This document shows positions 1-64,000 of a stretch of DNA of 64,000 nucleotides, piece by piece. The notes under the pieces were generated by a model. That model did no database searches and was not told the DNA's origin. It saw nothing but the letters and a program-made list of their open reading frames with translations. A program made the position numbers and the translations under genes. Position 1 is the first letter of the stretch. The number at the start of each line of letters is the position of its first letter. Location: positions 38,690-102,689 of the forward strand of contig JBAZNJ010000003.1 of the NCBI GenBank assembly GCA_041649315.1, given 5' to 3'. This stretch comes from Patescibacteria group bacterium (GTDB lineage Bacteria > Patescibacteriota > Patescibacteriia > Patescibacteriales > UBA12465).

Positions 1-2
1 AG

Positions 3-245
3 GTGGCGGCCGGTGCGGAAATAGCCGGAAAAGAAGCAGGTAAGAATCTTTTTAAGATTTTAGATCGGCGTGAAGCTATAAAAAAAGCTTTATTATTAGC
101 GGAAAAAGATGATTTATTGTTATTTACTGGCAAAGGAGCGGAACAGGCAATTTGCGTGGCTCATGGCCGGATGATCCCTTGGGATGAGCAGAAAGAAGTT
201 CGGCAGGCGATTGTGGATAAAATGTGTATTGACAAAAAAGAATAA
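3..245 (+). CDS. Mur ligase family protein, C-terminal fragment (gene begins upstream of window)
   Basis: The ORF is open to the window edge. The pattern DRREAIKKAL..AEKDDLLLFTGKGAE resembles the C-terminal domain of MurE/MurF-type ligases (DR..AI ... GKGHE region). The specific ligase cannot be assigned. Confidence 0.45.
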   Translation: MAAGAEIAGKEAGKNLFKILDRREAIKKALLLAEKDDLLLFTGKGAEQAICVAHGRMIPWDEQKEVRQAIVDKMCIDKKE

Positions 246-547
246 TTATAATATTATAAGGGTACTCTTACACTTTTTTACCTAAAAAAAAGTGATTTAT
301 CAAAAAACGAATTAATTCAATACTCTACGCGAAACTCAAACCAATTGGGAATGGGATTTTTTTGTTAAATAAAATAAATTGATCTCCATTTTTTTATTTT
401 CTCCAGTAATAACTTTAGCAACAATCCGATAAAAACTGCCGCTAACCACGCGCAAGAAGACCAGCGACAGCCCTATTTTTTGCCGGCAAAATTCAGGTTT
501 ATAGAATCTTTATAGAAATTTTTAAATAATTTTAACTTCTATATATT

Positions 548-3500
548 ATGTCTAAACGCAAATCATTCTTAGAGACCAGCACGAGCGTCCCGATGCCGGA
601 TTTGATTGAAATCCAAAAAGATTCTTATCGCTGGTTCCTAAAAGAGGGCTTGGCGGAATTATTTGATGAAATAAATCCAGTTGGCGATTTTATCGGCCGT
701 GATTTGGAATTATATTTTGAAGATTACTATCTAGATGAGCCGAAGTTTTCCGAATTAGAAAGCCGGACAAAAAATATTACTTATGAAGCGCCTTTGCGCG
801 TTAAAACCCGCTTAGTCAATAAAAAAACCAAGCGGTCTTTGAACCAGGAAATTTTTCTCGGCGATTTTCCTTTGATGACTGACAAAGGGACCTTTATCAT
901 TAACGGGATTGAACGGGTCGTTGTTTCTCAGTTAATCCGCAGCGCCGGCGTAATGTTTACAGCAGAATTTATAAAAGGAAAAAAATGTTATGGCGCAAAG
1001 ATTATTCCGAACCGCGGCGCTTGGCTGGAAATAGAAACGGACGCCAGCAAGGTTATTTGGGTTCGGATTGACCGGAAACGGAAAGTCGCGATAACTTCAC
1101 TGTTGCGCGCTTTGAATCAAGAAAGCGATAAAGAAAAATATCTTAGCGACGCTGATTTCATCAAGCTTTTTTCGGATGTTGACTTGGTTAAAGATAAAGA
1201 TGAAAAGGGTTATATTGAATCGACTTTAGAAAAAGATATTGCCAAGGACGAAGCTGAGGGCCTACAAGAGGTTTACCGCCGGATTCGACCGGGCGACTTA
1301 GCTTCGACGGAAAATGCCCGCCAATTAATCCATTCAATGTTTTTCCGTTTTGATCGTTATGATTTCGGCCGCGTCGGACGCTATAAATTAAATCGCCGCT
1401 TTGAACTTGATTTGCCGGCCAATAAAAAAGAGAATCGCGTTTTACGCAAAGAAGATTTAATTTTAATAATTAAGGAAGTCATCCGTTTGAATATTACTAA
1501 AGAGCTGGAAGACGATATCGATCATCTTGGCAACCGCCGCGTTCGGGCGATTGGCGGCTTGATTCAAAATCGTTTCCGGGTCGGCTTGGCGCGGATGGAG
1601 CGGATTATTAAAGATCGGATGTCCACTTCTGATATTGCCTCATTAACACCCTCGAAATTAGTTAACGCCCGTCCGGTAATCGGCGTGGTGCGGGAATTTT
1701 TCATGTCCTCTCAGTTGTCGCAATTCATGGACCAGACCAATCCGCTTGCCGAATTGGAACATAAGCGCCGCTTGTCGGCCATGGGTCCGGGCGGCTTGAC
1801 TCGGGAGCGCGCCGGTTTTGATGTTCGTGATGTGCATTCAACTCATTACGGCCGGATTTGCCCGATCGCGACGCCGGAAGGACCGAATATCGGTTTGGTC
1901 GGCCATTTAGCAAGTTACGCGCGGCTCAATAGCTACGGTTTTTTAGAAACCCCTTATCGTAAAGTGGCCCATGATAAAAAGGGAAGCCGGATGACGGATG
2001 AGCTTGTTTATCTTGATGCTTTTGAAGAAGAAAAATATATTACCGTTGATGCAACGATTCCGATGGATAAAAATGGTTATTTTTTAGTCGATAAATTTGA
2101 AGTTAGAAAATATGGCCAGCCGGGTTTGTCCGAGACTGGTAAGATCGATTTCGTCGGCGTGGCCGCGAATCAGATTATTTCTATCGCGACTTCGCTTATC
2201 CCGTTCATGGAACATAATGATGGTCAGCGGTCTTTAATGGGTACGAACATGCAACGTCAGGCCGTGCCGCTTGTTAAAGCCGAAGCCCCGATTGTCGGGA
2301 CCGGCGTTGAAGAACGGGCGGCGCGCGATAGCGGCCATGTCGTTATTGCCGGCGATGACGGGACGATAAGCAAAGTCGAGGCGGCGACGATTGAATTGAC
2401 GAGCAAGAAGGGTGAAATTATCACTTATGATTTAAATAAATTTTTACGCTCTAATTCTTCGACTTGTATTAATCAGCATCCGGTCGTGGAAGTTGGGCAG
2501 AAAGTCAAGAAAGGAGATATTTTGTCGGACGGCCCGGCGATTGATAATGGTGAATTATCTTTGGGTCGCAATGTTTTGGTCGCTTTTATGACCTGGGAAG
2601 GTTTTAACTATGAAGACGCGGTTATTATTTCCGAACGTTTGGTTAAGGAGGACGTTTATTCTTCTATCCATATTGAAAATTATACGATTGATGTCCGTGA
2701 TACCAAACTTGGTCCGGAAGTGATTACTAACGATATTCCGAATATTTCCGAAGAGAAATTAAAGAATTTGGACGAAGATGGTATTATCCGAATCGGCGCC
2801 GAGGTTTCTTCCGGGGATATTTTAGTCGGTAAAATTACGCCGAAAGGCGAAACGACTTTGTCGGCCGAAGAAAAATTGCTTCGGGCGATTTTTGGCGAGA
2901 AAGCTAAAGATGTTCGTGATTCTTCCTTGTATTTAGAGCATGGCGAACATGGTAAGGTTGTTGATATAAAAATATTCTCTCGTGAAGAAGGCGATAAATT
3001 ATCGGCCGGCGTTTTGAAATCTATCCAAGTCGCGGTCGCGAATCTGCGGAAAATTCAGGTCGGCGATAAAATGTCCGGTCGACATGGAAACAAAGGTGTT
3101 ATTTCCCGCGTGGTGCCGGTCGAAGATATGCCGTTTATGGCTGACGGGACGCCGATTGACGTGGTTCTGTCTCCTTTGGGTATTATTTCTCGTATGAATC
3201 TCGGCCAGTTGCTTGAAACGCATCTCGGCTTTGCCGCCAAAAAATTAGGCCATCGAGTCGTGACCCCGGCTTTAAACGGAATTACGGAAGAACAGATTAA
3301 AAGCGAATTAAAGGAAGCGGGTTTACCGGAAGACGGAAAAGTTACTTTGTATGACGGGAAGACCGGCGATGCTTATGATCATAAAATTACGGTCGGTTAT
3401 AAGTATGTGTTGAAGCTTAACCATATGGTTGAAGATAAGATTCATCAGCGTTCTATCGGTCCTTACTCTTTAATTACTCAACAGCCCTTGGGCGGTAAAG

Positions 3501-3877
3501 CGCAATTCGGCGGCCAGAGATTCGGTGAAATGGAAGTCTGGGCTTTAGAGGGCTATGGCGCGGCGCACACCTTGCAGGAAATGTTAACGATTAAATCCGA
3601 TGACGTGCCCGGTCGGAGCAAGGCTTATGAGGCGATTATCAAGGGCGAAGAAATTGAAAAACTTAATGTTCCGGAATCTTTTAATGTCTTGATTCGCGAA
3701 CTTAAAGGTCTTGGCTTGAATGTCGAATTGCTTGGCGGTACCGGCGGCCAGCCGGCTTCGGAAGTCGTAACGGAAATTGATGAAGAAATTAGTGAAGAAG
3801 AAAAATTAGCTTTAGAAAAACCGGAAATAATAGTTGATTTGAAAGAAGGTAACGAGGGGAGCGAAGTAGAAGAATAA
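548..3877 (+). CDS. rpoB: DNA-directed RNA polymerase subunit beta
   Basis: 1109-aa ORF with hallmark blocks: HLGNRRVR, LSAMGPGGLTRERAGFDVRDVHSTHYGRICPIATPEGPNIGL, MSGRHGNKGVISR and GGQRFGEMEVWALEGYGAAH. It lies directly upstream of rpoC. Confidence 0.97.
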   Translation: MSKRKSFLETSTSVPMPDLIEIQKDSYRWFLKEGLAELFDEINPVGDFIGRDLELYFEDYYLDEPKFSELESRTKNITYEAPLRVKTRLVNKKTKRSLNQEIFLGDFPLMTDKGTFIINGIERVVVSQLIRSAGVMFTAEFIKGKKCYGAKIIPNRGAWLEIETDASKVIWVRIDRKRKVAITSLLRALNQESDKEKYLSDADFIKLFSDVDLVKDKDEKGYIESTLEKDIAKDEAEGLQEVYRRIRPGDLASTENARQLIHSMFFRFDRYDFGRVGRYKLNRRFELDLPANKKENRVLRKEDLILIIKEVIRLNITKELEDDIDHLGNRRVRAIGGLIQNRFRVGLARMERIIKDRMSTSDIASLTPSKLVNARPVIGVVREFFMSSQLSQFMDQTNPLAELEHKRRLSAMGPGGLTRERAGFDVRDVHSTHYGRICPIATPEGPNIGLVGHLASYARLNSYGFLETPYRKVAHDKKGSRMTDELVYLDAFEEEKYITVDATIPMDKNGYFLVDKFEVRKYGQPGLSETGKIDFVGVAANQIISIATSLIPFMEHNDGQRSLMGTNMQRQAVPLVKAEAPIVGTGVEERAARDSGHVVIAGDDGTISKVEAATIELTSKKGEIITYDLNKFLRSNSSTCINQHPVVEVGQKVKKGDILSDGPAIDNGELSLGRNVLVAFMTWEGFNYEDAVIISERLVKEDVYSSIHIENYTIDVRDTKLGPEVITNDIPNISEEKLKNLDEDGIIRIGAEVSSGDILVGKITPKGETTLSAEEKLLRAIFGEKAKDVRDSSLYLEHGEHGKVVDIKIFSREEGDKLSAGVLKSIQVAVANLRKIQVGDKMSGRHGNKGVISRVVPVEDMPFMADGTPIDVVLSPLGIISRMNLGQLLETHLGFAAKKLGHRVVTPALNGITEEQIKSELKEAGLPEDGKVTLYDGKTGDAYDHKITVGYKYVLKLNHMVEDKIHQRSIGPYSLITQQPLGGKAQFGGQRFGEMEVWALEGYGAAHTLQEMLTIKSDDVPGRSKAYEAIIKGEEIEKLNVPESFNVLIRELKGLGLNVELLGGTGGQPASEVVTEIDEEISEEEKLALEKPEIIVDLKEGNEGSEVEE

Positions 3878-3932
3878 ACCATAAGTTTCTAATCTTTCAA
3901 TTTTTAATTTTTCAATTTTTAATTTAAATATT

Positions 3933-6900
3933 ATGCTTAATCCCATAAAAACCAGCGATTTTTCCGCCATCCGCTTAAAGCTTGCTAGCCCGGAAGAGAT
4001 CTTGAATTGGTCGCACGGCGAAATAACTCGGCCGGAGACAATTAATTATCGGACGCAGAAGCCGGAAAAGGACGGCTTATTTTGCGAGAAGATTTTCGGT
4101 CCGACTAAGGATTGGGAATGTGCTTGCGGCAAGTATAAAAAAATTCGCTATAAGGGAATCGTTTGCGATAAATGCGGGGTGGAAGTGACGCGCAGCATTG
4201 TCCGCCGGGAACGCCTCGGCCATATTTCCTTACAGATTCCGGCTACCCATATCTGGTTTTTAAGAGGCCTTTCCTCTAAGATTGGCTTGCTTTTGAATCT
4301 TGGTATCCAGTCCTTGGAAAAGGTTATTTATTACGCGAGTTTTATCGTTACCGAAGTTGATGAAAATTTAAAAGAAGCGACGATTGAACAAATTAAACAG
4401 GAATATAAGAGCAAGGTTAAAAGCATTGATAATGATTTTAATGTTCGGGCGAAAGCGCTTAAGGAAGGCGGAGAAAACGATGAAAATAGTGGCGGACTGA
4501 AAGAAGAGATTAAGGCCAAGGCGGAGAAATTAGCGCGTTTGGAAGAAGATTTTGCCCAAGCTCAGAAAGAATTAAAAGAATTAAAACCGCTTTTGATTTT
4601 ATCGGAACAGCAATATCAGGAATTGAGCCGGAAATTCGGCCATATCTTTGAAGCCGGAATCGGCGCTGACGCTATCCGCCAGCTTTTATCAAAAATTGAT
4701 TTGGAAAAAAGCATTGCGGCGTTAGAAGAAAAATTAAACGGCGCGGTCGATTCGAAAAAAGAAAAATTAGTAAAACGTTTGAAATTGTTAAAGAGTTTTC
4801 GTAATAATAATATTCGGCCGGAATGGATGATCTTGACGGTCATGCCGGTTGTCCCGCCGGATTTGCGGCCGATGGTCGCGCTTGACGGCGGACGTTTTGC
4901 CGCTTCTGATTTGAATGATTTATATCGCCGGATTATTAATCGCAATAATCGTTTAAAGCAATTAATGGAGCTGAATGCGCCGGAAGTTATTTGCCGTAAT
5001 GAAAAGCGGATGTTGCAGGAAGCGGTGGACGCTTTAATTGATAACAGCGCCCGGCATACGAAAACCGTTACTGCTTCGACTGGCCAGAAGCGCCAGTTGA
5101 AATCCTTGGCCGATACTTTAAAGGGAAAACAGGGGCGTTTCCGTCAAAATTTATTGGGTAAGCGCGTTGATTATTCCGGTCGTTCGGTTATTGTCGTCAA
5201 TCCGAAATTGAATCTTGACCAATGCGGTTTACCGAAGACCATGGCCTTAGAATTGTTTAAGCCTTTTATTATTTCCCAGTTGATTAAACGGGAAATTGTT
5301 CATAATGTCCGGAGCGCTTCTCGTTATATTGAAGCCGGGCATGACGAGGTCTGGGATATTTTAGAAGAAATTATTAAAGGCGCTTTTGTTTTGCTTAATC
5401 GGGCGCCGACCTTACATCGTTTAGGCATCCAGGCTTTCCGGCCAATCTTGATTGAAGGCAAGGCGATCCAGATTCATCCGCTCGTTTGTACGGCCTTCAA
5501 TGCCGACTTTGATGGCGACCAAATGGCCGTCCATGTGCCTTTAACTAAAGAGGCCAAACACGAGGCAGAAACTTTAATGTTGTCTTCTCATAATTTATTG
5601 AAACCGGCCACCGGCGATCCGATTGTCGCTCCAGCCCAGGATATCGTCTGGGGAACTTATTATATTACTTTAGCCGAAAAGGATTATGAGACCAAAAAAA
5701 TCGAGGAGATGAAAGCTTTCTATAATGAAGACGAAGCGCGCTTGGCTTATGAAAACGACGGGATTGATTTACATGAAGCGATTCGTGTTAAGTATAACGG
5801 CGAGATGCTTAAAACTACGATTGGACGTTTGATTTTTAATTCTTTATTGCCGGAAAAATTGCGTTATCTTAATGAGGTGGTCGGTAAAGGCAAGCTTAAA
5901 GATTTGATTCGGGAATGTTTGCGGATTTACGGCGAAGAAGAGACCGTGAAATTTATTGACGGCTTAAAGAACCGGAGTTTTTTCTTCATTACTAAATCCG
6001 GTTTGTCCTGGGGTTTCGGCGATTTGCCGTCTCTGCCGGAGAAAGACCGTTTGATTGAAGCGGCTAATCGCCAGGTGGAAGTTATCCAGGAACAGTATAA
6101 CGAAGGGCTTTTGACCGAAAGCGAGCGTTATGCCAAGGTAATTGAAGAATGGACTAACACTAAAGATAAGATTGCTAATGTTTGTAAACAGGGTTTAACC
6201 GATATTCTTCCGGTTTATTCCATGATTGATTCCGGCGCCCGCGGTTCTTGGGCTCAGCCGGTCCAGATTTTGGGCATGAAAGGCCTTGTGACTTCGCCGT
6301 CCGGCGCGATCATCGAATTACCGGTTAAAGGAAATTTTAAAGAGGGTTTCGGCGTTTTAGAATATTTTATTTCTACTCATGGCGTCCGCAAAGGTTTGTC
6401 GGATACGGCCTTAAGAACGGCCAATGCCGGTTATTTAACTCGTCGTTTAGTTGATGTTTCCCAAGACGTGATTATTTCCGAAGACGACTGCGGCGATACT
6501 GACGGCTTGGATTTGAACCGGGAAGAGATAGAAAAGAGCGGTGAAGATTTTTTCAAGCGGCTTATCGGCCGCTATCTGGCGAAAGATGTCTTGGATAAAA
6601 AAGGCAAGGTTATCCTGAAAGCCGGAGAGATGTTAGACGAGGAACATATTAAATCATTAAAAGCTAAAGATATCAGCGATGTCTGCGTTCGTTCGGTTTT
6701 AAGCTGTAAGATGCATAAGGGGATTTGCGCTAAATGTTATGGTTGGGATCTCGCTTATAATCGTCCGGTGAGCATGGGATCAACGGTTGGGATTATCGCG
6801 GCGCAATCAATTGGTGAACCGGGTACACAGTTGACGATGAGAACTTTCCATACCGGCGGCGTGGCCGGCCAGGATGATATTACCCAGGGTTTGCCGCGGG

Positions 6901-7862
6901 TTGAAGAAATCTTTGAAGCACGTTCGCCGAAGAAGAAAGCTTTGATTTCCGATGTAGCCGGCCGAATCAAGATTGAATTTGCCCAGAAGATAATCAAGGA
7001 TAAGGACGGCAAGGACATTTCCGTCAGCAACCCACAGACCAAGGTTCTCAGCATTTATTACCAAGGCCAGGAACAGGATAAATATTATTTTTCCGAGAAA
7101 GTAAACGAGCTTAAATTGGCTGGCGGCTTAACCGCGAAGGACGCAAAGAAACTGGAAATTAAAGTATTGGTTAAGGATGGAGCGGAGGTCGCTAAGAATA
7201 CGGATTTATTCAAAGTCGGCGCGGAAATCGTCCGGGCTAAGGCGGCCGGAAAAGTCGCGGTGGCGGAAAAATACGTAGCCGTTTCCAAGTCCGTCGAGAA
7301 AGTCAAGGAATTCTCGATTATTAAGGGAACGATGCTTTTAGTTAAAGACGGCGAGACGATTGAGCGCGGCCAACAGTTAACCGAAGGCAGTTTAGATTTG
7401 CGCGAACTTTATAAATTAAAGGGCCGTTTGGAAACCCAGAAATATATTATTAAAGAAATTCAATATGTTTACGGTTCCCAAGGCCAGCCCCTAAATGATA
7501 AGCATGTAGAGATTATTGCTCGCCAGATGTTTAGTCGTCATTTAATTAAAGAAGCGGGCGAGACCAATCTCTTGCCAGGCGAAACGGTTGAGGAAGAAGT
7601 TTTAGAAGTCGCGAATAAGGGTTTAAAGAAACCGGCAGGCGCTGAGCGCTTGTTGCTCGGTATTACTAAGGCCTCTTTAACGACCGACAGTTTCTTGTCT
7701 GCCGCTTCCTTTCAGGAAACTTCCCGTGTTTTGATTGACGCGGCGGTTAACGGCAAGATTGATTATCTTGAGGGCTTGAAAGAGAACGTTATTATCGGTT
7801 GTCTTATTCCGGCCGGAACCGGTTATAAGGGTAAAAAGAAGCGGGAGGATTTTGGGAAATAA
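3933..7862 (+). CDS. rpoC: DNA-directed RNA polymerase subunit beta'
   Basis: 1309-aa ORF with the Zn-finger CACGKYKKIRYKGIVCDKCGVEV, the catalytic NADFDGDQMAVHVPL motif, and the LNRAPTLHRLGIQAF block. Confidence 0.97.
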   Translation: MLNPIKTSDFSAIRLKLASPEEILNWSHGEITRPETINYRTQKPEKDGLFCEKIFGPTKDWECACGKYKKIRYKGIVCDKCGVEVTRSIVRRERLGHISLQIPATHIWFLRGLSSKIGLLLNLGIQSLEKVIYYASFIVTEVDENLKEATIEQIKQEYKSKVKSIDNDFNVRAKALKEGGENDENSGGLKEEIKAKAEKLARLEEDFAQAQKELKELKPLLILSEQQYQELSRKFGHIFEAGIGADAIRQLLSKIDLEKSIAALEEKLNGAVDSKKEKLVKRLKLLKSFRNNNIRPEWMILTVMPVVPPDLRPMVALDGGRFAASDLNDLYRRIINRNNRLKQLMELNAPEVICRNEKRMLQEAVDALIDNSARHTKTVTASTGQKRQLKSLADTLKGKQGRFRQNLLGKRVDYSGRSVIVVNPKLNLDQCGLPKTMALELFKPFIISQLIKREIVHNVRSASRYIEAGHDEVWDILEEIIKGAFVLLNRAPTLHRLGIQAFRPILIEGKAIQIHPLVCTAFNADFDGDQMAVHVPLTKEAKHEAETLMLSSHNLLKPATGDPIVAPAQDIVWGTYYITLAEKDYETKKIEEMKAFYNEDEARLAYENDGIDLHEAIRVKYNGEMLKTTIGRLIFNSLLPEKLRYLNEVVGKGKLKDLIRECLRIYGEEETVKFIDGLKNRSFFFITKSGLSWGFGDLPSLPEKDRLIEAANRQVEVIQEQYNEGLLTESERYAKVIEEWTNTKDKIANVCKQGLTDILPVYSMIDSGARGSWAQPVQILGMKGLVTSPSGAIIELPVKGNFKEGFGVLEYFISTHGVRKGLSDTALRTANAGYLTRRLVDVSQDVIISEDDCGDTDGLDLNREEIEKSGEDFFKRLIGRYLAKDVLDKKGKVILKAGEMLDEEHIKSLKAKDISDVCVRSVLSCKMHKGICAKCYGWDLAYNRPVSMGSTVGIIAAQSIGEPGTQLTMRTFHTGGVAGQDDITQGLPRVEEIFEARSPKKKALISDVAGRIKIEFAQKIIKDKDGKDISVSNPQTKVLSIYYQGQEQDKYYFSEKVNELKLAGGLTAKDAKKLEIKVLVKDGAEVAKNTDLFKVGAEIVRAKAAGKVAVAEKYVAVSKSVEKVKEFSIIKGTMLLVKDGETIERGQQLTEGSLDLRELYKLKGRLETQKYIIKEIQYVYGSQGQPLNDKHVEIIARQMFSRHLIKEAGETNLLPGETVEEEVLEVANKGLKKPAGAERLLLGITKASLTTDSFLSAASFQETSRVLIDAAVNGKIDYLEGLKENVIIGCLIPAGTGYKGKKKREDFGK

Positions 7863-7879
7863 CTAGTGAATTAAGATAA

Positions 7880-7904
7880 AAAGCCCCGTTAGGGGCTTTT
7901 TTTA
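7880..7904 (+). terminator. Rho-independent terminator after rpoC
   Basis: Stem AAGCCCC (7881-7887), loop GTTA, stem GGGGCTT (7892-7898), followed by a T-run to 7903. Confidence 0.7.
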
Positions 7905-7931
7905 TTCCTAAAAATGCCGTAAAATAGAAGT

Positions 7932-9449
7932 ATGAGTATTTTTAAGCCATCCTTAGGGAAAGGGCCTTTATTTAGATTACGCTTGTTTTTTGCTTTGGCG
8001 ATTTTGCTTATTGCCGGAATTTTTTTGTATTTAAAAATAGTACCTTTCGGGTCAATTACTTATGAGCGAACCTGGCCGCGCGGCTTGGCTTCGGGCAAGG
8101 GTTTTTTCTATGATTTTAAGCCGACGGAACGAATTGCGCCTGAAGCCGATGGCCGGCCGGGCGGCGGCGATTCTTTAAAAATCATCGGCGATCCGGTTTA
8201 TTTTTCTTTATTCACGCCCCGGACTTTTGATCAAGCGATTTTAATTATTAAATATCGCGACCATCTTAGTGAAAATACGCCGCTCATTGAAGCTGGCTTG
8301 TTACGCGATAAGTTCACCGGCGCTTATGATTTAAAGCCGATTCAGAATAATATTTTAGACGCTTTTCGTTTTTCTTGGCCGCGCTTGGAAGATAGGCCTG
8401 AGCGGTTAATCCTCCAGGCGGAAAAATATTATAATGACCCAGAAGAATTTATGGCGGACCTGGCCGCGGGCGGGCTTAAGGGCTGTCCGCCGGGTAAGCC
8501 GACGGCCTGCGTCGCGGTTTATAATTATCCTTTGTCCGCCGCTTATCGTCGCCCGGGTTATGAGTCGCTTAAGCCTTTAATTATTAACCAACCACTGCGC
8601 GGCGCGCATCAGTTTTATGTTTATCTGAGCGGCCCTTGGCGTTTAAGCTTTAATTTTTTAGACCTTAATCTTGACCCGGCCGATGATCCGATTACGGTTA
8701 ATGTTTTATTCGGAGATGAAATTATCGCTACAAAATCTTTAGAGGATTTATTGCCGCTTGCGTCAGACGAGGCGCCGGAAGAGCGGGAATTAATCATTGA
8801 GGGCGCAGGCGCTCCGGCCGGGGCTTATCGGGCGGAAATAAAAACGAGCGACGATATTGTTATTTCGGAAATTAAAAGCTCGTCTGACCAATTATCTTTT
8901 ATTAATAAGCTTTGGCCGGTTTCCGGACCGGGAAATTTATCGGTTTTTACTGATACAGGTACTATCAGCGCCCAGACCTGGGCGCCGGCTAGTTTAGGGC
9001 CGATTATTTTCGGCGGCCGCGAATTTTCGCTGGATAAAACTTATGAGCAGTTTGATTTTAAAGCAGACGGTAATCTTAATGAAATAAAATTAGAGAAAGA
9101 TGATGTGATTTTGGCCGGTAGTGGAGTTTTTAGTTTTAGCCGCAATAGTTTGTTTAACCCGAGTTTTAAAAAGATTGACCGTTATTTTTCGCCGGGCGAG
9201 GAAATCCAATATATCATTGCCGCTTATGAACGGCCGATAGAAAATAAGGGTATAAAAACGGCGCGAGTTGAATTTGATCTCTGGGGCGCCTATCGGGAAG
9301 ACGGAAAATATACTTTTTTGATTTCCGCCCCCGGGCTTAATCCGAATGACGCGCTTGATGATTATTTAGAGATTGAAGAAATTAAAGTAGAATTAAAAGG
9401 GAAGACATTAGTTGAGAAGATTAGGGAAGTAATAAGGCAAGAAAAATAA
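7932..9449 (+). CDS. Hypothetical membrane-anchored protein (single N-terminal TM helix, large extracytoplasmic domain)
   Basis: 505-aa ORF with no competing frame. The N-terminal hydrophobic helix is LFFALAILLIAGIFLYLKIV. I recognise no catalytic motif. Confidence 0.5.
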   Translation: MSIFKPSLGKGPLFRLRLFFALAILLIAGIFLYLKIVPFGSITYERTWPRGLASGKGFFYDFKPTERIAPEADGRPGGGDSLKIIGDPVYFSLFTPRTFDQAILIIKYRDHLSENTPLIEAGLLRDKFTGAYDLKPIQNNILDAFRFSWPRLEDRPERLILQAEKYYNDPEEFMADLAAGGLKGCPPGKPTACVAVYNYPLSAAYRRPGYESLKPLIINQPLRGAHQFYVYLSGPWRLSFNFLDLNLDPADDPITVNVLFGDEIIATKSLEDLLPLASDEAPEERELIIEGAGAPAGAYRAEIKTSDDIVISEIKSSSDQLSFINKLWPVSGPGNLSVFTDTGTISAQTWAPASLGPIIFGGREFSLDKTYEQFDFKADGNLNEIKLEKDDVILAGSGVFSFSRNSLFNPSFKKIDRYFSPGEEIQYIIAAYERPIENKGIKTARVEFDLWGAYREDGKYTFLISAPGLNPNDALDDYLEIEEIKVELKGKTLVEKIREVIRQEK

Positions 9450-9467
9450 AAACCCATTAAATTAAAT

Positions 9468-9713
9468 ATGATTAAAATCAGCCGCCAATTTATTTTACGA
9501 GAATTTTTCTATTTTTTTGGCTTGCTTTTTTTAGTTTTATTTTTAATGGAAATAATCTGGCCGAACATTATTCTAGCTTATTTAAATTTTAATTTTTTAT
9601 TTATCATCGTTTTGATTTTTGGGATTTTATTTTTACGGAGTTGTCATCAAACCGCAAAATCTAAGGAAGAAATAAGGTCTGGCGATGATCCTCTTTTAAA
9701 AATTAAGCAATAA
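9468..9713 (+). CDS. Small integral membrane protein (2 predicted TM helices), unknown function
   Basis: 81-aa ORF, very hydrophobic (FFYFFGLLFLVLFLMEIIW, FLFIIVLIFGILFL). It is tightly packed between flanking genes on the same strand. Confidence 0.4.
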   Translation: MIKISRQFILREFFYFFGLLFLVLFLMEIIWPNIILAYLNFNFLFIIVLIFGILFLRSCHQTAKSKEEIRSGDDPLLKIKQ

Positions 9714-9717
9714 TCAT

Positions 9718-11766
9718 ATGTTTTTAAATCATTTTTTTAGACCCAAGGCGGTAGCAATAGTCGGCGCTTCTAATGATTCGGCTAAGATTGGCCGCCAAGT
9801 TTTGGATAATATTATCAAAGGTGGGTTTAAAGGAAAAGTTTATCCGATAAACTTAAAAGAGAAAAAAATTGCCGGGTTGAAGGCCTATGCTTCTTTGGCT
9901 GATTTGCCGCTGGCTGGCCGGCTGATCGCGGCGGATAGGCGGATAGATTCGGCTGGCCGAGGAGCATCGACCGGCCAGACGGCCCCGTCGTCTTTATTGG
10001 TTTTAATTGTTATTCCGGCACCCTTTGTTTTAGATGAAGTTAAGAAATGCGCGGCTTTAGGAATTAAGAATATAATTATCATCAGCGCCGGATTTCGGGA
10101 AGACGGTCAGACAGGAAAAAAGAGAGAAGAAGAATTGGTTAAGATAGCCGCAGAAAATAAATTAAATATTCTTGGTCCGAATTGTCTCGGTTTTATTAAT
10201 AGTCATTATAATTTAAACGCCAGTTTCGGCCAGGCTAAGCGGGAAAAAGGGAATATTGCCCTCCTATCCCAGTCCGGCGCGGTCGGCAGCGCCGCCCTGG
10301 ATTGGATTAAAGATAAAAGTTTTAATTTAGGCTACTTTGTAAGCCTGGGCAATAAGGCGGTTTTAGATGAGAATGATTTTTTGAAATATATCGCTCAAGA
10401 TAAAAATATTGATTTGATAATCTTGTATTTAGAAGGGATAAAACAAGGAAAAGAATTTATGGCGCTTGTTTCCCGTTTAGTTAAGCGTAAACCGATATTA
10501 GTTTTGCCGGCCGGATCGAGTAAAGCCGGCCGCCAAATGGTCCGGTCGCATTCCGGCGCCTTAACCGGTTTTAGCGGCGCTTTCCACGCCGGGTTAAAGA
10601 GATCCGGAGCCATAGAACTTGATAGCTTAGAAGAAATATTTAATCTCTCGCTTTTTAGGTCCGAAGATTGGCAAAGCCGGGGGAATTCCGATTTATATCT
10701 AATTACGAATGCCGGCGGCCCGGCAGTTTTAACCGCTGATGAGGCCGGTCGGCAGGGCTTAACTTTGGCCGGCACCCAGGATATTTTAGGCGATGCTCCG
10801 GCCGCGCGTTATCAGCAAGCGATCAATAAAACCTTGGCTCGGTCCGAGGTAAATAATCTTTTAGTTTTGTTAACTCCCCAAACTTCAACCGAACCCCTAA
10901 AAACAGCTGAAGCGATTGTTGCCGCCGCGCGTCGCTTTAAAAACAAGACGATTATGGCCAGTTTCATCGGCGGCCAGACCTTGCAGTCAGCTAAGGAATT
11001 ATTAAATAAAAATCATATCCCTAGCTTTGATTATCCGGAAGAAGCCGTTGGAAGTTTTAAACATTTATCTTCATATCGCGCGTTGCGATCAAACATCAAG
11101 CCATATAATAATCCGGAAAAAATTAAGTTTAAACCGATTATTAACACAGATTACGCTTTTTCTTTTCAGCTGCTTAAAAAATATGGCATTCCGGTCGTTA
11201 AGGTGAGGCAATATGAGGAGTCTGAATTAAATAGTTATGATTATCCGGCCGTCTTGAAGATAGTCGGACCTGATTTCTTGCATAAATCAGATAAAGGCGG
11301 AGTAGTCATTAATTTAAAAAATCCGGTTGATTTGCGCCGGGCCGCCCTTAAGCTAAAAGCTGCTAATTTGCGGGCTTTAAAAAAGGAAAATAATTATTTA
11401 ATAGTCCAGCCGCAAGCGGTTGATTTTCAGGAAATAATTTTAGGTTTCAAGCGCGATGCTTCTTTCGGCCCGATTATGATGATCGGCCAGGGCGGAATTT
11501 ATACGGAAATATTCAAAGATTTTTGTTTAGCGGTAAGCGATTTAAGCATAGCCGAAGCTCATAAGCTTATTAGGTCCTTGAAAATTTTTCCGATTTTAAA
11601 CGGCGCCCGTGGACAGAAAAAATATGATTTAGAGGCTTTGGCTCGGTCTTTTATTAATTTGGCGCGCCTGGCTAATGAGCACCCGGAAATTTCCGAGTTA
11701 GATATCAACCCCTTGTTTGTTAAAGAAAAAGGAATAATCGCGGGAGATGTGCGGATAATTTTGTAA
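9718..11766 (+). CDS. ADP-forming acetyl-CoA synthetase (acetate--CoA ligase, fused alpha/beta; CoA-binding + succinyl-CoA-synthetase-like + ATP-grasp)
   Basis: The N-terminus [17 protein letters not shown] fits a CoA-binding Rossmann fold. [14 protein letters not shown] and the phospho-His loop region [10 protein letters not shown] are present. The C-terminal part is ATP-grasp-like ([18 protein letters not shown]). It carries a GC-rich ~27-codon insertion at 9909-9990. Confidence 0.8.
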
Positions 11767-11773
11767 TGGTTTT

Positions 11774-12499
11774 ATGTATAATTCTAAAAAAATCATTGTG
11801 GTTCTGCCGGCTTATAACGCCGCCGCGACTTTGGAGCGGACAGTGGCTGATTTGCCGCGGGAAATCGTGGACGAAATTATTTTGGTAGATGATAAGAGTG
11901 CTGACGATACGGCGGCCATAGCGCGCCGTTTGGGCTTAATAGTTTTTGAACGGGAAAAGAACGGCGGCTATGGCGCTAATCAGAAAAATTGTTATCGCTT
12001 GGCTTTAGAGCGCGGTGCCCATATTATTGTTATGATTCATCCGGATTACCAATATGATCCGAAATTAGTAAAATATTTAGTGGAATTTATTGCCGATGAT
12101 TATTTTGACGTAATGCTCGGTTCCCGGATCCGGTCGCGGCGCGAGGCTTTGGCCGGCGGCATGCCTTTGTATAAATATCTTGCTAATCGCTTTTTGACCA
12201 TGATTGAGAACCTGGCGAGCGGACAGAGTTTATCTGAATGGCATACCGGAATGCGCGCCTATAAGCGGGAAGTGTTGGAGAAAATTAATTTCGCGGATAA
12301 TTCGGACGATTTTGTCTTTGACAGCCAGGTTTTATTCCAGATTATCGCCAATAATTATCGTATCGGCGATATTCCGGTTCCGGTCCGTTATACTGCGGAA
12401 TCTTCATCAATAAATTTTATCAGGAGTTTGAAATACGGTTTAGGGACGGTCGGGGTTGTTTTGCAATACCTCTTTAATAAAGAAAGCTTTAAGGGTTGA
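11774..12499 (+). CDS. Family 2 glycosyltransferase (polyprenol-phosphate sugar transferase-like)
   Basis: [18 protein letters not shown] ... [11 protein letters not shown] ... HPDYQYDP is a typical GT2 (DPM1/ArnC-like) N-terminal signature. A C-terminal amphipathic/TM tail is present. Confidence 0.8.
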
Positions 12500-12537
12500 A
12501 TGGTTTTACATTATCGCCGTCAAAGATTTTGTAAATT

Positions 12538-14043
12538 ATGATTAAATTATTTTCCCGTGACAATTTTAAATTTAAATCAAATTGGCTCAGTTCCTGGCGG
12601 CCGTATTTTTTAATCTTCGCTTTAGGATTTTTACTTTATAGCCAGACCTTGTTTTTTGATTTTACTTATTTTGACGATAGTACTTTGGTCTTGGAAAATA
12701 TTGAGGTCCTCCAGGATTTCAAGAATGTTGGGCAGATTTTTACGACTGATGCTTTTTTTTCCGATGATAAATTCTATTACCGCCCTTTTCTAACTTTATC
12801 TTTTATGCTGGATGCTCAGACCGGCGGTGTTTTGCCTTTTTTTTATCATTTCTCTAATATTTTAATCCATTGTTTGGCGGCCGCTTTACTTTTTAGATTT
12901 TTAACTAGATTAAGTGGCCGTCGACCCCTATCCCTTTTTCTGTCTTTGATATTTTTAGCCCATCCAGTCTTGACCCAAGCCGTGGCTTGGATCCCGGGGC
13001 GCAATGATTCCTTATTAGCTATTTTCGTCTTGGGGGCATTTATCGCCTTTTTTAATTTTTTAGACCAACCGCGCTTACGATCGTATTTAGGATATTTAGT
13101 TTTATTTTTTTGTGCCTTGTTAACGAAAGAAAGTGCGATTGTTGTGCCGATTTTAGTCATTTTCTATTTTTTGTTTTTAGAAAAAGGGAAATTGCTAAAT
13201 AGCGATAAATGGCTTCTAGCCGGAGGGTCGGTCGCGGTCGGTTTTGTTTGGTTTCTACTCCGCGCGGCGGCTCTAGGCGGCGGATCGACCGATTATATGG
13301 CCGCTTTTATCGGAATTTTAAAAAATTCTCCGGCCATTTTGCTCGGCCTAGGAAAGTTTGTTCTGCCGCTTAATTTGTCGGTTTTGCCGATTTTAGCGGA
13401 TTCAACTATTATTTATGGCTTGATTGTTTTAGTTATTTTAGTATTGGTTTATTTTTTATCCCGCGGTCGTCGGAATAATTACGCGTTTTTTGGAGCGCTG
13501 TGGTTTTTCTTATTTCTCTTGCCGTCTTTTATCCGTCTTAATACTCTGCCGGATTTTTTAGAACATCGTCTTTATCTGCCCATCATCGGGTTTATAATTA
13601 TTCTTTTAGAGATTGACTGGATTAAAAAGCTTGATTTTAAGAAGCGATTGATTACAATAATCGCGCTGGTTTTATTGTTGTCTTTTTCCGCGTTATCTTT
13701 TTTTCATAGCGCTAATTTCCGTAATCGCCTGGTTTTTTGGGAAAGAGCGGCCGCTGATGCGCCGCATTCGCCGCTCGCTCAACGTAATTTAGGTGTAATG
13801 TATTATTTTGCCGGTCGCTTTGATCAGGCGGAAGATTATTATTTTAAGGCGCTGGCCCTTGAACCGAATGAGCCGATGGTTCATAATAATCTGGGAGTGA
13901 TTTATCTTAATAAAAAAGATTTCGTTCGCGCCGAAGCCGAGTTTAAGAAAGAGTTAGAAGTTAATCCCGGATATGATAAGGCCTTGCAGAATTTAAGAGA
14001 TTTATATCAAATTCTTAATCATCAGAGCGGATTGTCTCAATAA
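12538..14043 (+). CDS. Polytopic membrane protein with C-terminal TPR repeats (PMT/ArnT-like glycosyltransferase-C fold candidate)
   Basis: About 10 hydrophobic helices are followed by TPR-like repeats (AQRNLGVMYYFAGRFDQAEDYYFKALALEPNEPMVHNNLGVIYLNKKDFVRAEAEFKKELEVNP). It is adjacent to the GT2 gene. Confidence 0.6.
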   Translation: MIKLFSRDNFKFKSNWLSSWRPYFLIFALGFLLYSQTLFFDFTYFDDSTLVLENIEVLQDFKNVGQIFTTDAFFSDDKFYYRPFLTLSFMLDAQTGGVLPFFYHFSNILIHCLAAALLFRFLTRLSGRRPLSLFLSLIFLAHPVLTQAVAWIPGRNDSLLAIFVLGAFIAFFNFLDQPRLRSYLGYLVLFFCALLTKESAIVVPILVIFYFLFLEKGKLLNSDKWLLAGGSVAVGFVWFLLRAAALGGGSTDYMAAFIGILKNSPAILLGLGKFVLPLNLSVLPILADSTIIYGLIVLVILVLVYFLSRGRRNNYAFFGALWFFLFLLPSFIRLNTLPDFLEHRLYLPIIGFIIILLEIDWIKKLDFKKRLITIIALVLLLSFSALSFFHSANFRNRLVFWERAAADAPHSPLAQRNLGVMYYFAGRFDQAEDYYFKALALEPNEPMVHNNLGVIYLNKKDFVRAEAEFKKELEVNPGYDKALQNLRDLYQILNHQSGLSQ

Positions 14044-14076
14044 AATTAAAATTGTTTATAAGAATTAAAATCTTTT

Positions 14077-15804
14077 ATGGCTAAATTCAAAGATATTCTT
14101 AGTAAAAAAATAGACAGCATTACCGTGGCTGCGGCTTTGGTCGCTTTATCGTCTTTAGCTTCGCGCTTATTAGGCGTTGTTCGCGATCGTATTTTAGCCG
14201 GTCAGTTCGGCGCCGGCCAGACCTTAGATATTTATTATGCCGCTTTTCGGATTCCGGATTTGATTTTTAATTTAATTGTTTTAGGGGCTTTGTCGGCCGG
14301 CTTTATTCCGATTTTTACTTCTTTGCTTAAAGGCGGAGAAGCCACGACAGAGGGTAGGGAATCAAGCGCGGAGATAAAGGCGCGAAGTAATAACCAGGAA
14401 GGATCGCTCCAGTCCGCGACATCGGGATTAGATGCTGCATCAGAGGCAAATAATAATGAGGCCTGGCGGCTGGCTAATAATGTCTTGAATTTTTTATTGC
14501 TTGGACTTTTTGTCTTATCGGCCGTCGGGATAATTTTCGCGCCGGCTTTGACACGGATTATCGCCCCCGGTTTTGATAGCGAGAGCCAGGCCCTAACTTC
14601 GGTTTTGACTCGGATTATGTTTTTGTCACCGATATTCTTAGGAATTTCCGGAATTTTCGGTGGTATCCTTCAGTCCTTCAAACGCTTTTTAGTTTATTCG
14701 CTGGCGCCGATTTTTTATAATGTCGGCATCATTATCGGTGCTTTATATTTTGTGCCGCGCTGGGGAGTGGCCGGTTTGGCCTGGGGCGTAGTGCTTGGCG
14801 CTTTCTTACATATGGTCGTCCAATGGCCGAGCGTCTGCCGGCTCGGATTCCGTTATAAGTTTTTACTCCAGGCGCGCGATGTTGCGGTTCGCCGGCTCGG
14901 CCGGATGATGGTGCCGCGGACTTTAAGCTTGGCGATTTCCCAGATTAATTTAGTCGTGATTACGATTTTAGCTTCCCGTTTGTCGTCCGGATCACTCGCG
15001 GTTTTTAATTTTGCCAATAATCTTCAGTCGTTTCCGATCGGGATTTTCGGCGTATCTTTCGCCATCGCCGCTTTTCCGTCTTTGGCCGCGAGCGCTTTTA
15101 ACCGTGAGCGTTTAACCGCGGATTTTTCTAAGACAATTCGGCAGATTTTATTTTTTATCGTGCCGGCCACGGTGCTTATCATCGCTTTGCGGGCGCAGAT
15201 TATTCGCGTCGTGCTCGGTACGGGAAATTTTGATTGGAACGATACGATTTTAACCATGAATACGCTCGGTTATTTCGCGATTAGTTTATTCGCTCAGGCC
15301 ACGATTCCGCTTCTAGTTCGGGTTTTTTATGCTCGGGAAAATTCGGCCACGCCTTTTTACCTTGGTCTCGTAACGGTGGCGGCCAATATTGTTTTATCTT
15401 TGATTTTAGGTCCTTTGATGGGAGTAGCCGGCTTGGCTCTGGCTTTTTCCATCGCTAATATTATTAATTTTATCTTGCTTTGGATTTGCCTGTCATTCTC
15501 GATTGGCGCCTTGGATCTCGGGCGGATTCTTATTTCGGTTTTTAAATTTTCCATAAGCGCGGCCGCGGCCGGCGGCGCGGCGCAGATCATGAAGGTTATA
15601 GTCTGGCCTTTTATTGATATGACTAAGTTTTCCGGGGTTTTTATCCAATTAGTCGCGGCCGGATTGGCTGGGATTCTGGTCTACGCGCTTTTCTGCTTTT
15701 TATTCCGGAGCGAAGAACTATTCGGATTTTTAGCCGCGACCCGACGGCGTTTGCCGTTTAAGAAAGCTAAAATTGGCGATCAGGGTGAAGCGCTGGGGAG
15801 ATAA
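14077..15804 (+). CDS. murJ: Lipid II flippase MurJ (MviN family)
   Basis: The N-terminus is SRLLGVVRDRILAGQFGAGQTLDIYYAAFRIPDLIFNL, followed by a ~14-TM profile. It carries a polar insertion (TTEGRESSAEIKARSNNQEGSLQSATSGLDAASEANNNE). Confidence 0.85.
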   Translation: MAKFKDILSKKIDSITVAAALVALSSLASRLLGVVRDRILAGQFGAGQTLDIYYAAFRIPDLIFNLIVLGALSAGFIPIFTSLLKGGEATTEGRESSAEIKARSNNQEGSLQSATSGLDAASEANNNEAWRLANNVLNFLLLGLFVLSAVGIIFAPALTRIIAPGFDSESQALTSVLTRIMFLSPIFLGISGIFGGILQSFKRFLVYSLAPIFYNVGIIIGALYFVPRWGVAGLAWGVVLGAFLHMVVQWPSVCRLGFRYKFLLQARDVAVRRLGRMMVPRTLSLAISQINLVVITILASRLSSGSLAVFNFANNLQSFPIGIFGVSFAIAAFPSLAASAFNRERLTADFSKTIRQILFFIVPATVLIIALRAQIIRVVLGTGNFDWNDTILTMNTLGYFAISLFAQATIPLLVRVFYARENSATPFYLGLVTVAANIVLSLILGPLMGVAGLALAFSIANIINFILLWICLSFSIGALDLGRILISVFKFSISAAAAGGAAQIMKVIVWPFIDMTKFSGVFIQLVAAGLAGILVYALFCFLFRSEELFGFLAATRRRLPFKKAKIGDQGEALGR

Positions 15805-15816
15805 TATTTACGACCC

Positions 15817-16827
15817 ATGAAAAAGAAAAACATTACCCCTCTCCTAGGAGAAATATTAAAAAAAATAGCGCCGCGAATCGGCGCTAAAGTTATTATTGAG
15901 CCGAAGTGGGGTTTTGTCGGCCAGATTATTTTTAAGAATGGCCGGAAAAGATATTTTCGTTATTCAAGTTTAGACCTTAATCCGCTCGGCGCTTCGGACA
16001 TCGCGAAAGATAAGGGCTACGCGGATTTTTTTATGAATCGCTTGGGCTATCCAACTATTCCCGGGCAAGTTTTTTTCTCGGATAATTGGAGCCGGGCGAT
16101 CGGTTCCAAAAAAAATATTGATGCCGCTTATTGTTACGCGCAAAAAATCGGCTGGCCGGTAATTGTTAAACCGAATGGCGGTAGCCAAGGGCGGGGAGTT
16201 TTTAAGGCTTATAATAAAAGCGAATTTTATCGTGCCATGCATTTGGTTTTTAAGCAGGATAAAATCGCTTTGGTTCAGAAATTCATTAGCGGCCGGGATT
16301 ATCGTCTGGTGGTTTTGGATGATAAAGTTATTTCTGCTTATGAGCGCTTGCCGTTTAATATTACTGGCGACGGGAAAAGTTCAATAGAACGCCTGATTAA
16401 AAATAAGTTACGCGGTTTTATTCGGGACGGCCGGTCGGCGCGGATTGATGTTGATGATTGGCGGATAAGTCGCAATCTTAAAAAACAAAAATTAACTTTA
16501 AAATCAGTTTTGCTATCCGGACAGAGGATTTTTTTATTGGATAACGCGAATCTGTCCAGCGGCGGCGACGCGCTCGATGTTACAAAAACTATCCATCCCG
16601 GCTTTAAAAAATTAGCGGTCCGTTTAGTTAAAGATATGGGTTTGCGTTTTTGCGGGGTTGATCTAATGGTTGACGGCGATATTAGCCGAGTACCCCGGAC
16701 AGGGAAGTATTGGATTATTGAAATTAACGCCGCCCCCGGATTAGATCATTACATAAAAACCGGACGGGAGCAGGAGAAAGTCGTGGAAAATATGTATTTA
16801 CGGGTCTTAAAGGCGATGGGGAAATGA
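15817..16827 (+). CDS. ATP-grasp ligase (RimK / cyanophycin-synthetase-N-terminal-like)
   Basis: The core GWPVIVKPNGGSQGRGVFKAY ... VQKFISGRDYRLVVLDDKVISAYERLP ... ITGDGKSSIERLI ... IIEINAAPGL is typical of the ATP-grasp fold. The substrate is unknown. Confidence 0.65.
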   Translation: MKKKNITPLLGEILKKIAPRIGAKVIIEPKWGFVGQIIFKNGRKRYFRYSSLDLNPLGASDIAKDKGYADFFMNRLGYPTIPGQVFFSDNWSRAIGSKKNIDAAYCYAQKIGWPVIVKPNGGSQGRGVFKAYNKSEFYRAMHLVFKQDKIALVQKFISGRDYRLVVLDDKVISAYERLPFNITGDGKSSIERLIKNKLRGFIRDGRSARIDVDDWRISRNLKKQKLTLKSVLLSGQRIFLLDNANLSSGGDALDVTKTIHPGFKKLAVRLVKDMGLRFCGVDLMVDGDISRVPRTGKYWIIEINAAPGLDHYIKTGREQEKVVENMYLRVLKAMGK

Positions 16828-16835
16828 TTTTTTAT

Positions 16836-16864
16836 TTGACCTCCCTCTCTTTATCAATTACAAT
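16836..16864 (+). promoter_or_regulatory. Sigma-70-like promoter upstream of lepA
   Basis: TTGACC (16836-16841), 17-nt spacer, TACAAT (16859-16864). This leaves a leader of ~120 nt before the ATG at 16991. Confidence 0.5.
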
Positions 16865-16990
16865 AATATCAGCTTTAAGCGACAATAAAGATCGCTTGTT
16901 TGTTATTAAAAGAATCACTAATTGTTTAGGTGAAAATATTAAGAATTATTATTAGAGAATTTATTTTAAGCTAATCTTAGGGATATTAAA

Positions 16991-18817
16991 ATGATTGAAG
17001 AAATAAAAAAAATCAGAAATTTCTGCATAATCGCGCACATCGATCATGGTAAATCCACGCTTGCCGATCGGATGCTTGAGATTACCAATACCGTCGAAAA
17101 ACGGAAGATGAAGAACCAGATTTTGGACGGCATGGATATTGAACGCGAGCGGGGGATTACGATCAAACTTCAGCCGGTGACCATGAATTATCAGGGTTAT
17201 CAGCTGAATTTAATTGATACGCCTGGGCATGTTGATTTTTCCTATGAAGTGTCGCGTTCTTTAGCCGCGGTGGAAACCGCGGTTTTACTCGTGGATTGCA
17301 CACAGGGAATCCAGGCTCAGACCTTGGCTAATTTATATTTAGCTCTGGAGCAGAATTTAACGATTATCCCAGTAGTAAATAAGATTGATTTACCGGCGGC
17401 CAATCCGGAGAAAACTAAAAAAGAAATAGTGGATCTTTTAGGCTGTCGGGAAGATGAAATTATTGCCGCTTCCGGCAAGACCGGAGCCGGGGTGGCGGAA
17501 ATTTTAGATCGAGTAATTGCGGCCGGAGCGCCGCCGGAAAAGCTGTCTCCCGATAACTTAGTAGATTATCCGCGCGCTTTGATTTTTGATTCTAAATATG
17601 ATACTTATCGCGGTGTGGTCGCTTATGTTCGCGTTTTTAACGGCACTTTGAAAAAAGGTGATAAGATAAAATTGTTTGCGACCCGGGCGGCCAGTGAAAT
17701 TTTAGATTGCGGGATTTTTAAGCCGGATTATTTTTCTACCGGGAGTTTAAACGCGGGCGAGATCGGCTATATTGTTACCGGCTTTAAAACGGTTGGCGAT
17801 TGTCGGGTCGGCGATACGGTAATAGCTGGACCGAGCATTGAAGATGTTGCCAAGTTGAAGCCCTTAGCCGGCTATAAGGACGTCAAGCCCATGGTATTCG
17901 CTGGAATTTTCCCGCGCGAAGGCAGCGATTTTAAAGAATTACGCGAAGCCATGGAAAAATTAAAGCTTAATGACGCCGCCTTATCATACGAACCGGAACG
18001 GTCTGACGCGCTCGGTTTTGGTTTTCGTTGCGGCTTTTTAGGTCTTCTTCATTTAGAAATTTTCCAGGAACGTCTGCGGCGGGAATATGATTTAGATTTG
18101 ATTGTGACCGTGCCGAGCGTCGCCTATAAGGTTATTAAGACCAACGGTGAAGAAATAATTATCCGCACGCCCCAGCGTTTGCCCGACCCGACGCATATCA
18201 AAGGAATTGAAGAACCTTGGGTGAAACTAGATATTATTACCCCGAAAAGCTATATGGGTAATATTATAAAATTAGCCCAGGAAAAGCGGGGAATTTATAA
18301 AAATACCGAATATCTTTCAACGGACGGCGATGATAGCCGGACCTTGCTTCATTATGAAATTCCTTTATCCGCGATTTTAACGGATTTTTATGATAAAATA
18401 AAAAGTGTCTCGGCCGGCTACGCTTCAATTAACTATGAATATCTTGATTATCGGCCGGCTGATGTCGTAAAAATGGATATTCTTGTGGCCGAAGATTCAA
18501 TTGAGGCCTTGGCGACGATTGTTTATCGCGACGACGCCTATCGCCAGGGGCGGGAAGTCGTGGATATTTTGAAAGATAATTTGCCGCATCAGATGTTTGC
18601 GGTAAAAATTCAGGCGGCGGTTGGCGGTAAGGTAATTGCGGCCGAGAAATTGCCGGCGATGCGCAAAGACGTGACCGCGAAATTATATGGCGGTGACGTT
18701 AGTCGGAAGCGGAAATTATTAGAGAAGCAGAAGAAGGGCAAGAAAAAAATGATGGCCGCGGGCAAAGGCAGTGTAGAAATTCCGCCGGATACTTTTGTTA
18801 AGATATTGAAGAGATAG
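16991..18817 (+). CDS. lepA: Elongation factor 4 (translational GTPase LepA)
   Basis: NFCIIAHIDHGKSTLADR (G1), DTPGHVDF (G3), NKIDL (G4), and the LepA-specific C-terminus ...KKLLEKQKKGKKKM. Confidence 0.95.
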   Translation: MIEEIKKIRNFCIIAHIDHGKSTLADRMLEITNTVEKRKMKNQILDGMDIERERGITIKLQPVTMNYQGYQLNLIDTPGHVDFSYEVSRSLAAVETAVLLVDCTQGIQAQTLANLYLALEQNLTIIPVVNKIDLPAANPEKTKKEIVDLLGCREDEIIAASGKTGAGVAEILDRVIAAGAPPEKLSPDNLVDYPRALIFDSKYDTYRGVVAYVRVFNGTLKKGDKIKLFATRAASEILDCGIFKPDYFSTGSLNAGEIGYIVTGFKTVGDCRVGDTVIAGPSIEDVAKLKPLAGYKDVKPMVFAGIFPREGSDFKELREAMEKLKLNDAALSYEPERSDALGFGFRCGFLGLLHLEIFQERLRREYDLDLIVTVPSVAYKVIKTNGEEIIIRTPQRLPDPTHIKGIEEPWVKLDIITPKSYMGNIIKLAQEKRGIYKNTEYLSTDGDDSRTLLHYEIPLSAILTDFYDKIKSVSAGYASINYEYLDYRPADVVKMDILVAEDSIEALATIVYRDDAYRQGREVVDILKDNLPHQMFAVKIQAAVGGKVIAAEKLPAMRKDVTAKLYGGDVSRKRKLLEKQKKGKKKMMAAGKGSVEIPPDTFVKILKR

Positions 18818-18823
18818 CCAGGC

Positions 18824-18937
18824 GCCAATCGAAAATATGTTTTTCCCGCTAGTTTTTTTCTGGGGTAAAATTCATCTAAAGCTGAATTTTACTCTACGAA
18901 AAAAACAATCGCTCCTTAAAACACATTTCCGATTGGC
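18824..18937. other. 114-nt long imperfect hairpin immediately after lepA
   Basis: The outer arms are GCCAATCG (18824-18831) and CGATTGGC (18930-18937). The middle has GTTTTTTTC pairing with GAAAAAAAC. The apical stem is a perfect 10 bp, GTAAAATTCA (18865-18874) with TGAATTTTAC (18883-18892), closing an 8-nt loop. Confidence 0.5.
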
Positions 18938-18988
18938 TAGTAATTTTAAGAATATGGAAGATTTTTTAAATAGTTAATATTTAATCTT

Positions 18989-19087
18989 ATGAAACGCCGC
19001 AAAATGATTAAAATCTTTTGGATTATTGTCTCTTTTGTCGTAACCGTTTCCATGGTTGCCTGGACCGTGGCGATTGGGTTTTACTAG
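18989..19087 (+). CDS. Possible 32-aa single-TM mini-protein (MKRRKMIKIFWIIVSFVVTVSMVAWTVAIGFY)
   Basis: An ATG-to-TAG ORF not in the supplied track because it is shorter than 60 aa. It has a basic N-terminus plus one hydrophobic helix and lies in an otherwise empty 300-nt gap before recJ. Confidence 0.3.
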   Translation: MKRRKMIKIFWIIVSFVVTVSMVAWTVAIGFY

Positions 19088-19114
19088 GAAGAGGATTTAT
19101 TATTAAATTTTTTC

Positions 19115-20935
19115 ATGAAAATCTGGCAAGTATCGCCAAAAATTAAAGATGATTTCATCGCCGCTCATCCGGATATTAATCCGGTCGTTTTGCAGTTGCT
19201 TCATAACTGCGGGCTCACCGATGTCGCGGCAATCAAATTATTTTTAGACAGTGAATTGCCGGCGGAATTATCCCGTCGGATCGGCGAGCCGGATGGGCCG
19301 ATTTTTTATGATCCTTTTTTGTTTAAAAACATGGCCGCGGCCGCGGAGCTGATTATTTCCCATCTTAAAGCCGGAAACAAGATTATGGTTTATGGGGATT
19401 ATGACGCGGACGGCGTAACTTCTTCCGTTATTCTTTTGGAAACTTTAAAGATTTTAGGCGGCGAAGCCGATGTTTATTTGCCGGATCGGGTTTCCGAGGG
19501 CTATGGGCTTAATAAAGAGGCGATTGATCAGATTGCCGCGCAGGATTTTAAATTAATCATTACCGTTGATAACGGGATTCGGAACAAGGAAGAAGCGGCT
19601 TACGCGCGAGAATGCGGTTTGGAACTAATTATCACTGACCATCATATTTTGCCGGAAGATCGCGCTGATTTACCTAATTGCCCGCATATCAATCCATCCG
19701 ATTCAGAGGATAATTATCCTTGGCCATATTTGGCCGGGGTCGGCGTAGCTTTTAAATTGATCTGCGCGCTTTTAAGCCAAGCGAAAATCGCGGAGCAGCA
19801 AAAGAAATTGATCGCGGAAAAATGTTTGGATTTAGTAGCGGTTGGGACGGTCGCGGACATGGTTAATCTTTTGGGAGAAAATCGGCTGCTCGTTAAAAGC
19901 GGTTTGGAGGTTTTGAATAAAAATAAGCGTTTGGGATTAGTTGAATTAATAAAAATTTCTAAGATAAATAACAGCCGGCCGCTTGAGGCCTGGAATATCG
20001 GCTGGCAAATCGGTCCGCGCCTTAACGCGGCGAGCCGTTTAGCTCATGCTAATAGTGCTTTTACTTTGTTGACTACGACTGATCAAGCCGAGGCGAGTGC
20101 CTTGGCCGCGGAACTGCATCAGCGTAATTTGAGCCGCCAGGAAATTACCGCGGAAATTAGCGCGGCCGTAGAAGAACAGATTGATCCGGATAATCTGCCG
20201 CCGCTTATTATCGGTTTAGCCGGGGAGGACCAGATTTGGAACGAAGGGGTAATCGGCTTGGTCGCCGGACGGATTGCCGATAAATACCATCGTCCGACTT
20301 TGATTATTACCCGTTTGGTTGAGGAAGCGGAATTTGATCCGGCGACGGAAAAATTAGTGCCGAAAAAATTATCTTTTAAAGGTTCAGGCCGTTCGATTGA
20401 AGGTTTTAACATGATTGCGGCCATAGAAGATTGTGCTGAATTGCTCGATAAGTACGGCGGCCATCCGATGGCCTGCGGTTTTTCGCTTATCGGAGAAGAA
20501 AAACTTGAAAAATTCAAGGAACGGATAATAGCCGCGGCTGGCGCGAAATTAAGCGCGGCCGACTTGATCCCGAAATTAGCGATTGACGCCGAGCTGGCTT
20601 GGCCGGAGCTCGGCTTGGATTTAGCGGAGAAGATTTCTGCGCTCGCGCCTTTCGGCCAGAATAATCCCCAGCCGCGTTTTGTTTCTTATGATTTGCGAGT
20701 TAATGATATTGTTACCATGGGTGTTGATAACCAGCATATTAAACTCCGCTTGTCCGCGGCAGAAGGAGAAGGCCGGCTTAACTCCTGTTGGGCCTTGGCG
20801 TTTGGCGCGGCGGAAGAGTATAAAAAAATAAAGATCGGCGATCGCCTTGATCTTGTTTATTATCTTGAAATCAACGAATTCAACGGCCGGAGGGAAGCGC
20901 AGTTGAAGATGATTGATTTAAAGGTGAGAAAGTAG
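19115..20935 (+). CDS. recJ: Single-stranded-DNA-specific exonuclease RecJ
   Basis: DHH-family motifs are present: VYGDYDADGVTSS, ITVDNG, ITDHH. The DHHA1 region is GGHPMACGFS. Confidence 0.9.
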   Translation: MKIWQVSPKIKDDFIAAHPDINPVVLQLLHNCGLTDVAAIKLFLDSELPAELSRRIGEPDGPIFYDPFLFKNMAAAAELIISHLKAGNKIMVYGDYDADGVTSSVILLETLKILGGEADVYLPDRVSEGYGLNKEAIDQIAAQDFKLIITVDNGIRNKEEAAYARECGLELIITDHHILPEDRADLPNCPHINPSDSEDNYPWPYLAGVGVAFKLICALLSQAKIAEQQKKLIAEKCLDLVAVGTVADMVNLLGENRLLVKSGLEVLNKNKRLGLVELIKISKINNSRPLEAWNIGWQIGPRLNAASRLAHANSAFTLLTTTDQAEASALAAELHQRNLSRQEITAEISAAVEEQIDPDNLPPLIIGLAGEDQIWNEGVIGLVAGRIADKYHRPTLIITRLVEEAEFDPATEKLVPKKLSFKGSGRSIEGFNMIAAIEDCAELLDKYGGHPMACGFSLIGEEKLEKFKERIIAAAGAKLSAADLIPKLAIDAELAWPELGLDLAEKISALAPFGQNNPQPRFVSYDLRVNDIVTMGVDNQHIKLRLSAAEGEGRLNSCWALAFGAAEEYKKIKIGDRLDLVYYLEINEFNGRREAQLKMIDLKVRK

Positions 20936-20980
20936 TATTTTAATTAGACCCTATTAAAATTAGACATAATTTTAAAAAAT

Positions 20981-22108
20981 ATGAACAACGATCTAGAAAA
21001 ATTTAATTTAACGAATAAACCCAAAGAACCATCTTCCGAGCTATCTTTAGAGGATGGAATAGATGATCACGAAAAAGAAAGTGATAGTGAAAAAATGGAG
21101 CAAAAGCCCCAGAATGATTTACGTGTAAAAAATATAAACAATGAAATAGATCGAAATTTTTCTAGAAGCGAGAATTATGAAGAAATTTCTCGTGTTACCG
21201 ATAAAGCGGTTCAGATTATTGAAAGTTTGCCGGCGGAAAAGAAAGAAGAAAAATGGCAAGAATTTGAAAAATTAATAGGAGCCGGCGCCGACCCTTATTA
21301 TTTTAAAGAATTTCACGATTCCTTATTGGAATATCGAAAAACTTTAAAAACAGAGAGTAAATTAGTCGATAAAGATATTCCAATAGAAGATCGGATTAAT
21401 GAGGCTAAATCATTTGAGGATTTAGAATTGATATTGGATAAAAGTGATGGTTTGATAGGTTCAAATAATGAATTTTCTTCATCGGAATTAAAAAAGATTA
21501 TTTCTGATGTGAGAGAATTTAAAATTCCAATTGATGCCGTTACTAGAACTGGCGGCCTTCGGTCTAAAGTGCTGGGGCTGTTGGCTGAACCAGAAAGTAA
21601 TAAAGCGACAATGCGCGCAGAAGTAGTTACGCCACAAGGATCGCAAACATGGGAGACGCAATATACCCCAAATCGCGAGATAATCAGACTTAATCGCGGT
21701 CGCGGTTGGGAAATAGTCAATTCAGAGGATCTTCAAAATATATACAAAGAGGTGAAGTCTTTAGAAATGGATCAGGATATAGACGCTTGGCGTCTATATC
21801 AAAATGAGTTAGGAAAAATTTCGGCGGTCGGTTCTCCTAATGTCGGCGAGATCGGAAATAAAATGAATGCTTTAAAAAAATCTTGGGAAGATAAATTTTT
21901 GTATAAGCCGCAGTCATTAGATGAAATCAAAGCAAATTTAGTGATGCTTTATAACAAAATTAAAACTCCAGCTTATGCTGAATTAATAAAATTTATAGAT
22001 GAGGACGAAGCGACGACCGCCGAAATGATGAAGAGAATAGAGAGCGCGGGAACCGGAGGTAAACCGTCTTTAATTGAGAAAATCGCTCGATTAAGAAAAA
22101 TTTTATAA
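20981..22108 (+). CDS. Hypothetical acidic protein (no recognisable domain)
   Basis: 375-aa ORF, AT-rich and Glu/Lys/Asp-rich, with no signal peptide. It is separated by 8 nt from the following HExxH gene. Confidence 0.5.
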   Translation: MNNDLEKFNLTNKPKEPSSELSLEDGIDDHEKESDSEKMEQKPQNDLRVKNINNEIDRNFSRSENYEEISRVTDKAVQIIESLPAEKKEEKWQEFEKLIGAGADPYYFKEFHDSLLEYRKTLKTESKLVDKDIPIEDRINEAKSFEDLELILDKSDGLIGSNNEFSSSELKKIISDVREFKIPIDAVTRTGGLRSKVLGLLAEPESNKATMRAEVVTPQGSQTWETQYTPNREIIRLNRGRGWEIVNSEDLQNIYKEVKSLEMDQDIDAWRLYQNELGKISAVGSPNVGEIGNKMNALKKSWEDKFLYKPQSLDEIKANLVMLYNKIKTPAYAELIKFIDEDEATTAEMMKRIESAGTGGKPSLIEKIARLRKIL

Positions 22109-22116
22109 TATAAGTT

Positions 22117-22740
22117 ATGATTATAGAGGAGATGCCGCCAATCAATTCCCGAATTAATTTGTCGACGGAAAAACCGGCTGATCAGGAGGGTGATTTTGCT
22201 TTGGAAAATTATCTTCAGGATTATCTTGATTTAAAGAAGGGAGAAACAGAAAAGATAAAATTACAGGCCGCGGAAAATTTGGCGGAAGATTATCGTAATC
22301 AGTATGAATTTCTTAAAGATGAACGACTAAAAGATATAAAAATCGCGGTTATTCCTGATAATTTGTGGATAAAAGGAGAACAGCCGTCCGAATCACACGC
22401 GGAGAAAAGTTTGATTTTATTCAAACAAAGTTATTATGAGAATCAAGATAAACCCGATGAAATCGCGTGGCTGACTCATGAATTGGCGCATTGTCAAAAT
22501 TTTATGGCCGTTGGTTCAGAAGCGATTTATGAAAAAAATCAGCAAATTTTTGCTTTTGAAGATTTGGGCGGTGAATATTCCTACCCTAATAATTTAGTTG
22601 AACAGTCAGCTTTTACTGAGCAGTTTAAATATTTAAAACAGAGCGGTAAGAATAAAGAGGAGATTAAGGAGCTTTTGAAGAAATATTATCATCAAGAAGA
22701 TTTCGCTTTTTTTGAAAGATTATTAGATAAAGTTTTTTAA
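22117..22740 (+). CDS. Putative Zn-metallopeptidase-like protein (HExxH; DUF4157-like motif context)
   Basis: The motif LILFKQSYYENQDKPDEIAWLTHELAHCQNF resembles the '...HEL(A/T)H(V/C)xQ' signature of DUF4157-type domains. The protein is small (207 aa) and has no signal peptide. Confidence 0.5.
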   Translation: MIIEEMPPINSRINLSTEKPADQEGDFALENYLQDYLDLKKGETEKIKLQAAENLAEDYRNQYEFLKDERLKDIKIAVIPDNLWIKGEQPSESHAEKSLILFKQSYYENQDKPDEIAWLTHELAHCQNFMAVGSEAIYEKNQQIFAFEDLGGEYSYPNNLVEQSAFTEQFKYLKQSGKNKEEIKELLKKYYHQEDFAFFERLLDKVF

Positions 22741-22756
22741 GATGTATAAGTTATAA

Positions 22757-22832
22757 AATTAAAACCATCCTCCTTGCGGAGGATGGTCCTGGGATGTAAT
22801 ACCCTATCAGTTCTATGGCAGAACCGATAGAC
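22757..22832 (-). ncRNA. Candidate ~75-nt small RNA (own promoter, two hairpins, U-tail)
   Basis: A minus-strand promoter reads TTGATT (plus 22862-22867), 17 nt, TATATT (plus 22839-22844). Hairpin 1 spans 22804-22830: an 11-bp stem whose only non-Watson-Crick pair is G.U on the minus strand but A.C on the plus strand. Hairpin 2 is CCATCCTCC/GGAGGATGG (22765-22786), followed on the minus strand by UUUUAAUUUU. Confidence 0.35.
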
Positions 22833-22918
22833 ATAAATAATATACCAGTTATTTGTTTAAAAATCAATAGTTATAAATTAGCTAATATAATTAAAACAAT
22901 ATAAATAATTTTTAATCT

Positions 22919-23326
22919 ATGAAACTAACTATTTATTCCGACGGCGGGGCGCGGGGCAATCCCGGTCCGGCCGGAATCGGGGCCGTGCTTTATGGCGCCG
23001 AGCGGCGCGTGGTTGCGGAAGTTTCCGACTATCTCGGCGTGGCGACCAATAATCAGGCGGAATATAAGGCGCTTATTGCCGCTTTAAAAAAAGCCGCGTC
23101 TTTAAACGCGACTGAAGCGGATTGTTATTTAGATAGCGAGCTCGTGGTTAAGCAGTTAAATCGCGAGTATCGGGTTAAAGACAAGGATTTAGCACCGTTA
23201 TTTTTAGAAATTCATAATTTAAGCTTGAATTTCCGGAAAATTACTTATACCCATATTCCGCGGGAACGGAATAAAGAAGCGGACCGTTTAGCGAATGCGG
23301 CGATGGATCGGGGGCAGAGTCTTTAA
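22919..23326 (+). CDS. rnhA: Ribonuclease HI
   Basis: IYSDGGARGNPGPAGIG ... NNQAEYKALIAAL ... DSELVVKQL ... RERNKEADRLAN carries the DEDD catalytic-residue pattern of type-1 RNase H. Confidence 0.85.
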   Translation: MKLTIYSDGGARGNPGPAGIGAVLYGAERRVVAEVSDYLGVATNNQAEYKALIAALKKAASLNATEADCYLDSELVVKQLNREYRVKDKDLAPLFLEIHNLSLNFRKITYTHIPRERNKEADRLANAAMDRGQSL

Positions 23327-24213
23327 TTTTCAATTTTAAATCTTTTAATATTTTCTTCAGCCAGTTTTTGGACAATAGCAATCTCGGACGCTTTTAAATG
23401 TTTGAAGCGTCCTTGTTTTTTTAGATATTCATTAACCGGTTTAGCTTTGAAATTAGCGGTAATACTGGAAGCGGCCAGTTTTCCGTCGCGGAATTCTAAT
23501 AATGGAAACAATCCGGTGTTCACCGCTAATTTCCCCATATGTGCTGCTTCGTCATAGCCGATTTTCCAACCTGGGACGCAAGGGCAGAGTATCTGAAGAT
23601 AGCTCGGACCAGGTGTGGCTAAAGCGGCCCTGACTTTCGCCGTAATATCGTCCGGGAAACCAGCCGCGCTTTGAGCAACATATTTTAAGCCGTGCGCCAA
23701 GGCAATAGTGATCATATCTTTTTTCCGTTGAGTCGAGCCGATGGATTTTAAACCGGCCGGCGTGGTTGTGGTTGAGGCGCCGTAAGGGGTTGCGCCCGAG
23801 GCCTGAATGCCGGTATTAGAATAGGCTTCGGTATCGTAGCAGATATAAAGAATGTTTTCGCCGCGTTCCCACATGCCGCTAATCAGTCCGAAGCCGATAT
23901 CATAAGTGCCGCCGTCGCCGGCCTGGACAATGACTTTTGTTTTTTTATCGCCTTTCTGTTTTAAAGCCGCTAAAATTCCGGAAGCGACCGCGGCGGCATT
24001 TTCAAATAGAGAATGAATCCAAGGTAAGCCCCAAGAACTTTGTGGATAAGCAGTCGTCGTTACTTCCAGACAGCCGGTCGCATTAGCAATAATTGTATTT
24101 TTATCTAATCCCCGCATCACCGCTTGCGCCGCAGACAGCTGGCCACAGCCGGCACAGGCGTTATGACCGGGGGAGAGAAAATGTTTATTACTGCGGTTTT
24201 TTACTTTCTTCAT
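23323..24213 (-). CDS. porB: Pyruvate (2-oxoacid):ferredoxin oxidoreductase, beta subunit (TPP-binding)
   Basis: PGHNACAGCGQ is the N-terminal Cys motif. GDGGTYDIGFG is the TPP-binding GDG motif. It is the last gene of the por string on the minus strand. Confidence 0.9.
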   Translation of the reverse strand: MKKVKNRSNKHFLSPGHNACAGCGQLSAAQAVMRGLDKNTIIANATGCLEVTTTAYPQSSWGLPWIHSLFENAAAVASGILAALKQKGDKKTKVIVQAGDGGTYDIGFGLISGMWERGENILYICYDTEAYSNTGIQASGATPYGASTTTTPAGLKSIGSTQRKKDMITIALAHGLKYVAQSAAGFPDDITAKVRAALATPGPSYLQILCPCVPGWKIGYDEAAHMGKLAVNTGLFPLLEFRDGKLAASSITANFKAKPVNEYLKKQGRFKHLKASEIAIVQKLAEENIKRFKIEN

Positions 24214-24300
24214 AGTTGTACAATTTAACGGAGTTTTATTTTTTATTTATAGTTTAAAAATATTAGATGTATTATTGATAAATCACGATTATTATCCTGT

Positions 24301-25227
24301 TTAGTATTCACCTCCGGCTCCGTGCTCTGTTGAAAAAACACATTGTTGATTAGCGTCACATTTTTGACCCCAATAAAATTCAGAAGTGAATTTTTCAGTT
24401 TCATTAATCCCCGCAAATAATTTACAGATTGATTCACAAGTGTCTGGGAGAATTTTTTCATTATAGTTTTTTTCATCAGAACATTTTATTTGTGTTGAAG
24501 ACATTACACCCCTTTTAACTAAGCATCGGCAACAACCCGTGTCGACACAGGTTGAAAGAATGCCCGTTGTTGATGTTAATATTTTTCCTTTTTCATAAAA
24601 TTGGCCATTAAGTTTTTCGCACTCTTTTTGAGATGTAGGACTTTTTGCTGTTAATTCGCCGTTGAGAGAATAATTACAACAAGATTCTAAGCTTGTTTCT
24701 TCAAACATTTTAACCTCAATCGCCTTCAGCTCCACCAAATCCGGATTAATCGTATTTAATATTAACCAGGCGCCGAGTAAAATTCCGGTGCCGACGATAC
24801 TACCGGTAATTAATTCTTTGGCTTGGGCGATTTTAGAATCATTGCCGGCCGAAGTGAGCCAGAGGATTCCGCCGGCCATTAAAACAACGGCCGCTAAAAT
24901 TCCAACGACTGCGATGCCGTAATTATAAATTGCTTTGACATAGCGGGCCAGGAGAGTGCTGGTAGTTTCTCCGGTCGCGTCGCTGTAAGAGCCGGATTTT
25001 ATATATGTTTCAGCTTTAAAATCTGAATCCGGAATTCCGACTTGAGGGTAAAAGTTAATTGGAGTCGGGTCAGTCTTTTTAAATATGCTCGGTTTTTCTT
25101 CTCGTTGTGTCTCCGTCTCTTGCGCCTCCGCCGGTTTAACTGCTAACAACATTCCGCCGATTTGGAACGCGAAACAGAGGACTAAGGCAAGCTTAAAGAT
25201 TTTTGATTTTTTAAATTTTAGCTTCAT
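24301..25227 (-). CDS. TrbC/VirB2-type (T4SS-like) pilin-like protein with cysteine-rich C-terminal extension
   Basis: There is a signal peptide (…AVKPAEA/QE). A two-TM hairpin follows: YGIAVVGILAAVVLMAGGILWLT - SAGNDSKIAQAKELI - TGSIVGTGILLGAWLILNTINPDL. A ~130-aa tail then carries 12 Cys (SCC, GCCRC, etc.). Confidence 0.55.
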   Translation of the reverse strand: MKLKFKKSKIFKLALVLCFAFQIGGMLLAVKPAEAQETETQREEKPSIFKKTDPTPINFYPQVGIPDSDFKAETYIKSGSYSDATGETTSTLLARYVKAIYNYGIAVVGILAAVVLMAGGILWLTSAGNDSKIAQAKELITGSIVGTGILLGAWLILNTINPDLVELKAIEVKMFEETSLESCCNYSLNGELTAKSPTSQKECEKLNGQFYEKGKILTSTTGILSTCVDTGCCRCLVKRGVMSSTQIKCSDEKNYNEKILPDTCESICKLFAGINETEKFTSEFYWGQKCDANQQCVFSTEHGAGGEY

Positions 25228-25309
25228 ATATTTTTTATCATTTGATGAATGCTTGGCTTGATAAATAATCCGCTTGCCAGGTGATTGCAGAAAACTACAA
25301 TTTAAATTT

Positions 25310-26497
25310 TTATTTTCCGATAAATTTTATTTCACTCTCGCCAGTTTTTTTATTCCGTCGGTTAACGTCGGTGATAATATTGCGAATAATTTTTCCGGTC
25401 ACGTCTCGGCCGCCGAGTCCGACAACATAATTTTTAATATTAAATCTCGCCGCTCCGGCTTTCCCGTCGCAAACTAGCGCCGCTTTTAAATCCGAATATA
25501 AAGGTCCGGCCTGGCCTAAATTTATGGCTTTTTCTAAAACCGCAATATTTTTCGCGCGGACGAGCGCTTTGATTATTTCTTTGCCCGGGAAGGGGCGGTA
25601 AACTTTTATGTTTAAAACCCCGACTTTTTTTTGGGTTTTAATTGTTTCCCGAATTGTGCCGACCATTGAGCCCATGGCGACTAAAATCGTGGCCGGATTT
25701 TTCGGGCCGTAGTATTCAGTCAGACCGTCGCCCGCGCCTATAATTTCTCGGCCGATAATTCTTTGTGCGTTTTTATATTCTTTTTTTATAACGCTTAAAG
25801 CGGCGCGCAAATCCTCGTGTAAAGCTTCCCGGGTTTCCATATAATATTCCGGTGGGAAGAAAGCGCCGAAAGTTTGCGGCGCAGCCGGATTAAGGTATTC
25901 GGTTTTTCCCGGCTGGTAAGGCGGCAGATATTTTCTGATTAAATTAGCACGAGGTATAATTACCGGTTCATAAGAATGAGTTAAAATAAAACCATCAACA
26001 TTAATCATCACTGGCAGTTTTAATTTTTCCGCGAGCTTATAAGCGAGTAGATGTTGAGCGATCGCTTCCTGGCCGTTGACCGCAAAAAGCTGGATCCAGC
26101 CGGCATCACGAATAGCCATCACGTCGCCATGGTCACACCAAATATTTATCGGACTAGAAACGGCGCGATTGGCGCAGGTTATTACGATCGGCAAGCGTAA
26201 GCCGGCGATATTATATAAAACTTCGGTCATCAGCAGAAGACCTTGTGAGCTGGTCGCGCTATAAGTCCGAACGCCGCCGGCGCTGGCGCCAAGCACGATT
26301 GAGGCGGCCGCGAATTCGCTTTCCGCCCGGACATATTCATATTTTGCCTGTCCGTCAGCTTTAAATTGCGCTAAATCTTCAACGATATGCGTTTGCGGCG
26401 TGATCGGATAAGCGGAGACCACGGCCGGCGCGATATTCTTAATCGTTAAAGCAATCGCCCGCGAGCCCTCTAAAATTTGTTTTTTATTCTTGGCCAT
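25310..26497 (-). CDS. porA: Pyruvate (2-oxoacid):ferredoxin oxidoreductase, alpha subunit
   Basis: 395 aa with GSRAIALTIKNIAPAVVSAYPITPQT ... SEFAAASIVLGASAGGVRTYSATSSQGL, typical of the PorA/VorA N-terminus. Confidence 0.9.
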   Translation of the reverse strand: MAKNKKQILEGSRAIALTIKNIAPAVVSAYPITPQTHIVEDLAQFKADGQAKYEYVRAESEFAAASIVLGASAGGVRTYSATSSQGLLLMTEVLYNIAGLRLPIVITCANRAVSSPINIWCDHGDVMAIRDAGWIQLFAVNGQEAIAQHLLAYKLAEKLKLPVMINVDGFILTHSYEPVIIPRANLIRKYLPPYQPGKTEYLNPAAPQTFGAFFPPEYYMETREALHEDLRAALSVIKKEYKNAQRIIGREIIGAGDGLTEYYGPKNPATILVAMGSMVGTIRETIKTQKKVGVLNIKVYRPFPGKEIIKALVRAKNIAVLEKAINLGQAGPLYSDLKAALVCDGKAGAARFNIKNYVVGLGGRDVTGKIIRNIITDVNRRNKKTGESEIKFIGK

Positions 26498-26506
26498 AAT
26501 TTTATC

Positions 26507-26791
26507 TTAGTAATCCTTTTCTCGCTGGATTGCTTTGACCGGACATTGGTGCACGCAGAGGCCGCAGCCCTTACAGTAATCATAGTTTATTTCCGGCTTA
26601 AGTTTATTCGGAGATTTCTTTTGTTTTTTCATTTCAATGCATCCCTCCGGGCAGAGCTTGGCGCAGAGTGAACAGCCGATACAAATATCATGGTCAATGA
26701 CCGGCCGATAAGTCCGCCAGGCGCCGGTTTTGTTCGCCAGGGAAGTATTCGGTTCCGCGTTCAGCTTAGATTTTTTTATTACTTTTTTCAT
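26507..26791 (-). CDS. porD: Pyruvate:ferredoxin oxidoreductase, delta subunit (2x[4Fe-4S] ferredoxin)
   Basis: Two CxxCxxCxxxCP clusters are present: CIGCSLCAKLCP and CKGCGLCVHQCP. Confidence 0.85.
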   Translation of the reverse strand: MKKVIKKSKLNAEPNTSLANKTGAWRTYRPVIDHDICIGCSLCAKLCPEGCIEMKKQKKSPNKLKPEINYDYCKGCGLCVHQCPVKAIQREKDY

Positions 26792-26862
26792 ACTATTTTT
26801 ATAATTTTCAGGAAATCACCGACGGCGATAATGTGTATAATGTTTGTGAAGGCATTTTGATA

Positions 26863-27426
26863 TTATCGTCCGGCCTTATCAACAGCCAAAATGTTTTTTT
26901 TAATTATTTCTTTACCCTTGTCCGCGAATTTTTCCTTGATTGCTTTTTCTAAAGCGGGTAGGGAAATTATTTTAGTATATTTAGCTAAGGCGCCGAGGAT
27001 GACCGTGTTAACAATATTTTTTCCAAAGATTTCAAGGGCGATTTCTGTGGCCGGAGAAAAATAGAGATTTTTAAATTTCTTTTTTAAACTTGGCCAGCGG
27101 TTAGCCGGCGCGTTAATGATTATTTTTGTATCCGGCGTACAGCCGGCAAAAATTCCTTGAGTAAGCGCATTTTTTTTCTTTAGTGCTTCATCAACTAAAG
27201 TCGGATCCTGGATAAGCAGAACAGTCGGCGCGTAAACCTGTTCGCGGGTAAGGATTGGCCGGTGCGAAACGCGGGCGTAGGATTGGATCGGCGCGCCGCT
27301 CCGTTCCACGCCGAAATTAGGGAAGCTTTGCGCTTCCCGGCCGGAGTAAAAAGCGGCGATAGCAATCAGTTCGGCGGCCGTGACTACTCCTTGGCCGCCG
27401 CGCCCATGAACACGAATTTGCTCCAT
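26863..27426 (-). CDS. porG: Pyruvate:ferredoxin oxidoreductase, gamma subunit
   Basis: The N-terminus IRVHGRGGQGVVTAAELIA and the 187-aa size are typical of PorG. It is the first gene of a G-D-A-(x)-B order. Confidence 0.85.
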   Translation of the reverse strand: MEQIRVHGRGGQGVVTAAELIAIAAFYSGREAQSFPNFGVERSGAPIQSYARVSHRPILTREQVYAPTVLLIQDPTLVDEALKKKNALTQGIFAGCTPDTKIIINAPANRWPSLKKKFKNLYFSPATEIALEIFGKNIVNTVILGALAKYTKIISLPALEKAIKEKFADKGKEIIKKNILAVDKAGR

Positions 27427-27495
27427 ATTGTAAGTTTAATATTTTAGGGGTTTTATTTCTCCGGACTTGATTTGCCCTATGAATTTAATCAGGTT

Positions 27496-28254
27496 TTATT
27501 TAATAAAGCCCCGGACTAATTCATCCAATTTTTCTTCGCTAAGCGCGCCGGTAATTTTATGGTAATCATTAATGAACCAAGTCGGCGTACCGGATAAATC
27601 CAGGTTTTCCGCGTCCTGGTAATCAAGATTGATCCGGTCAAGGTAGGTCTGGTAATCTAAACAGGTATTAAATTGCTGGACGCTTATGCCGCTTTCTTGC
27701 GCCAAGGATTCTAGAAGTTGGCCAAATTCCTCATTAGAGTCGGAAGAATTTATTGAATCTTGATTAGCGAATAAGAGGTCATGATACTCCCAGAATTTTC
27801 CTTGTTCGCCGGCGCACCGGGCGGCCAGCGCTAAAATAACCGAATCGGCGCTGATTAGCGGATAATCACGCCAAACTATTTTTACCTGATTCGGATATTT
27901 TTTTGCGACTTGGCGAAAGCCGGCCGCGCTTTGGGCGCAGAAAGAGCAACTAAAATCTCCGAATTCAATAATTGTTACTATTGGCTCGGCCGCGCCTAAA
28001 GAAAAATTTCCGGCATGCCCTCTGACCGCGGATAAATAATCTTGTTTTTGCTGTTCTAAAGAAAGCGCTTCCTGTTCACTTAGGATTTCTTTTATTTTTT
28101 CGTTCAAGTACAAACCGGAAATAACCAAAAGAATAAGAATAAAACTCATGATCACGATAATTAAGACGCCCCACCATTTCCGATACCAAGGCCGGAGGAC
28201 TTTTTTATGCCGAGCTTTCATCTCAGCGTATTTTAAGCGTTCATCTAAGCCCAT
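27496..28254 (-). CDS. Membrane-anchored DsbA-like thiol:disulfide oxidoreductase
   Basis: There is an N-terminal TM helix (WWGVLIIVIMSFILILLVISGLYL) and a thioredoxin-fold active site FGDFSCSFCAQ (CxxC). The C-terminal part is GTPTWFIN. It is on the same strand as, and directly upstream of, porG. Confidence 0.75.
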   Translation of the reverse strand: MGLDERLKYAEMKARHKKVLRPWYRKWWGVLIIVIMSFILILLVISGLYLNEKIKEILSEQEALSLEQQKQDYLSAVRGHAGNFSLGAAEPIVTIIEFGDFSCSFCAQSAAGFRQVAKKYPNQVKIVWRDYPLISADSVILALAARCAGEQGKFWEYHDLLFANQDSINSSDSNEEFGQLLESLAQESGISVQQFNTCLDYQTYLDRINLDYQDAENLDLSGTPTWFINDYHKITGALSEEKLDELVRGFIK

Positions 28255-28270
28255 ATTTTTAGGTTGAGAA

Positions 28271-28299
28271 TTGTAAATTAAGCGTAATTTCGCTATAAT
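28271..28299 (+). promoter_or_regulatory. Sigma-70-like promoter for xth
   Basis: TTGTAA (28271-28276), 17 nt, TATAAT (28294-28299), lying in the divergent gap between the dsbA-like gene and xth. Confidence 0.5.
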
Positions 28300-28365
28300 T
28301 TAAGTAAGTAATAATGATTTTTAGGTAATTTTATTATAGCATAATTTTCTTGAGCTATCTAATTT

Positions 28366-29196
28366 ATGAAAATAATTTCCTGGAATGTTAATGGAATTCG
28401 CGCTGTCGCTAAAAAAGGTTTTGGAGATTTTTTGCGGCGCGTGAAGCCGGATATTTTATGTTTGCAGGAAATAAAAATTTCGGTCGCCGCCATCGCCGAT
28501 ACGGAATTTGATTTTGCCGGCTATAAAGAATATTGGAATCCGGCTCTGCGTCCGGGTTATAGCGGGACGGCGATTTTAGTTAGAGAGGACGCTAAATTAT
28601 TCAAAGCGCTTAAAGAAGTCAATAATGGTTTTGATTCGAAAAAATCAGATTTGAAAAAAGTTAATAAAGATGAGCAGGGCCAAAGCGCGGAGTTAAATAA
28701 ATTTAATAATGAAGGCCGGGTCCAAACCGCGGAACTTGAAAAATTTTATCTTTTAAATGTTTATTTTCCGAATGCCAATGCCGAGCTCTCGCGCTTGCCG
28801 TATAAGCTAGAATTTAATATCGCCTTGTTTAAATATGTTAAACGACTGGAAAAGAAAAAGCCGGTGATTATCACCGGGGATTTTAATGTCGCGCATGAAG
28901 AAATTGATTTGGCCCGTCCGAAAGAGAATGAGGGAAGCGCCGGTTTTACGGCTGAAGAGCGGGATTGGCTGGATAAATTCTTGTCGGCCGGTTTCATTGA
29001 CACTTTCCGGGTCTTAAATGGCGACAAGATCCAATATTCTTGGTGGAGTTTCCGGGCGGCCGCCCGGGCGCGCAATGTTGGTTGGCGGATTGACTATTTC
29101 TGCGCCTCCGCTAAACTTAAGAGAATGATAAAAAAAGCTTATATTTTAGATAAAGTTATGGGCTCGGATCACGCGCCCGTGGGGATTGAATTATAA
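28366..29196 (+). CDS. xth: Exodeoxyribonuclease III (AP endonuclease)
   Basis: MKIISWNVNGIRA ... LCLQE ... GDFNVAHEEIDL ... SDHAPV. It contains a ~45-aa polar insertion with an internal AELNKF/AELEKF duplication. Confidence 0.9.
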   Translation: MKIISWNVNGIRAVAKKGFGDFLRRVKPDILCLQEIKISVAAIADTEFDFAGYKEYWNPALRPGYSGTAILVREDAKLFKALKEVNNGFDSKKSDLKKVNKDEQGQSAELNKFNNEGRVQTAELEKFYLLNVYFPNANAELSRLPYKLEFNIALFKYVKRLEKKKPVIITGDFNVAHEEIDLARPKENEGSAGFTAEERDWLDKFLSAGFIDTFRVLNGDKIQYSWWSFRAAARARNVGWRIDYFCASAKLKRMIKKAYILDKVMGSDHAPVGIEL

Positions 29197-29202
29197 AAAA
29201 CA

Positions 29203-29230
29203 ATCCGCTTTAGGGGCGGATGTTTCTCTT
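29203..29230 (+). terminator. Probable intrinsic terminator after xth
   Basis: ATCCGC (29203-29208), loop TTTAGGG, GCGGAT (29216-29221), then the T-rich GTTTCTCTT. Confidence 0.45.
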
Positions 29231-29262
29231 CAGAGATGAAGAAAAGTTAAAGTTTTAAATTT

Positions 29263-32016
29263 ATGTATAATCATCAGGAAATAGAAAAAAAATGGCAGAA
29301 AATCTGGACGGAATCCGGCCTGTATCGGACTGGCGAAGATCCTAAGAAGCCGAAATATTATATTTTGGACATGTTCCCATATCCCTCCGGCGCCGGTTTG
29401 CATGTCGGTCATCCGAAGGGCTATATCGCGACCGATATTTTAGCGCGCCGGCGGTTAATGCAGGGTTATAATGTTTTGCATCCGATGGGCTGGGACGCTT
29501 TTGGTTTGCCGGCGGAAAATTACGCGCTTAAAAACAAGGTTCATCCGCGAGAAGCGACTAAAAAAAACGTTGCGACCTTTAAAAGGCAGGTGAATATGCT
29601 CGGTTTAAGTTATGATTGGGAACGGGAAATAAATACGACCGATCCGGAATATTATAAATGGACGCAATGGATTTTTTTAAAGATGTGGGAGCAGGGTTTG
29701 GCTTATGAATCGCATGAGCCGATTAATTGGTGCCCGTCCTGCAAGACCGGTTTGGCTAATGAAGATTTGGAAAACGGGAAGTGTGAACGATGCGGCAGTG
29801 AGGTTGAGCAAAAGCCGCTGCGCCAATGGGTTTTAAAGATTACTAAATACGCCGATCGTTTGCTTGATGATTTGGAAAAACTGGACGGTTGGGAAGAATC
29901 GATTAAGGAGATGCAGAGGAATTGGATCGGACGGAGCGAAGGAGCGGAAATTGATTTCAAGATTCAGGCGAGCGGAGAAGATAAGACGGAAAATAAGGCA
30001 GAAGAAAGGAGCGAGAAAAAAAACAAGGCAACAGAAAAACCGGAAATCGTTAAAAGTAAGGATAAAATTATTAAAGTATTCACGACGCGCGTGGATACGA
30101 TTTTTGGCTGCACCTACGTTGTTTTGGCGCCGGAAAATAATTTAGTTGCCGCGCTTAAGCCGGCTATAAAAAATTGGCCGGCCGTGGAAAAATATATTGA
30201 AACGGCAAAAAATAAAACCGACTTGCAGCGCACGGATTTAAATAAAGAAAAGACCGGCGTGATTCTTGAGGGCGTAAAAGCGGTTAATCCTTTTAATAAT
30301 GAAGCTGTAGATGTTTTTATAGCCGATTATGTTTTAAATTCTTATGGCACCGGTGCCGTGATGGCTGTGCCGGCGCATGATGAGCGGGATTTTGAGTTTG
30401 CGCGGAAATATGGGTTGGAAATAAAGGCAGTGGTTATTCCTGATAGACCAGAATTTAGCCAATGGATTTTTAAGAAAAGCCAAGATAGCGGCGTGAGGTT
30501 AGAAATGAATAAAAAATTAGCGGAGAAAGGTGGTCATCCTGACAATCCCGAAGAAGAAAAATTTTGGCAAAACAAAATAGACATTGAAGAAAAAGAAGAG
30601 TGGGAAAATATAGCTGATAATAAAACTTGTTGGATTAAGGATGGTTTTTTGCGTGATTCAAAGGAATTTACCGGATTAACCTCATCGACCGCGCGTCAGC
30701 AAATGACCGCTTGGCTGGAGAAAAATAAATGCGGCGCAAAAAAAATAAATTATAAACTTAAAGATTGGGTTTTTTCCCGTCAGCGATATTGGGGCGAGCC
30801 GATTCCGCTTATTCATTGTGAGCAGTGCGGCGTCGTGGCCGTGCCGGAAAAAGATTTGCCGGTTCGTTTGCCGGAGGTTAAAAGTTATGAGCCGACCGGG
30901 ACCGGCGAATCGCCTTTGGCCGCGATTACCGATTGGGTTAATACGGCTTGCCCGAAATGCGGCGGCCCGGCTAAGCGAGAAACCAATACCATGCCGCAAT
31001 GGGGCGGCTCCTGTTGGTATTATTTGCGCTACATTGATCCGCGTAATGACCAGGCGCTGGTTGATAAGAAAAAAGAAAAATATTGGTCGCCGGTTGATTT
31101 TTATGTCGGCGGGGCCGAGCACGCGACGCGTCATTTAATTTACGCCCGTTTTTGGCATAAATTTTTATATGATATCGGCGCGGTGAGCCATGAAGAGCCC
31201 TTTACGAAATTAAAACATGTCGGGCTAATCATGGGCGAGGATAGCCGGAAGATGTCTAAGCGCTGGGGGAACGTAATTAATCCCGATGATATGGTTGAGC
31301 AGTTTGGTGCGGATGCTTTACGGCTTTATGAAATGTTTATGGGGCCTTTTGATCAGGCGACCGCCTGGAATACCAAGGGGCTTATCGGCGCGCGGAAGTT
31401 TTTGGAGAAAGTTATTGGTTTAGCGGAAGCGCTTAGTGAGCCGGATGGCGTGTTAGCAACTCAGAAAAGTGCGCCCGCCGAAGAAGCGGCGCCGGAAGAC
31501 GCATCGACCAAAGAAAAAATAAAGCCAGAATTACGGAAATTAGAAGCGCTTTTACATAAGACGATCAAGAAAGTGAGCGCGGATATTGAAAGCTTTGCTT
31601 TAAATACCGCGGTTTCGGCCTTGATGATTTTAGCGAATGAAATGGCGGAATATCGAAATAAAGCTGGGAATTTACCGATTGGCGCGGCTAAATTCGGTTT
31701 ATTTTTACAGATTTTATCACCGTTCGCGCCGCATTTGGCCGAAGAATTATGGGAGAAAATCGGGAACAAGGAAAGTATCTTTAAATCCGTTTGGCCGGAA
31801 TATGATTCGGAATTAATTAAGGATGAGATTGTTAATTTAGTTGTCCAGGTTAACGGTAAATTACGGGCGACTTTAGAAGTCGCGGCCGATATTAGCGAAG
31901 CGGACGCGTTAGCCGCGGGACGGGGAAATGATAATGTTAAAAAATGGCTAGAGGGTAAAGAAATAATCAAGACGATTTTTGTTCCGGGGAAATTATTGAA
32001 TATTGTGGTGAAATAA
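29263..32016 (+). CDS. leuS: Leucine--tRNA ligase
   Basis: The HIGH motif (GLHVGHPKGY), the KMSKS motif (KMSKRWGN), and an editing-domain block (TTRVDTIFGCTYVVLAPE) are present. Several Lys/Glu-rich insertions occur, e.g. ASGEDKTENKAEERSEKKNKATEKPE. Confidence 0.97.
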   Translation: MYNHQEIEKKWQKIWTESGLYRTGEDPKKPKYYILDMFPYPSGAGLHVGHPKGYIATDILARRRLMQGYNVLHPMGWDAFGLPAENYALKNKVHPREATKKNVATFKRQVNMLGLSYDWEREINTTDPEYYKWTQWIFLKMWEQGLAYESHEPINWCPSCKTGLANEDLENGKCERCGSEVEQKPLRQWVLKITKYADRLLDDLEKLDGWEESIKEMQRNWIGRSEGAEIDFKIQASGEDKTENKAEERSEKKNKATEKPEIVKSKDKIIKVFTTRVDTIFGCTYVVLAPENNLVAALKPAIKNWPAVEKYIETAKNKTDLQRTDLNKEKTGVILEGVKAVNPFNNEAVDVFIADYVLNSYGTGAVMAVPAHDERDFEFARKYGLEIKAVVIPDRPEFSQWIFKKSQDSGVRLEMNKKLAEKGGHPDNPEEEKFWQNKIDIEEKEEWENIADNKTCWIKDGFLRDSKEFTGLTSSTARQQMTAWLEKNKCGAKKINYKLKDWVFSRQRYWGEPIPLIHCEQCGVVAVPEKDLPVRLPEVKSYEPTGTGESPLAAITDWVNTACPKCGGPAKRETNTMPQWGGSCWYYLRYIDPRNDQALVDKKKEKYWSPVDFYVGGAEHATRHLIYARFWHKFLYDIGAVSHEEPFTKLKHVGLIMGEDSRKMSKRWGNVINPDDMVEQFGADALRLYEMFMGPFDQATAWNTKGLIGARKFLEKVIGLAEALSEPDGVLATQKSAPAEEAAPEDASTKEKIKPELRKLEALLHKTIKKVSADIESFALNTAVSALMILANEMAEYRNKAGNLPIGAAKFGLFLQILSPFAPHLAEELWEKIGNKESIFKSVWPEYDSELIKDEIVNLVVQVNGKLRATLEVAADISEADALAAGRGNDNVKKWLEGKEIIKTIFVPGKLLNIVVK

Positions 32017-32043
32017 TATTCAAAATAGCCATTTAATTAAAAT

Positions 32044-32889
32044 ATGTCTGATCTTTTAACTAAAACTCGCGACATCTGTCGCCTTTTAGAAATTAAACCC
32101 GCCCGCTCCAAAGGGCAGAATTTTTTAATTAACGAAAAAATTTATGAAGATATTATTGAAGCGGCGGATATCAAGAAAAGCGATACGGTTTTAGAAATCG
32201 GGCCCGGCTTAGGGTTTTTAACGACTAAATTAGCCGCTCAAGCGAAACGAGTAATTGCGGTTGAACTTGACGATAAACTGGCCGCTTATCTCCAGACCGG
32301 CGTGGCCGCCTCGGACCGGGAAAATATTAAAATTATTAATGAGGATATTTTAAAATTTAATCCGGCCGCGCATTTGGCCGCCGGAGAAAAATATCAGGTC
32401 GTTGCTAATCTTCCTTATAATATTACCTCCATATTCCTGCGTCAGTTTTTATCGGCCGTCCGGCCGCCGGAATCTTTGGTTTTAATGCTTCAAAAAGAAG
32501 TCGCCGAACGGATTGTCGCCGTGCCGCCGGATATGAGTTTGCTCGCGGTTTCCGTGCAGTATTATGGCGCGCCAAAGATAATTAGGGAAGTTAAGGCCGG
32601 TAATTTTTGGCCGGAACCGGCGGTAAGCAGTGCAATAATCAGGATAGATTTATCAGGCGAAGCGGGGAGGCGGGAAGAAGACAAGCGGTTTTTTCGTTTA
32701 GTCAAATTCGGTTTCAGCGCTAAGCGAAAGATGCTTAAAAATAACCTGGCCGCCGGCCTGAAAATCGCGCCAAAAATTATTGAAGAATATCTGGTTAAGC
32801 AGGGGCTTGACCCGAAAATCCGGGCCGAAGAATTGTCGCTTGACGATTGGAAAAAATTGTTTGCGGCTTTAGCGGCCTTTGTGATATAA
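32044..32889 (+). CDS. rsmA: 16S rRNA (adenine1518/1519-N6)-dimethyltransferase
   Basis: KSKGQNFLINE, the SAM motif VLEIGPGLGFLT, and NLPYNITS. Confidence 0.92.
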   Translation: MSDLLTKTRDICRLLEIKPARSKGQNFLINEKIYEDIIEAADIKKSDTVLEIGPGLGFLTTKLAAQAKRVIAVELDDKLAAYLQTGVAASDRENIKIINEDILKFNPAAHLAAGEKYQVVANLPYNITSIFLRQFLSAVRPPESLVLMLQKEVAERIVAVPPDMSLLAVSVQYYGAPKIIREVKAGNFWPEPAVSSAIIRIDLSGEAGRREEDKRFFRLVKFGFSAKRKMLKNNLAAGLKIAPKIIEEYLVKQGLDPKIRAEELSLDDWKKLFAALAAFVI

Positions 32890-32921
32890 TAAAATTATTA
32901 AAAGAAGCTATTAGGCCTATT

Positions 32922-32975
32922 GCCGAATGCCGTTTTTGTCTTAGGAGTCTGTCGCCGAATACCGGTTTTGTCTTA
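32922..32975 (+). promoter_or_regulatory. Two 22-nt imperfect direct repeats upstream of the surface-protein genes
   Basis: GCCGAATGCCGTTTTTGTCTTA (32922-32943) and GCCGAATACCGGTTTTGTCTTA (32954-32975). The period is 32 nt. They lie 34 nt before the ATG at 33009. Confidence 0.4.
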
Positions 32976-33008
32976 TTTCCCATAATAAAATCATTAGTTT
33001 AAGGTTTT

Positions 33009-33677
33009 ATGCCGCAGAATAATTTTTCCGATCAAGGTTTGAATAATTCCGGTTCCGGATCTAATCCGGAAAAATTACCCAAGGCGCAGAAAACCGCGGT
33101 TTGGTTTTTGTCGGTTTTAGCGCTCATGATTTTTGCCGGCTGGCTTTGGCAAATTCAGAACCATATCAATAGCCCTTTTGCTTATCCGGCTAATAAAGCC
33201 GCTTCGGAGTTAATTATTGAAAGCGATTATTTAATAGTTCTGCAGAATCGGGATACAGATAGCGACGGCTTATCCGATTATGATGAAATTTATGTTCATA
33301 AAACCTCGCCATACTTAGAAGATACAGATAGTGACGGTTTAAGTGATTATGAAGAAATTAAGGCCGGAACCGATCCGACTTGTCCGCAAGGGAAAAATTG
33401 TTTAGTGCCGGAAACGACCGGAGAATTAACGGGCGGAACGGTTTCCGGTTTGAACGCCGTTATAGTTGATCCTTTATTAGGAACAGCCGGAAGCGGCTTG
33501 TATGGAACAAATGAAGAAATTTTACAAAATGTTTTAGCCGGTAATATTGATGCCGCGACTTTACGTGCGTTATTGCTTCAGAGTGGCGCCGTGGCCGAAG
33601 ACCTGGATAAGATCAGCGACGAGGATTTGATGCGGAGTTATCAGGAAACCTTAGAGAGCCAAGAGCTAGCCGAGTAA
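33009..33677 (+). CDS. Membrane-anchored protein with thrombospondin-type-3-like Ca-binding repeats
   Basis: A TM helix (AVWFLSVLALMIFAGWLW) is followed by two DxDxDGxxDxxE repeats: DTDSDGLSDYDEIYVHKTSPY and DTDSDGLSDYEEIKAGTDP. Confidence 0.6.
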   Translation: MPQNNFSDQGLNNSGSGSNPEKLPKAQKTAVWFLSVLALMIFAGWLWQIQNHINSPFAYPANKAASELIIESDYLIVLQNRDTDSDGLSDYDEIYVHKTSPYLEDTDSDGLSDYEEIKAGTDPTCPQGKNCLVPETTGELTGGTVSGLNAVIVDPLLGTAGSGLYGTNEEILQNVLAGNIDAATLRALLLQSGAVAEDLDKISDEDLMRSYQETLESQELAE

Positions 33678-33697
33678 CAAAAAATTTTAATAATAAG

Positions 33698-36600
33698 ATG
33701 AAAAAATTTTTTTCCAAAAATAAGCCGAAGAAGAATAATGATAAAAAAGTCCTTATTGGTTTTCTTCTGGCTTTTTTTATTTTATTTTCGGCCATCGCGC
33801 CGCTTAAGCCGGTTCGGGCGCAGATTCCATTGCCAGTAATAGAGACAGCCTCTCTTCCAGTTACGGTTCAAACGGTTAAACAAAGCATTTGGCAAGTAGC
33901 GGCTAAAGTTTTAAAAAAAGCCGGTTCAATCGCCTTTCAGCGAACTTTAAGCACGGCGCTTAATAAGATTGCTTACGATGCCGCAACTTATATCGGATCC
34001 GGCGGTCCCGGACAAAAGCCCTTATATGTTAAAGAAGAGCTGGGCGATTATCTGACTAAAATTGGCGACGAAGCGGCCGGAACTTTTATTGAGAGTTTTG
34101 TTAATAATTTAAATAGAGAAGGCACGGACGATTGTAATGCTTCTTTAAATAGTTGCCAAGAAAATTGTAACCGAGAATATGAAGATTCTCAGGGGGATAT
34201 CGGGGCCGCTATGGAAAGGCAAGAGACCTGTTTAGACGCCTGTGAGGCGCAATCAACGTCTTGCGCCTCAAAAAACACTAGTTATTATGCGAAAGGCGGA
34301 AGCGCGATTACTACTAATGTTTGTCGGCCGTCATCAATAGAAGCGAAGATGAAAATCGCTTTAGGCCTCACGCAATATACTCGGCCGCAGGGTCCGAATT
34401 GTACGGCTTCGCAGATGATTGCTAATTGGGAAAACGATATCACGAAGAAGATTGAAGACCTTCGGGATCCTAATTTTATTAATAATATACCGGGATTTTT
34501 AGACCCGGTCTCTAATGATTTAGGAATTTATTTGATTGCTCGGACGGATTTGATGAATAAAGCAATTATTGACACGGAAACATCTAAAGCCGGTTTTATC
34601 GCTAAACAGGGCTGGCTTGATGTCCGTAATATCGCTGGTGATCAAGAAGGGGCGCCTAATCAGGCGGAGAGAGAATTAGAGCAAGCGGAAAATTTACAAA
34701 ACGCTCAGCTCGGTAAAGTTACCGGTGATATTCTTGTTGACGCCGCCAATGTTTTCTTAAATCAATTAGCGATTACCGCTTTTAGCGATATTACGAAGAA
34801 TATAAGTAATGCTTTATCAAGCCGGGGTAATATCCATTGGGATAACGAAGATTCTGCGGTTTCCGGTTCTATACTCGGCGACACGAGCGACCCGAACGTG
34901 ATGTATGGCGTCGGGAATGTTACGGAGATTACTAGCAAGCTGATCGAGCCGCAGTTTGATTCTCAGACCAATTATAATATCCTATCGGATCTATCCGTTT
35001 GTCCGGATAAGGATAACCCCGGGCCGAATAACTGCGTGATTGATTCTAAATTCATGCAGGCGATTTCGGAAAAAAAGACCGTGGCCGAGGCTTTGGAAGG
35101 CGGATTTTTGAATAGCGATTGGCAGGTGACGATAGACGCTAAAAAAGATAGTTATATATCAAGTTATTCATTGCGCAATATTTCAGTTTTGCGCAAATAT
35201 CGGATTTTGCCGGTCGGTTGGGAAACCGCGGCGAATAAAGCGAGCGAATTGGGCGTTAAAGCGACTTTAATTGATTTGCTTTCCTGTTTTGATCCTAATG
35301 ACGAATATCGGGAATATAGCGCGGAATTTAACCAGAGGGATCAGGATTGGTGCCGTGGCTTGATCGATCCGAATTGGGTCTTAAAAGCGCCGGCGAATTA
35401 TTGCGGGAAAGAAGGGATTGGTGCCCAGATTTTAAGCAAGACGGTTATTCCTGGCGCGGATTCCGGAGCTTACTCTACTTTAAGCGAGGTCAACTTAGTC
35501 CGGGCTGAGGATTATTGCGCGGATGAACAGACCTGTATAAAAGAAAAGAGCGATGGCAGCTGCGAGGCCTATGGCTATTGTAATGAAGAAAGGCGGGTTT
35601 GGAATTTCGGGACTGATTCTTGCGAGCCGGTTTATAATACCTGCCAGTCATTTACTAATACGGCGAACGGTAGTACGGCCGCTTATCTGAAGAATACTTT
35701 AGATTATGCCGCTTGCGATCCGGATAGTTCTGGTTGCCGGCAGTACTCTTTATCCGGCGCTTACAGCGTTTCAACGGGAACGATTTCTTGGAATTATTCG
35801 CCGACTCTTTATTTAAATAAGAATTTAAAAACCTGTTCGGCTAAAGACGAGGGTTGTACAGAATTTTTGCGCGTTAAGCCGACTTGGGGCGCGAATTTAA
35901 TAATGAATTCGGATTTGAACGCTTATGATATTGATAGTAATCCGCCGGAGAGTGATGGTTGGTATATTTCACATTCCACGGATCCTCTTCTTGTGATTGA
36001 CGCCACAGTTGAGCCGGGAGGTGCGACCGGGCGAGTTTTAAAAATAATGACCGAGGGCCCGGGTGGATTATTGTCTAATTCGGCCCATTCTCTTTTGCCG
36101 GCCAATTTTCAATTATTACCTGGTCAATCCTATACTTTAAGCGCCGATGTTTATTTGCTTGAGGGCGACAGCTTAACTTTATTTGCCGGCAGTTCGGCTA
36201 CCGAAGGATTTAGCGCGACCATGGCTGAGAAAAATGCCTGGCGGCATCTGAGCGTTACCCGAAGCGCCGGCGCCGGTTATAATGAAGGGAATTTCGGTCT
36301 TTATGTTAATTCCGATGAAAAGGCCTTTAATAAATTTTATGTTAAGAATCTTAAATTTGAAGCCGGAGATTGGGAAACCGCTTATCGCCCTTACGGCACC
36401 TTCAAGGTTTACGAGAAGCTCTTGCCGCCTTATTTAGAGAATGTTTGCTATCAGGATATTTCAAGCGCGACTAAGGATTATAATTTAAAGAGCGACGCGC
36501 CGGCTGTCTGTTCCAATTATGCCCGGAAGTGTAACAAGGAAGAGGTTGGATGCGAAACGTATTCCACGGATGGTTTTTCCGTTTCCGCCCAGGTTGAAAA

Positions 36601-39600
36601 TAGTGATTATTGTCCGTCCCAGTGCCTCGGGTATGATGTTTATGTGGCAAAAGCCGGATATTTTAATTTAGCTATGGCGGAAAATCTTATTCCGGAAAAT
36701 GCTGTTTCTTGTACGGCCGCGGCCGCCGGTTGTAGCGAGTTTACTAATTTAGACGCGGTTGCTCAAGGCGGGGAACAGAAGGAATATTATACTTCTCTTA
36801 AGCAGTGTATTAAACCGAACACGAGCGACTGCGCGACCTTTTATTCCTGGGAAGGGACGACGGCCGGCTATCAGCTTCGGAGTTATAATTTAAAGAAGAG
36901 CGGGACGACATTAATTGAACCGGCCGTAACTTCGCCTGAGCTCGGCGACAGCGGTCAGCCGCTTTGTAATGTTGCGATTTATAATTTGCCGGTGAATGAT
37001 CCGGAGTATAATCCGGATTGCCGGGAATTTTATAATTCCGCCGGCCAGGTTTCTTACCATTTAGCTTCAAAAACTATCACTTGTTCGGATAATTGTCATT
37101 CTTACCGTTTGAGCGAAAATAATGTTGATAAGAATATCAGAAGCGCGACGGTTTGTGCTAATCGGAGCGGCCATTGGGAGGCGGCGACCGCTTCTTGCTA
37201 TGTCTGCTTGAACGGCGGCGTTTGGGATTCCGGCCATAACGCCTGTATTTACCAGGCGATTCCAGGCGAGGGTCAGGCCTGTCGGGCGAGCGATAACGGT
37301 TGTCGCGAGTATAACGGTTCGCTTGGCAATAATGTTCGTTTGCTTTCTTATTATGACTTTGAAAGCGGTTTGGATGGCTGGTCGTCGGATTGCGACGGTT
37401 CAGTCGCAATCGCTAATGTTTCTAATGATCGCGACGGACATTCCTTAGTTTATTCTCCGACCACCTGTTTGGCCGAGATTAAGGTTTCCGGCCTGGTCCG
37501 TTCCGGCGCCGCTTATACCGTAAGATTTTTAGCCCGGGCCAGCTCCGTTAACGATGTAGATTTAAAGATTTATTTCTTGAATAAAGAAACTAACGCTCGC
37601 TCTTACTTTAATCTTAATGAAGAAGGGGTAGTAGTTAAAGGCGGCGGCGAATGGAATATTTATACGGCAAATTTAGATATGCTTGATCATTCGATCGGGG
37701 CCGATGAGGTGTTCGCGATTGATTCTTCCGAGCTTTTATATATTGATAATCTTACTTTATCGGAAATTACCGATCGTTATTATCTGATTAAGAATTCCAG
37801 TAATATACCCGATGTTTGCTATTATGATATTTTTGATAATTATCGCGGTGCCGATTATAATCTTGGCTGTACGCGTTATATTGATCGCGACGGCTTGGCC
37901 CATAATCTCCATAAATTCTCGTCCCTTTGTCCGGATTCGGCCGTCGGTTGCGAACAGCTGATTGCGACTCAAAATTATACTCCGGCCGGCCGCGGTATCT
38001 GGAATGATACGAATAATAATGGCGTTTGCGATTCCAGCGAAGGCGATTGTGTTTATGTTCCGGGTGATGCCGCGCTTTACGCCGTTTATGATCCGGCTAA
38101 GCAATGCAACGCTGCCGATTTTGGCTGTAGTCGTTTAGGCGAAGCCCAAGGCGGCGAGACGCTTACCGCTTGGTCGGATGTTTTCAAGCTTAATAATCCA
38201 AATCAATATAATCAGATTATTTGCGGTCTTGACGCGGTCGGTTGTGAAGAATGGCGGAATAATGATGATAGTAGTTTTAGTTATTTTAAGAATCCGGGTA
38301 GCGCGGTCTGCGTTTATCGTTCGGCTAAAGACGATCCGGAAGCGGTCGGTAAGGCCTGGTATAGGATTCCGGTTAAGCGTTGTGATGCGAACGGAAATAA
38401 GGAGATTGATGGGGCGGAAAAGGGAAGTAAGGCCTGTTTAAGTGATGCGGATTGCGGCACTGCGGCCTGCCTTATTGATAATAATGATTATCCTTGCGAG
38501 GTTTCTTATTATAAGACAATTGGCACCGGTGGGCTTGGTAATCGCGTTCCGACGCCGGTTAACGCGGTCGGGCTTTGCGATGCCGCTTCTTCCGGCTGTA
38601 GCGAATATATTGATCCCCTAACGCAGTTTGCCGCTAATTTGGTTATTAATTCTAGCTATATCGAGAATTCAAGCGGGAAGCATGACGGCTGGGCGACAAC
38701 GACCGATGATACCTGGAATGGCGCTGATTTAGCGGACAATCAACAGCTCATCGGCTTAGATCATAATAAGCTTTATAGCTTTACGGTGAGCGGTAGTACG
38801 GCCGGCGCGGTTACTTTAGATTTTTTAAGTGAAGTCCGGACTTTGCAGGCTGATAATAATTTTAGTAATCCAGTTAATCGTTTGACTTTTTCCGGTTCGA
38901 ATATCCAGGCAATAATCTTTAATTCTCTTAATAATTTCCAGGCGCTCATAACCGGCGGAACCTCAACTAAAGATATCAAAGTAAAAGAATTGGCCATCGG
39001 TTATCAGAAGCAGTCTGAGATTGATAAGACCACTTGTAACGGCGTAGTTAATTTTGATAACGGCTGCATTCTCTTTAATGAACGGAGCATCAGTGCCGGC
39101 GGGAATTTAAGTTCTTTGAGTTCGGGTTGGGACGCTTATGCGACAAGTGGCCGGGCGCCGCAGCTATGTTCAAGCCGGACCGGTTCCTGCAATTCCAACG
39201 CTTTAATTAAAGTCCGGCCGGATCGGGTTTGTTCAAAATGGCTTGATTGCGTCACTTATGGCTTAGATAATGATGGCGAGCGGGTCTGTTACGCGCTCGG
39301 CGAATGTAATCGCCTTGATGATAAGAATGAATGCGCAAATTATGTTAACGCTTCCGCCGTGCCGCAGATCCATGCTTTTAGCAAAGAAGACGATAAGAAC
39401 GCGACCGGCTATACTTTACTTGGCAAGTATTATTTAGGCGGCATGAAAGAAGTCGGTATTGATACTGAGGCCCATTTTGATTTTGAGAGCCGCGGAATAA
39501 GCCTGGGTTGCAACGAGAACTATAATGGTAATGGTGCCGCTTGCGCTTTTGAATCAAGTTTAAGTTCCGAGCTTTTGGTCTTGGAGCCGGAAGGAGCCCC

Positions 39601-41896
39601 GACTGATTATCCGGCGCATGGCCGCGGCTACCTTAAGGTTCCGGGCCAGTATAATATCTTTACGATGCCAATCGGTTCGTCAGTCGTGGTTTACGGCGGC
39701 CAGGATTATTATATAAATTATCTCGTCAATACCAGGAATTCCGGCACGGCCGCCCGTTTGCGGGTTATTAATGCCGAAAGTGGCGTGGTCTTGGCGACCT
39801 TTACCGATATCGCTGATTCCGGCTGGGAACGCAAAATTCATAAGTTCCGGATCAGTACTACCGGCGAGCATAAGATCAATATCGTTTTGACCTCGTCATC
39901 TGACGAAGAACGCTATATCTATTTTGATGATATAAATATTGAGCCGGTGCTTAAGGTCGGCGACTATAAAACGGCGGACGGCAAGGATGACGAAGCGAAA
40001 AATTACGTGGTTCGCGACTGCCGTTTGTATCCGGAAGTCGGAAGTTTAAGTTGCGAGTCATATAATGATAATGTTGTGAGGAGCGGTTTATACGGCTATT
40101 GTCTGCAATATGATGCCTATAACCCTGGCGTCTGCGCTCTCTGGCATCCGATTGACGAAATCGGTTCATCCGCTTCGTCCGCCAAAAATTCCCTTGGCTA
40201 TAAAGGAAAGTTCCCATTATATTATTGCACAGAGGCCGACGGAAATTTTGAGCTGGTGAAGAAGATTGTTGGGTTCCGTATTAGCACAGGAGAAGTTGAT
40301 CCCATTAGCGCATTACATTGTTATGGTAACGGGCCGCATCCTGAATTGTGCGGGACGAGTGATGAGATATATTATGCTGATGGTTGTGGTGAATCTTCGG
40401 CCGGCAAAGAGCAGGCTAGAGCTGCTTGTCGGCTTTGCAATCCCGATGGTTACGAAGTAAGTAATCCTGATTATATCCCGGTTCTTAGAATGAATTCTGA
40501 TAGTAAATGGTATCATCTTGATCAGCTGTGGTGTATCCCTAATCAAGATAAATTATTAATTGAAACAAAAAAGAGGAGCTTAGTAGACCTTGGTTGGGAG
40601 TCCAGTTGGTCACAGGGGTGGGACCCTTCGTATTATGAAGGATGGGTTCCTTATGATGGAAATTTAAATGAATTTAAATGTTACAATGTTAACGATGATA
40701 ATGGATGTGCTGTATTTGACGGTCCGGAAGTAAACACAGTCACAGAAATTTATCAAAAAGATCAGATAGTATCAAGGGAGGCGGCTAATTATACACCCCC
40801 GGTTACTATTCGTTCGGGTGGCGTAAATAATGAGGAAGATTTGAAATTAATTTCTGGTTCTGATGACGAAGTTTTCCGTATCCGCTGTAACCGTTTCACT
40901 CAACTCGTTGACGCCGCCGGTAATAATAAGGCCTGGGTCGGCCGGGCCGGAATAGGAACCAGCGCCAATACTACGCCGACCTTCTTTGATTACGGTGAAG
41001 AAACTAAGACCGAGTCGTATTCCTCGGATATTATTAAATACGGCCGCAGCCGCGAGGATATTCCTTTCGGTGCCGCTGTTATCCCGGACGGCGTGGATAT
41101 CGCCGATATTAATGAGCCGATTTATCTGCGTAACCAATATTCCGCCAAGAACCAGGAAGAAATCTTGGCTGGCCGGCCTTACGGCTGTTCGGCATATAGC
41201 AGTGGGAAAGCTCATCTGGGTTGTGACAACATCGGCCAATGCAGTGGCGATCCGAATGTTTTCTGTATTTATTCAAGCGATTCAAACTCGGATTATGATA
41301 TCAATGCCAAGAGCTGTGTCAGCGGCGGTTATGGAACTTGTCAGAAATTATGGCAGACGCCTTTGGTTACCTTGTCAGCAATAGACAGTGATAATTATAA
41401 TATCTTAAAAACTTTGTTCTATAAACAGTATTCTCATTATGAAGCGGATAATGAGGGTTACAAGGAATCGGTTAGTAGTAAATATACTTGGAGTAGCAAC
41501 AGGCCGAGAATTTGCGGCGACAGTAGCGGCACTTCCCGGACTCCGTCCGACGCCTGGTGCGGGGTTTTTCCGAAAGTCGCTAATTTGTCCCTGCGTTCCG
41601 GCAGTCGGGCCTTAACGGCTATGAAAGGCACGATTCCGGAATCCGGACTCTACGCCCTGTCGTTTACGAGCACGGTTGATAAGGAGCAGGAGCCGCTCCG
41701 GCAGATTGTCATCGCCTGGAATGACGACAGCATCCAGGCTATTACCGGCCAGGACAGCCGGCCGCAGGCCAGCCAGCCCCATACTTTCTATCATTATTTT
41801 TCCAAAGGCGACGCTTATAATATTCAGGTTAAGGTTTTTGACAACTGGGATTATTTCGGCTGTAGCAAATCCGGCGCGCCGCTTCAATGTCCGTAA
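33698..41896 (+). CDS. Giant (2732 aa) exported cysteine-rich surface protein with CBM/jelly-roll-like modules and a PKD-like C-terminus
   Basis: One uninterrupted 8.2-kb ORF with a signal peptide (…LKPVRA/QIP). I counted ~98 Cys by hand. An x-G-C-x-E/Q-Y/F motif recurs ~11 times (DEGCTEFL, AAGCSEFT, DNGCREYN, SSGCSEYI ...). Four segments have CBM4/9-like signatures (e.g. YYDFESGLDGWSS...AAYTVRFLARAS). The C-terminus is IVIAWNDDS...HTFYHYFSKGDAYNIQVKVFDNWDYFG. Confidence 0.8.
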   Translation: MKKFFSKNKPKKNNDKKVLIGFLLAFFILFSAIAPLKPVRAQIPLPVIETASLPVTVQTVKQSIWQVAAKVLKKAGSIAFQRTLSTALNKIAYDAATYIGSGGPGQKPLYVKEELGDYLTKIGDEAAGTFIESFVNNLNREGTDDCNASLNSCQENCNREYEDSQGDIGAAMERQETCLDACEAQSTSCASKNTSYYAKGGSAITTNVCRPSSIEAKMKIALGLTQYTRPQGPNCTASQMIANWENDITKKIEDLRDPNFINNIPGFLDPVSNDLGIYLIARTDLMNKAIIDTETSKAGFIAKQGWLDVRNIAGDQEGAPNQAERELEQAENLQNAQLGKVTGDILVDAANVFLNQLAITAFSDITKNISNALSSRGNIHWDNEDSAVSGSILGDTSDPNVMYGVGNVTEITSKLIEPQFDSQTNYNILSDLSVCPDKDNPGPNNCVIDSKFMQAISEKKTVAEALEGGFLNSDWQVTIDAKKDSYISSYSLRNISVLRKYRILPVGWETAANKASELGVKATLIDLLSCFDPNDEYREYSAEFNQRDQDWCRGLIDPNWVLKAPANYCGKEGIGAQILSKTVIPGADSGAYSTLSEVNLVRAEDYCADEQTCIKEKSDGSCEAYGYCNEERRVWNFGTDSCEPVYNTCQSFTNTANGSTAAYLKNTLDYAACDPDSSGCRQYSLSGAYSVSTGTISWNYSPTLYLNKNLKTCSAKDEGCTEFLRVKPTWGANLIMNSDLNAYDIDSNPPESDGWYISHSTDPLLVIDATVEPGGATGRVLKIMTEGPGGLLSNSAHSLLPANFQLLPGQSYTLSADVYLLEGDSLTLFAGSSATEGFSATMAEKNAWRHLSVTRSAGAGYNEGNFGLYVNSDEKAFNKFYVKNLKFEAGDWETAYRPYGTFKVYEKLLPPYLENVCYQDISSATKDYNLKSDAPAVCSNYARKCNKEEVGCETYSTDGFSVSAQVENSDYCPSQCLGYDVYVAKAGYFNLAMAENLIPENAVSCTAAAAGCSEFTNLDAVAQGGEQKEYYTSLKQCIKPNTSDCATFYSWEGTTAGYQLRSYNLKKSGTTLIEPAVTSPELGDSGQPLCNVAIYNLPVNDPEYNPDCREFYNSAGQVSYHLASKTITCSDNCHSYRLSENNVDKNIRSATVCANRSGHWEAATASCYVCLNGGVWDSGHNACIYQAIPGEGQACRASDNGCREYNGSLGNNVRLLSYYDFESGLDGWSSDCDGSVAIANVSNDRDGHSLVYSPTTCLAEIKVSGLVRSGAAYTVRFLARASSVNDVDLKIYFLNKETNARSYFNLNEEGVVVKGGGEWNIYTANLDMLDHSIGADEVFAIDSSELLYIDNLTLSEITDRYYLIKNSSNIPDVCYYDIFDNYRGADYNLGCTRYIDRDGLAHNLHKFSSLCPDSAVGCEQLIATQNYTPAGRGIWNDTNNNGVCDSSEGDCVYVPGDAALYAVYDPAKQCNAADFGCSRLGEAQGGETLTAWSDVFKLNNPNQYNQIICGLDAVGCEEWRNNDDSSFSYFKNPGSAVCVYRSAKDDPEAVGKAWYRIPVKRCDANGNKEIDGAEKGSKACLSDADCGTAACLIDNNDYPCEVSYYKTIGTGGLGNRVPTPVNAVGLCDAASSGCSEYIDPLTQFAANLVINSSYIENSSGKHDGWATTTDDTWNGADLADNQQLIGLDHNKLYSFTVSGSTAGAVTLDFLSEVRTLQADNNFSNPVNRLTFSGSNIQAIIFNSLNNFQALITGGTSTKDIKVKELAIGYQKQSEIDKTTCNGVVNFDNGCILFNERSISAGGNLSSLSSGWDAYATSGRAPQLCSSRTGSCNSNALIKVRPDRVCSKWLDCVTYGLDNDGERVCYALGECNRLDDKNECANYVNASAVPQIHAFSKEDDKNATGYTLLGKYYLGGMKEVGIDTEAHFDFESRGISLGCNENYNGNGAACAFESSLSSELLVLEPEGAPTDYPAHGRGYLKVPGQYNIFTMPIGSSVVVYGGQDYYINYLVNTRNSGTAARLRVINAESGVVLATFTDIADSGWERKIHKFRISTTGEHKINIVLTSSSDEERYIYFDDINIEPVLKVGDYKTADGKDDEAKNYVVRDCRLYPEVGSLSCESYNDNVVRSGLYGYCLQYDAYNPGVCALWHPIDEIGSSASSAKNSLGYKGKFPLYYCTEADGNFELVKKIVGFRISTGEVDPISALHCYGNGPHPELCGTSDEIYYADGCGESSAGKEQARAACRLCNPDGYEVSNPDYIPVLRMNSDSKWYHLDQLWCIPNQDKLLIETKKRSLVDLGWESSWSQGWDPSYYEGWVPYDGNLNEFKCYNVNDDNGCAVFDGPEVNTVTEIYQKDQIVSREAANYTPPVTIRSGGVNNEEDLKLISGSDDEVFRIRCNRFTQLVDAAGNNKAWVGRAGIGTSANTTPTFFDYGEETKTESYSSDIIKYGRSREDIPFGAAVIPDGVDIADINEPIYLRNQYSAKNQEEILAGRPYGCSAYSSGKAHLGCDNIGQCSGDPNVFCIYSSDSNSDYDINAKSCVSGGYGTCQKLWQTPLVTLSAIDSDNYNILKTLFYKQYSHYEADNEGYKESVSSKYTWSSNRPRICGDSSGTSRTPSDAWCGVFPKVANLSLRSGSRALTAMKGTIPESGLYALSFTSTVDKEQEPLRQIVIAWNDDSIQAITGQDSRPQASQPHTFYHYFSKGDAYNIQVKVFDNWDYFGCSKSGAPLQCP

Positions 41897-41910
41897 TAAG
41901 AATTTTTAAT

Positions 41911-41948
41911 AAAAAAAGAGCCGTTTGTTAAGCAAACGGCTTTTTTGG
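41911..41948. terminator. Bidirectional intrinsic terminator between the giant gene (+) and the lipoprotein gene (-)
   Basis: An A-run (41911-41917), stem GCCGTTTG (41920-41927), loop TTAAG, stem CAAACGGC (41933-41940), and a T-run (41941-41946). Confidence 0.75.
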
Positions 41949-41957
41949 TAGTTTTTT

Positions 41958-42374
41958 CTATTCTAGATAAAAATCTAAAGTACAATCTTTTTCTAGAACG
42001 ATTGTTTTTTTATCGCTATCGATAATGTAAAATTCTTCAGGAGTATCAAAGGCGGCACCGGCATGAACCAAGATTTCCTTGCCATAGTATTTTTCTAGAT
42101 TTTCCCCTTCTATGACAAGCTTTAGAGTTTTACTTTTGCTTTCTCCAATAAGAACGAGAGGTTCTTCTGTTGCCAGATCTTTTACAATCCCATCGCTAAA
42201 TATAAACACATAATCATCCGGCAAAATAATATTTGCCGTGATAGTTATGCTTTTCGGAAGCGTTTCTTCCGGAGTTTCAGCTGGGTCCGGATCCGGTTTT
42301 ATAGGATCCTTTTCGCACGATGCGGCTATGGCTACCATAGCGACAAGCATCAAAAAATACATTAATTTTTTCAT
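41958..42374 (-). CDS. Small lipoprotein, unknown function
   Basis: The signal peptide has a lipobox (LMLVAMVAIAAS/C). The protein is 138 aa and AT-rich. A consensus promoter lies upstream. Confidence 0.6.
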   Translation of the reverse strand: MKKLMYFLMLVAMVAIAASCEKDPIKPDPDPAETPEETLPKSITITANIILPDDYVFIFSDGIVKDLATEEPLVLIGESKSKTLKLVIEGENLEKYYGKEILVHAGAAFDTPEEFYIIDSDKKTIVLEKDCTLDFYLE

Positions 42375-42427
42375 GATATATAAATTTTAGTTTTAAATGA
42401 ACAAATTTAGAAATTTTTACTAAATAT

Positions 42428-42456
42428 ATTATATCATATATTATGATATTTGTCAA
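42428..42456 (-). promoter_or_regulatory. Consensus sigma-70 promoter for the lipoprotein gene
   Basis: Read on the minus strand: TTGACA (plus 42451-42456), 17 nt, TATAAT (plus 42428-42433). A second TTGACA copy lies 22 nt upstream; on the plus strand the repeats are TTTGTCAATAG at 42449-42459 and 42471-42481. Confidence 0.6.
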
Positions 42457-42601
42457 TAGATTTTAATGATTTTGTCAATAGTTTCATTTTTCTTTAATTT
42501 TAGCTAAATTCATTTATCGTGTTTTTGTTGTCTCCTTATCTATTTTTCCTATTAAAAATTTTTTAAATAGTGTATAATTTAGTTATAATTAATAAATCCT
42601 G

Positions 42602-43324
42602 ATGAATAGTATGAATCTTGATGAACAGCTGCTGAACGCCCCGGCGGCCGCCAGGGAAAAAGCGGAACAGGAGAAAGGAATCGGCCGGGGCGGCGCTGTG
42701 GGCGGACAAAGCCGGAACGCGAGCGCGGAACGCGCCGGCGCTTTGCGGCGGGCTCAAAAGTCGGAGAACCCGGCGGCGAAGAATCGGGCGGCTGATAGTG
42801 CCGGCCAAGGAGAGGCCCAACCGAAATCTTTACGGGAAGCAGTTTTACAAAATAAAAAAAAGCGGGAAGCCGCGGCGGCTAAAGAGGGCTTGAAAGAAAA
42901 AGCGACAAGCGCGGCTGTGTCGCCGATGCGCAAGGGCGTATCGCGGGCGCTTCGTTCGGCCTGGCTGAATTTGATTAGCAGTTTCGGCTTAACCTTAATT
43001 TGGATCAATATCCATGTTATCTTAGGAATGATTTTCGGGAATAAAGTTTTTTGTAAATTAGGCGAAGAATGGGGCGAGGCCTCGCCGACGCGCTTAGCGG
43101 CGGTAGCCGGCGCTAGTAAAAGTCAAAAGAAGTCCGCTAAATTCGTAGAAGCGGTAGAGCCCATGGGAGTCGGATATCTTGATCTCGGTTGTCTGGTCTT
43201 GATTATCGCCGTGGCTGTTCTTGTTCGGATTATCGTCGGCGCGATGACTTTAGAATGGGAAACTTTGAAAGTGATGTTCAGCGCCGTTTGGGATATGTTT
43301 AAATCTTTTGTGCCAGGAGCTTAG
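42602..43324 (+). CDS. Membrane protein with GC-rich Arg/Ala/Gly-rich disordered N-terminus and two TM helices
   Basis: 240-aa ORF. The N-terminal ~110 aa are low-complexity (AAAREKAEQEKGIGRGGAVGGQSRNASAERAGALRRAQ...). The TM helices are LISSFGLTLIWINIHVILGMIF and LGCLVLIIAVAVLVRIIVGAM. The start could be the ATG at 42611. Confidence 0.5.
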   Translation: MNSMNLDEQLLNAPAAAREKAEQEKGIGRGGAVGGQSRNASAERAGALRRAQKSENPAAKNRAADSAGQGEAQPKSLREAVLQNKKKREAAAAKEGLKEKATSAAVSPMRKGVSRALRSAWLNLISSFGLTLIWINIHVILGMIFGNKVFCKLGEEWGEASPTRLAAVAGASKSQKKSAKFVEAVEPMGVGYLDLGCLVLIIAVAVLVRIIVGAMTLEWETLKVMFSAVWDMFKSFVPGA

Positions 43325-43375
43325 ATTTATTATTGTTTGGATTTTGGAGCATTGTGAGGTTTATAATTTTTTAAA

Positions 43376-45985
43376 ATGTTTTTCAAGAAAATAAAAAAAT
43401 ATAAATGGATTGCTTCTCTGGTTTTGTTAACCGGCGTATTTTTTTTAGCCCCTCTTATTTGTTTTGCCTCTACTTCTTTTAGTGATGCCATGGGTAATTT
43501 TGTCGGCGGTATAATTGCGTTATTTATCCAGATTTTAGGAGTACTTTTAACTTTAATAGTTAAAGGTTTGGTTTTGATCGCCCGTTATCAGCATTTTATT
43601 GACGCGCCGGCCGTGGAAGTAGGTTGGGTAATGGTTCGGGACCTCTGCAATATGTTTTTTGTTGTGGTTTTGTTAATTATTGCTTTTGGAACGATTTTAC
43701 ATTTAGAAAATTATAATTATAAAAAATGGCTGCCGAAGTTGGTGTTAATGGCGGTGTTGATTAATTTTTCTAAGACGATTTGCGGCGTTTTAATTGATAT
43801 TGCTCAGGTCGTGATGCTTACCTTTGTTAATTCTTTCAAGGATATTGCCGGGGCGAATTTGATTGATATCTTAGGGATTACCGATATTGTAACTATGGCT
43901 GAAAATACATCTGACGCCGGTTTTGGGACGATTGTCGGCGCTTATTTCTTAGGTTTAATTTACATGATCGTGGCGATAATCGTTATTGCCACGATGTTAG
44001 CGATGCTGGCGATGCGCTTGGTAACGATTTGGCTTTATGTTGTCTTGTCGCCGCTTGCTTATCTTTTGTCCGCTTTTCCGGGCGGTCAATCCTGGGCTTC
44101 GCGCTGGTGGAGCGATTTTACTAAAGCGCTCATTATCGGTCCGGTAATCGCTTTCTTCCTTTGGTTGTCTTTGGCCGCTTTACAGACCGGTAATCCAACG
44201 GTTGATGTCCAGTTAGCGGCGAGTACGGAAGGAGAATATTCCGCCACGTCAACGGTCGCCGTTTCTAAGGCCTCGTCGCCCGGCGCCTTGATTAAATTCG
44301 TAGTCGCAATCGGCATGCTTATTGGTGGCTTGAAGATTTCTCAGGAAATCGGCGGCGAAGCCGGCGCAATGGCTGGAAAAGGAATGGCAGCGATTGGGAA
44401 GGCGAAGAATTGGGGGATGAGTGGAGTAAAGAGTATTGCCAAACAACCATTCTCTTGGAGCGCCGATAGGTTACACGAGAAAACAGGTGTCGATTTAAAT
44501 CTCAAAAGAGCTTGGAAAGAAACCCAAGCGCAAAGAGCTGAAAACAGGGAAAAACGTTATGGGCGCGGGGTTCTATCCGCCAGAGAGGCGATGGAAAAAG
44601 GGGGTCGTATACATGGGATATTGGCTATGACTGGCAGTCCTCGTGACGCTTGGGACCAGATTACTTCATGGAAAGGCATTAAGAAACGAATAAAAGGCGG
44701 GAAAAGAATGAAAATGCTAAAAACAGAAGGAATTGATGAAGAAAAGCGCGCTAAAAATGAAAAAGCCAGGTATGATTTTGAGGAAAAATGGGCAAATACT
44801 GATCCTAACAGTAAAGACGCTAATGGAGTTAATGAAAGGACTAAAATGGTTCAAGATATTAAAAACGAAAGAGATAGTATTGCTCAAGGAATTAAGACCA
44901 GCCGGAATCGAATAACCAGTATAGATAAAGAATTGGAAGAAGAAAAAAAGAAAGATCCTCGGGTTCAAGATAAGACAAAAATTAATAGTCTTGAAAATGA
45001 GCGCTCGCAAAACGAAGGTAGAATTAGTGATCTTAAGAAAAAAGGAGAAGAACTTAAGCCTATTCAGCAATTTATTAAAGGGGTCCAGGATAGAGGAGAA
45101 GAGCGTAAAGTGTATTCTAATAAGGATAAGGAAGATATTAGAGCTAATAAAAATAGAGTGGCCGGTGATGCCACTAAGGCTAGAGAAAAAATTGAAAGAA
45201 ATATTCCCGATTACGCTTTCGAGGCCCGGGCAACTGAACAAAAATTAGTTTCTCAAGAAGCGTCAAAGATTAATGATATTACCGACGCGACTGAATTAGG
45301 GAGGATTTTAAAAGATGCGATTAAAGGGCATGATACCACCATGGTTAAAGCGATTACTTTAAAAATGACTAAAGATGGAAATGATAATGAATTTTTACAA
45401 CCTTTAGCTGGGCGCACCGATCATGTTGGTTTGAAAGATTTAATGAAACAATTTGCTGATAAGAAATCAGATAATTATGCCGGGTTTAGCGAGCAAGAAG
45501 CTTTTTCTCTCGGTAGTCAAATTGCCGAAATAAATAAGGCCACCAATCATTGGGCGGCGACTGCGGCTTATGTAATGGAAGATGGTCAGTGGCGAGAAAC
45601 AACTAATTTAGAACATAATGAAATAATGACCACGGAGAGCGGTAAGCGGCAGCAGGAACAATGTATACGCAACGATAATCGGCTTGCTTACGGTTATCAT
45701 GATGTCGGCGGTGAGTTCCATATCAATGCTGGCGGGGTTTTGAAATTACAGAGCATGGATAATGCCCATGGTCATGGCAGAATGAATACGATGAATGAAA
45801 GTGCCGCTAAATATTGTTATGAGGCTATTATGAAAAATGATAAATTAAAAGCCGAATTTAGCAAGATAAATAAAGATAGTGGCAAATCTTTAATAGACGT
45901 CTTAGAGACTCGCCTTGGAGGTCTAAAGGATAATAGTGATATAAGTTCTAGGTATGAACGAGTTGTTAATGATTTAGGCGTTTAA
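43376..45985 (+). CDS. Polytopic membrane protein (VirB6/TrbL-like topology) with long Lys/Glu-rich coiled-coil and a globular C-terminal domain
   Basis: 869 aa. A signal-like N-terminus is followed by ~7 TM helices, including the block VGWVMVRDLCNMFFVVVLLIIAFGTILH...LMAVLINFSKTICGVLIDIAQVVMLTF. A charged region of ~250 aa comes next. The functional assignment is tentative. Confidence 0.4.
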   Translation: MFFKKIKKYKWIASLVLLTGVFFLAPLICFASTSFSDAMGNFVGGIIALFIQILGVLLTLIVKGLVLIARYQHFIDAPAVEVGWVMVRDLCNMFFVVVLLIIAFGTILHLENYNYKKWLPKLVLMAVLINFSKTICGVLIDIAQVVMLTFVNSFKDIAGANLIDILGITDIVTMAENTSDAGFGTIVGAYFLGLIYMIVAIIVIATMLAMLAMRLVTIWLYVVLSPLAYLLSAFPGGQSWASRWWSDFTKALIIGPVIAFFLWLSLAALQTGNPTVDVQLAASTEGEYSATSTVAVSKASSPGALIKFVVAIGMLIGGLKISQEIGGEAGAMAGKGMAAIGKAKNWGMSGVKSIAKQPFSWSADRLHEKTGVDLNLKRAWKETQAQRAENREKRYGRGVLSAREAMEKGGRIHGILAMTGSPRDAWDQITSWKGIKKRIKGGKRMKMLKTEGIDEEKRAKNEKARYDFEEKWANTDPNSKDANGVNERTKMVQDIKNERDSIAQGIKTSRNRITSIDKELEEEKKKDPRVQDKTKINSLENERSQNEGRISDLKKKGEELKPIQQFIKGVQDRGEERKVYSNKDKEDIRANKNRVAGDATKAREKIERNIPDYAFEARATEQKLVSQEASKINDITDATELGRILKDAIKGHDTTMVKAITLKMTKDGNDNEFLQPLAGRTDHVGLKDLMKQFADKKSDNYAGFSEQEAFSLGSQIAEINKATNHWAATAAYVMEDGQWRETTNLEHNEIMTTESGKRQQEQCIRNDNRLAYGYHDVGGEFHINAGGVLKLQSMDNAHGHGRMNTMNESAAKYCYEAIMKNDKLKAEFSKINKDSGKSLIDVLETRLGGLKDNSDISSRYERVVNDLGV

Positions 45986-45991
45986 ATAAAT

Positions 45992-47005
45992 ATGGGAAAA
46001 GATAAAACAAAAAAAATATTAGATCAAAATTATGCCGATTTGTTGCCGGAAATAGTTGATTATATAGTTTCTCATGACGAGATTGCTAAGGCCTTAAAGC
46101 TGCGGCGAGTTTTAAGTAAAGCTGTTGATATAAATATTAATGAACTAAAACTACAACCTAAACTATTAAAATTTTATGAAGAAATTATTTTAAAGTTAAA
46201 ATTTGCGTGCCTGCCGACGTTAGATGAAAAGGAGGTTATCAGTTTAATTAGAGATGATTTTTGTTTCCAATTTAGGCTTAAAAATTATGATGTTTTGGAA
46301 AAAATATCCGGAAAAATTTTAAATATAATCGCGATTAACGATCGGAATATTTTTAAGGAAAATTTAAAGAAAGCTTTTTTAGAAAATATCGAGATTATAT
46401 CCGCTAACTATGAGATAAAATATGTTAAAGATTGGATTAAAAATTATGTAGCTAAGGTTGGGATAGACAAGCCGGATAATTTAGCTAAAGCCCAATATTT
46501 AAGCTCTTTAAAAAATCATAGAAATATTAGCCCTGAGGAATATGAGAATTTAGCCGTTTTGTTTAAATTTTATGATCGTCTTAATATCCCTTCTGATTCG
46601 CCGGAAGGATTTGACGAAGAGCCGCCGATAAAAATGAACGGGCAGTTATATATTTTCAGGAAAGGAGTGTTAGAACCGGTTAAGCGCGCCCAAAATGTTC
46701 TAGAAGCAATAAAATTACTTGGAGATAGTAAAGAAATAAATATAATTGAGAAAGAATTTTTAGATAGAGATTTAAGAAAAGCAGATTTATCAGATAAAAA
46801 ATCTCGGCCTGATATTCTAGTAACGGACGAGATTGATCCCCAGTTAAAATCAATTATAAAAATAGGAAATAATGGCGTCAAAAAAAATATTATTTCAAAA
46901 GAAATTAGCATTCAGGAATTAGAAGCTGTTTTAAAAAATTACCATTCTTCTAGCTTAGAGTATAAAGCAATAAAAGAGGAAATTAGCCGTCTGAGAAAAA
47001 AATAA
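45992..47005 (+). CDS. Hypothetical cytoplasmic protein
   Basis: 337-aa ORF starting 6 nt after the preceding gene. It has no TM helix or signal peptide and no recognisable motif. Confidence 0.5.
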   Translation: MGKDKTKKILDQNYADLLPEIVDYIVSHDEIAKALKLRRVLSKAVDININELKLQPKLLKFYEEIILKLKFACLPTLDEKEVISLIRDDFCFQFRLKNYDVLEKISGKILNIIAINDRNIFKENLKKAFLENIEIISANYEIKYVKDWIKNYVAKVGIDKPDNLAKAQYLSSLKNHRNISPEEYENLAVLFKFYDRLNIPSDSPEGFDEEPPIKMNGQLYIFRKGVLEPVKRAQNVLEAIKLLGDSKEINIIEKEFLDRDLRKADLSDKKSRPDILVTDEIDPQLKSIIKIGNNGVKKNIISKEISIQELEAVLKNYHSSSLEYKAIKEEISRLRKK

Positions 47006-47067
47006 TTTTTAAGAACAAATTTGATTAAGAAGTCTTCTAAACAATTAATATTTCGTTGTAATTAACT

Positions 47068-47835
47068 ATGAATAAAGAGATTTTACGGTTAGAGGGGGTT
47101 GGTAAGAGCTTTGGTGAAAAAAATAAATTTCTCGCTGTAAAAAAATTAAATATTTCTGTGAATAATGGTGAGTTCGCTTGTATCTTAGGTCCCAGTGGTT
47201 GTGGTAAGACAATCATTTTGCGTCTAGTGGCTGGATTCTTAAGGCCAACAATGGGACGAATTCTATTGGATAGTCAAGAAATTACCAAACCCGGCACGGA
47301 CCGGATTTTGATTTTTCAGGATTATATTTTATTTCCATGGATGACGGTTCGTCGTAATATTATGTTTGGCGCGGAAAAAAGTGGATTGTCCCAGCGCCAA
47401 AAGGAGACCCTGACGAATAAATATTTAAAATTAGTTGGTCTGACAAAATTTAAGAATTGGTATATTCATAATCTTTCTGGTGGGATGAAACAAAGAGTAG
47501 CTATCGCTCGCGCCTTAATTTCTAATCCTAAAGTTTTATTAATGGATGAGCCCTTTGCGGCGTTAGATTCCCAAAGTCGTAAATATATGAGGGCGAGTTT
47601 AGAAAAAATTTGGCAAAAAACAAAAAAGACAGTTATTTTTGTAACCCACAGTATTAATGAAGCGCTTATTTTGGCCGATACCATTTATCTTTTATCAGAT
47701 TCTCCGGCTAGGGTTATAAGGACTTATAAAATAAATTTGCCGCGGCCTCGTTCGCAGTATGATTTCCGGTTTGTAAAGATTGCCAAAGATATTGAGAGAA
47801 AGATTGCTAAAGAATTTAAAGAATTTAAATTATAG
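47068..47835 (+). CDS. ABC transporter ATP-binding protein (NitT/TauT family: nitrate/sulfonate/taurine-type)
   Basis: Walker A GPSGCGKT, the signature LSGGMKQRVAIARAL, and Walker B LLMDEPF. The size and the ending are typical of SsuB/TauB-like proteins. Confidence 0.9.
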   Translation: MNKEILRLEGVGKSFGEKNKFLAVKKLNISVNNGEFACILGPSGCGKTIILRLVAGFLRPTMGRILLDSQEITKPGTDRILIFQDYILFPWMTVRRNIMFGAEKSGLSQRQKETLTNKYLKLVGLTKFKNWYIHNLSGGMKQRVAIARALISNPKVLLMDEPFAALDSQSRKYMRASLEKIWQKTKKTVIFVTHSINEALILADTIYLLSDSPARVIRTYKINLPRPRSQYDFRFVKIAKDIERKIAKEFKEFKL

Positions 47836-47906
47836 CTTAAGTAGTTTGGTCGGGGGCAGAATGTCATAGTGAGGGAGTTAATTTATTATGAGAAAATATT
47901 AGATCT

Positions 47907-48947
47907 ATGAAAATTATAAATAAAGTGATTTTGTGTGTTGGGTTTGTCGCAGTAATGGTCGGTAGTTATTTTATTTTTTTTAAGACACCGCACAAAACCA
48001 ATTCTAATCTTATTCCAGTCCGGGTTGGATATAACACAGAAAGCGTGACTAATGCCTCGATTATTATTGCTTACGAAAAAGGATATTTTCAGGCACATGG
48101 TTTAGACCCTCAGATGGTTCCGTTAAAAAGCGGCCGGGAAGTCATGTTGGCTTTAGCCGCCGGGCAAGTTGATTTAGGAATCGGTAGTTTTACAAATTTT
48201 ATGACCGCCATGGTTAAAGGTGTGCCGATTAGAATTATTGCTGCCTCTGCTTCATCGCCAAGTTTTGTTCTTATTAGACCGAATGAAGGGTTTAATAATT
48301 TAGCCGATTTCTACGGAAAAAATATTTTAGTTAATGCTAGTGGGATTAATGATCTTTTCTTTAGATCAGTTATGAACCGAGAAAATATTGATGTACAAAA
48401 AATAAATTTTGTTGATATTGAAAGAGCCTATCAGGTGATTGCTTTAATGGACAAAAGGACAGTTGATGCTGTTGTGGTGTCCGCACAAGATACCGAGAAA
48501 TTACTTGAAGCCGGAGCTGTAGTTTTACCGAACTGGGAAGAAAAAGGATATGATAAAGAGTTTTTGCCCCGTAATTCTATTGTCGTCAATACGGAATTTC
48601 TTAATCAACATGAACCGGAAACAGCTGCTTTTTTAGAGGCCTTAATTGATGCTCATTATTTAATCCATAATACTGCGCCAGAAGCGGCTCGATTGTTGTC
48701 CAATCATATAAAGGAGAGTAGTGGGGGCGCGGTTATTCGTTCGCCGGAAGAAATCGTTAGCCAATGGGATAACAAAGAAGTAATTAACATGATTTGGCAA
48801 GATCCGAGCATTACCATGAATTTAGCGAGTAAAGCCAAGGAAATAGGGGCGGTAGATCAAGAACCGACGCTTCAAGATATTTATGATTTAAGATTTATGG
48901 ATAAATTAGTGATTGCACAGAAGAAAATATATGGCGATCAGGATTAA
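47907..48947 (+). CDS. ABC transporter substrate-binding protein (NMT1/THI5-SsuA-like)
   Basis: An N-terminal anchor helix is followed by IPVRVGYNTESVTNASIIIAYEKGYFQAHGLD... and ALAAGQVDLGIG, the pattern of SsuA/TauA/NMT1-type periplasmic binding proteins. Confidence 0.7.
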   Translation: MKIINKVILCVGFVAVMVGSYFIFFKTPHKTNSNLIPVRVGYNTESVTNASIIIAYEKGYFQAHGLDPQMVPLKSGREVMLALAAGQVDLGIGSFTNFMTAMVKGVPIRIIAASASSPSFVLIRPNEGFNNLADFYGKNILVNASGINDLFFRSVMNRENIDVQKINFVDIERAYQVIALMDKRTVDAVVVSAQDTEKLLEAGAVVLPNWEEKGYDKEFLPRNSIVVNTEFLNQHEPETAAFLEALIDAHYLIHNTAPEAARLLSNHIKESSGGAVIRSPEEIVSQWDNKEVINMIWQDPSITMNLASKAKEIGAVDQEPTLQDIYDLRFMDKLVIAQKKIYGDQD

Positions 48948-49704
48948 GGATATAGTTCTTGGTTGGTCATTATTTATTATAGCCTTAATTACTTGGCAAA
49001 TTTTAAGTGCCACCCAAATAGTTCCACCATGGCTATTGTCTCCTCCGGAGGAAACATTTTCGGTTTTTTTAGAGCTTATTAGTAATGGAACTTTGATAAA
49101 ATTATTATTTAATAGTTTTTTAAATGTTTTCCCGGCTTTTATTATATCTTTAATATTTGCTTTGGTCCTCGGGACATTAGTTGGTGCCAATCCTACATTT
49201 AGTAAGATGTTTTCTCCGTTTTTGGCAGCAATCCATTTAGTGCCGTCATTAGCCTGGTTGCCCTTGATTATTCTATTTTTTGGATTTACGCGGGAAACTA
49301 TTTGGATAATTATCTTTATTTCCAGTTTTATTAGAATGATTTATAGTATTATTGGCGGCGTTCAAGGCGTTAACCAAAATTGGTTGTTAGTGGCTCAGAA
49401 TTTGGAGTTAAATAGGTTCCAGATTATAATTAGAGTAGTTTTGCCGGGAGCTTTACCGCAAATTTTAAGCGGCATTCGAGTCGGTTTTGGGTCGGCTTGG
49501 CGATCGTTAGTTGGAGCGGAGATGTTAGTGGTAACAGCTGGAGGATTAGGAAAATATATTTGGATGTCGCAGTGGGCCTTTAAGTTTGATCAAGTTATTT
49601 CCGGTATAATAGTAATAGCTTTAGTAGGCGTGATTGTCGAGCAATTAGTTTTTAAAAAGATTGAGCGAATAACTTTAGTTAGATGGGGTTTAGTCCAAAT
49701 ATAA
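48931..49704 (+). CDS. ABC transporter permease (SsuC/TauC-like)
   Basis: Six hydrophobic helices and the BPD_transp_1-like loop GIRVGFGSAWRSLVGAEM. The track ORF starts at a TTG (48913). I prefer the ATG at 48931, which overlaps the SBP stop codon. Confidence 0.85.
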   Translation: MAIRIKDIVLGWSLFIIALITWQILSATQIVPPWLLSPPEETFSVFLELISNGTLIKLLFNSFLNVFPAFIISLIFALVLGTLVGANPTFSKMFSPFLAAIHLVPSLAWLPLIILFFGFTRETIWIIIFISSFIRMIYSIIGGVQGVNQNWLLVAQNLELNRFQIIIRVVLPGALPQILSGIRVGFGSAWRSLVGAEMLVVTAGGLGKYIWMSQWAFKFDQVISGIIVIALVGVIVEQLVFKKIERITLVRWGLVQI

Positions 49705-49727
49705 CGTAATTTTTAAAATAGATTAAA

Positions 49728-50699
49728 ATGTCAAATAATAAATTCCATAAAATCGCGGTGTCCGGCTCTTTAGCTTACGATCAAATCATGGATTTCCCCG
49801 GTCGCTTCGGCGACCATATCCTGCCCGACGAAGTCCATAATTTAAACTTTAGCTTTTTTCTTAAAGGGCTTAAGACGAGTTTCGGCGGCACGGCCGGCAA
49901 CATCGCTTATAATCTATCTTTACTTGGTTTGCAACCGATGATTTTCGGCGCGGTTGGCGGGGACTTTTCGGTTTATGAAAAATGGCTGATAAAGCAAAAA
50001 ATAAATTTAAAATATATTAGTAGGTCCGCGGCGTTTAAGACCGCCGCCGCCTATATCATTACCGACCAGGCCGATAATCAGATTACTGCTTTTTATCCCG
50101 GACCGAGTCCGCGCGGTTATGCAGGCCGGACAGCGATGAAATCCGGCCGCCTTGATTTAGCAATCATCGCGCCGGATGATAAGGCGCGGATGCTTGAATA
50201 TATTTCCGCTTATAAGAAAAAAGGCACGCCTTATATTTTTGATCCTGGGCAGGCGCTGATTGCTTTTACGCCGCCGGAACTCCGTCGGGCAGTCAAAGGC
50301 GCGAAAGTTTTGATCGGCAATGACTATGAGATAAAATTGATTGAGCGTAATTTAAAAGTTAATCTTCAGGCGTTGGTTAGGATGGTAGAAATTTTAGTAA
50401 TCACGAAAGGCGGCCGCGGTTCAGAAATTTATCAGGGCGCGGAAAAGATTATTGTTAAGCCGGCAAAACCGAAAAACACTTGTGATCCGACCGGGGCCGG
50501 CGACGCTTATCGGGCCGGGTTTATTAAAGGCCTGATTTCCGGTTTTAATTTAAAAACCTGCGGGCAATTGGCGGCAACCGTGGCGGTTTATACGGTTGAG
50601 AAATTCGGCACGCAGACGCATAGATTCACGCTTAGCGGGCTGAAGAATAGGTATTATGAGAATTATAAGGAGAGGTTGGAGAGGTTAAGTATTAGTTAA
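49728..50699 (+). CDS. PfkB-family carbohydrate/nucleoside kinase (adenosine-kinase candidate)
   Basis: FGGTAGNIAYNL (PfkB motif 1 region) and DPTGAGDAYRAGF (PfkB signature 2). Adenosine specificity is inferred only from the neighbouring ahcY/metK genes. Confidence 0.75.
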   Translation: MSNNKFHKIAVSGSLAYDQIMDFPGRFGDHILPDEVHNLNFSFFLKGLKTSFGGTAGNIAYNLSLLGLQPMIFGAVGGDFSVYEKWLIKQKINLKYISRSAAFKTAAAYIITDQADNQITAFYPGPSPRGYAGRTAMKSGRLDLAIIAPDDKARMLEYISAYKKKGTPYIFDPGQALIAFTPPELRRAVKGAKVLIGNDYEIKLIERNLKVNLQALVRMVEILVITKGGRGSEIYQGAEKIIVKPAKPKNTCDPTGAGDAYRAGFIKGLISGFNLKTCGQLAATVAVYTVEKFGTQTHRFTLSGLKNRYYENYKERLERLSIS

Positions 50700-50725
50700 A
50701 ATTCTCTAAATAATAGTTAAATTAT

Positions 50726-50771
50726 TTATCCACAGATGATTTCCTGATGTCGGGAAATCATCTGTGGATAA
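50726..50771. promoter_or_regulatory. Perfect 19-bp inverted repeat whose outer ends are two consensus DnaA boxes
   Basis: TTATCCACAGATGATTTCC (50726-50744), an 8-nt spacer, GGAAATCATCTGTGGATAA (50753-50771). The outer 9-mers TTATCCACA and TGTGGATAA equal the DnaA-box consensus. It ends 8 nt before the NYN gene ATG. Confidence 0.6.
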
Positions 50772-50779
50772 ACTAAATT

Positions 50780-51322
50780 ATGATAAAGAAAAAAAACAAT
50801 TATGCCTATATTGATGGCGCTAACTTGCATAAGGGCATCATTGGTTTAGGTTGGGGGCTGGATTATAAAAGATTTAGGGTGTGGTTGCTTGAAAAATACG
50901 GCGTGCAGGTCGCTTATTTATTTATTGGGTTAATACCGAGATATAAAGAACTTTATAAATATTTGCAAGAGTGCGGCTTTACTCTTGTTTTTAAAGAAGT
51001 GGTTTATGATGGCGTTGGGAATCCAAAGGGTAATTGCGATGCCGATTTAGTTTTAGCAACTGTGCGTGATGCTTATGAAAATAAATTTAATAAAGCAGTA
51101 TTGGTTGCAAGCGATGGTGATTACGCCGGACTGGTTAAGTTTTTAGAAGAAAAACAAAAATTTTTTGTCGTTTTGTCGCCTCATCAAAAAGATAAGTGTT
51201 CAATTTTACTTAAGCGGACCGGAGTAAGGATTGCTTATATTAATGATCAACGATTGCATTTAGTGTCACAAAAAGAAAAAGCCCCTGGCGGGGACGGAAC
51301 CCCGCGAGGGTCTTTTTCGTAA
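50780..51322 (+). CDS. NYN-domain (LabA/DUF88-like, PIN-fold) putative ribonuclease
   Basis: YAYIDGANLHKGI ... CDADLVLATVRDAYE ... AVLVASDGDYAGLVKFL matches the acidic-residue pattern of NYN/LabA-like nucleases. Confidence 0.7.
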   Translation: MIKKKNNYAYIDGANLHKGIIGLGWGLDYKRFRVWLLEKYGVQVAYLFIGLIPRYKELYKYLQECGFTLVFKEVVYDGVGNPKGNCDADLVLATVRDAYENKFNKAVLVASDGDYAGLVKFLEEKQKFFVVLSPHQKDKCSILLKRTGVRIAYINDQRLHLVSQKEKAPGGDGTPRGSFS

Positions 51323-51404
51323 GTATTAATTACATTATAACAAGCGCTCGTTAAAAGTCAAGAGCTAAAATTCAAGAGTTTCACGAGCGAATAATTAAGT
51401 TAAT

Positions 51405-52661
51405 ATGACTCATCACATCAAAGATTTAAAATTAGCTGCGGCCGGAGAGAAGCGGCTATCCTGGGCGGAACGCGACATGCCGGTTCTCGGGCTGATTAAA
51501 AAAGATTTTCAGAAAGCAAAACCTTTCAAAGGTAAGCGGATTTCCGCCTGTATGCATGTAACCGCGGAAACGGCTAATTTAATGCTGGCTTTAAAAGCCG
51601 GCGGGGCGGATATTACGCTCGTGGCTTCCAATCCGCTTTCAACGCAGGACGATATCGCGGCGACTTTAGTTAAGAACCATGGTCTGAAAGTTATGGCGAT
51701 CCATGGCGAAGATACGAAAATCTACTATACGCATCTTAACCAGGCCTTGAAAAATAAGCCGCATATTACTATGGACGACGGCGCGGATTTGATTTCATTA
51801 TTACATAATAAATACAAGAATCAGGCCAAGGATATTTTAGGCAGCATGGAAGAAACCACGACCGGGGTCATCCGTTTGCGGGCCTTGGCGGCGCACGGCC
51901 AATTAAAATTGCCGGTAATCGCGGTTAATGACGCGAAAACCAAAAATTTATTTGATAACCGCTACGGCACCGGGCAATCGACTTTGGACGGAATTATCCG
52001 AGCCTCCGGAATTTTAGTGGCCGGGAAATGCATGGTCGTGGCCGGCTATGGCTGGTGCGGCCGCGGTTTTGCCATGCGGGCGCGCGGCATGGGCGCGGAA
52101 GTAATCGTAACTGAAGTTGATCCAATCAAATCTTTAGAAGCGGCCATGGACGGTTTCCGCGTGATGCCGATGATTGAGGCGGCGAAAGTCGGCGATGTTT
52201 TTTGCACGATTACCGGCGATATCAAAGTTCTTGACGCGGCACATTTTAAAGTTATGAAAGATGGGGCCATGCTTTGCAACTCCGGTCATTTTGACGTGGA
52301 AATAAATTTGCCGGCCTTAAAGAAGATGGCGAAAAAAGTAAATTATAATGTAACTGAAAATGTTGATGAATATATTGTCGGCGCGAAACGGATTTATGTC
52401 TTAGGGCAGGGGCGGTTGATTAATCTGGCGGCGGCCGAAGGGCATCCGTCAAGCGTGATGGATATGAGCTTCGCGACGCAGGCCTTGGCCGCGGAATATG
52501 TTGTTAAGAATTCCGGCCGTTTGGCGGTTAAGGTTCATAATGTGCCGGAAGCGATTGAAAATAAAGTCGCGAACATGAAACTAAAATCTTTAGGGATTAA
52601 GATTGATAAGCTTACGCCGGAGCAGGCCGCATATTTGGCGTCTTGGGAATTGGGGACATAG
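51405..52661 (+). CDS. ahcY: S-adenosyl-L-homocysteine hydrolase (short archaeal-type)
   Basis: MDDGADL, EETTTGV, the NAD-binding [10 protein letters not shown], and NSGHFDVEI. Length is 418 aa. Confidence 0.93.
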
Positions 52662-52688
52662 GAAGGATTGATGAATTTGCTAAAATTG

Positions 52689-52727
52689 TTGTAAAAAATT
52701 ACAATATATATTGTAAAACTTTACAAT
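52689..52727 (+). promoter_or_regulatory. metK promoter embedded in two adjacent palindromes
   Basis: The palindromes are TTGTAAAAAATTACAA (52689-52704) and ATTGTAAAACTTTACAAT (52710-52727), with centres 22 nt apart. The same bases give TTACAA (-35, 52699-52704), 17 nt, TACAAT (-10, 52722-52727). Confidence 0.5.
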
Positions 52728-52792
52728 CTAAATGTTAAAATTTTATTTAATTTTCGTTAATTAATTTCCGTTACCCGAGCGGACAAAAAAAT

Positions 52793-53953
52793 ATGAATAT
52801 TAAACTTATGACTTCGGAATCAGTGACCGAAGGACATCCGGATAAAGTCTGTGATCAGATTAGCGACGGACTTTTGGATGAGATGTTAAAGCATGATCCG
52901 GAGAGCCATGCGGCTATTGAAAGCTTCGCGACCAACGGGATGATTGTGGTCGGCGGGGAAGTGCGGACTAAGGAGTATATCCAGGTCGATGATACAATCC
53001 GAAAAATCCTCAAAGGCATCGGCTACGACAGTGCGGATTCCGGTTTTGATTGTGATAGCGTCGGCATCATGTCTTCGCTCCATGCCCAAAGCGCGGAAAT
53101 CGCCCAAGGCGTTGACGAAGGCGCGGGCGAATTTCAGGAACAAGGGGCCGGAGATCAAGGCCTTATGTACGGCTACGCGACTAATGAAACCAAGGAACTA
53201 ATGCCTTTGCCAATAACTTTAGCACATAAACTTACCGCGCGTTTAGCCGAGGTTCGCAAAAAGAAGGAGCTCGCGTATTTGCGACCGGACGGCAAGAGCC
53301 AGGTAACGGTTGAATATCACGACGGGATTGCCAAGCGGGTTGAGACCGTCGTTATCGCCGCTTGTCATCAGGCCGAAGTCGCTTTAGAAAAAGTGCGGAC
53401 TGATATTTTAGACAAAGTTATCAAGCCGGTTTTAGGCGAATTAATGGATAAAGACACAAAAATTTTTATAAACTCTACCGGCGCCTTTACTTTTGGTGGT
53501 CCGGCGGCCGATACCGGACTCACCGGACGGAAGATTATTGTTGATACTTACGGCGGTCTGGCGCGGCACGGCGGCGGCTGTTTTTCCGGCAAAGATTCTT
53601 CAAAAGTCGATCGTTCCGGCGCTTATATGGCGCGCTATGCGGCGAAAAATATCGTGGCCGCGGGTTTAGCGGATAAATGTGAACTTCAGGTCGCTTACGC
53701 CATCGGCGTGGCGAAACCGGTCGGACTCTACATTGATACTTTCGGTACGAACAAATACGCGGAAGAAGATATTTTAGCGGCGATTGATAAAGTTTTTGAT
53801 TTTCGGCCGAAAGCGATTATTGACCATTTAGAATTAAAAAAACCGGTTTTCTTAAAAACCGCGGCCTATGGCCATTTCGGCCGGCCGGAGTTTAGATGGG
53901 AAAAATTAGATAAGGTTGAGGAGTTGAAAAAGGCGATTGGCGAAAAAAAATAA
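52793..53953 (+). CDS. metK: S-adenosylmethionine synthetase
   Basis: SESVTEGHPDKVCDQISD, GAGDQGLMYGYA, GGGCFSGKDSSKVDRSGAYMARY. Confidence 0.96.
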   Translation: MNIKLMTSESVTEGHPDKVCDQISDGLLDEMLKHDPESHAAIESFATNGMIVVGGEVRTKEYIQVDDTIRKILKGIGYDSADSGFDCDSVGIMSSLHAQSAEIAQGVDEGAGEFQEQGAGDQGLMYGYATNETKELMPLPITLAHKLTARLAEVRKKKELAYLRPDGKSQVTVEYHDGIAKRVETVVIAACHQAEVALEKVRTDILDKVIKPVLGELMDKDTKIFINSTGAFTFGGPAADTGLTGRKIIVDTYGGLARHGGGCFSGKDSSKVDRSGAYMARYAAKNIVAAGLADKCELQVAYAIGVAKPVGLYIDTFGTNKYAEEDILAAIDKVFDFRPKAIIDHLELKKPVFLKTAAYGHFGRPEFRWEKLDKVEELKKAIGEKK

Positions 53954-53965
53954 AACAGAGTTAAG

Positions 53966-53997
53966 GCGGCGCCACTATAAAATGGCGCCGTTTTTTA
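53966..53997 (+). terminator. Rho-independent terminator after metK
   Basis: Stem CGGCGCCA (53967-53974), loop CTATAAAA, stem TGGCGCCG (53983-53990), and TTTTTT (53991-53996). Confidence 0.75.
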
Positions 53998-54128
53998 ATG
54001 GGCCCACCTTTCTCTAGTTTGCTTTATATCAAACTTAAAGTAAACTTGACTTTAATTTAGGTTGGGTAAAAATAGGTAATTTATTTAATATTAGCAAATT
54101 TAGTAGATTTATTGAGAAGTAGGCGCAT

Positions 54129-54177
54129 TACTATTTGTATAGTGGTAGTTGACAAATAGTATTACCAGATATATAAT
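54129..54177 (+). promoter_or_regulatory. Consensus promoter of AAA ATPase gene 1 overlapped by a 10-bp inverted repeat
   Basis: TTGACA (54149-54154), 17 nt, TATAAT (54172-54177). The inverted repeat TACTATTTGT (54129-54138) / ACAAATAGTA (54152-54161) overlaps the -35. Confidence 0.6.
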
Positions 54178-54212
54178 GGTAGTATAATTATAGTAATTAG
54201 CAATAAATCAAT

Positions 54213-55400
54213 ATGCCTCAAGCATTTTATGCTCGTAAAATTTATCCAGAATTAAAAGAGCATTTAGAGAATAAACAAATTACCGTTTTGACTGGTATGC
54301 GTCGGACCGGCAAAACGACCTTAGTTCAACACTTATTGGCGGAAATTAAAAGTACCAATAAGGCTTTTTTTGATTTGCAGAAAATCAGTAATCAGGAATT
54401 GTGGTCGCAGAAGAATTTTGATAATATTATTTTGAATTTAGAGCGGCAGGGGCTTAATATTAAAGAAAAGATTTATTTAGGCTTGGATGAAATTCAATTA
54501 TTGCCGGAAGTAACCGGGGTTGTTAAATATCTTTATGATCATTATAATATCAAGTTTATTATTACCGGCTCCAGTTCCTATTATTTAAAAAATCTTTTTA
54601 CCGAATCTTTGTCCGGCCGAAAAAAAATATTTGAATTGTTTCCTTTAGACTTCGGAGAGTTCCTGGTTTTTAAAAATATTTCCGCCAGTTCGGTTGATTT
54701 TGCCGCGTCAGAATTTAATTCGACGGAATATGAAAGACTAAAAAATTTTTATGAAGAATATGTCAGATTTGGCGGGTTTCCGGAAGTAGTGTTGGCCGCC
54801 ACGGAGAGAATCAAGAAAGATTTGCTTCAGGATATTATCAGTTCTTATATTAATATTGATATTAAAATTTTGGCGGATTTCAAAGACAGCCGTAATTTAT
54901 ATAATCTAATAAAAATGCTGGCGCTGAGGACCGGCACGAAGTTGGATTACTCTAAAATTTCTCGTTTAATAGGTTTATCTCGCCAGACGGTTTTAAATTA
55001 TCTAGATCTTTTTGAAAAGACCTATTTAATTAATCGTGTTTCTATTTTCGCGAACAATCCCGACCGGGAAATCGTTAAGGCGCAAAAAATTTATTTTACC
55101 GATCCCGGATTCTTGGCGGTTCTAGGTGAAGTGAGCGGCGGCGCGAAATTTGAAAATGCGGTTTACGCGCAATTGGCGCGGCAGGGCGAGGTCCGTTACT
55201 ATTCTCTAAAAACCGGCCGGGAAATAGATTTTATTTTTGATAATAATTTAGCGTTAGAGGTTAAAGAAACGCCGGCCGTCGATGATTTGAAAGAACTTTC
55301 TGATTTAGCGGTTAAATCCGGAGTGAAAAAATATCGTTTAATCGGCCGTCATCCGGCTATTAAATTTTCTGATTATATTTGGGGCGGAGATATTAGATAA
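54213..55400 (+). CDS. AAA ATPase with C-terminal DUF4143-type domain (COG1373-like), copy 1
   Basis: Walker A GMRRTGKTT, Walker B LGLDEIQ, ITGSSS, and a wHTH-like middle (LIGLSRQTVLNYLDLFEKTYL). The tail is KIYFTDPGF...EIDFI...LEVK, a PD-(D/E)xK-like pattern. Confidence 0.8.
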   Translation: MPQAFYARKIYPELKEHLENKQITVLTGMRRTGKTTLVQHLLAEIKSTNKAFFDLQKISNQELWSQKNFDNIILNLERQGLNIKEKIYLGLDEIQLLPEVTGVVKYLYDHYNIKFIITGSSSYYLKNLFTESLSGRKKIFELFPLDFGEFLVFKNISASSVDFAASEFNSTEYERLKNFYEEYVRFGGFPEVVLAATERIKKDLLQDIISSYINIDIKILADFKDSRNLYNLIKMLALRTGTKLDYSKISRLIGLSRQTVLNYLDLFEKTYLINRVSIFANNPDREIVKAQKIYFTDPGFLAVLGEVSGGAKFENAVYAQLARQGEVRYYSLKTGREIDFIFDNNLALEVKETPAVDDLKELSDLAVKSGVKKYRLIGRHPAIKFSDYIWGGDIR

Positions 55401-55422
55401 AAAACGGAGACATTATAAATTT

Positions 55423-55992
55423 ATGCGCGTCATGGTCTTTGGTACTTTTGATAATTTTCATCCCGGCCATCAGGATTATTTCCGGCAGGCCCGGCGTTTC
55501 GGTGAGAAGGCGGCGAAGCGTTTTGCGGCTAAGGGCGCCGAGGCTAGCCGTGAAGCGATTAAAAAAGCCGAGGCAAACGCCGCGATGGAATTAATCGCCG
55601 TTGTGGCGCGCGATCAGAATGTTTTGCGAATAAAAGGACGCTTACCGCATGAACACGAGACGCGGCGAATTAAGAAAGTGCGAATGGCTTTGAAAGATAT
55701 TATGGAAGAAGGAGTCGTTGAGTCGCAACGCACGCGAAAATCGCTTTCCGGCCGAGCAGACACCGCTGGCCAATCCGTTTTCCGCGCTCGCGCGGTTTTA
55801 GGCGCGATTAAAAATCAATGGGCGGTTTTAGAAAAATATCGGCCGGAAATAATTTGCCTCGGTTATGATCAAAAAGTGGACATGAAACGGCTGAAAAGCG
55901 AAATTGCTAAATCCTGTCTAGGGTGTAAAATAAAAAGAATGAGGGCCTATTATCCGAAGAAATATAAGTCGAGTTATTGTCTAAACACCTAA
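55423..55992 (+). CDS. Cytidylyltransferase-fold nucleotidyltransferase, archaeal RibL-like (FMN adenylyltransferase candidate) with two Ala/Arg-rich insertions
   Basis: VFGTFDNFHPGHQDY (the HxGH motif), ELIAVVARDQNVLRIKGRLPHEHETRR, and RPEIICLGYDQ are colinear with RibL-type FAD synthases as I recall them. The insertions are EKAAKRFAAKGAEASREAIKKAEANAA and EEGVVESQRTRKSLSGRADTAGQSVFRARA. Confidence 0.55.
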   Translation: MRVMVFGTFDNFHPGHQDYFRQARRFGEKAAKRFAAKGAEASREAIKKAEANAAMELIAVVARDQNVLRIKGRLPHEHETRRIKKVRMALKDIMEEGVVESQRTRKSLSGRADTAGQSVFRARAVLGAIKNQWAVLEKYRPEIICLGYDQKVDMKRLKSEIAKSCLGCKIKRMRAYYPKKYKSSYCLNT

Positions 55993-56058
55993 CCCCGGTT
56001 GTTTTAGTAGGGTCGTCTGGCAGAACTAATATTTAGTAGAGCCAATAATTAATTAGTT

Positions 56059-57609
56059 ATGGCTAAAAAGAAAAAACAAAAAATCTGGCGGAAAAATTTT
56101 TCTATCCAGAATACTCATTATCAGATGGCGACTCCGGCAATTTTGGATTTTATGATTTATCAGCCGCAAGTTTTTAAGGGAATTTTAAAAGAATGTGTCT
56201 GGATTCAAGAAGGCGATGATAATATTGGTAGTTATTTCCCGATATCCGATTTGCGCCGGATAGTGGAACGGGCGATTTTAACTATTAAAAACAAACCGGC
56301 ATTAATTGATAAAATACATCGGGAGACGATTTTGTATGTCAAAGATTATTCCCGATATGCCAGGAGTTTATTAAAGATGGATTTAAGCCAGTTTAATAAT
56401 AAGAAATTGGCGAAAATATACGACCGATTATTATATTTTCAGATAATCCATCACGCTTGGTCTATTGCGACAACCTGGTTTGTTGATTCTGACGGCGAAG
56501 ATTTCTCTAAGTTATTATTAAAAAAAGCAGAAGCCATCGTTGCCGGTAGTAATTATCAGGCGGTTGATGTTTTTAGTACGCTTACTACTCCCGCCCGCCC
56601 AAGCCAAGCAATTATAGAGGAATTAGCCGCCTGGAAGATTGTCCGGGAAATTAAAGCAGATAGGCGAGCGGCGGCGGTTTTCCGCCGAAATGATACCGCG
56701 AGTATTGAGGCGGGAATAGGCTCCTTGCCGCCGGCTTTAAAAAGAAAAATTTTAAATCATTTTAAAAATTGGCGCTGGCAGCCCTTTACTTATGCCGGGC
56801 CGGCTTATGATTTAGATTATTATTTAGCTTTATGGGCGGGCTGGATTAAGGAGAGGATAGATCCAAAGAAAAAAATTAATGAATTAAAAAATTATTCTTT
56901 AAAAGTTAAAGAGAAAAGGCGGGAGATTATTAAAAATTTAAAAATAAACGCAGCTGATCGTAAATTATTTAAAATCGCCGCGGATATAATTTTTCTTAAA
57001 GCTTATCGCAAAGATGCGGTTTTTTTCGGTATGTATGTTTTAGATAAATTATTAAGAGAAATTGGTGGGCGCTTGGGGTTATCAATTAAGCAAGTTCGGA
57101 TGATTGCCTATTGGGAAATACTGCCGGCCTTGTATCGCGGTTATTTTCCGGCAGATATTTTGAATGATCGAAGAAAATTTAGTGTCTATTATCAGAAAGG
57201 CAAAAATGGGATTATCTATACTGGTGCGCCGGCCAAGAAATTTTTAGCCGGTTTGAATATTGAGAAAGAAATTGTCAAAAAAACTTCCATTATTATCGGC
57301 ACCGTCGTCTGTCCTGGTGAAGCTAAAGGACGAGTGAAGATTATTAATTTGCCGGAAGAGATAGGGAAAATGAATAAAGGCGATATTATGGTCGCACATA
57401 CGACTTTCCCATCTCTTGTTCCGGCCATGAAAAAGGCGGCGGCGATTATCACTGATGACGGCGGTATTACTTGCCATGCGGCGATAGTTTCCCGGGAGTT
57501 AAAAACTCCTTGCGTGGTTGGCACGAAAATCGCCACTAAAATTTTAAAAGACGGTGATTTGGTTGAGGTTGATGCGGATAGGGGGATTGTAAAAATTGTT
57601 AAAAGATAA
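56059..57609 (+). CDS. Swivel (PEP-utilizing enzyme mobile) phosphohistidine-domain protein, paralog 1; unknown ~400-aa N-terminal domain
   Basis: The C-terminus is GTVVCPGEAKGRVKII...GDIMVAHTTFPSLVPAMKKAAAIITDDGGITCHAAIVSRELKTPCVVGTKIATKILKDGDLVEVDADRGIV. No ATP-grasp or PEP-binding TIM-barrel motifs were seen. Confidence 0.75.
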   Translation: MAKKKKQKIWRKNFSIQNTHYQMATPAILDFMIYQPQVFKGILKECVWIQEGDDNIGSYFPISDLRRIVERAILTIKNKPALIDKIHRETILYVKDYSRYARSLLKMDLSQFNNKKLAKIYDRLLYFQIIHHAWSIATTWFVDSDGEDFSKLLLKKAEAIVAGSNYQAVDVFSTLTTPARPSQAIIEELAAWKIVREIKADRRAAAVFRRNDTASIEAGIGSLPPALKRKILNHFKNWRWQPFTYAGPAYDLDYYLALWAGWIKERIDPKKKINELKNYSLKVKEKRREIIKNLKINAADRKLFKIAADIIFLKAYRKDAVFFGMYVLDKLLREIGGRLGLSIKQVRMIAYWEILPALYRGYFPADILNDRRKFSVYYQKGKNGIIYTGAPAKKFLAGLNIEKEIVKKTSIIIGTVVCPGEAKGRVKIINLPEEIGKMNKGDIMVAHTTFPSLVPAMKKAAAIITDDGGITCHAAIVSRELKTPCVVGTKIATKILKDGDLVEVDADRGIVKIVKR

Positions 57610-57611
57610 AT

Positions 57612-58994
57612 ATGGCTAAATACTCTTTATTAAATCATGATATTGATACTTCATTTTTGAATATTGAAACTACTTGGGCCGGAATGCGCAGTCCGCTTTT
57701 AAAGAAACAAGTCGGTTATTTTGTGCCGGATTCTTTATGCGAAATTATTAAAGGTTCCACTTTGAATTATTATCAGAACGAACGACAGGCTAAAATATTT
57801 TCTCATGCTTGCGCTCATCAGGTTTTAAATAATACCCGTTTATTATCTACTATCAAGAAAAAAGCTTCTCTTCAGGCGACAGCCACCTTGCATTTAGCGG
57901 CTAGGAATTTTCCACTTAAGCGTTTAACCGACGAGGAACTAATTGTTTTTCTTAAAAAGAGCCGTAAGTTGCAGATGGAGATGGCGGCTTGGGGTATGGC
58001 CGTCGCTTTTGCTGATGTATATGGAGAAATTTCGAATCAAGTTTCTAAAATATTATCAAAGCGTAAAAATTTAAAATACCCAGTTAGCGTTTATCTTGAT
58101 ATTCTAGCTAACCCCACAAAATCAAGTTTGACCGCGCGAGCGTATCAAGAAATATGTTCGTCAAAAGATAATAAGTATTTACAGAAAAAATATTTTTGGC
58201 TTGATCAGGGATATATTGGGCGAGGATTGAGTGAGGCTCAAATAAAAAATATTCGCCGCCATCATAAAATCAGTCCGGCTTCATATAACGTTAGTAAGGC
58301 GGTATTATTAAGAGAACTTAATTTATCGCCTGATGAAAAAAGAATATTTGAAGTAGCGTCCGATTTAGTATTCATAAAATCTTTGCGAGCCGATTCTCGC
58401 CAGGCGATTTATGTTGTCGTCAGTAATATTGTTGATTTGTTGGCTAAGCGTTGGCGAGTTTCGGCCAGTAAATTGGAAGTATTATCAACTAAAGAATTAG
58501 TATCAGCCATCAAAAATAATAATATCAACGCCGACTCCTTGCTCATGCGTTGGAACCATAGTTTAGTGATTCCTAAATCAGTTAATAATTATTTGGTGAT
58601 TAGCGGCGCGGAAGTTGGAGGAATGTTAAAGAACTATATTGGTGTAAAAAATGAAAAAATTTTTGATTCCGCGGAGATCAAAGGTCAAATCGCTCAACCT
58701 GGCAAAGCAAGGGGAATTGTAAGATTAATTTTTGGTTCTCAGCATAATTCTCGTGTCAAGAAAGGCGATATTTTGGTTTCTATATCAACCAGTCCTCAAC
58801 TTTTGCCGGCGATGAAGCTGGCGGACGCTTTTGTGACTGATGTCGGCGGCGTCACTTCGCATGCCGCTATCGTCGCTCGGGAGCTTAAAAAACCTTGTAT
58901 CGTCGGTACGCGCAACGCCACTAAAATTTTAAAAGACGGCGATTTAGTGGAGGTGGACGCGGAGAAGGGGGTAGTTAAGAGAATAAAAAAGTAA
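57612..58994 (+). CDS. Swivel phosphohistidine-domain protein, paralog 2
   Basis: It starts 2 nt after paralog 1. The C-terminus is GQIAQPGKARGIVRLI...GDILVSISTSPQLLPAMKLADAFVTDVGGVTSHAAIVARELKKPCIVGTRNATKILKDGDLVEVDAEKGVV. Confidence 0.75.
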   Translation: MAKYSLLNHDIDTSFLNIETTWAGMRSPLLKKQVGYFVPDSLCEIIKGSTLNYYQNERQAKIFSHACAHQVLNNTRLLSTIKKKASLQATATLHLAARNFPLKRLTDEELIVFLKKSRKLQMEMAAWGMAVAFADVYGEISNQVSKILSKRKNLKYPVSVYLDILANPTKSSLTARAYQEICSSKDNKYLQKKYFWLDQGYIGRGLSEAQIKNIRRHHKISPASYNVSKAVLLRELNLSPDEKRIFEVASDLVFIKSLRADSRQAIYVVVSNIVDLLAKRWRVSASKLEVLSTKELVSAIKNNNINADSLLMRWNHSLVIPKSVNNYLVISGAEVGGMLKNYIGVKNEKIFDSAEIKGQIAQPGKARGIVRLIFGSQHNSRVKKGDILVSISTSPQLLPAMKLADAFVTDVGGVTSHAAIVARELKKPCIVGTRNATKILKDGDLVEVDAEKGVVKRIKK

Positions 58995-59082
58995 AATATG
59001 TTTGTCGCTTTGCGCCAAACATATTATCTGCGCTCGCTCGGAAAAGAAAATAAATTTTCTTTTCGCTCACTCGCTTGATAAT

Positions 59083-59104
59083 AAAAACCCCCTGTTCGGG
59101 GGGA
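59083..59104 (-). terminator. Intrinsic terminator read on the minus strand
   Basis: The minus strand reads CCCCC-GAACA-GGGGG followed by TTTTTAT. On the plus strand the C-run is 59088-59092, the G-run is 59098-59103, and the A-run is 59083-59087. Confidence 0.55.
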
Positions 59105-59179
59105 ATTTATTGTCTTACAGGCAACATGATGAGCTTTGACAACTGTAATTAATATAGCATTGTTATTTTTTGTGGTCAA
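59083..59179 (-). ncRNA. Candidate ~60-nt small RNA with its own promoter and terminator
   Basis: A minus-strand promoter reads TTGACC (plus 59174-59179), 17 nt, TATATT (plus 59151-59156). The predicted transcript runs from ~59144 down to ~59083 and ends in the CCCCC/GGGGG terminator. It contains GUUGUCAAA, complementary to UUUGACAAC in the neighbouring tRNA-like element. Confidence 0.3.
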
Positions 59180-59227
59180 GGTTTTAAATTTAGTTTTAAG
59201 ATTAGCCCCTATTGAAGCTAGCCACTG

Positions 59228-59295
59228 TGGACCCGCGGGGGATCGAACCCCGAAGACGAAGTTGTCAAAACTCGTCACGCTACCTGGCCGGGCCC
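59228..59295 (-). tRNA. tRNA-like element / degenerate tRNA (canonical acceptor and T-arm; no D-stem and no 7-nt anticodon loop)
   Basis: The minus strand has the acceptor GGGCCCG/CGGGTCC plus discriminator A, and a T-arm CGGGG-TTCGATC-CCCCG (GGTTCGATCC at plus 59240-59249). The D region is reduced to GCCAGGTAGCGT. The anticodon position is occupied by a closed hairpin, GACGAGTTT-TGAC-AAACTTCGTC-like. The terminal stem extends to 12 bp (59224-59300). No CCA is encoded, and the length is 68 nt. Confidence 0.45.
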
Positions 59296-59350
59296 ACAGC
59301 AAATTAATAATAGCAAAAGCGAGATGAAGAAAAGATAAAGTTTAATATTT

Positions 59351-60868
59351 ATGAATAAATTAAAAAATTTAAGACCCAAGCATTTAAATAGTAAGGATGA
59401 TTCCTGGATGTTGGCCGAAGATATTCCGGATTTAGATTTCCATTTTTCTCAGATTTGGCTGTCAGCTTTTGTTAATGATTTACAGAAAACCGTCGGGCGA
59501 AATTATAAGAAAGTATTAGCTATATATCATGGCGATGACTTGAAATTTTATTATGGCTCTAAGGATAGCGATGATTTTGCCCGGCATATTTTATCGCTTA
59601 TAGTTGCTGATCCGGCTTTCGGCGAAAAAATAAATCAGGAAATACGCCATTATTCCGTTAAGCTTAAAAAAGCCGCCGCTTCTTTAAATCCCGCCGGCTT
59701 AGCCTCTTTAAGTAATAAAAAATTAGTTTCTTTATATTTAGAGTTAGATAAATTGCATACGACTCTCTATTCTTGGGGTTGGCTACCGAATGCCGTGGAC
59801 ATGTTTCATGAAAATTTTACCGGATATTTAAGAAATGAATTAGCTAAATTAGTAAAGGCGAATAAGATTAGTGAGGTTTTAGTCGCCTTAAGCTCTTCTC
59901 CTAAAAAAAGCGTTATTGACGAGGAACAAGATTCATTTTTAAATTTAGTTAAATTAAAGCAAGCCGGTAAAGATAAGTTTTTTGAAAGTGCCCTTAAAAG
60001 GCATACAGCTAAATATTTTTATCTCAAGCATCTTTGGCTCGGCAAAGACGGCGTTTATGATGAAAAGTACTATTTATCGGAAATAAAATCTTTTATTGCT
60101 TCCGGGCAGAAGGCAGTCGAGTTTATTAAGTATAAAGAAAAACAGCGTCGTTTAATTTTAAAAAAACGCTCGGCTTTTATTAAAAAATTTAAAATAAAAG
60201 GGAAGCTTCTGAAAATTTTTAATATTTACGCCGAGTTTTCTGTTACCAAGGCCTTCCGTCGCGATGCTCAATTGCTTTGGGCTTATAAAATGGATTTTTT
60301 CTTTGCCGAACTTAGCCGGCGCCTGCGTTTGCCGCTTCGGCAATGTCGTTTTATTTTGCCGACCGAAATAGTCGCTGCTTTACGGAAAGGGAAGATTGAT
60401 AAAAGCAAGGCGGCGGAAGTTAAAGCGCGGTCAAAAGCCTGTGTTTATTATGGCGAGAAAAATGTTGAAGTAGTTGAAATCGGAGCGGCTGTAAAAAGAT
60501 GGGAGAAGCGGGTGACGCAGGAGGTAAATATTGATTTGCAAGAAATTAAGGGCCAGCCGGCTTGTTTAGGGCGGGCGACTGGCATTGTTCGGATTGTTAA
60601 TTCGCCGGCGGAGATGAAGAAGCTTAAAGCCGGCGATATTTTGGTAAGCATTGCGACTAATCCGGATATTGTTCCGGCCATGAAAATTGCCGGCGCTATC
60701 GTTACCGAGCAGGGCGGTATAACTTCTCATGCGGCCATTGTTTCGCGCGAGCTTAATATCCCCTGCATCATCGGCACCAAAATCGCCACACAGGTTTTGA
60801 AAGACGGGGATTTGGTTGAGGTGGATGCGGAGAAGGGGGTGGTGATGATTATTAAAAAGAAAAAATAA
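59351..60868 (+). CDS. Swivel phosphohistidine-domain protein, paralog 3
   Basis: The C-terminus is GQPACLGRATGIVRIV...GDILVSIATNPDIVPAMKIAGAIVTEQGGITSHAAIVSRELNIPCIIGTKIATQVLKDGDLVEVDAEKGVV. Confidence 0.75.
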   Translation: MNKLKNLRPKHLNSKDDSWMLAEDIPDLDFHFSQIWLSAFVNDLQKTVGRNYKKVLAIYHGDDLKFYYGSKDSDDFARHILSLIVADPAFGEKINQEIRHYSVKLKKAAASLNPAGLASLSNKKLVSLYLELDKLHTTLYSWGWLPNAVDMFHENFTGYLRNELAKLVKANKISEVLVALSSSPKKSVIDEEQDSFLNLVKLKQAGKDKFFESALKRHTAKYFYLKHLWLGKDGVYDEKYYLSEIKSFIASGQKAVEFIKYKEKQRRLILKKRSAFIKKFKIKGKLLKIFNIYAEFSVTKAFRRDAQLLWAYKMDFFFAELSRRLRLPLRQCRFILPTEIVAALRKGKIDKSKAAEVKARSKACVYYGEKNVEVVEIGAAVKRWEKRVTQEVNIDLQEIKGQPACLGRATGIVRIVNSPAEMKKLKAGDILVSIATNPDIVPAMKIAGAIVTEQGGITSHAAIVSRELNIPCIIGTKIATQVLKDGDLVEVDAEKGVVMIIKKKK

Positions 60869-61086
60869 ATAAGAAAAATACATTTTAATGCCGCCTAAAC
60901 ATCAATATTAGGCATTAAAACTGCTGTTTGAGCTATAATATCGCATAAAATTGACTTTTTAGCATCCAAAATTTAGTTATCTCTAATATTAGCTAAATTT
61001 ATGTTATACTTTACAAAATATACTATCATTTTGTAAAGTTGACTTTACAGAATGTAAGATCGGCGGACTAAATCTCTTGACATTAA

Positions 61087-61164
61087 AACAGCAATATTAT
61101 ATACTAATATTGATGTTAGAACAGCAGTATTATACACTAAAATTGCTGTTTTAAATAATCCTAT
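61087..61164 (+). promoter_or_regulatory. Tandemly duplicated promoter (33-nt period) plus inverted copy, upstream of AAA ATPase gene 2
   Basis: P1 is TTGACA (61087-61092), 17 nt, TATACT (61110-61115). P2 is TTGATG (61120-61125), 17 nt, TACACT (61143-61148). The 25-nt repeats at 61093-61117 and 61126-61150 match at 22/25. An inverted copy, AATTGCTGTTTTAA, lies at 61151-61164. Confidence 0.55.
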
Positions 61165-61218
61165 TTTAGTAAATATTTAGCTAACTTATTCTATTATTAG
61201 CCAAATAATTTTGTTTTT

Positions 61219-62355
61219 ATGGATAAAAAAGTAATTAAAAGAGATATTCAAGGAAATATTGAAAATTGGCTTTTTAAAGGTAAGGTCATTATTCTTTATG
61301 GCGCCCGGCAGGTCGGAAAAACGACTTTAGCGAAAGAATTATTGCAAAAATATGGGAGAGAAGAAGCTTATTTTAATTGTGAAATAATGAGTGTGCGTCA
61401 GGCTTTAGAAAAAGAGGACCCGGCGGCGTTGCGGCGGTTTCTGGGCGACGGGAAGTTTTTTGTCTTTGATGAAGCGCAGAAGATAAAAAATATCGGTTTG
61501 GTTTTAAAGCTCTTAATTGATTCTTTCCCGGATTTACAGATTATTGCTACCGGTTCTTCGTCTTTTGATTTGGCAAATCAGGTTAATGAACCTTTGACCG
61601 GCCGGGCTTTAGAATTTACTTTATATCCTTTTTCCTGGCGGGAACTTAGAAGATTAGATAAACCCCATGAAGCTGATAGTCGTCTTAAACAATCTTTAAT
61701 TTTCGGATCCTATCCGGAAATCGCTCAGAGCGGACAGTCGGAGGCGCGCCAGTTATTGGACAATCTCGGCACAAAATATCTTTATAAAGATATTTTAACT
61801 TTTGATCGGGTACAGAAATCAAGCTTACTAATCTCCTTACTCCAGCTCCTGGCCTTGCAAATCGGTCAGGAAGTTTCTATTAACGAACTGGCCAATACAT
61901 TACGCTGTAATCGCGATACGGTTGTTAATTATTTAGATATTTTAGAAAAATCTTTTATTATTTTCCGTTTACGCGCCTATAGCCGCAATCCGCGCAAGGA
62001 AATTTCTAAAAAACAGAAGATTTATTTTGTGGACCTCGGCATTAGAAATAGTATTATTAGTCGTTATAACGAATTAGCCGTTCGTGATGATATCGGCGCG
62101 CTTTGGGAAAATTTTTGCGTGAGCGAGCGCTTTAAGAAACTGCAGGCCGAAGACATTTCCTGCCAGAGATATTTTTGGCGGACCCTAACTCGAAAAGAAG
62201 TTGATTATGTGGAGGAATATGACGACCGCTTGGATGGCTATGAGTTTAAATGGACCAAAGAAAAAATGACTCGTCCTAAAGAATTTTTAGCTTATAAGAA
62301 TAGCCGGATTATTTTAGTCAATCGCCTTAATTATCAGGAGGAGTTTTTGAGTTAA
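61219..62355 (+). CDS. AAA ATPase with C-terminal DUF4143-type domain (COG1373-like), copy 2
   Basis: Walker A GARQVGKTT, Walker B FVFDEAQ, ATGSSS, and the wHTH-like LRCNRDTVVNYLDILEKSFI. The tail is KIYFVDLGI...EVDYV. It is a paralog of 54213-55400. Confidence 0.8.
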   Translation: MDKKVIKRDIQGNIENWLFKGKVIILYGARQVGKTTLAKELLQKYGREEAYFNCEIMSVRQALEKEDPAALRRFLGDGKFFVFDEAQKIKNIGLVLKLLIDSFPDLQIIATGSSSFDLANQVNEPLTGRALEFTLYPFSWRELRRLDKPHEADSRLKQSLIFGSYPEIAQSGQSEARQLLDNLGTKYLYKDILTFDRVQKSSLLISLLQLLALQIGQEVSINELANTLRCNRDTVVNYLDILEKSFIIFRLRAYSRNPRKEISKKQKIYFVDLGIRNSIISRYNELAVRDDIGALWENFCVSERFKKLQAEDISCQRYFWRTLTRKEVDYVEEYDDRLDGYEFKWTKEKMTRPKEFLAYKNSRIILVNRLNYQEEFLS

Positions 62356-62365
62356 TAGTAATTTT

Positions 62366-63796
62366 ATGGATAAACAGGGTAGATATTCTATAATTCGTCA
62401 GCGCCAGGCGCATTTTAATCCTTATTATTGGAATTTAATAGCCTGTAAAAATCAACAGATGATTGATTGTTATGGCGTTAATCTTTCTGAACAGAGAATT
62501 ATTTTTTCTCCGGATAAGCCAATCTTTTCTTTTTTAGTTAGCGCAGATTTGGCGAGGGCATCATCGTATGTTACAGAACGGGTAGGCAAGTCGGCTGCTT
62601 ATTTTTTTAAGATAAAAGCCGCGACACGGCAGCGGGAAATAGTGATTAAAAAATTACTAAGAAAAATAGAAAGAGAAGATTGGCGGAAGATAGAGGACGA
62701 TAAATTGTTTAATTATTTATTAGAAATTAGAGATGCTTGGGTTAATTACGACTCCGCCAGTACTTTTATTTGGTTTGGCGCGGGGGAAGAAATAAAGACA
62801 ACTCTAGGCCAATTTTTACAGCTTCAAGGAGAAGAATTAAATATTTTTTTACAACCGGCGGCAAGTTACGTTAAAAAAATGGAAATTGATTTGTGGCGCG
62901 CCGCTTTGGATGATAAAACTCCACTTTCAGTCCGGGCCGCGCAATTAAGAAAAAAATATTGGTGGCTGCCGTTTGGTTACGATGGCCCGCAAACGTGGAC
63001 GGACGGGTATTTTTCTAAAAAGCTTAAGATCTATAAGAAATTTAGTTCGGACAAGATAAAATTGAATATTGCAAAAATTCGTACGGAAAAAATAAAAGAT
63101 TCACGAATTTTAATTAAAAAACTGCAGTCCAGTCCTTATTATTGGCGCTTATATTCGGCTTTTAAAGAAGGGGCTCGTTGGACGGATGAAAGAAAAAAAC
63201 TAATTTCCCCTTTGCATTATTATTACCATGTTATCTTAAAAGAAATTAGCCGCCGTTTAGATTTTCCTTTTTTGAATTTGAAATATTTAACGGTAGAAGA
63301 GATTTTAGAAATAGACAAAAAGAAAAGTTATATTTTAAAGTTATCAGCCGATCGAATGAATAAAGTATTTATGGCTGTAGGAAAAGGGGGTAAGGTCTTT
63401 TTTTCTAATCGTAAAGAATTGATCAAATATAAAAAAATTATTGCCATCCAGCCGTTGAGATCAGTAATATCTGGAGTTGTTGCTTGTCGTGGACCGAAGT
63501 TGAGATATATAGCCAAGGTGAAAATTCTTTTGTCATCACAAGAATATAAAAAATTAAGAGCCGGAGATTTTTTAGTTACTAGTATGACTACGCCCGATTT
63601 TGCTATAGCGATGAAAAAGGCAGCCGGTCTAATTACTGATGAAGGTGGAGCGACGTGTCATGCGGCGATTATGTCTAGAGAGATGGGGAAGCCCTGCATC
63701 GTGGCGACTAAAATCTCCACTAAAGTTTTTCATGACGGAGATCAGGTGGAAGTAGATACGGTAGAGGGAACTATTAAAATAATGAACAAGAAATAA
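62366..63796 (+). CDS. Swivel phosphohistidine-domain protein, paralog 4
   Basis: It starts 10 nt after AAA copy 2. The C-terminus is GVVACRGPKLRYIAKVKIL...GDFLVTSMTTPDFAIAMKKAAGLITDEGGATCHAAIMSREMGKPCIVATKISTKVFHDGDQVEVDTVEGTI. Confidence 0.7.
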   Translation: MDKQGRYSIIRQRQAHFNPYYWNLIACKNQQMIDCYGVNLSEQRIIFSPDKPIFSFLVSADLARASSYVTERVGKSAAYFFKIKAATRQREIVIKKLLRKIEREDWRKIEDDKLFNYLLEIRDAWVNYDSASTFIWFGAGEEIKTTLGQFLQLQGEELNIFLQPAASYVKKMEIDLWRAALDDKTPLSVRAAQLRKKYWWLPFGYDGPQTWTDGYFSKKLKIYKKFSSDKIKLNIAKIRTEKIKDSRILIKKLQSSPYYWRLYSAFKEGARWTDERKKLISPLHYYYHVILKEISRRLDFPFLNLKYLTVEEILEIDKKKSYILKLSADRMNKVFMAVGKGGKVFFSNRKELIKYKKIIAIQPLRSVISGVVACRGPKLRYIAKVKILLSSQEYKKLRAGDFLVTSMTTPDFAIAMKKAAGLITDEGGATCHAAIMSREMGKPCIVATKISTKVFHDGDQVEVDTVEGTIKIMNKK

Positions 63797-63799
63797 TAT

Positions 63800-64000
63800 A
63801 TGTACCAAAAAGAATTCACTCGCGATTTTTCTATAATAATGGAAGAAGTTTGGCATTACGCCATTTTTTCCGGGTTTAAAAAAGAATTTGGCTTTAGTTC
63901 GCCGCGCCGCCAGCCCCTGGTTTTTTATATTAAAGACGGAGCGATAGAAGTTTGGAGTGATAAAGCGGTTATTAATAGCTTGATTAGAAAGATAAATGTT
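63800..64000 (+). CDS. Probable fifth paralog of the swivel-domain family (N-terminal 67 codons only; runs off the window)
   Basis: The ATG at 63800 is 3 nt after paralog 4, and the frame is open to the window end. The N-terminal pattern DFSIIMEEVWHYAIFSGFKK...PLVFYIKDGAIEVWSDKAVINSLIRKI parallels paralog 3 (LDFHFSQIWLSAFVNDLQK...VLAIYHGDDLKFYYGSKDSDDFARHILSLI). It is not in the supplied ORF track. Confidence 0.45.
   Translation, partial: MYQKEFTRDFSIIMEEVWHYAIFSGFKKEFGFSSPRRQPLVFYIKDGAIEVWSDKAVINSLIRKINV

Follow-up and report, generated by a model that had tools for sequence, protein, structure and literature searches.

Type IV secretion systems (T4SS) of Patescibacteria have been approached both genetically and by genome survey. 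In Southlakia epibionticum (Saccharibacteria) the T4SS cluster SEML1_0006-0019 is essential (Wang et al. 2023, PMC10633639). A 2025 survey (Quinonero-Coronel et al. 2025, PMC12102498), which places Falkowbacteria, relatives of the genome studied here, in class ABY1, found the Patescibacteria VirB4 clade to be sister to MPF_FATA; just 12/480 of its Patescibacteria VirB6 matches came from the PrgH profile. For VirB6 proteins with a large additional domain, ‘extended VirB6’ is an established term (PMC12857230).

We analysed a 64-kb stretch of Patescibacteria DNA (the window) and propose that its positions 42602-47005 are very probably the VirB6 module of a monoderm-type Patescibacteria T4SS that has been split from its ATPase genes. 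An earlier note on this DNA had suggested a ‘reduced T4SS-like or novel envelope apparatus’. Our results do not bear this out: the system has already been described in Patescibacteria (PMC12102498, PMC10633639), and the window holds one half of it, neither reduced nor novel.

Layout of the locus

ORF calls placed four genes where the earlier note had put them: a lipoprotein-like gene of 138 aa on the minus strand (41958-42374) and, on the plus strand, p240 (42602-43324, 240 aa), p869 (43376-45985, 869 aa) and p337 (45992-47005, 337 aa), the last two separated by the 6-nt gap that had been claimed. A TM scan revealed two hydrophobic segments in p240, in agreement with its description as a two-TM protein, 7-8 in p869 and none in p337. 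The conserved N-terminus MxLDEQLL of the p240 family, seen in the alignment, suggests that the true start of this protein is probably ATG 42611.

The perfect sigma-70-type promoter reported ahead of the lipoprotein gene, TTGACA-17-TATAAT with an extended TG (42428..42456, minus strand), was found 54 nt before the ATG and is the sole 12/12 match in the region. A 10/12 promoter-like site, TTTAAA-16-TATAAT (42562..42589, plus strand), lies ahead of the p240-p869-p337 operon and, judging from its consensus match only, is a putative promoter of that operon. Between the lipoprotein gene and the convergent giant gene discussed below there is a bidirectional intrinsic-terminator-like hairpin with a 15-bp stem (41914..41946). 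The strikingly GC-rich stretch that had been noticed at ~42640-42960 is visible as a GC content of 0.50-0.70 across 42600-43000, compared with 0.11-0.31 in flanking intergenic DNA and ~0.42 in the window. It codes for the Ala/Gly/Arg/Lys/Glu-rich disordered N-terminus of p240, which is variable among homologues, and is a compositional effect, not foreign DNA.

The lipoprotein had been counted as a member of the gene set, and this claim does not stand. Its sequence has a signal peptide followed by AASC, and its weak NCBIfam matches are to lipoprotein N-termini only. Homologues occur in 3 of the 85 loci compared, all of one species, the closest relative. The gene is a lineage-specific insertion outside the T4SS module; together with its promoter and the terminator it forms a recent insertion, unrelated to the system, that separates the giant gene from p240.

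Architecture of the VirB6-like protein and its probable partners

Residues 1-340 of p869 (43376..44395, plus strand) comprise a signal/anchor helix and a polytopic VirB6/TrbL-like domain with 7-8 TM helices. When the AF2 model of p869 (pLDDT 83) was compared by Foldseek with 350,542 PDB chains, the top five matches were all R388 TrwI/VirB6 (prob 0.96-1.0, TMt 0.34-0.48), with weak E-values (0.07-0.3) and borderline TM-scores. In the viral library BFVD the best match was Gp153 of Bacillus phage G (E 6.9e-5, TMt 0.59), and two of the top eight matches, at ranks 5 and 8, are annotated TrbL/VirB6. The VirB6/TrbL likeness proposed earlier is thus supported by fold but not by the Pfam TrbL profile PF04610: this profile, through which the earlier note had suggested checking the likeness, matches neither p869 nor the consensus of the family and gives no hit in 79 of the 85 members; the other six score below the gathering score. 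Sub-threshold matches covering nearly the full profile were seen in 6 of 52 members (best E 4e-5, 23.9 bits), and several family members carry precomputed matches to PF19590 (TrbL_3). Alignment by hhalign of the family's membrane-domain profile with a three-sequence MPF_T VirB6 profile gave a probability of 0.4%, while positive controls gave 99-100%. The VirB6 assignment of p869 rests on fold, topology and operon position, and not on sequence-level membership of Pfam TrbL.

The description of these genes as ‘without clear homologs’ is wrong for p869, which has >958 relatives and whose membrane domain matches 18,483 cluster representatives. These relatives are numerous but unannotated. The motifs quoted by the earlier note fall on invariant columns of the family, which in p869 are W84, R88, N92, M93 and F95, then N130, F131 and S132, then D141 and Q144.

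The last TM helix of p869 is followed by 18 K+R residues, which places the C-terminus in the cytoplasm. Both elements that had been read after the membrane part, a Lys/Glu coiled coil and a globular domain, are present. The Lys/Glu-rich helical coiled coil (residues 376-608; 44501..45199, plus strand) is predicted to be cytoplasmic; its AF2 helices have pLDDT 87-96, its sequence varies across the family, and a search against the PDB returned only coiled-coil noise. The conserved globular alpha/beta domain (residues 615-869; 45218..45985, plus strand), which we call type A, is modelled with pLDDT >90, has invariant N671, G685, G737, E754 and K757, and gave no match in the PDB, BFVD or Pfam. It is found in 48/85 loci, with a different C-terminus in the remaining 37/85. 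Taken together, we in part observe and in part infer that p869 is an ‘extended VirB6’ belonging to a T4SS.

A member of the p240 family directly precedes the VirB6-like gene in 80/85 loci and one of the p337 family directly follows it in 78/85, which confirms the co-localisation of the trio in related genomes. The p240 protein has a positively charged, disordered cytoplasmic N-terminus of ~110 aa, TM1, an external loop with an invariant F-C-K-L-G-x-E-W motif, and TM2. It matched nothing in Pfam, NCBIfam or the PDB, and hhalign found it unrelated to PrgI or to the pilin. The soluble p337 was modelled (pLDDT 81.7) as an all-alpha helical-repeat protein that includes a small beta-hairpin, a disordered linker and a helix at the C-terminus; no known family and no significant PDB match in fold or sequence was found for it. 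Its translation is probably coupled to that of p869. The N-terminal part of p337 and the C-terminal type of p869 co-vary (43 and 30 loci on the diagonal and 0 off, counts that are confounded by phylogeny), and p337 is probably a partner of the C-terminal domain of p869 in the cytoplasm.

Gene neighbourhood and alternative explanations

Downstream of the trio and on its strand, 47 of the 85 loci carry PrgI/VirB3, a TrsD-like gene and VirB4. This run is directly contiguous in 31 of those 47, with PrgI starting 2.3-3.0 kb after the VirB6-like gene. VirB4 was identified as the gene following PrgI and the TrsD-like gene (P-loop_TraG, E 6e-28; TraC_F_IV; CagE_TrbE_VirB), and independent gene calls with precomputed Pfam labels give the same order.

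In one large clade the conserved unit reaches upstream to a giant gene and a TSP3-repeat gene. The giant gene (33698..41896, plus strand) codes for a secreted protein of 2732 aa with 98 cysteines (3.6%), many Cx6C pairs, a conserved C-terminal DNW motif and one carbohydrate-binding domain, CBM_4_9 (residues 1215-1328, E 7.7e-8). The TSP3-repeat (calcium-binding type) protein (33009..33677, plus strand; 222 aa; Pfam TSP3_bac, E 8e-11) has an N-terminal membrane anchor (residues 28-49). Its gene opens the conserved block in the giant-gene clade and has a homologue directly upstream of the giant gene in 32/85 loci, often overlapping or ≤4 nt away. The two products are probably a candidate pair of surface adhesins.

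The trio might accordingly be viewed as a separate novel envelope machine that exports, anchors or operates the giant Cys-rich protein and simply lies near T4SS genes in some genomes. A giant-gene homologue is indeed directly upstream of the module in 61/85 loci, in many of them separated from the p240 homologue by only 2-30 nt; in the window lineage the trio has remained beside the giant gene although the VirB4 block is now elsewhere, and the sequence tests of p869 for TrbL fail. We nevertheless consider this reading unlikely. The giant gene is missing from the most divergent loci, so that the linkage is clade-specific rather than universal, and in those same loci PrgI, the TrsD-like gene and VirB4 still adjoin the trio directly, so that the partner that never changes is the T4SS core rather than the giant gene. 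For its export the giant protein carries an ordinary Sec signal peptide (AxA cleavage site) and needs no special exporter. Finally, the best fold matches of p869 are VirB6/TrbL in two libraries, and we saw no other VirB6 candidate in these T4SS operons.

As the earlier note had stated, the window encodes no VirB4 or VirD4; VirB11, PrgI and TrsD are likewise absent from all 64 kb. With >17 kb of housekeeping genes splitting the locus up to the contig end, one could suppose an orphan remnant (the ‘reduced T4SS’) that has lost its ATPase half and whose three genes are decaying or have been repurposed for another membrane function. This seems very improbable to us: the three ORFs are intact over their full length, with every invariant residue of the family retained. 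In the window lineage a housekeeping block (pfkB-ahcY-metK and more) sits after p337, and many relatives sharing this split layout have the T4SS core 6-8.5 kb downstream. The closest relative (71% identity) has the start of its core block, the first gene, 9 kb downstream, and in the supplement of PMC12102498 its genome is marked ‘Yes’ in a column that seems to record VirB4 presence. The contig stops 2.4 kb after the window, in a paralogue array that probably broke the assembly, and for this reason the ATPase genes of this genome are not visible; displaced by the housekeeping insertion, the ATPase half would lie past that point. Also retained is a gene for a T4SS pilin (24301..25227, minus strand; 308 aa, including a Cys-rich extension at the C-terminus), which is unlinked to the trio and stands 17 kb upstream between PFOR subunit genes. 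Its earlier identification as TrbC/VirB2-like is upheld by a match to T4SS_pilin PF18895 (E 5.4e-7, 30.0 bits versus a cut-off of 26.6).

The notion that p869 is a transporter-like permease whose VirB6 likeness is a generic helical-bundle artefact can draw on a JGI name for a homologue (P0013, ‘ABC-type multidrug transport ... permease’), on KEGG K01992 assigned to Southlakia proteins and on the weak Foldseek E-values, yet it is highly doubtful, given that 0/85 members match ABC or other transporter families (Pfam, NCBIfam), that transporters appear in either library only at prob ≤0.09 and never among the top matches, and that the operon partners are T4SS genes.

Proposed function and comparison with known systems

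If 42602-47005 is a VirB6 module, the N-terminal 7-8-helix domain of p869 would form a platform or channel in the cytoplasmic membrane at the centre of the machine, as R388 TrwI/VirB6 does, where VirB2-like pilins and/or substrates may be handled, with the coiled coil and globular domain facing the cytoplasm. The roles proposed for p240, p337, the giant protein and the C-terminal domain of p869 derive solely from gene position, topology and co-variation: p240 may be a lineage-specific two-helix-hairpin membrane partner of the VirB6-like protein with a disordered cytoplasmic tail, and p337 may dock on the C-terminal domain of p869, serving as an adaptor to the ATPase module or cargo. Past p337 the ancestral operon continues with a ~450-540-aa protein, PrgI/VirB3, the TrsD-like protein, VirB4, an anchored protein of ~203 aa and RadA; insertion of the housekeeping block after p337 in the window lineage has left the two halves as separate transcription units. 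In this clade the part of the apparatus that binds the host at the surface most likely consists of the Sec-exported giant Cys-rich CBM protein and the TSP3 protein.

Macé et al. 2022 are said to have found TrwI/VirB6 to be the central inner-membrane platform. R388 TrwI/VirB6 (PDB 7O3V, 8RT9, 8RTD), the best structural match to p869, shares with it a polytopic helical membrane domain and an operon with virB3 and virB4. Its parent system, unlike the Patescibacteria T4SS, is of the diderm MPF_T type and includes VirB5 and VirB7-10; no sequence-profile relationship between TrwI/VirB6 and p869 was detected, and both TrwI/VirB6 and Pfam TrbL PF04610 have ~260-340 aa and lack a cytoplasmic extension, compared with the 869 aa of p869. 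Extended VirB6 proteins of monoderm and other T4SS, such as PrgH of pCF10 and the class described in PMC12857230, combine, as p869 does, at least five hydrophobic helices with a large hydrophilic domain. The order VirB6 - VirB3 - VirB4 seen here equals prgH-prgI-prgJ, although Patescibacteria loci have two extra genes, for p337 and a ~500-aa protein, between VirB6 and VirB3. PrgB-type adhesins of Gram-positive conjugation offer a comparison in function only, as large Sec-exported surface proteins encoded with a T4SS; the giant protein, with its 2732 aa and 98 cysteines, has no sequence or domain similarity to them and no LPxTG anchor. By this analogy it might plausibly bind the partner cell envelope through CBM_4_9.

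Within Patescibacteria, SEML1_0011 and SEML1_0013 of Southlakia are, like p869, large proteins (~1000-1090 aa) of a T4SS cluster with PrgI, VirB4 and PF18895 pilins; they are annotated ‘TrbL/VirB6’ or ‘type IV secretion system protein’ by structure only (TM-scores 0.50-0.53), and share with p869, by description, large C-terminal helical domains (PMC10633639). The Tn-seq table scores both as essential for growth as an epibiont, with a non-essential call for SEML1_0013 at one of three time points (PMC10633639). Southlakia belongs to class Saccharimonadia, in contrast to the Falkowbacteria-related window genome; its cluster has two VirB6-like paralogues versus one in the window, their C-termini form ARM-like repeats instead of a coiled coil and alpha/beta domain, and no giant gene, p240 or p337 is reported beside them. 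The survey of Patescibacteria T4SS detected no adhesins, does not describe the giant-gene linkage or the housekeeping split, and leaves neighbours that lack a profile hit unannotated, with no mention of the p240 or p337 families (PMC12102498). The surveyed systems and this one nevertheless have the same set of VirB4, TrsD, PrgI, VirB6 and VirB2-like pilin; they are chromosomal, without a relaxase and with ksgA nearby, and the radA gene adjacent to T4SS loci of class ABY1 matches the RadA of the ancestral operon described here (PMC12102498).

The trio and its conserved neighbourhood

The four genes that the earlier note had singled out beside a giant gene (33698..41896, forward strand, 2732 aa) lie exactly where it had placed them: a lipoprotein gene (41958-42374, reverse strand, 138 aa) and three forward-strand genes, p240 (42602..43324), p869 (43376..45985) and p337 (45992..47005), hereafter the trio. 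The gap between p869 and p337 is 6 nt, and a simple hydropathy scan gave two membrane segments for p240, 7-8 for p869 and none for p337. As an observation, the locus was confirmed as a whole. The interpretation attached to it, a VirB6/TrbL-like protein in a reduced T4SS or a novel apparatus, stood in part: p869 is VirB6-like and very probably part of a T4SS, which is neither reduced nor novel; the lipoprotein lies outside it, and the proposed PF04610 test fails.

To place the trio, 85 related loci were fetched and their ORFs compared with the window proteins by BLAST and then by family HMMs. Synteny proved to be strong: the p240 family lies directly upstream in 76 of the 85 loci by BLAST (80 by HMM) and the p337 family directly downstream in 62 (78 by HMM), while loci without one of these neighbours are mostly cut off by contig ends. 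Gaps within the trio are typically a few to a few tens of nucleotides. Next on this strand, in 47 of the 85 loci, come a ~450-540-aa protein, PrgI/VirB3 (PF12666) and a ~226-aa TraC-N/TrsD-like protein; the PrgI/TrsD run comes directly after p337 in 31 of these 47. The core continues with a 631-aa VirB4 (P-loop_TraG E 6e-28, TraC_F_IV, CagE_TrbE_VirB), a ~203-aa anchored protein and RadA, and the same gene order was obtained from independent gene calls with precomputed Pfam labels. Relatives carry a T4SS cluster, VirB4 with VirB3 alongside; the window's own contig ends without showing one. No second VirB6 candidate was seen in the relatives' T4SS operons, and we therefore regard the p869 family as the VirB6 of the system. 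Genomic context settles this assignment with a good degree of confidence.

Many reference MAGs titled as uncultured 'Gammaproteobacteria ... binchicken/SRP...' (loci L007-L009, L016, L019, L021 and others) carry a Patescibacteria-type locus with the same synteny; their record titles look taxonomically mislabelled.

The earlier note's TrbC/VirB2-like pilin at 24301-25227 (reverse strand) was borne out by a PF18895 match above cut-off (30.0 bits against 26.6, E 5.4e-7) and by a hydrophobic hairpin after the signal peptide (transmembrane segments at residues 9-33, 97-128 and 138-158). The gene has pyruvate:ferredoxin oxidoreductase subunit genes on either side (23323-24213 and 25310-26497), and its product extends beyond the ~70-aa pilin domain by a Cys-rich C-terminal stretch of ~150 aa. 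The remainder of the window holds housekeeping genes of a Patescibacteria MAG (rpoB/C, murJ, lepA, recJ, PFOR, leuS, ksgA, an ABC transporter, pfkB, ahcY, metK), together with three forward-strand ORFs that have no Pfam match: 7932-9449 (505 aa), 20981-22108 (375 aa) and 22117-22740 (207 aa). Scans of the window for tRNAs and Rfam families gave zero matches.

Fold and sequence relationships of p869

Relatives of p869 number more than 958 in a large protein collection, all from Patescibacteria-type MAGs and all labelled 'hypothetical'. The membrane domain alone matched 18,483 cluster representatives, and among the best 150 of these it is nearly always N-terminal in proteins of 800-1200 aa. In a 52-member alignment, conservation is high across the membrane domain (~33-335), gives way to variability in the Lys/Glu-rich middle and returns in the C-terminal domain (~640-800); the motifs quoted in the earlier note are among the invariant polar residues within the membrane-domain helices. 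The AF2 model is confident (pLDDT 83), with the 7-8 hydrophobic segments helical, and 18 Lys and Arg residues follow the last membrane helix. Sequence and model together predict a polytopic membrane domain of at least five hydrophobic helices with a cytoplasmic C-terminus. Residues ~350-869 are hydrophilic and comprise a coiled coil and a globular domain. With a VirB6-like membrane domain and a large hydrophilic C-terminal part, p869 is an 'extended VirB6' in the sense of PMC12857230.

A Foldseek search of 350,542 PDB chains returned R388 TrwI/VirB6 for all five best matches, with borderline scores (probability 0.96-1.0, E 0.07-0.3, target-normalised TM score 0.34-0.48). In an independent, viral library (BFVD) the top match was Bacillus phage G Gp153 (E 6.9e-5, target-normalised TM score 0.59), and ranks 5 and 8 were proteins annotated as TrbL/VirB6 (probability 0.92-0.94), the former an 891-aa 'extended' protein. 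The fold ranking is consistent across both libraries, with scores that are borderline. For the C-terminal domain a known fold was rejected, as nothing matched it in PDB or BFVD.

The sequence evidence for TrbL is much weaker. The window protein gave no PF04610 match at E<=1, and the family consensus gave no TrbL match against Pfam. Among type-A members, the kind with the C-terminal region found in the window, 6 of 52 matched nearly the full PF04610 profile but fell short of its cut-off of 25.9 bits (best score 23.9); among type-B members, which have the other C-terminal region, 0 of 33 did. Some family members have precomputed matches to TrbL_3 (PF19590), recorded as 'weak'. Aligned by hhalign with a three-sequence MPF_T VirB6 profile (one VirB6 from a Ti plasmid and two from Acetobacteraceae plasmids, retrieved with tblastn), the family reached a probability of 0.4%, against 99-100% for positive controls; VirB6 sequences diverge too quickly for tblastn to add further references. 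Scans of p240, p869, p337 and the lipoprotein with Pfam and NCBIfam gave nothing significant, and the alignments of all three families, run as profiles against PDB sequences, returned coiled-coil or low-complexity noise only. We therefore call p869 VirB6-like, by fold, topology and context, rather than an established member of the Pfam TrbL family.

Partner proteins and accessory genes

Two unannotated families flank VirB6 in ~92-94% of the related loci sampled. The first, p240, has an MxLDEQLL N-terminus, a disordered basic tail, a first membrane helix, an invariant external F-C-K-L-G-x-E-W, a variable loop and a second membrane helix. It had no Pfam, NCBIfam or PDB match, and none of 44 family members had a Pfam match. 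Homology to PrgI/VirB3 (PF12666) or to the VirB2 pilin was rejected on the negative Pfam results and on hhalign, which gave the p240 family 0.4% with the PrgI family from the fetched loci and 0.1% with the window pilin. As MxLDEQLL is a conserved N-terminus of the family, the true start is probably the ATG at 42611, 9 nt past the first ATG (42602). This start lies so close to the promoter-like -10 box (42584-42589) that the leader would be very short. The GC-rich block that the earlier note had seen in the 5' third of the gene is real (GC 0.50-0.70 against 0.11-0.31 in the flanks). It codes for a disordered segment, rich in Ala, Gly, Arg, Lys and Glu, whose sequence is free to differ from homologue to homologue; the block is a compositional effect, and foreign DNA was rejected as its source in favour of the codon signature of this region.

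For p337, the second family, the AF2 model is confident and all-alpha: helical repeats are joined by a beta-hairpin, a linker that is disordered and a helix at the end. Neither structure nor sequence gave a significant neighbour; Foldseek returned only generic helical repeats (Get4, 14-3-3) at E >0.3. The C-terminal regions of the p869 family fall into two mutually unrelated kinds, type A in 48 and type B in 37 of the 85 loci, and each kind goes with its own version of the first ~100 residues of the downstream p337-like protein (43 + 30 loci, 0 off-diagonal). The two types are also two clades, and therefore this co-switching does not count as independent evidence. It fits a p337 that docks onto the cytoplasmic domain of p869. 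A lead worth following is that the VirB6-like protein has two interchangeable cytoplasmic domains, and that the partner's N-terminal part changes along with them. A relationship of type-A p337 to TrsD, or to the ~500-aa protein encoded downstream, was rejected by hhalign; BLAST does link type-B p337-like N-termini to the latter. This unannotated ~450-540-aa protein always precedes PrgI (L032, 13771-15357, and equivalents in other fetched loci), and its first ~85 residues are common to type-B p337-like proteins (e.g. L075, 13006-14013; BLAST E 2e-7 to 9e-5). Both cytoplasmic partners seem to be put together from shuffled modules.

The lipoprotein does not belong to the unit, contrary to the earlier note: it was found in just 3 of the 85 loci, redundant ones that all stem from the closest relative, and was rejected as a member on that ground. 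By eye, the sequence MKKLMYFLMLVAMVAIAAS-C fits a signal peptide closing with a lipobox-like AAS-C. The N-terminus gave weak NCBIfam matches to lipoprotein families (E 0.02-0.19), with PG1828, BamK and Mfa1 N-termini among them, and acidic residues follow the cysteine (C-E-K-D). We take these three to be Bacteroidota proteins, and the lipoprotein may be of horizontal origin. Its perfect TTGACA-17-TATAAT promoter (42456..42428, reverse strand, extended TG) was verified as the sole perfect match in the region. The gap between the giant gene and p240 is 2-30 nt in many relatives, against 705 nt in the window, where it is taken up by a bidirectional terminator, the lipoprotein gene and this promoter. 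The lipoprotein gene with its terminator and promoter is a recent insertion, which now forces the trio onto a promoter of its own; a promoter-like site with a 10/12 match lies in front of p240 at 42562-42589.

Ahead of the trio, the giant protein is encoded in 61 of 85 loci and a TSP3-repeat anchored protein (33009..33677, forward strand, in the window) in 32, the pair often being translationally coupled. The giant protein carries a Sec signal peptide (AxA site) and a single CBM_4_9 domain; its 98 cysteines form recurring Cx6C pairs, and a DNW motif is conserved at the C-terminus. The most divergent loci are without the giant gene, yet their trio still adjoins VirB4, and we therefore consider the giant protein a clade-specific accessory. 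By analogy, we infer that it is a candidate surface component binding host polysaccharides and working like Gram-positive conjugation adhesins, to which no homology was found. Conserved and co-encoded with a T4SS in one large clade, this carbohydrate-binding protein is a candidate host-recognition element, of which surveys have so far reported none. The window encodes a DsbA-like thioredoxin close to the locus (27496-28254, reverse strand), and another DsbA-like gene lies inside the T4SS operon of a distant relative (L058, 17912-18724); both are consistent with the giant protein, rich in disulfides, and the Cys-rich pilin being folded oxidatively.

The split operon and known systems

In a number of relatives the T4SS core is contiguous with the trio, and the component set is the published one. 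In the window's lineage pfkB, ahcY, metK, a cytidylyltransferase and PEP-utilizer paralogues lie between p337 and the core; PrgI is 6-8.5 kb away in several relatives with this housekeeping block, and the closest relative, at 71% identity, has its first core gene starting 9 kb downstream. The window's inserted block is longer. It also includes an ABC transporter, a NYN-domain gene and an array of at least six tandem paralogues with a C-terminal PEP-utilizers mobile domain, which extends from 56059-63796 to the contig end (L088, the same contig continued, 1-14039); two AAA_14/DUF4143 ATPase genes (54213-55400 and 61219-62355) are interleaved in it. At L090 15157-15414, between a p337-like gene and the core, an 85-aa fragment that matches N- and C-terminal domains of S-adenosylmethionine synthetase looks like a relic of the event by which, in other lineages, metK was rearranged into the operon.

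As the earlier note had stated, no T4SS ATPase such as VirB4 is encoded within the 64-kb window. PrgI/VirB3 and TrsD are absent from it too, and the contig stops 2.4 kb further on, within the PEP-utilizer array, which probably broke the assembly. From the housekeeping insertion and this contig end we conclude that the ATPase half is most likely on another contig. In the 2025 survey's supplement, the closest relative's genome is entered as 'Yes' in what appears to be a VirB4-presence column (PMC12102498). T4SS operons can be split here by housekeeping insertions, so that surveys limited to the vicinity of virB4 miss components.

Taken together, the trio is, in all likelihood, the VirB6 module of the Patescibacteria T4SS. 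To our knowledge no other T4SS has been shown to be indispensable for the growth of the cell that carries it; for this one the demonstration came from Southlakia. A further-reaching joint reading is tentative, and we consider it rather doubtful: p240 and p337 would be unrecognised core subunits; the variable cytoplasmic domain of the extended VirB6 and p337 would act in cargo selection or VirB4 docking, in place of the missing coupling-protein function; and the giant disulfide-rich CBM protein with its TSP3 partner would form the missing host-binding adhesin or machine tip in one clade. If true, the adhesin part would fill a gap, since the 2025 survey detected no T4SS adhesins in the phylum (PMC12102498). 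Neighbours without a match were left unannotated there.

The same survey described Patescibacteria T4SSs with a VirB4 clade sister to monoderm MPF_FATA, with TrsD, PrgI, VirB6 and VirB2-like pilins, with ksgA often close by and radA adjacent in class ABY1 (PMC12102498). The gene order in the relatives matches this picture, with RadA after VirB4; ksgA lies in the window. The closest known case to p869 is a pair of ~1000-1090-aa proteins in the essential T4SS cluster of Southlakia epibionticum, labelled TrbL/VirB6 or T4SS by structure only (TM 0.50-0.53), with C-terminal helical-repeat domains and lying beside PrgI, VirB4 and PF18895 pilins (PMC10633639). 'Extended VirB6' is itself a recognised class, in which the role of the extra domains is unassigned (PMC12857230). 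VirB6-like proteins within Patescibacteria T4SSs are already known, and the locus adds little to that basic picture; what seems not to have been described before is the existence of the p240 and p337 families, a cytoplasmic domain that comes in two swappable forms, the association with the giant gene and an operon split by housekeeping genes.

Follow-up and report, generated by a model that had tools for sequence, protein, structure and literature searches.

A compact alanine-type tRNA-like RNA gene and an adjoining gene for a complementary small RNA form a candidate two-RNA cassette in Patescibacteria

Results

A lineage-specific intergenic insertion contains a compact tRNA-like element

We analyzed a stretch of 64,000 nucleotides (hereafter referred to as the window) from a contig of a Patescibacteria group bacterium (JBAZNJ010000003.1). 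Between two paralogous genes of the window lies an intergenic insertion of 356 nt (58995–59350), delimited by synteny comparison. Syntenic relatives lack the insertion, and in them no more than 3–8 nt separate the two paralogs. The flanking units (57612–58994 and 59351–60868) had been described as convergent in a first-pass annotation; both are on the plus strand, and the tRNA-like element described below is antisense to both. The non-coding gap with hairpins that was reported between them does exist, with a length of 356 nt instead of 355 nt. Neither blastn nor the family covariance model R1 (see below) detected the element in the syntenic relatives L001–L003, and the corresponding site, where an intact tRNA had been suggested as a possibility, contained no tRNA and no gap.

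Two further hairpins (58995–59025 and 59041–59064, together covering 58995–59064; inverted repeats I3 and I6) are located between the stop codon of the upstream gene and the terminator of the cassette. Hairpins of this kind were not seen beside other family members. A BLAST comparison of the whole gap with annotated phages and plasmids gave nothing meaningful. The segments 59055–59076 and 59317–59338 were considered as MITE-like terminal inverted repeats (73%) and rejected, being at about the chance level and absent around other members. For the 505-aa open reading frame at this locus, an exact-protein look-up and a protein-based genome scan returned no match; the gene call (P0001) starts at a later ATG.

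The element is encoded on the minus strand at 59228–59295, and its sequence, fold, R1 match and family covariation identify it as a compact alanine-type tRNA-like RNA of 68 nt, in which G1 corresponds to 59295 and A73 to 59228. From 59300 to 59224, the minus strand reads GCUGU GGGCCCG GCCAGGUAGCGU GACGAGUUUUGACAACUUCGUC UU CGGGG UUCGAUC CCCCG CGGGUCC A CAGU. The 7-bp acceptor stem (GGGCCCG/CGGGUCC) has a single G·U pair, G3·U70, and is followed directly, with no U8/N9 linker, by a 10-nt mini D-arm, GCC-AGGU-AGC. In the family alignment, this arm has a 3-bp stem with one C·A mismatch and a 4-nt loop containing GG; it had earlier been read as a D-stem that was missing its 5′ half, which the alignment contradicts. 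A hairpin, GACGAG-UUUUGACAAC-UUCGUC, then two U residues, the T-arm CGGGG-UUCGAUC-CCCCG and the discriminator A complete the molecule. The hairpin has a 6-bp stem and a 10-nt loop and, as a 22-nt structure, can close down to a UGAC tetraloop. Among the possible 7-nt loops, the best is closed by at most 4 pairs and has C at position 37. The predicted minimum free energy of the element is -37.3 kcal/mol (z = -3.4), and none of 200 shuffled sequences was equally stable. The T-arm, the acceptor with one G·U and discriminator A, the closable hairpin, the want of a clean anticodon loop, the 68-nt length and the lack of an encoded CCA had all been recorded in the first-pass annotation and agree with the sequence and the fold. 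That the G·U is the alanine identity pair G3:U70 had been overlooked.

A 5′ leader, GCUGU (59296–59300, minus strand), and a 3′ trailer, CAGU (59224–59227, minus strand), pair with each other in the fold and lengthen the acceptor helix. The five extra pairs behind the previously noted 12-bp terminal stem are therefore present, whereas an extension beyond 7 bp occurs in only 2 of 31 family members and is not a defining trait. An extended -10 promoter-like element, TGcTATTAT (59307–59315, minus strand), may direct transcription of the tRNA-like gene, with a predicted start at 59300, 7 nt past the element. A strict promoter scan made no call for this element; similar TGnTAnnnT elements stand upstream of L138 and L245, its closest relatives. 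The motif TTTCTTCAT (59324–59332, minus strand), 14 nt before the -10 element, represents an enriched family motif: TTTCTT[ACT]A occurs upstream of family members 10 times, against 0.68 expected.

The element does not correspond to an RNA class annotated by standard tools

As the first-pass annotation had anticipated, tRNA finders returned no normal cloverleaf: ARAGORN reported zero tRNA or tmRNA genes in the whole window, and no Rfam model matched the element at its gathering threshold. Below the thresholds (E ≤ 10), mascRNA scored 25.2 bits and the ends of tmRNA 21.4 bits, and any match to tRNA lower still. The element has the 7-bp acceptor, 5-bp T-stem and UUCRANY T-loop of a canonical tRNA; it has no U8/N9 linker, 4-bp D-stem or 7–11-nt D-loop, and no 5-bp anticodon stem with a 7-nt loop carrying U33 and a purine at 37. 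With respect to tRNA-Ala identity, G3:U70, A73 and G2:C71 are all present and an NGC anticodon is absent. The mascRNA/MEN-beta model (RF01684) aligned only to the acceptor and T-arm, in a bacterial context, with its 25.2 bits standing against a threshold of 42.5. No match to YrlA was obtained at E ≤ 10, and the element has free tRNA-type ends and no Ro-type stem. Of the earlier suggestion that this might be a functional tRNA-like RNA of the Y-RNA-like kind, the first half is thus supported and the second is not. The C4 model likewise gave no match at E ≤ 10, and what follows the partner is a terminator, not an open reading frame.

Relatives share the body plan and show compensatory changes

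We recovered the family with pattern searches and a covariance model, using patterns that had been validated on the window beforehand; the descriptor of the element had a single match in the window, where 0.00 were expected. Descriptor matches were obtained at 50 genome loci and at least 120 metagenome loci. Among the matches listed, 38 loci (36 distinct sequences) shared the body plan and had 7 of 7 acceptor positions paired. About 35 relatives, mostly from Patescibacteria, were recovered, with R1 scores of 41–75 bits. The shared plan consists of an acceptor, a mini D-arm without the 8/9 linker, a long hairpin where a tRNA has its stacked D-stem and anticodon stem, a variable region of 0–2 nt and a canonical T-arm. 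The acceptor carries G1-C72, G2-C71, G3·U70 and A73. G3·U70 was found in 34/34 members, two of which had been gathered without this requirement, in a set of about 35 related sequences for which the selecting pattern required G1–G3, C4-G69, U70, A73 and one T-loop sequence.

In 34 sequences, 81.7% of the cells were paired, as compared with 60.9% in shuffles (0/500 reaching this value), the covariation score was 0.496 as compared with 0.156 for shuffled and 0.11–0.14 for slid alignments, and double changes occurred at 19 of 25 pairs. All four helices are backed by compensatory changes. The ends are of the tRNA type, with U at -1 in 22/31 members and CCA encoded in 12/31. ARAGORN calls two members (L222 and L082), the Rfam tRNA model barely passes for a third (L256), and relatives with a true UGC anticodon were found in tRNA arrays.

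We took as a family member any sequence with a G3·U70 acceptor, a mini D-arm, a long hairpin, 0–2 nt and a canonical T-arm that scored above 40 bits with R1, and as its partner a nearby promoter followed by at least 14 nt antisense to the member's own D-arm, hairpin or loop and by a terminator. The window copy has this set of features on both counts, its R1 match being full-length at 58.5 bits (E ~7e-12). Judged by its sequence, the window element is an intact family member and not a decayed tRNA.

A predicted small RNA gene complementary to the element lies next to it

On the minus strand, 84 nt downstream of the tRNA-like element, is a gene that had escaped the first-pass annotation. It begins with a predicted sigma-70-type promoter (59151–59179), TTGACC-17 nt-TATATT with TG before the -10 hexamer, which has 10/12 matches and is the sole match of the promoter scan in the gap. 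The predicted 5′ end of the transcript is an antisense segment, AGUUGUCAAAGCUCAUCAUGUUGCCUG (59118–59144, minus strand; inverted repeat I1), complementary to 59260–59286, namely the D-arm, the 5′ arm of the hairpin and the loop. A predicted intrinsic terminator, CCCCCCGAACAGGGGG plus a U-tract (59080–59108, minus strand), follows, and its sequence resembles a terminator on either strand. Accordingly, the partner transcript would extend from about 59145 to 59080 (~65 nt). The duplex contains 22 Watson-Crick pairs, 4 G·U pairs and 1 mismatch (26 of 27 positions paired), its complementarity score is 22.5 as compared with a shuffle maximum of 12.5, and its predicted energy is -41 kcal/mol; among 20 small RNAs, the window's own partner was the best binder. 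There is no terminator ahead of the small RNA gene, so that read-through would place both partners in one molecule. The 226-nt read-through RNA has as its minimum free energy structure a long-range helix (-75.2 kcal/mol, z = -4.6).

Partner genes were found near the window copy and 22 relatives (23 cassettes). Their layout consists of a sigma-70 promoter, 2–8 nt, an antisense segment of 14–29 nt and a terminator, and matches to a TTGnnn-16/18-TAnnnT promoter consensus with a trailing terminator were present in the partner-bearing members examined. In each member, the antisense segment is directed against the D-arm, the loop and the 5′ arm of the hairpin of that same member, and it co-varies with these parts across lineages. 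Complementary segments scoring above the shuffle maxima were located downstream in 11 members, upstream in 4 and on the opposite strand in 2; further cases were L212, L212b, L244 and L250b. The partners of L220, L227, L247, L254 and L212 are upstream genes closed off by their own terminators, and those of L242 and L251 are read from the other strand. Since neither the side nor the strand of the partner is fixed, the pairing is probably one between two RNAs.

The 11 cognate pairs contain in total 184 Watson-Crick pairs, 14 G·U pairs and 10 mismatches; G·U outnumbered A·C by 14 to 6 under a scoring that favored G·U. Cognate duplexes had a mean energy of -37.3 kcal/mol, as compared with -20.1 ± 6.3 for non-cognate ones, the cognate partner was the strongest binder in 14/20 cases, and two cassettes of one genome were orthogonal by duplex energies. 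According to the duplex pair tables, pairing leaves the acceptor/T minihelix untouched. The smallest partner RNA, that of L212, consists of a 17-nt antisense segment and a terminator, and only 4–9 nt separate these parts in L212 and L222. No conserved reading frame or stop was found in the partner RNAs, and neither RNA of the cassette has a conserved open reading frame. In the flanking sequence covered, the archaeal (DPANN) members as well as L256, L177 and L250a had no partner.

The anticodon-like loop would seldom specify alanine in partner-bearing members

The loop of the hairpin contains a conserved C-A, which could correspond to C36-A37. In this register, the window loop UUUUGACAAC would present GAC, and in the other register UGA; it contains no NGC anticodon. 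A pairing of the loop C-A with the +1 G of the small RNA was considered and rejected, as it disagrees with the predicted start sites. Canonical 7-nt loops with A37 on 8-bp stems are found in L082 (GCC), L121 (GUC), L222 (AUC) and L252 (AUC). To our knowledge, anticodon stems of 7–10 bp have no precedent in cytosolic elongator tRNAs. Read in the C36-A37 register, 20 partner-bearing members had a non-alanine triplet, 2 an alanine triplet and 1 was unassignable, while 9/11 partner-less members with adequate flanks had an alanine triplet, a correlation drawn from only ~35 phylogenetically related sequences. Neither in the window copy nor in many other members can the C36-A37 register be closed as a 7-nt loop, and the decoding competence of the window copy is doubtful for this reason. 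Several members close one nucleotide earlier, giving C at 37, and the Asp-type loops have C33.

Distribution of the cassette

The cassette occurs in many CPR bacteria and one phage, and it is conserved with co-variation in at least seven named Patescibacteria lineages. L250 and L212 carry two cassettes per locus. One full cassette sits in a head-gene module, between the phage portal and Mu-F-like genes. All-against-all BLAST clustering of neighboring proteins, with Pfam scans of selected ones, revealed no conserved protein neighbor; the small clusters obtained were made up of close relatives or a non-CPR subgroup. A BLAST search of phages with the L082 cassette gave nothing meaningful, and a broader viral scan in which the 4:69 pair was left free yielded no more phage cassettes. 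Matches on viral contigs to the anchor CCAGGTAGC plus a T-loop were set aside as ordinary tRNAs, CCAGG-TA-GC being a common acceptor/D junction. To judge from these occurrences, the distribution fits a patchy, mobile cassette.

Discussion

The compact alanine-identity tRNA-like gene and the small RNA gene together suggest a self-contained two-RNA cassette in which an antisense RNA gates an effector, a reading to which we assign a probability of about 0.6. As to function, we infer an alanine-type tRNA(-like) effector under antisense control; it could be a missense tRNA that is kept masked, or the two RNAs could serve as an RNA-only toxin/antidote. The tRNA-like RNA would be transcribed from about 59300 and trimmed as a tRNA is, by RNase P at U-1/G1, 3′ trimming and CCA addition. 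G3:U70 and A73 of the acceptor helix are all that alanyl-tRNA synthetase (AlaRS) needs, so that the product could be charged with alanine. The free 5′ end of the small RNA would nucleate on the anticodon-like loop and zip along the 5′ arm of the hairpin into the D-arm, so that the duplex would unfold or mask the anticodon-side domain and leave the acceptor/T minihelix intact. Because the small RNA has no other domain, gating of the tRNA-like RNA is its probable task.

The weakest step concerns the purpose. The effector may be harmful, plausibly a missense tRNA charged with alanine that arose from tRNA-Ala through changes at 34/35; in the window copy, GAC would read valine codons. A mismatch between alanine identity and anticodon is possible because AlaRS ignores the anticodon. 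We put this forward tentatively, as a proposal with a lower chance of being right than of being wrong: an Ala-charged tRNA with NNC-A37 would read Val, Asp or Gly codons and would be silenced by the small RNA. Loss of the small RNA, either because the cassette is lost or because transcription is shut off, for instance by a phage, would unmask the stable tRNA, which would then flood the proteome with alanine substitutions. A stable effector combined with a short-lived antidote would make an RNA-only toxin/antidote or a switchable mistranslation module, either of which would match the patchy, mobile distribution of the cassette. If this proposal is true, the cassette would be an RNA-only toxin/antidote, an abortive-infection switch or a programmable mistranslation device.

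We consider it unlikely that the element is instead a non-decoding alanine carrier, charged by AlaRS for a non-ribosomal acceptor, with the small RNA tuning its availability or barring it from the ribosome. Conceivable acceptors include those of a Fem-type peptidoglycan transferase, lipid aminoacylation and peptide tailing. The invariant alanine identity set, the frequently undecodable loops and the sparing of the acceptor/T minihelix by the pairing, such that the bound form could still be charged, are all in keeping with a carrier. So is the reported requirement of FemX for the acceptor arm of tRNA-Ala alone (PMC2175331). Against a carrier, the cassette has no conserved neighbor that encodes a transferase or any other protein, the multiple orthogonal copies per genome and the phage copy fit a housekeeping donor poorly, and the conserved loop C-A would have no role.

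It is somewhat less probable still that we are dealing with an ordinary translation tRNA of odd shape that finders miss, its complementary segment being incidental or an aid to processing. Such a tRNA could have the U-1, A73 and partly encoded CCA that we see, and the ARAGORN and Rfam calls on three members, the UGC relatives in tRNA arrays and the known function of compact tRNAs point the same way. CPR copies also lie at sites typical of solitary tRNAs, such as behind AspRS or EF-G, or in the space from KsgA to LeuRS. However, G3·U70 combined with non-alanine loops would mistranslate, the loop register is inconsistent among members and in the window there is none, and a co-varying partner with promoter and terminator, on either side or strand in 23 cassettes, can hardly be incidental.

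A cis-acting element, either a fold switch within a single transcript (an attenuator or processing signal) or a DNA inverted repeat flanking a promoter (an invertible switch or recombination site), is very improbable. The long-range helix of the read-through RNA and the position of the repeat arms on both sides of a promoter would suit it. Because the side and strand of the partner vary, however, co-transcription and a fixed inverted-repeat geometry are not conserved; the upstream partners behind their own terminators and those on the opposite strand led us to reject the invertible promoter, the inverted repeat and the single-transcript switch, and the cassettes have no recombinase as a conserved neighbor.

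A two-piece tmRNA-like ribosome-rescue RNA, with the small RNA as tag template joined through an intermolecular P2-like helix, would explain the alignment of both ends to the tmRNA model (RF00023) and the hallmarks that the element shares with tmRNA (G3·U70, a reduced D-arm and a missing anticodon), and we reject it, since the partners have no conserved frame or stop and some have only the 4–9 nt mentioned above before the terminator, pseudoknots are absent, the ARAGORN tmRNA search is negative and 21.4 bits falls well short of the gathering score of 47. Equally remote is an inert tRNA-Ala pseudogene in which random mutation has erased the D-arm and the anticodon arm, as the first-pass annotation had offered with its decayed tRNA gene: the failure of ARAGORN and Rfam to call the element, the C·A mismatch in the D-stem, the loop that does not close as 7 nt and the location in a lineage-specific insertion are what one would expect of it, but ~35 sequences have this non-canonical plan in common and show compensatory changes, the window copy retains a perfect acceptor and T-arm as well as a promoter-like element of its own, the adjoining 27-nt partner forms 26 pairs and has its own promoter and terminator, and the syntenic relatives have no tRNA at the site that could have decayed.

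The preferred two-RNA cassette resembles several known systems in part. Like the tRNA-like domain of tmRNA, whose model gave the best Rfam alignment below threshold that takes in both ends, the element has an alanine-identity acceptor, a canonical T-arm, a reduced D region and no usable anticodon; unlike it, the element has a single-hairpin body and a real mini D-stem, with no mRNA-like domain, pseudoknots or tag frame, and only 21 nt where the model has 312. With canonical bacterial tRNA-Ala, the family shares the acceptor identity set, the T-arm, U-1, optional CCA and partner-less relatives with UGC, and differs in the absence of U8/N9, the 4-nt D-loop and the 0–2-nt variable region. M. alvus-type tRNAPyl and mt-tRNASer(UCN) are compact and translationally active, with a 0–1-nt acceptor-D linker, 4–5-nt D-loops, an elongated 6-bp anticodon stem, a very short variable region, defined anticodons and dedicated synthetases; mt-tRNASer(UCN) keeps G18/G19 and T-Psi-C (PMC7609411). 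The family likewise lacks the 8/9 linker and has a 4-nt D-loop, a long anticodon stem and a short variable region, while its stem of 6–10 bp, often irregular loop, alanine identity and antisense partner set it apart. Anticodons mismatched to the acceptor identity are found in tRNAProX, human tRNA-Ala(ACC) and yeast tRNA-Ala(CAG) (PMC11415595). The anticodon register of the family is similarly at odds with its alanine acceptor identity; unlike the family, whose decoding is only putative, these hybrid-identity tRNAs are canonical cloverleaves without an antisense partner.

As for antisense systems, the C4 RNA of P1/P7 (~77 nt) is matured by RNase P via a tRNA-like terminal helix, has its gene close to its target and in the same orientation, and pairs through loops with the ribosome-binding region of the icd/ant mRNA. 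Unlike in C4, which lacks the alanine identity set, the partner in the cassette is non-coding and has no other domain. In IS10, the 5′ end of RNA-IN nucleates on the hairpin loop of RNA-OUT and zips down the 5′ side of the stem; the two are cis-antisense RNAs from overlapping opposite strands that control transposase mRNA. The 5′-end-to-loop topology that we propose is similar, but the genes of the cassette are separate and neither RNA is coding.

The toxins of type I toxin-antitoxin systems such as hok/sok are peptides. We know of no toxin that is a chargeable tRNA mimic. With type I and type VIII systems, the cassette shares two adjacent small genes, one complementary to the other, fast co-varying sequences, a patchy and mobile distribution, orthogonal copies and an RNA that would exist solely to neutralize the other; no mRNA for a small hydrophobic toxin peptide was found in either of its RNAs. 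In the type VIII system CreTA, CreT reportedly sequesters a tRNA, and thus acts via tRNA biology, and is repressed by a Cascade-guided RNA; SdsR/RyeA is another type VIII system (PMC8501985). Unlike in CreTA and hok/sok, the candidate toxin of the cassette would be the chargeable tRNA mimic itself.

In the literature searched, most of it outside subscription journals, we found no tRNA-like RNAs in Patescibacteria or Saccharibacteria, no CPR D-arm variants and no antisense RNAs to tRNA-like RNAs, and we could not find a description of a tRNA look-alike paired with a complementary tiny RNA. If both RNAs are expressed as predicted, the cassette would be a new bacterial RNA system, composed of a chargeable tRNA mimic and its private antisense RNA, would provide a natural case of tRNA switching by base-pairing to the anticodon arm, and would add to CPR genomes a gene class that standard tRNA and ncRNA annotation misses. 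The orthogonal hairpin/antisense pairs would offer ready parts for switchable tRNAs in synthetic biology. The cassette also makes two ideas testable in these organisms: that gated mistranslation may be deliberately encoded, and that a toxin-antitoxin system may need nothing but RNA, a tRNA acting as its toxin.

Structure and genomic setting of the tRNA-like element

Direct reading of the minus strand at 59300-59224 of the window gives GCUGU-GGGCCCG-GCCAGGUAGCGU-GACGAGUUUUGACAACUUCGUC-UU-CGGGG-UUCGAUC-CCCCG-CGGGUCC-A-CAGU, of which the 68-nt tRNA-like element itself occupies 59228-59295. All the features listed in the first-pass annotation, including the T-arm, the 7-bp acceptor with a single G.U and the hairpin replacing the anticodon arm, are present in this reading. 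The predicted fold has an energy of -37.3 kcal/mol (z = -3.4), and none of 200 shuffled sequences was as stable. The lone G.U of the acceptor is G3:U70, which together with A73 and G2:C71 constitutes the alanine identity set. ARAGORN called no tRNA or tmRNA in the whole 64 kb, and an Rfam scan of the window found no family at gathering thresholds; a permissive Rfam scan returned tRNA-like-domain matches only (mascRNA, 25.2 bits; both ends of tmRNA, 21.4 bits).

The genes on either side (57612-58994 and 59351-60868) encode paralogs with a C-terminal PEP-utilizer mobile domain. Both lie on the plus strand, so the element is antisense to both; contrary to the first-pass annotation, the flanking units are not convergent. 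Proteins most similar to the flanking protein (64-69% identity) come from genomes, Candidatus Falkowbacteria MAGs among them, that keep the gene order: AdoHcy hydrolase, SAM synthetase, cytidylyltransferase and then three PEP-utilizer paralogs. In three syntenic loci the second and third paralogs are separated by 8, 5 and 3 nt, and the element was found in these loci neither by blastn nor by the family model described below. The 356-nt gap thus arose by insertion in the lineage of the window, which removes the scenario in which relatives have an intact tRNA at this site and the window a decayed copy.

Two AAA_14/DUF4143 ATPase genes (54213-55400 and 61219-62355) also interrupt the SAM-synthetase/PEP-utilizer array and are missing from the syntenic loci L001-L003, indicating that the array took up several lineage-specific insertions, of which the RNA cassette is one. 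In L001 and L002, gene-less stretches (1474-4475, 3.0 kb, and 1413-2977, 1.6 kb, respectively) separate the first PEP-utilizer paralog from the cytidylyltransferase gene, a position at which the window and L003 have a paralog; these may represent a decayed paralog or uncalled genes.

A family of compact alanine-type RNAs

We searched for relatives with a descriptor validated on the window (GGGC, a body shorter than a normal tRNA allows, GGGTTCGATCCC, six unconstrained bases and GTCCA), which matched 50 loci in species-representative genomes and at least 120 in metagenomes, the metagenome matches listed being mostly an unrelated 63-64-nt repeat. Although the descriptor constrained the acceptor at positions 1-4 and 69-73 alone, all acceptor pairs form in 38 loci (36 distinct sequences), which follow a common body plan. 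From 5′ to 3′, it consists of the acceptor, a mini D-arm directly 3′ of it (3-5-bp stem and 4-5-nt loop, mostly UGGY), a hairpin of 6-10 bp, 0-2 nt, a canonical T-arm and A73. The 5-bp extension of the acceptor, which gave the first-pass annotation its title, is real in the window, but among the 31 members compared only L121 shares it. Named sources are Saccharibacteria, Peregrinibacteria, Peribacteria, Doudnabacteria, Paceibacterota, Parcubacteria, WWE3 and unclassified Patescibacteria, joined by some DPANN archaea and a few other MAGs. ARAGORN and Rfam missed nearly all members.

A covariance model built on the cloverleaf layout of the cleanest members gave scores of 41-75 bits to the members and of 58.5 bits to the window copy. 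In a structural alignment of 34 sequences, 81.7% of cells were paired, as against 60.9% in shuffles (0 of 500 reached 81.7%), the covariation score was 0.496, as against 0.156 in shuffles and 0.11-0.14 with partners slid, and 19 of 25 pairs showed changes on both sides; because the alignment was fitted to the model, these figures lean towards the structure, but the slid controls use the same alignment. G1-C72, G2-C71 and G3.U70 were invariant. Two copies found by the model only (L250 4030-4097 and L212 3248-3316) carry G3.U70, A73 and CCA, so the alanine set is not merely a product of the search pattern. Position -1 is U in 22 of 31 members and CCA is encoded in 12 of 31, frequencies expected if the family RNAs mature like tRNAs.

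The 63-64-nt repeat of metagenome loci L091-L210 (e.g. L133, L091 and L164; …GGGCCGGTCTGGACAGGTGCGGAAAATCTCGCCCCCACCGGGGTTCGATCCCCGGACCGTCCA…) comes from a few related sample series; in this register its acceptor strands do not match each other, so it probably represents a tRNA-derived repeat dispersed in a host genome. Viral contigs L261, L263, L268, L269, L276, L292 and L304 carry a 63-nt element, GGGTGGCCAATGGTTTCGACGGGACGCGAGTCTCGGATGGGGGTTCGATCCCCCCGCCATCCA and variants, with an Ala-type acceptor, a tmRNA-like D-loop (UGGUUUCGACGGGA) and a body closed by a short hairpin, and no antisense partner within 700 nt. At the non-CPR MAG loci L136, L185, L202, L215 and L217, where no antisense partner was found, the compact Ala-type element adjoins a conserved ORF of ~290 aa that has a helix-turn-helix-like N-terminus and looks transposase-like; the one representative scanned (L215_3) had no Pfam match at E <= 0.001.

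A predicted neighboring small RNA antisense to the element

A 27-nt segment of the gap (59118-59144, minus strand as RNA) is complementary to 59260-59286 of the element, covering the D-like region, the hairpin 5′ arm and the loop. Pairing extends over 26 of 27 positions (22 Watson-Crick and 4 G.U), with a score of 22.5 against a maximum of 12.5 in shuffled bodies. The only sigma-70-type promoter in the gap (59179-59151, minus; TTGACC, 17 nt, TATATT, with an upstream TG) ends 6 nt ahead of this segment, and an intrinsic terminator (59108-59080, minus) lies 3′ of it. These signals predict a small RNA of ~65 nt, the 5′ end of which is antisense to the tRNA-like RNA.

The terminator hairpin (AAAAACCCCCTGTTCGGGGGGAATTTATTG…; 59080-59121) recurs nearly unchanged at L001 8533-8573 and L002 8532-8566, 3′ of a 291-aa gene of unknown function and away from the cassette position. 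Between the cassette terminator and the upstream gene's stop codon there are two further near-perfect hairpins with 14-bp and 11-bp arms (58995-59025 and 59041-59064); both lack a U-tract on either strand, and nothing equivalent is seen beside other family members.

Such a partner is characteristic of the family. In 11 members, a segment 43-83 nt downstream of A73 (38-78 nt as the offset was scored) pairs with the 5′ arm and loop of the member's own hairpin, and often also with the D-arm, with scores above or at the top of the shuffled controls. All 11 have a TTGnnn-16/18-TAnnnT promoter ending 4-8 nt ahead of the segment and a strong terminator within about 10-50 nt after it. The first 11 pairs sum to 184 Watson-Crick pairs, 14 G.U and 10 mismatches, and their hairpin sequences are unrelated among members. 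Further cases are L212b, L244 and the second copy in L250. Predicted duplexes averaged -37.3 kcal/mol for cognate and -20.1 +/- 6.3 kcal/mol (n=380) for non-cognate combinations; for 14 tRNA-like RNAs the best of 20 small RNAs was the cognate one, and the two cassettes of the L212 genome do not cross-pair.

In the window, no terminator separates the two genes, and a read-through RNA would hold both partners in one molecule, its predicted fold dominated by the long helix. In relatives, however, the promoter, antisense 5′ end and terminator can lie upstream of the tRNA-like gene (L220, L227, L247, L254 and L212), or downstream on the opposite strand with a shared bidirectional terminator (L242 and L251). 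This variable order and strand rules out a conserved intramolecular switch and, likewise, a DNA-level repeat, leaving a pairing of two RNAs. In the smallest partner, that of L212, a perfect 17-nt antisense segment leads directly into the terminator; the small RNA thus has no domain beyond the one that binds its neighbor.

L250 (3750-4450, minus) holds two tandem cassettes about 310 nt apart, whose small RNAs share the 3′ end …AAGAAAGCTCTTGGAARCAGGGGCTTTTTTG; a clear cognate antisense segment exists for the second tRNA-like copy only, in which the T-loop is UUUGAUU and the D-loop lacks GG.

Anticodon-like loops

The hairpin loops have a conserved C-A in common. Read as C36-A37, they all present NNC anticodons: GAC/AAC (Val, window included), GUC/AUC (Asp), GCC/ACC/UCC (Gly) and, in two, AGC. 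This set matches what tRNA-Ala changed at positions 34/35 would give. The register corresponds to a textbook loop of 7 nt closed by an 8-bp stem in L082, L121, L222 and L252; in L255, L125, L212 and L212b the structural loop lies one nucleotide earlier, giving C37-A38. Neither register closes in the window copy, in agreement with its initial description as undecodable. In the C36-A37 register, partner-bearing members comprise 20 non-Ala, 2 Ala and 1 unassignable, and 9 of 11 partner-less members with adequate flanks have UGC or CGC, compact tRNA-Ala genes in tRNA arrays among them. It is suggestive, from these few, related and pattern-selected sequences, that partner presence goes with a non-Ala loop.

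Genes for compact tRNA-Ala (69 nt) that combine the mini D-arm of the family with a genuine UGC anticodon occur at L218 7753-7821, L238 3669-3737, L153 174-242 and L070 3966-4034, some inside tRNA gene arrays and one on a viral contig. At L238 5290-5364, ARAGORN calls a tRNA with a 4-nt anticodon (ccaa). DPANN archaeal loci L228, L235, L241 and L127/L253 have the same architecture, G3.U70 and a loop CYGCAAA, whose structural register gives GCA (Cys-type) and the one a nucleotide earlier UGC/CGC (Ala); no partner RNA was detected within 1.5 kb. A compact layout works in M. alvus-type tRNAPyl and mt-tRNASer(UCN) (PMC7609411), and humans and yeasts have natural anticodon-variant Ala tRNAs that mistranslate (PMC11415595); an antisense partner is mentioned in neither review.

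Distribution

Neighboring genes of family members showed no conservation. CPR cassettes lie among ordinary housekeeping genes: they follow AspRS or EF-G, precede DnaX, or separate KsgA from LeuRS. Two loci (L250 and L212) have two cassettes each, and viral contig L082 carries a complete one, flanked by the portal gene (PF04860) on one side and a Mu-F-like head gene (PF04233) on the other; no more phage copies turned up in a broader viral scan.

The motif TTTCTT[ACT]A was seen 10 times within 90 nt upstream of tRNA-like genes, as against an expectation of 0.68 derived from the rest of the loci (window 59324-59332, minus; L222, L252, L121, L138, L246, L256 and L177). Its offsets are identical in L222 and L252 (-65, -54), and in L138 and the window it precedes the -10 element by 14 nt. 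The opposite strand reads ATGAAGAAA, one codon and then a stop in three of the loci (window, L222 and L252). The motif could be a shared promoter or operator element.

Proposed mechanism and role

At the sequence level, the cassette comprises two adjacent genes with promoter-like and terminator-like signals, a tRNA-like fold that covaries and carries the Ala identity set, and a specific, covarying complementarity that spans the loop, 5′ arm and D-arm but leaves the acceptor and T-arm free in every case. AlaRS recognizes the acceptor helix alone. By established tRNA biology, the tRNA-like RNA would be matured by RNase P and CCA addition and charged by AlaRS via this helix. IS10 RNA-OUT and RNA-IN form a loop/5′-end antisense pair; the likeness lies in the 5′ end of one RNA pairing with the loop of the other. 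By this analogy, the small RNA 5′ end would nucleate on the loop and zip up the 5′ arm, dismantling the anticodon-side half and leaving a chargeable minihelix.

Canonical tRNA, tmRNA, mascRNA, YrlA and C4 RNA are each partly alike, but the element fails tested defining features of each. The whole cassette matches no Rfam 15 family, and in the searchable literature, most subscription journals lying outside it, we found no description of a tRNA mimic with a private trans-antisense RNA. We rate this combination, a putatively chargeable mimic and its private antisense RNA, as a new kind of cassette, a prior description being possible.

Our confidence in the anatomy of the cassette is high and in its purpose low, the latter being the weakest step. 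The main alternative is a gated non-ribosomal alanine donor. We favor an effector-plus-antidote arrangement, which may be a masked missense tRNA or an RNA-only toxin/antitoxin-like module: the small RNA has no further function, the paired sequences drift freely yet in step, copies do not cross-pair, and the cassette has a patchy distribution, occurs as an insertion and is carried by a phage.
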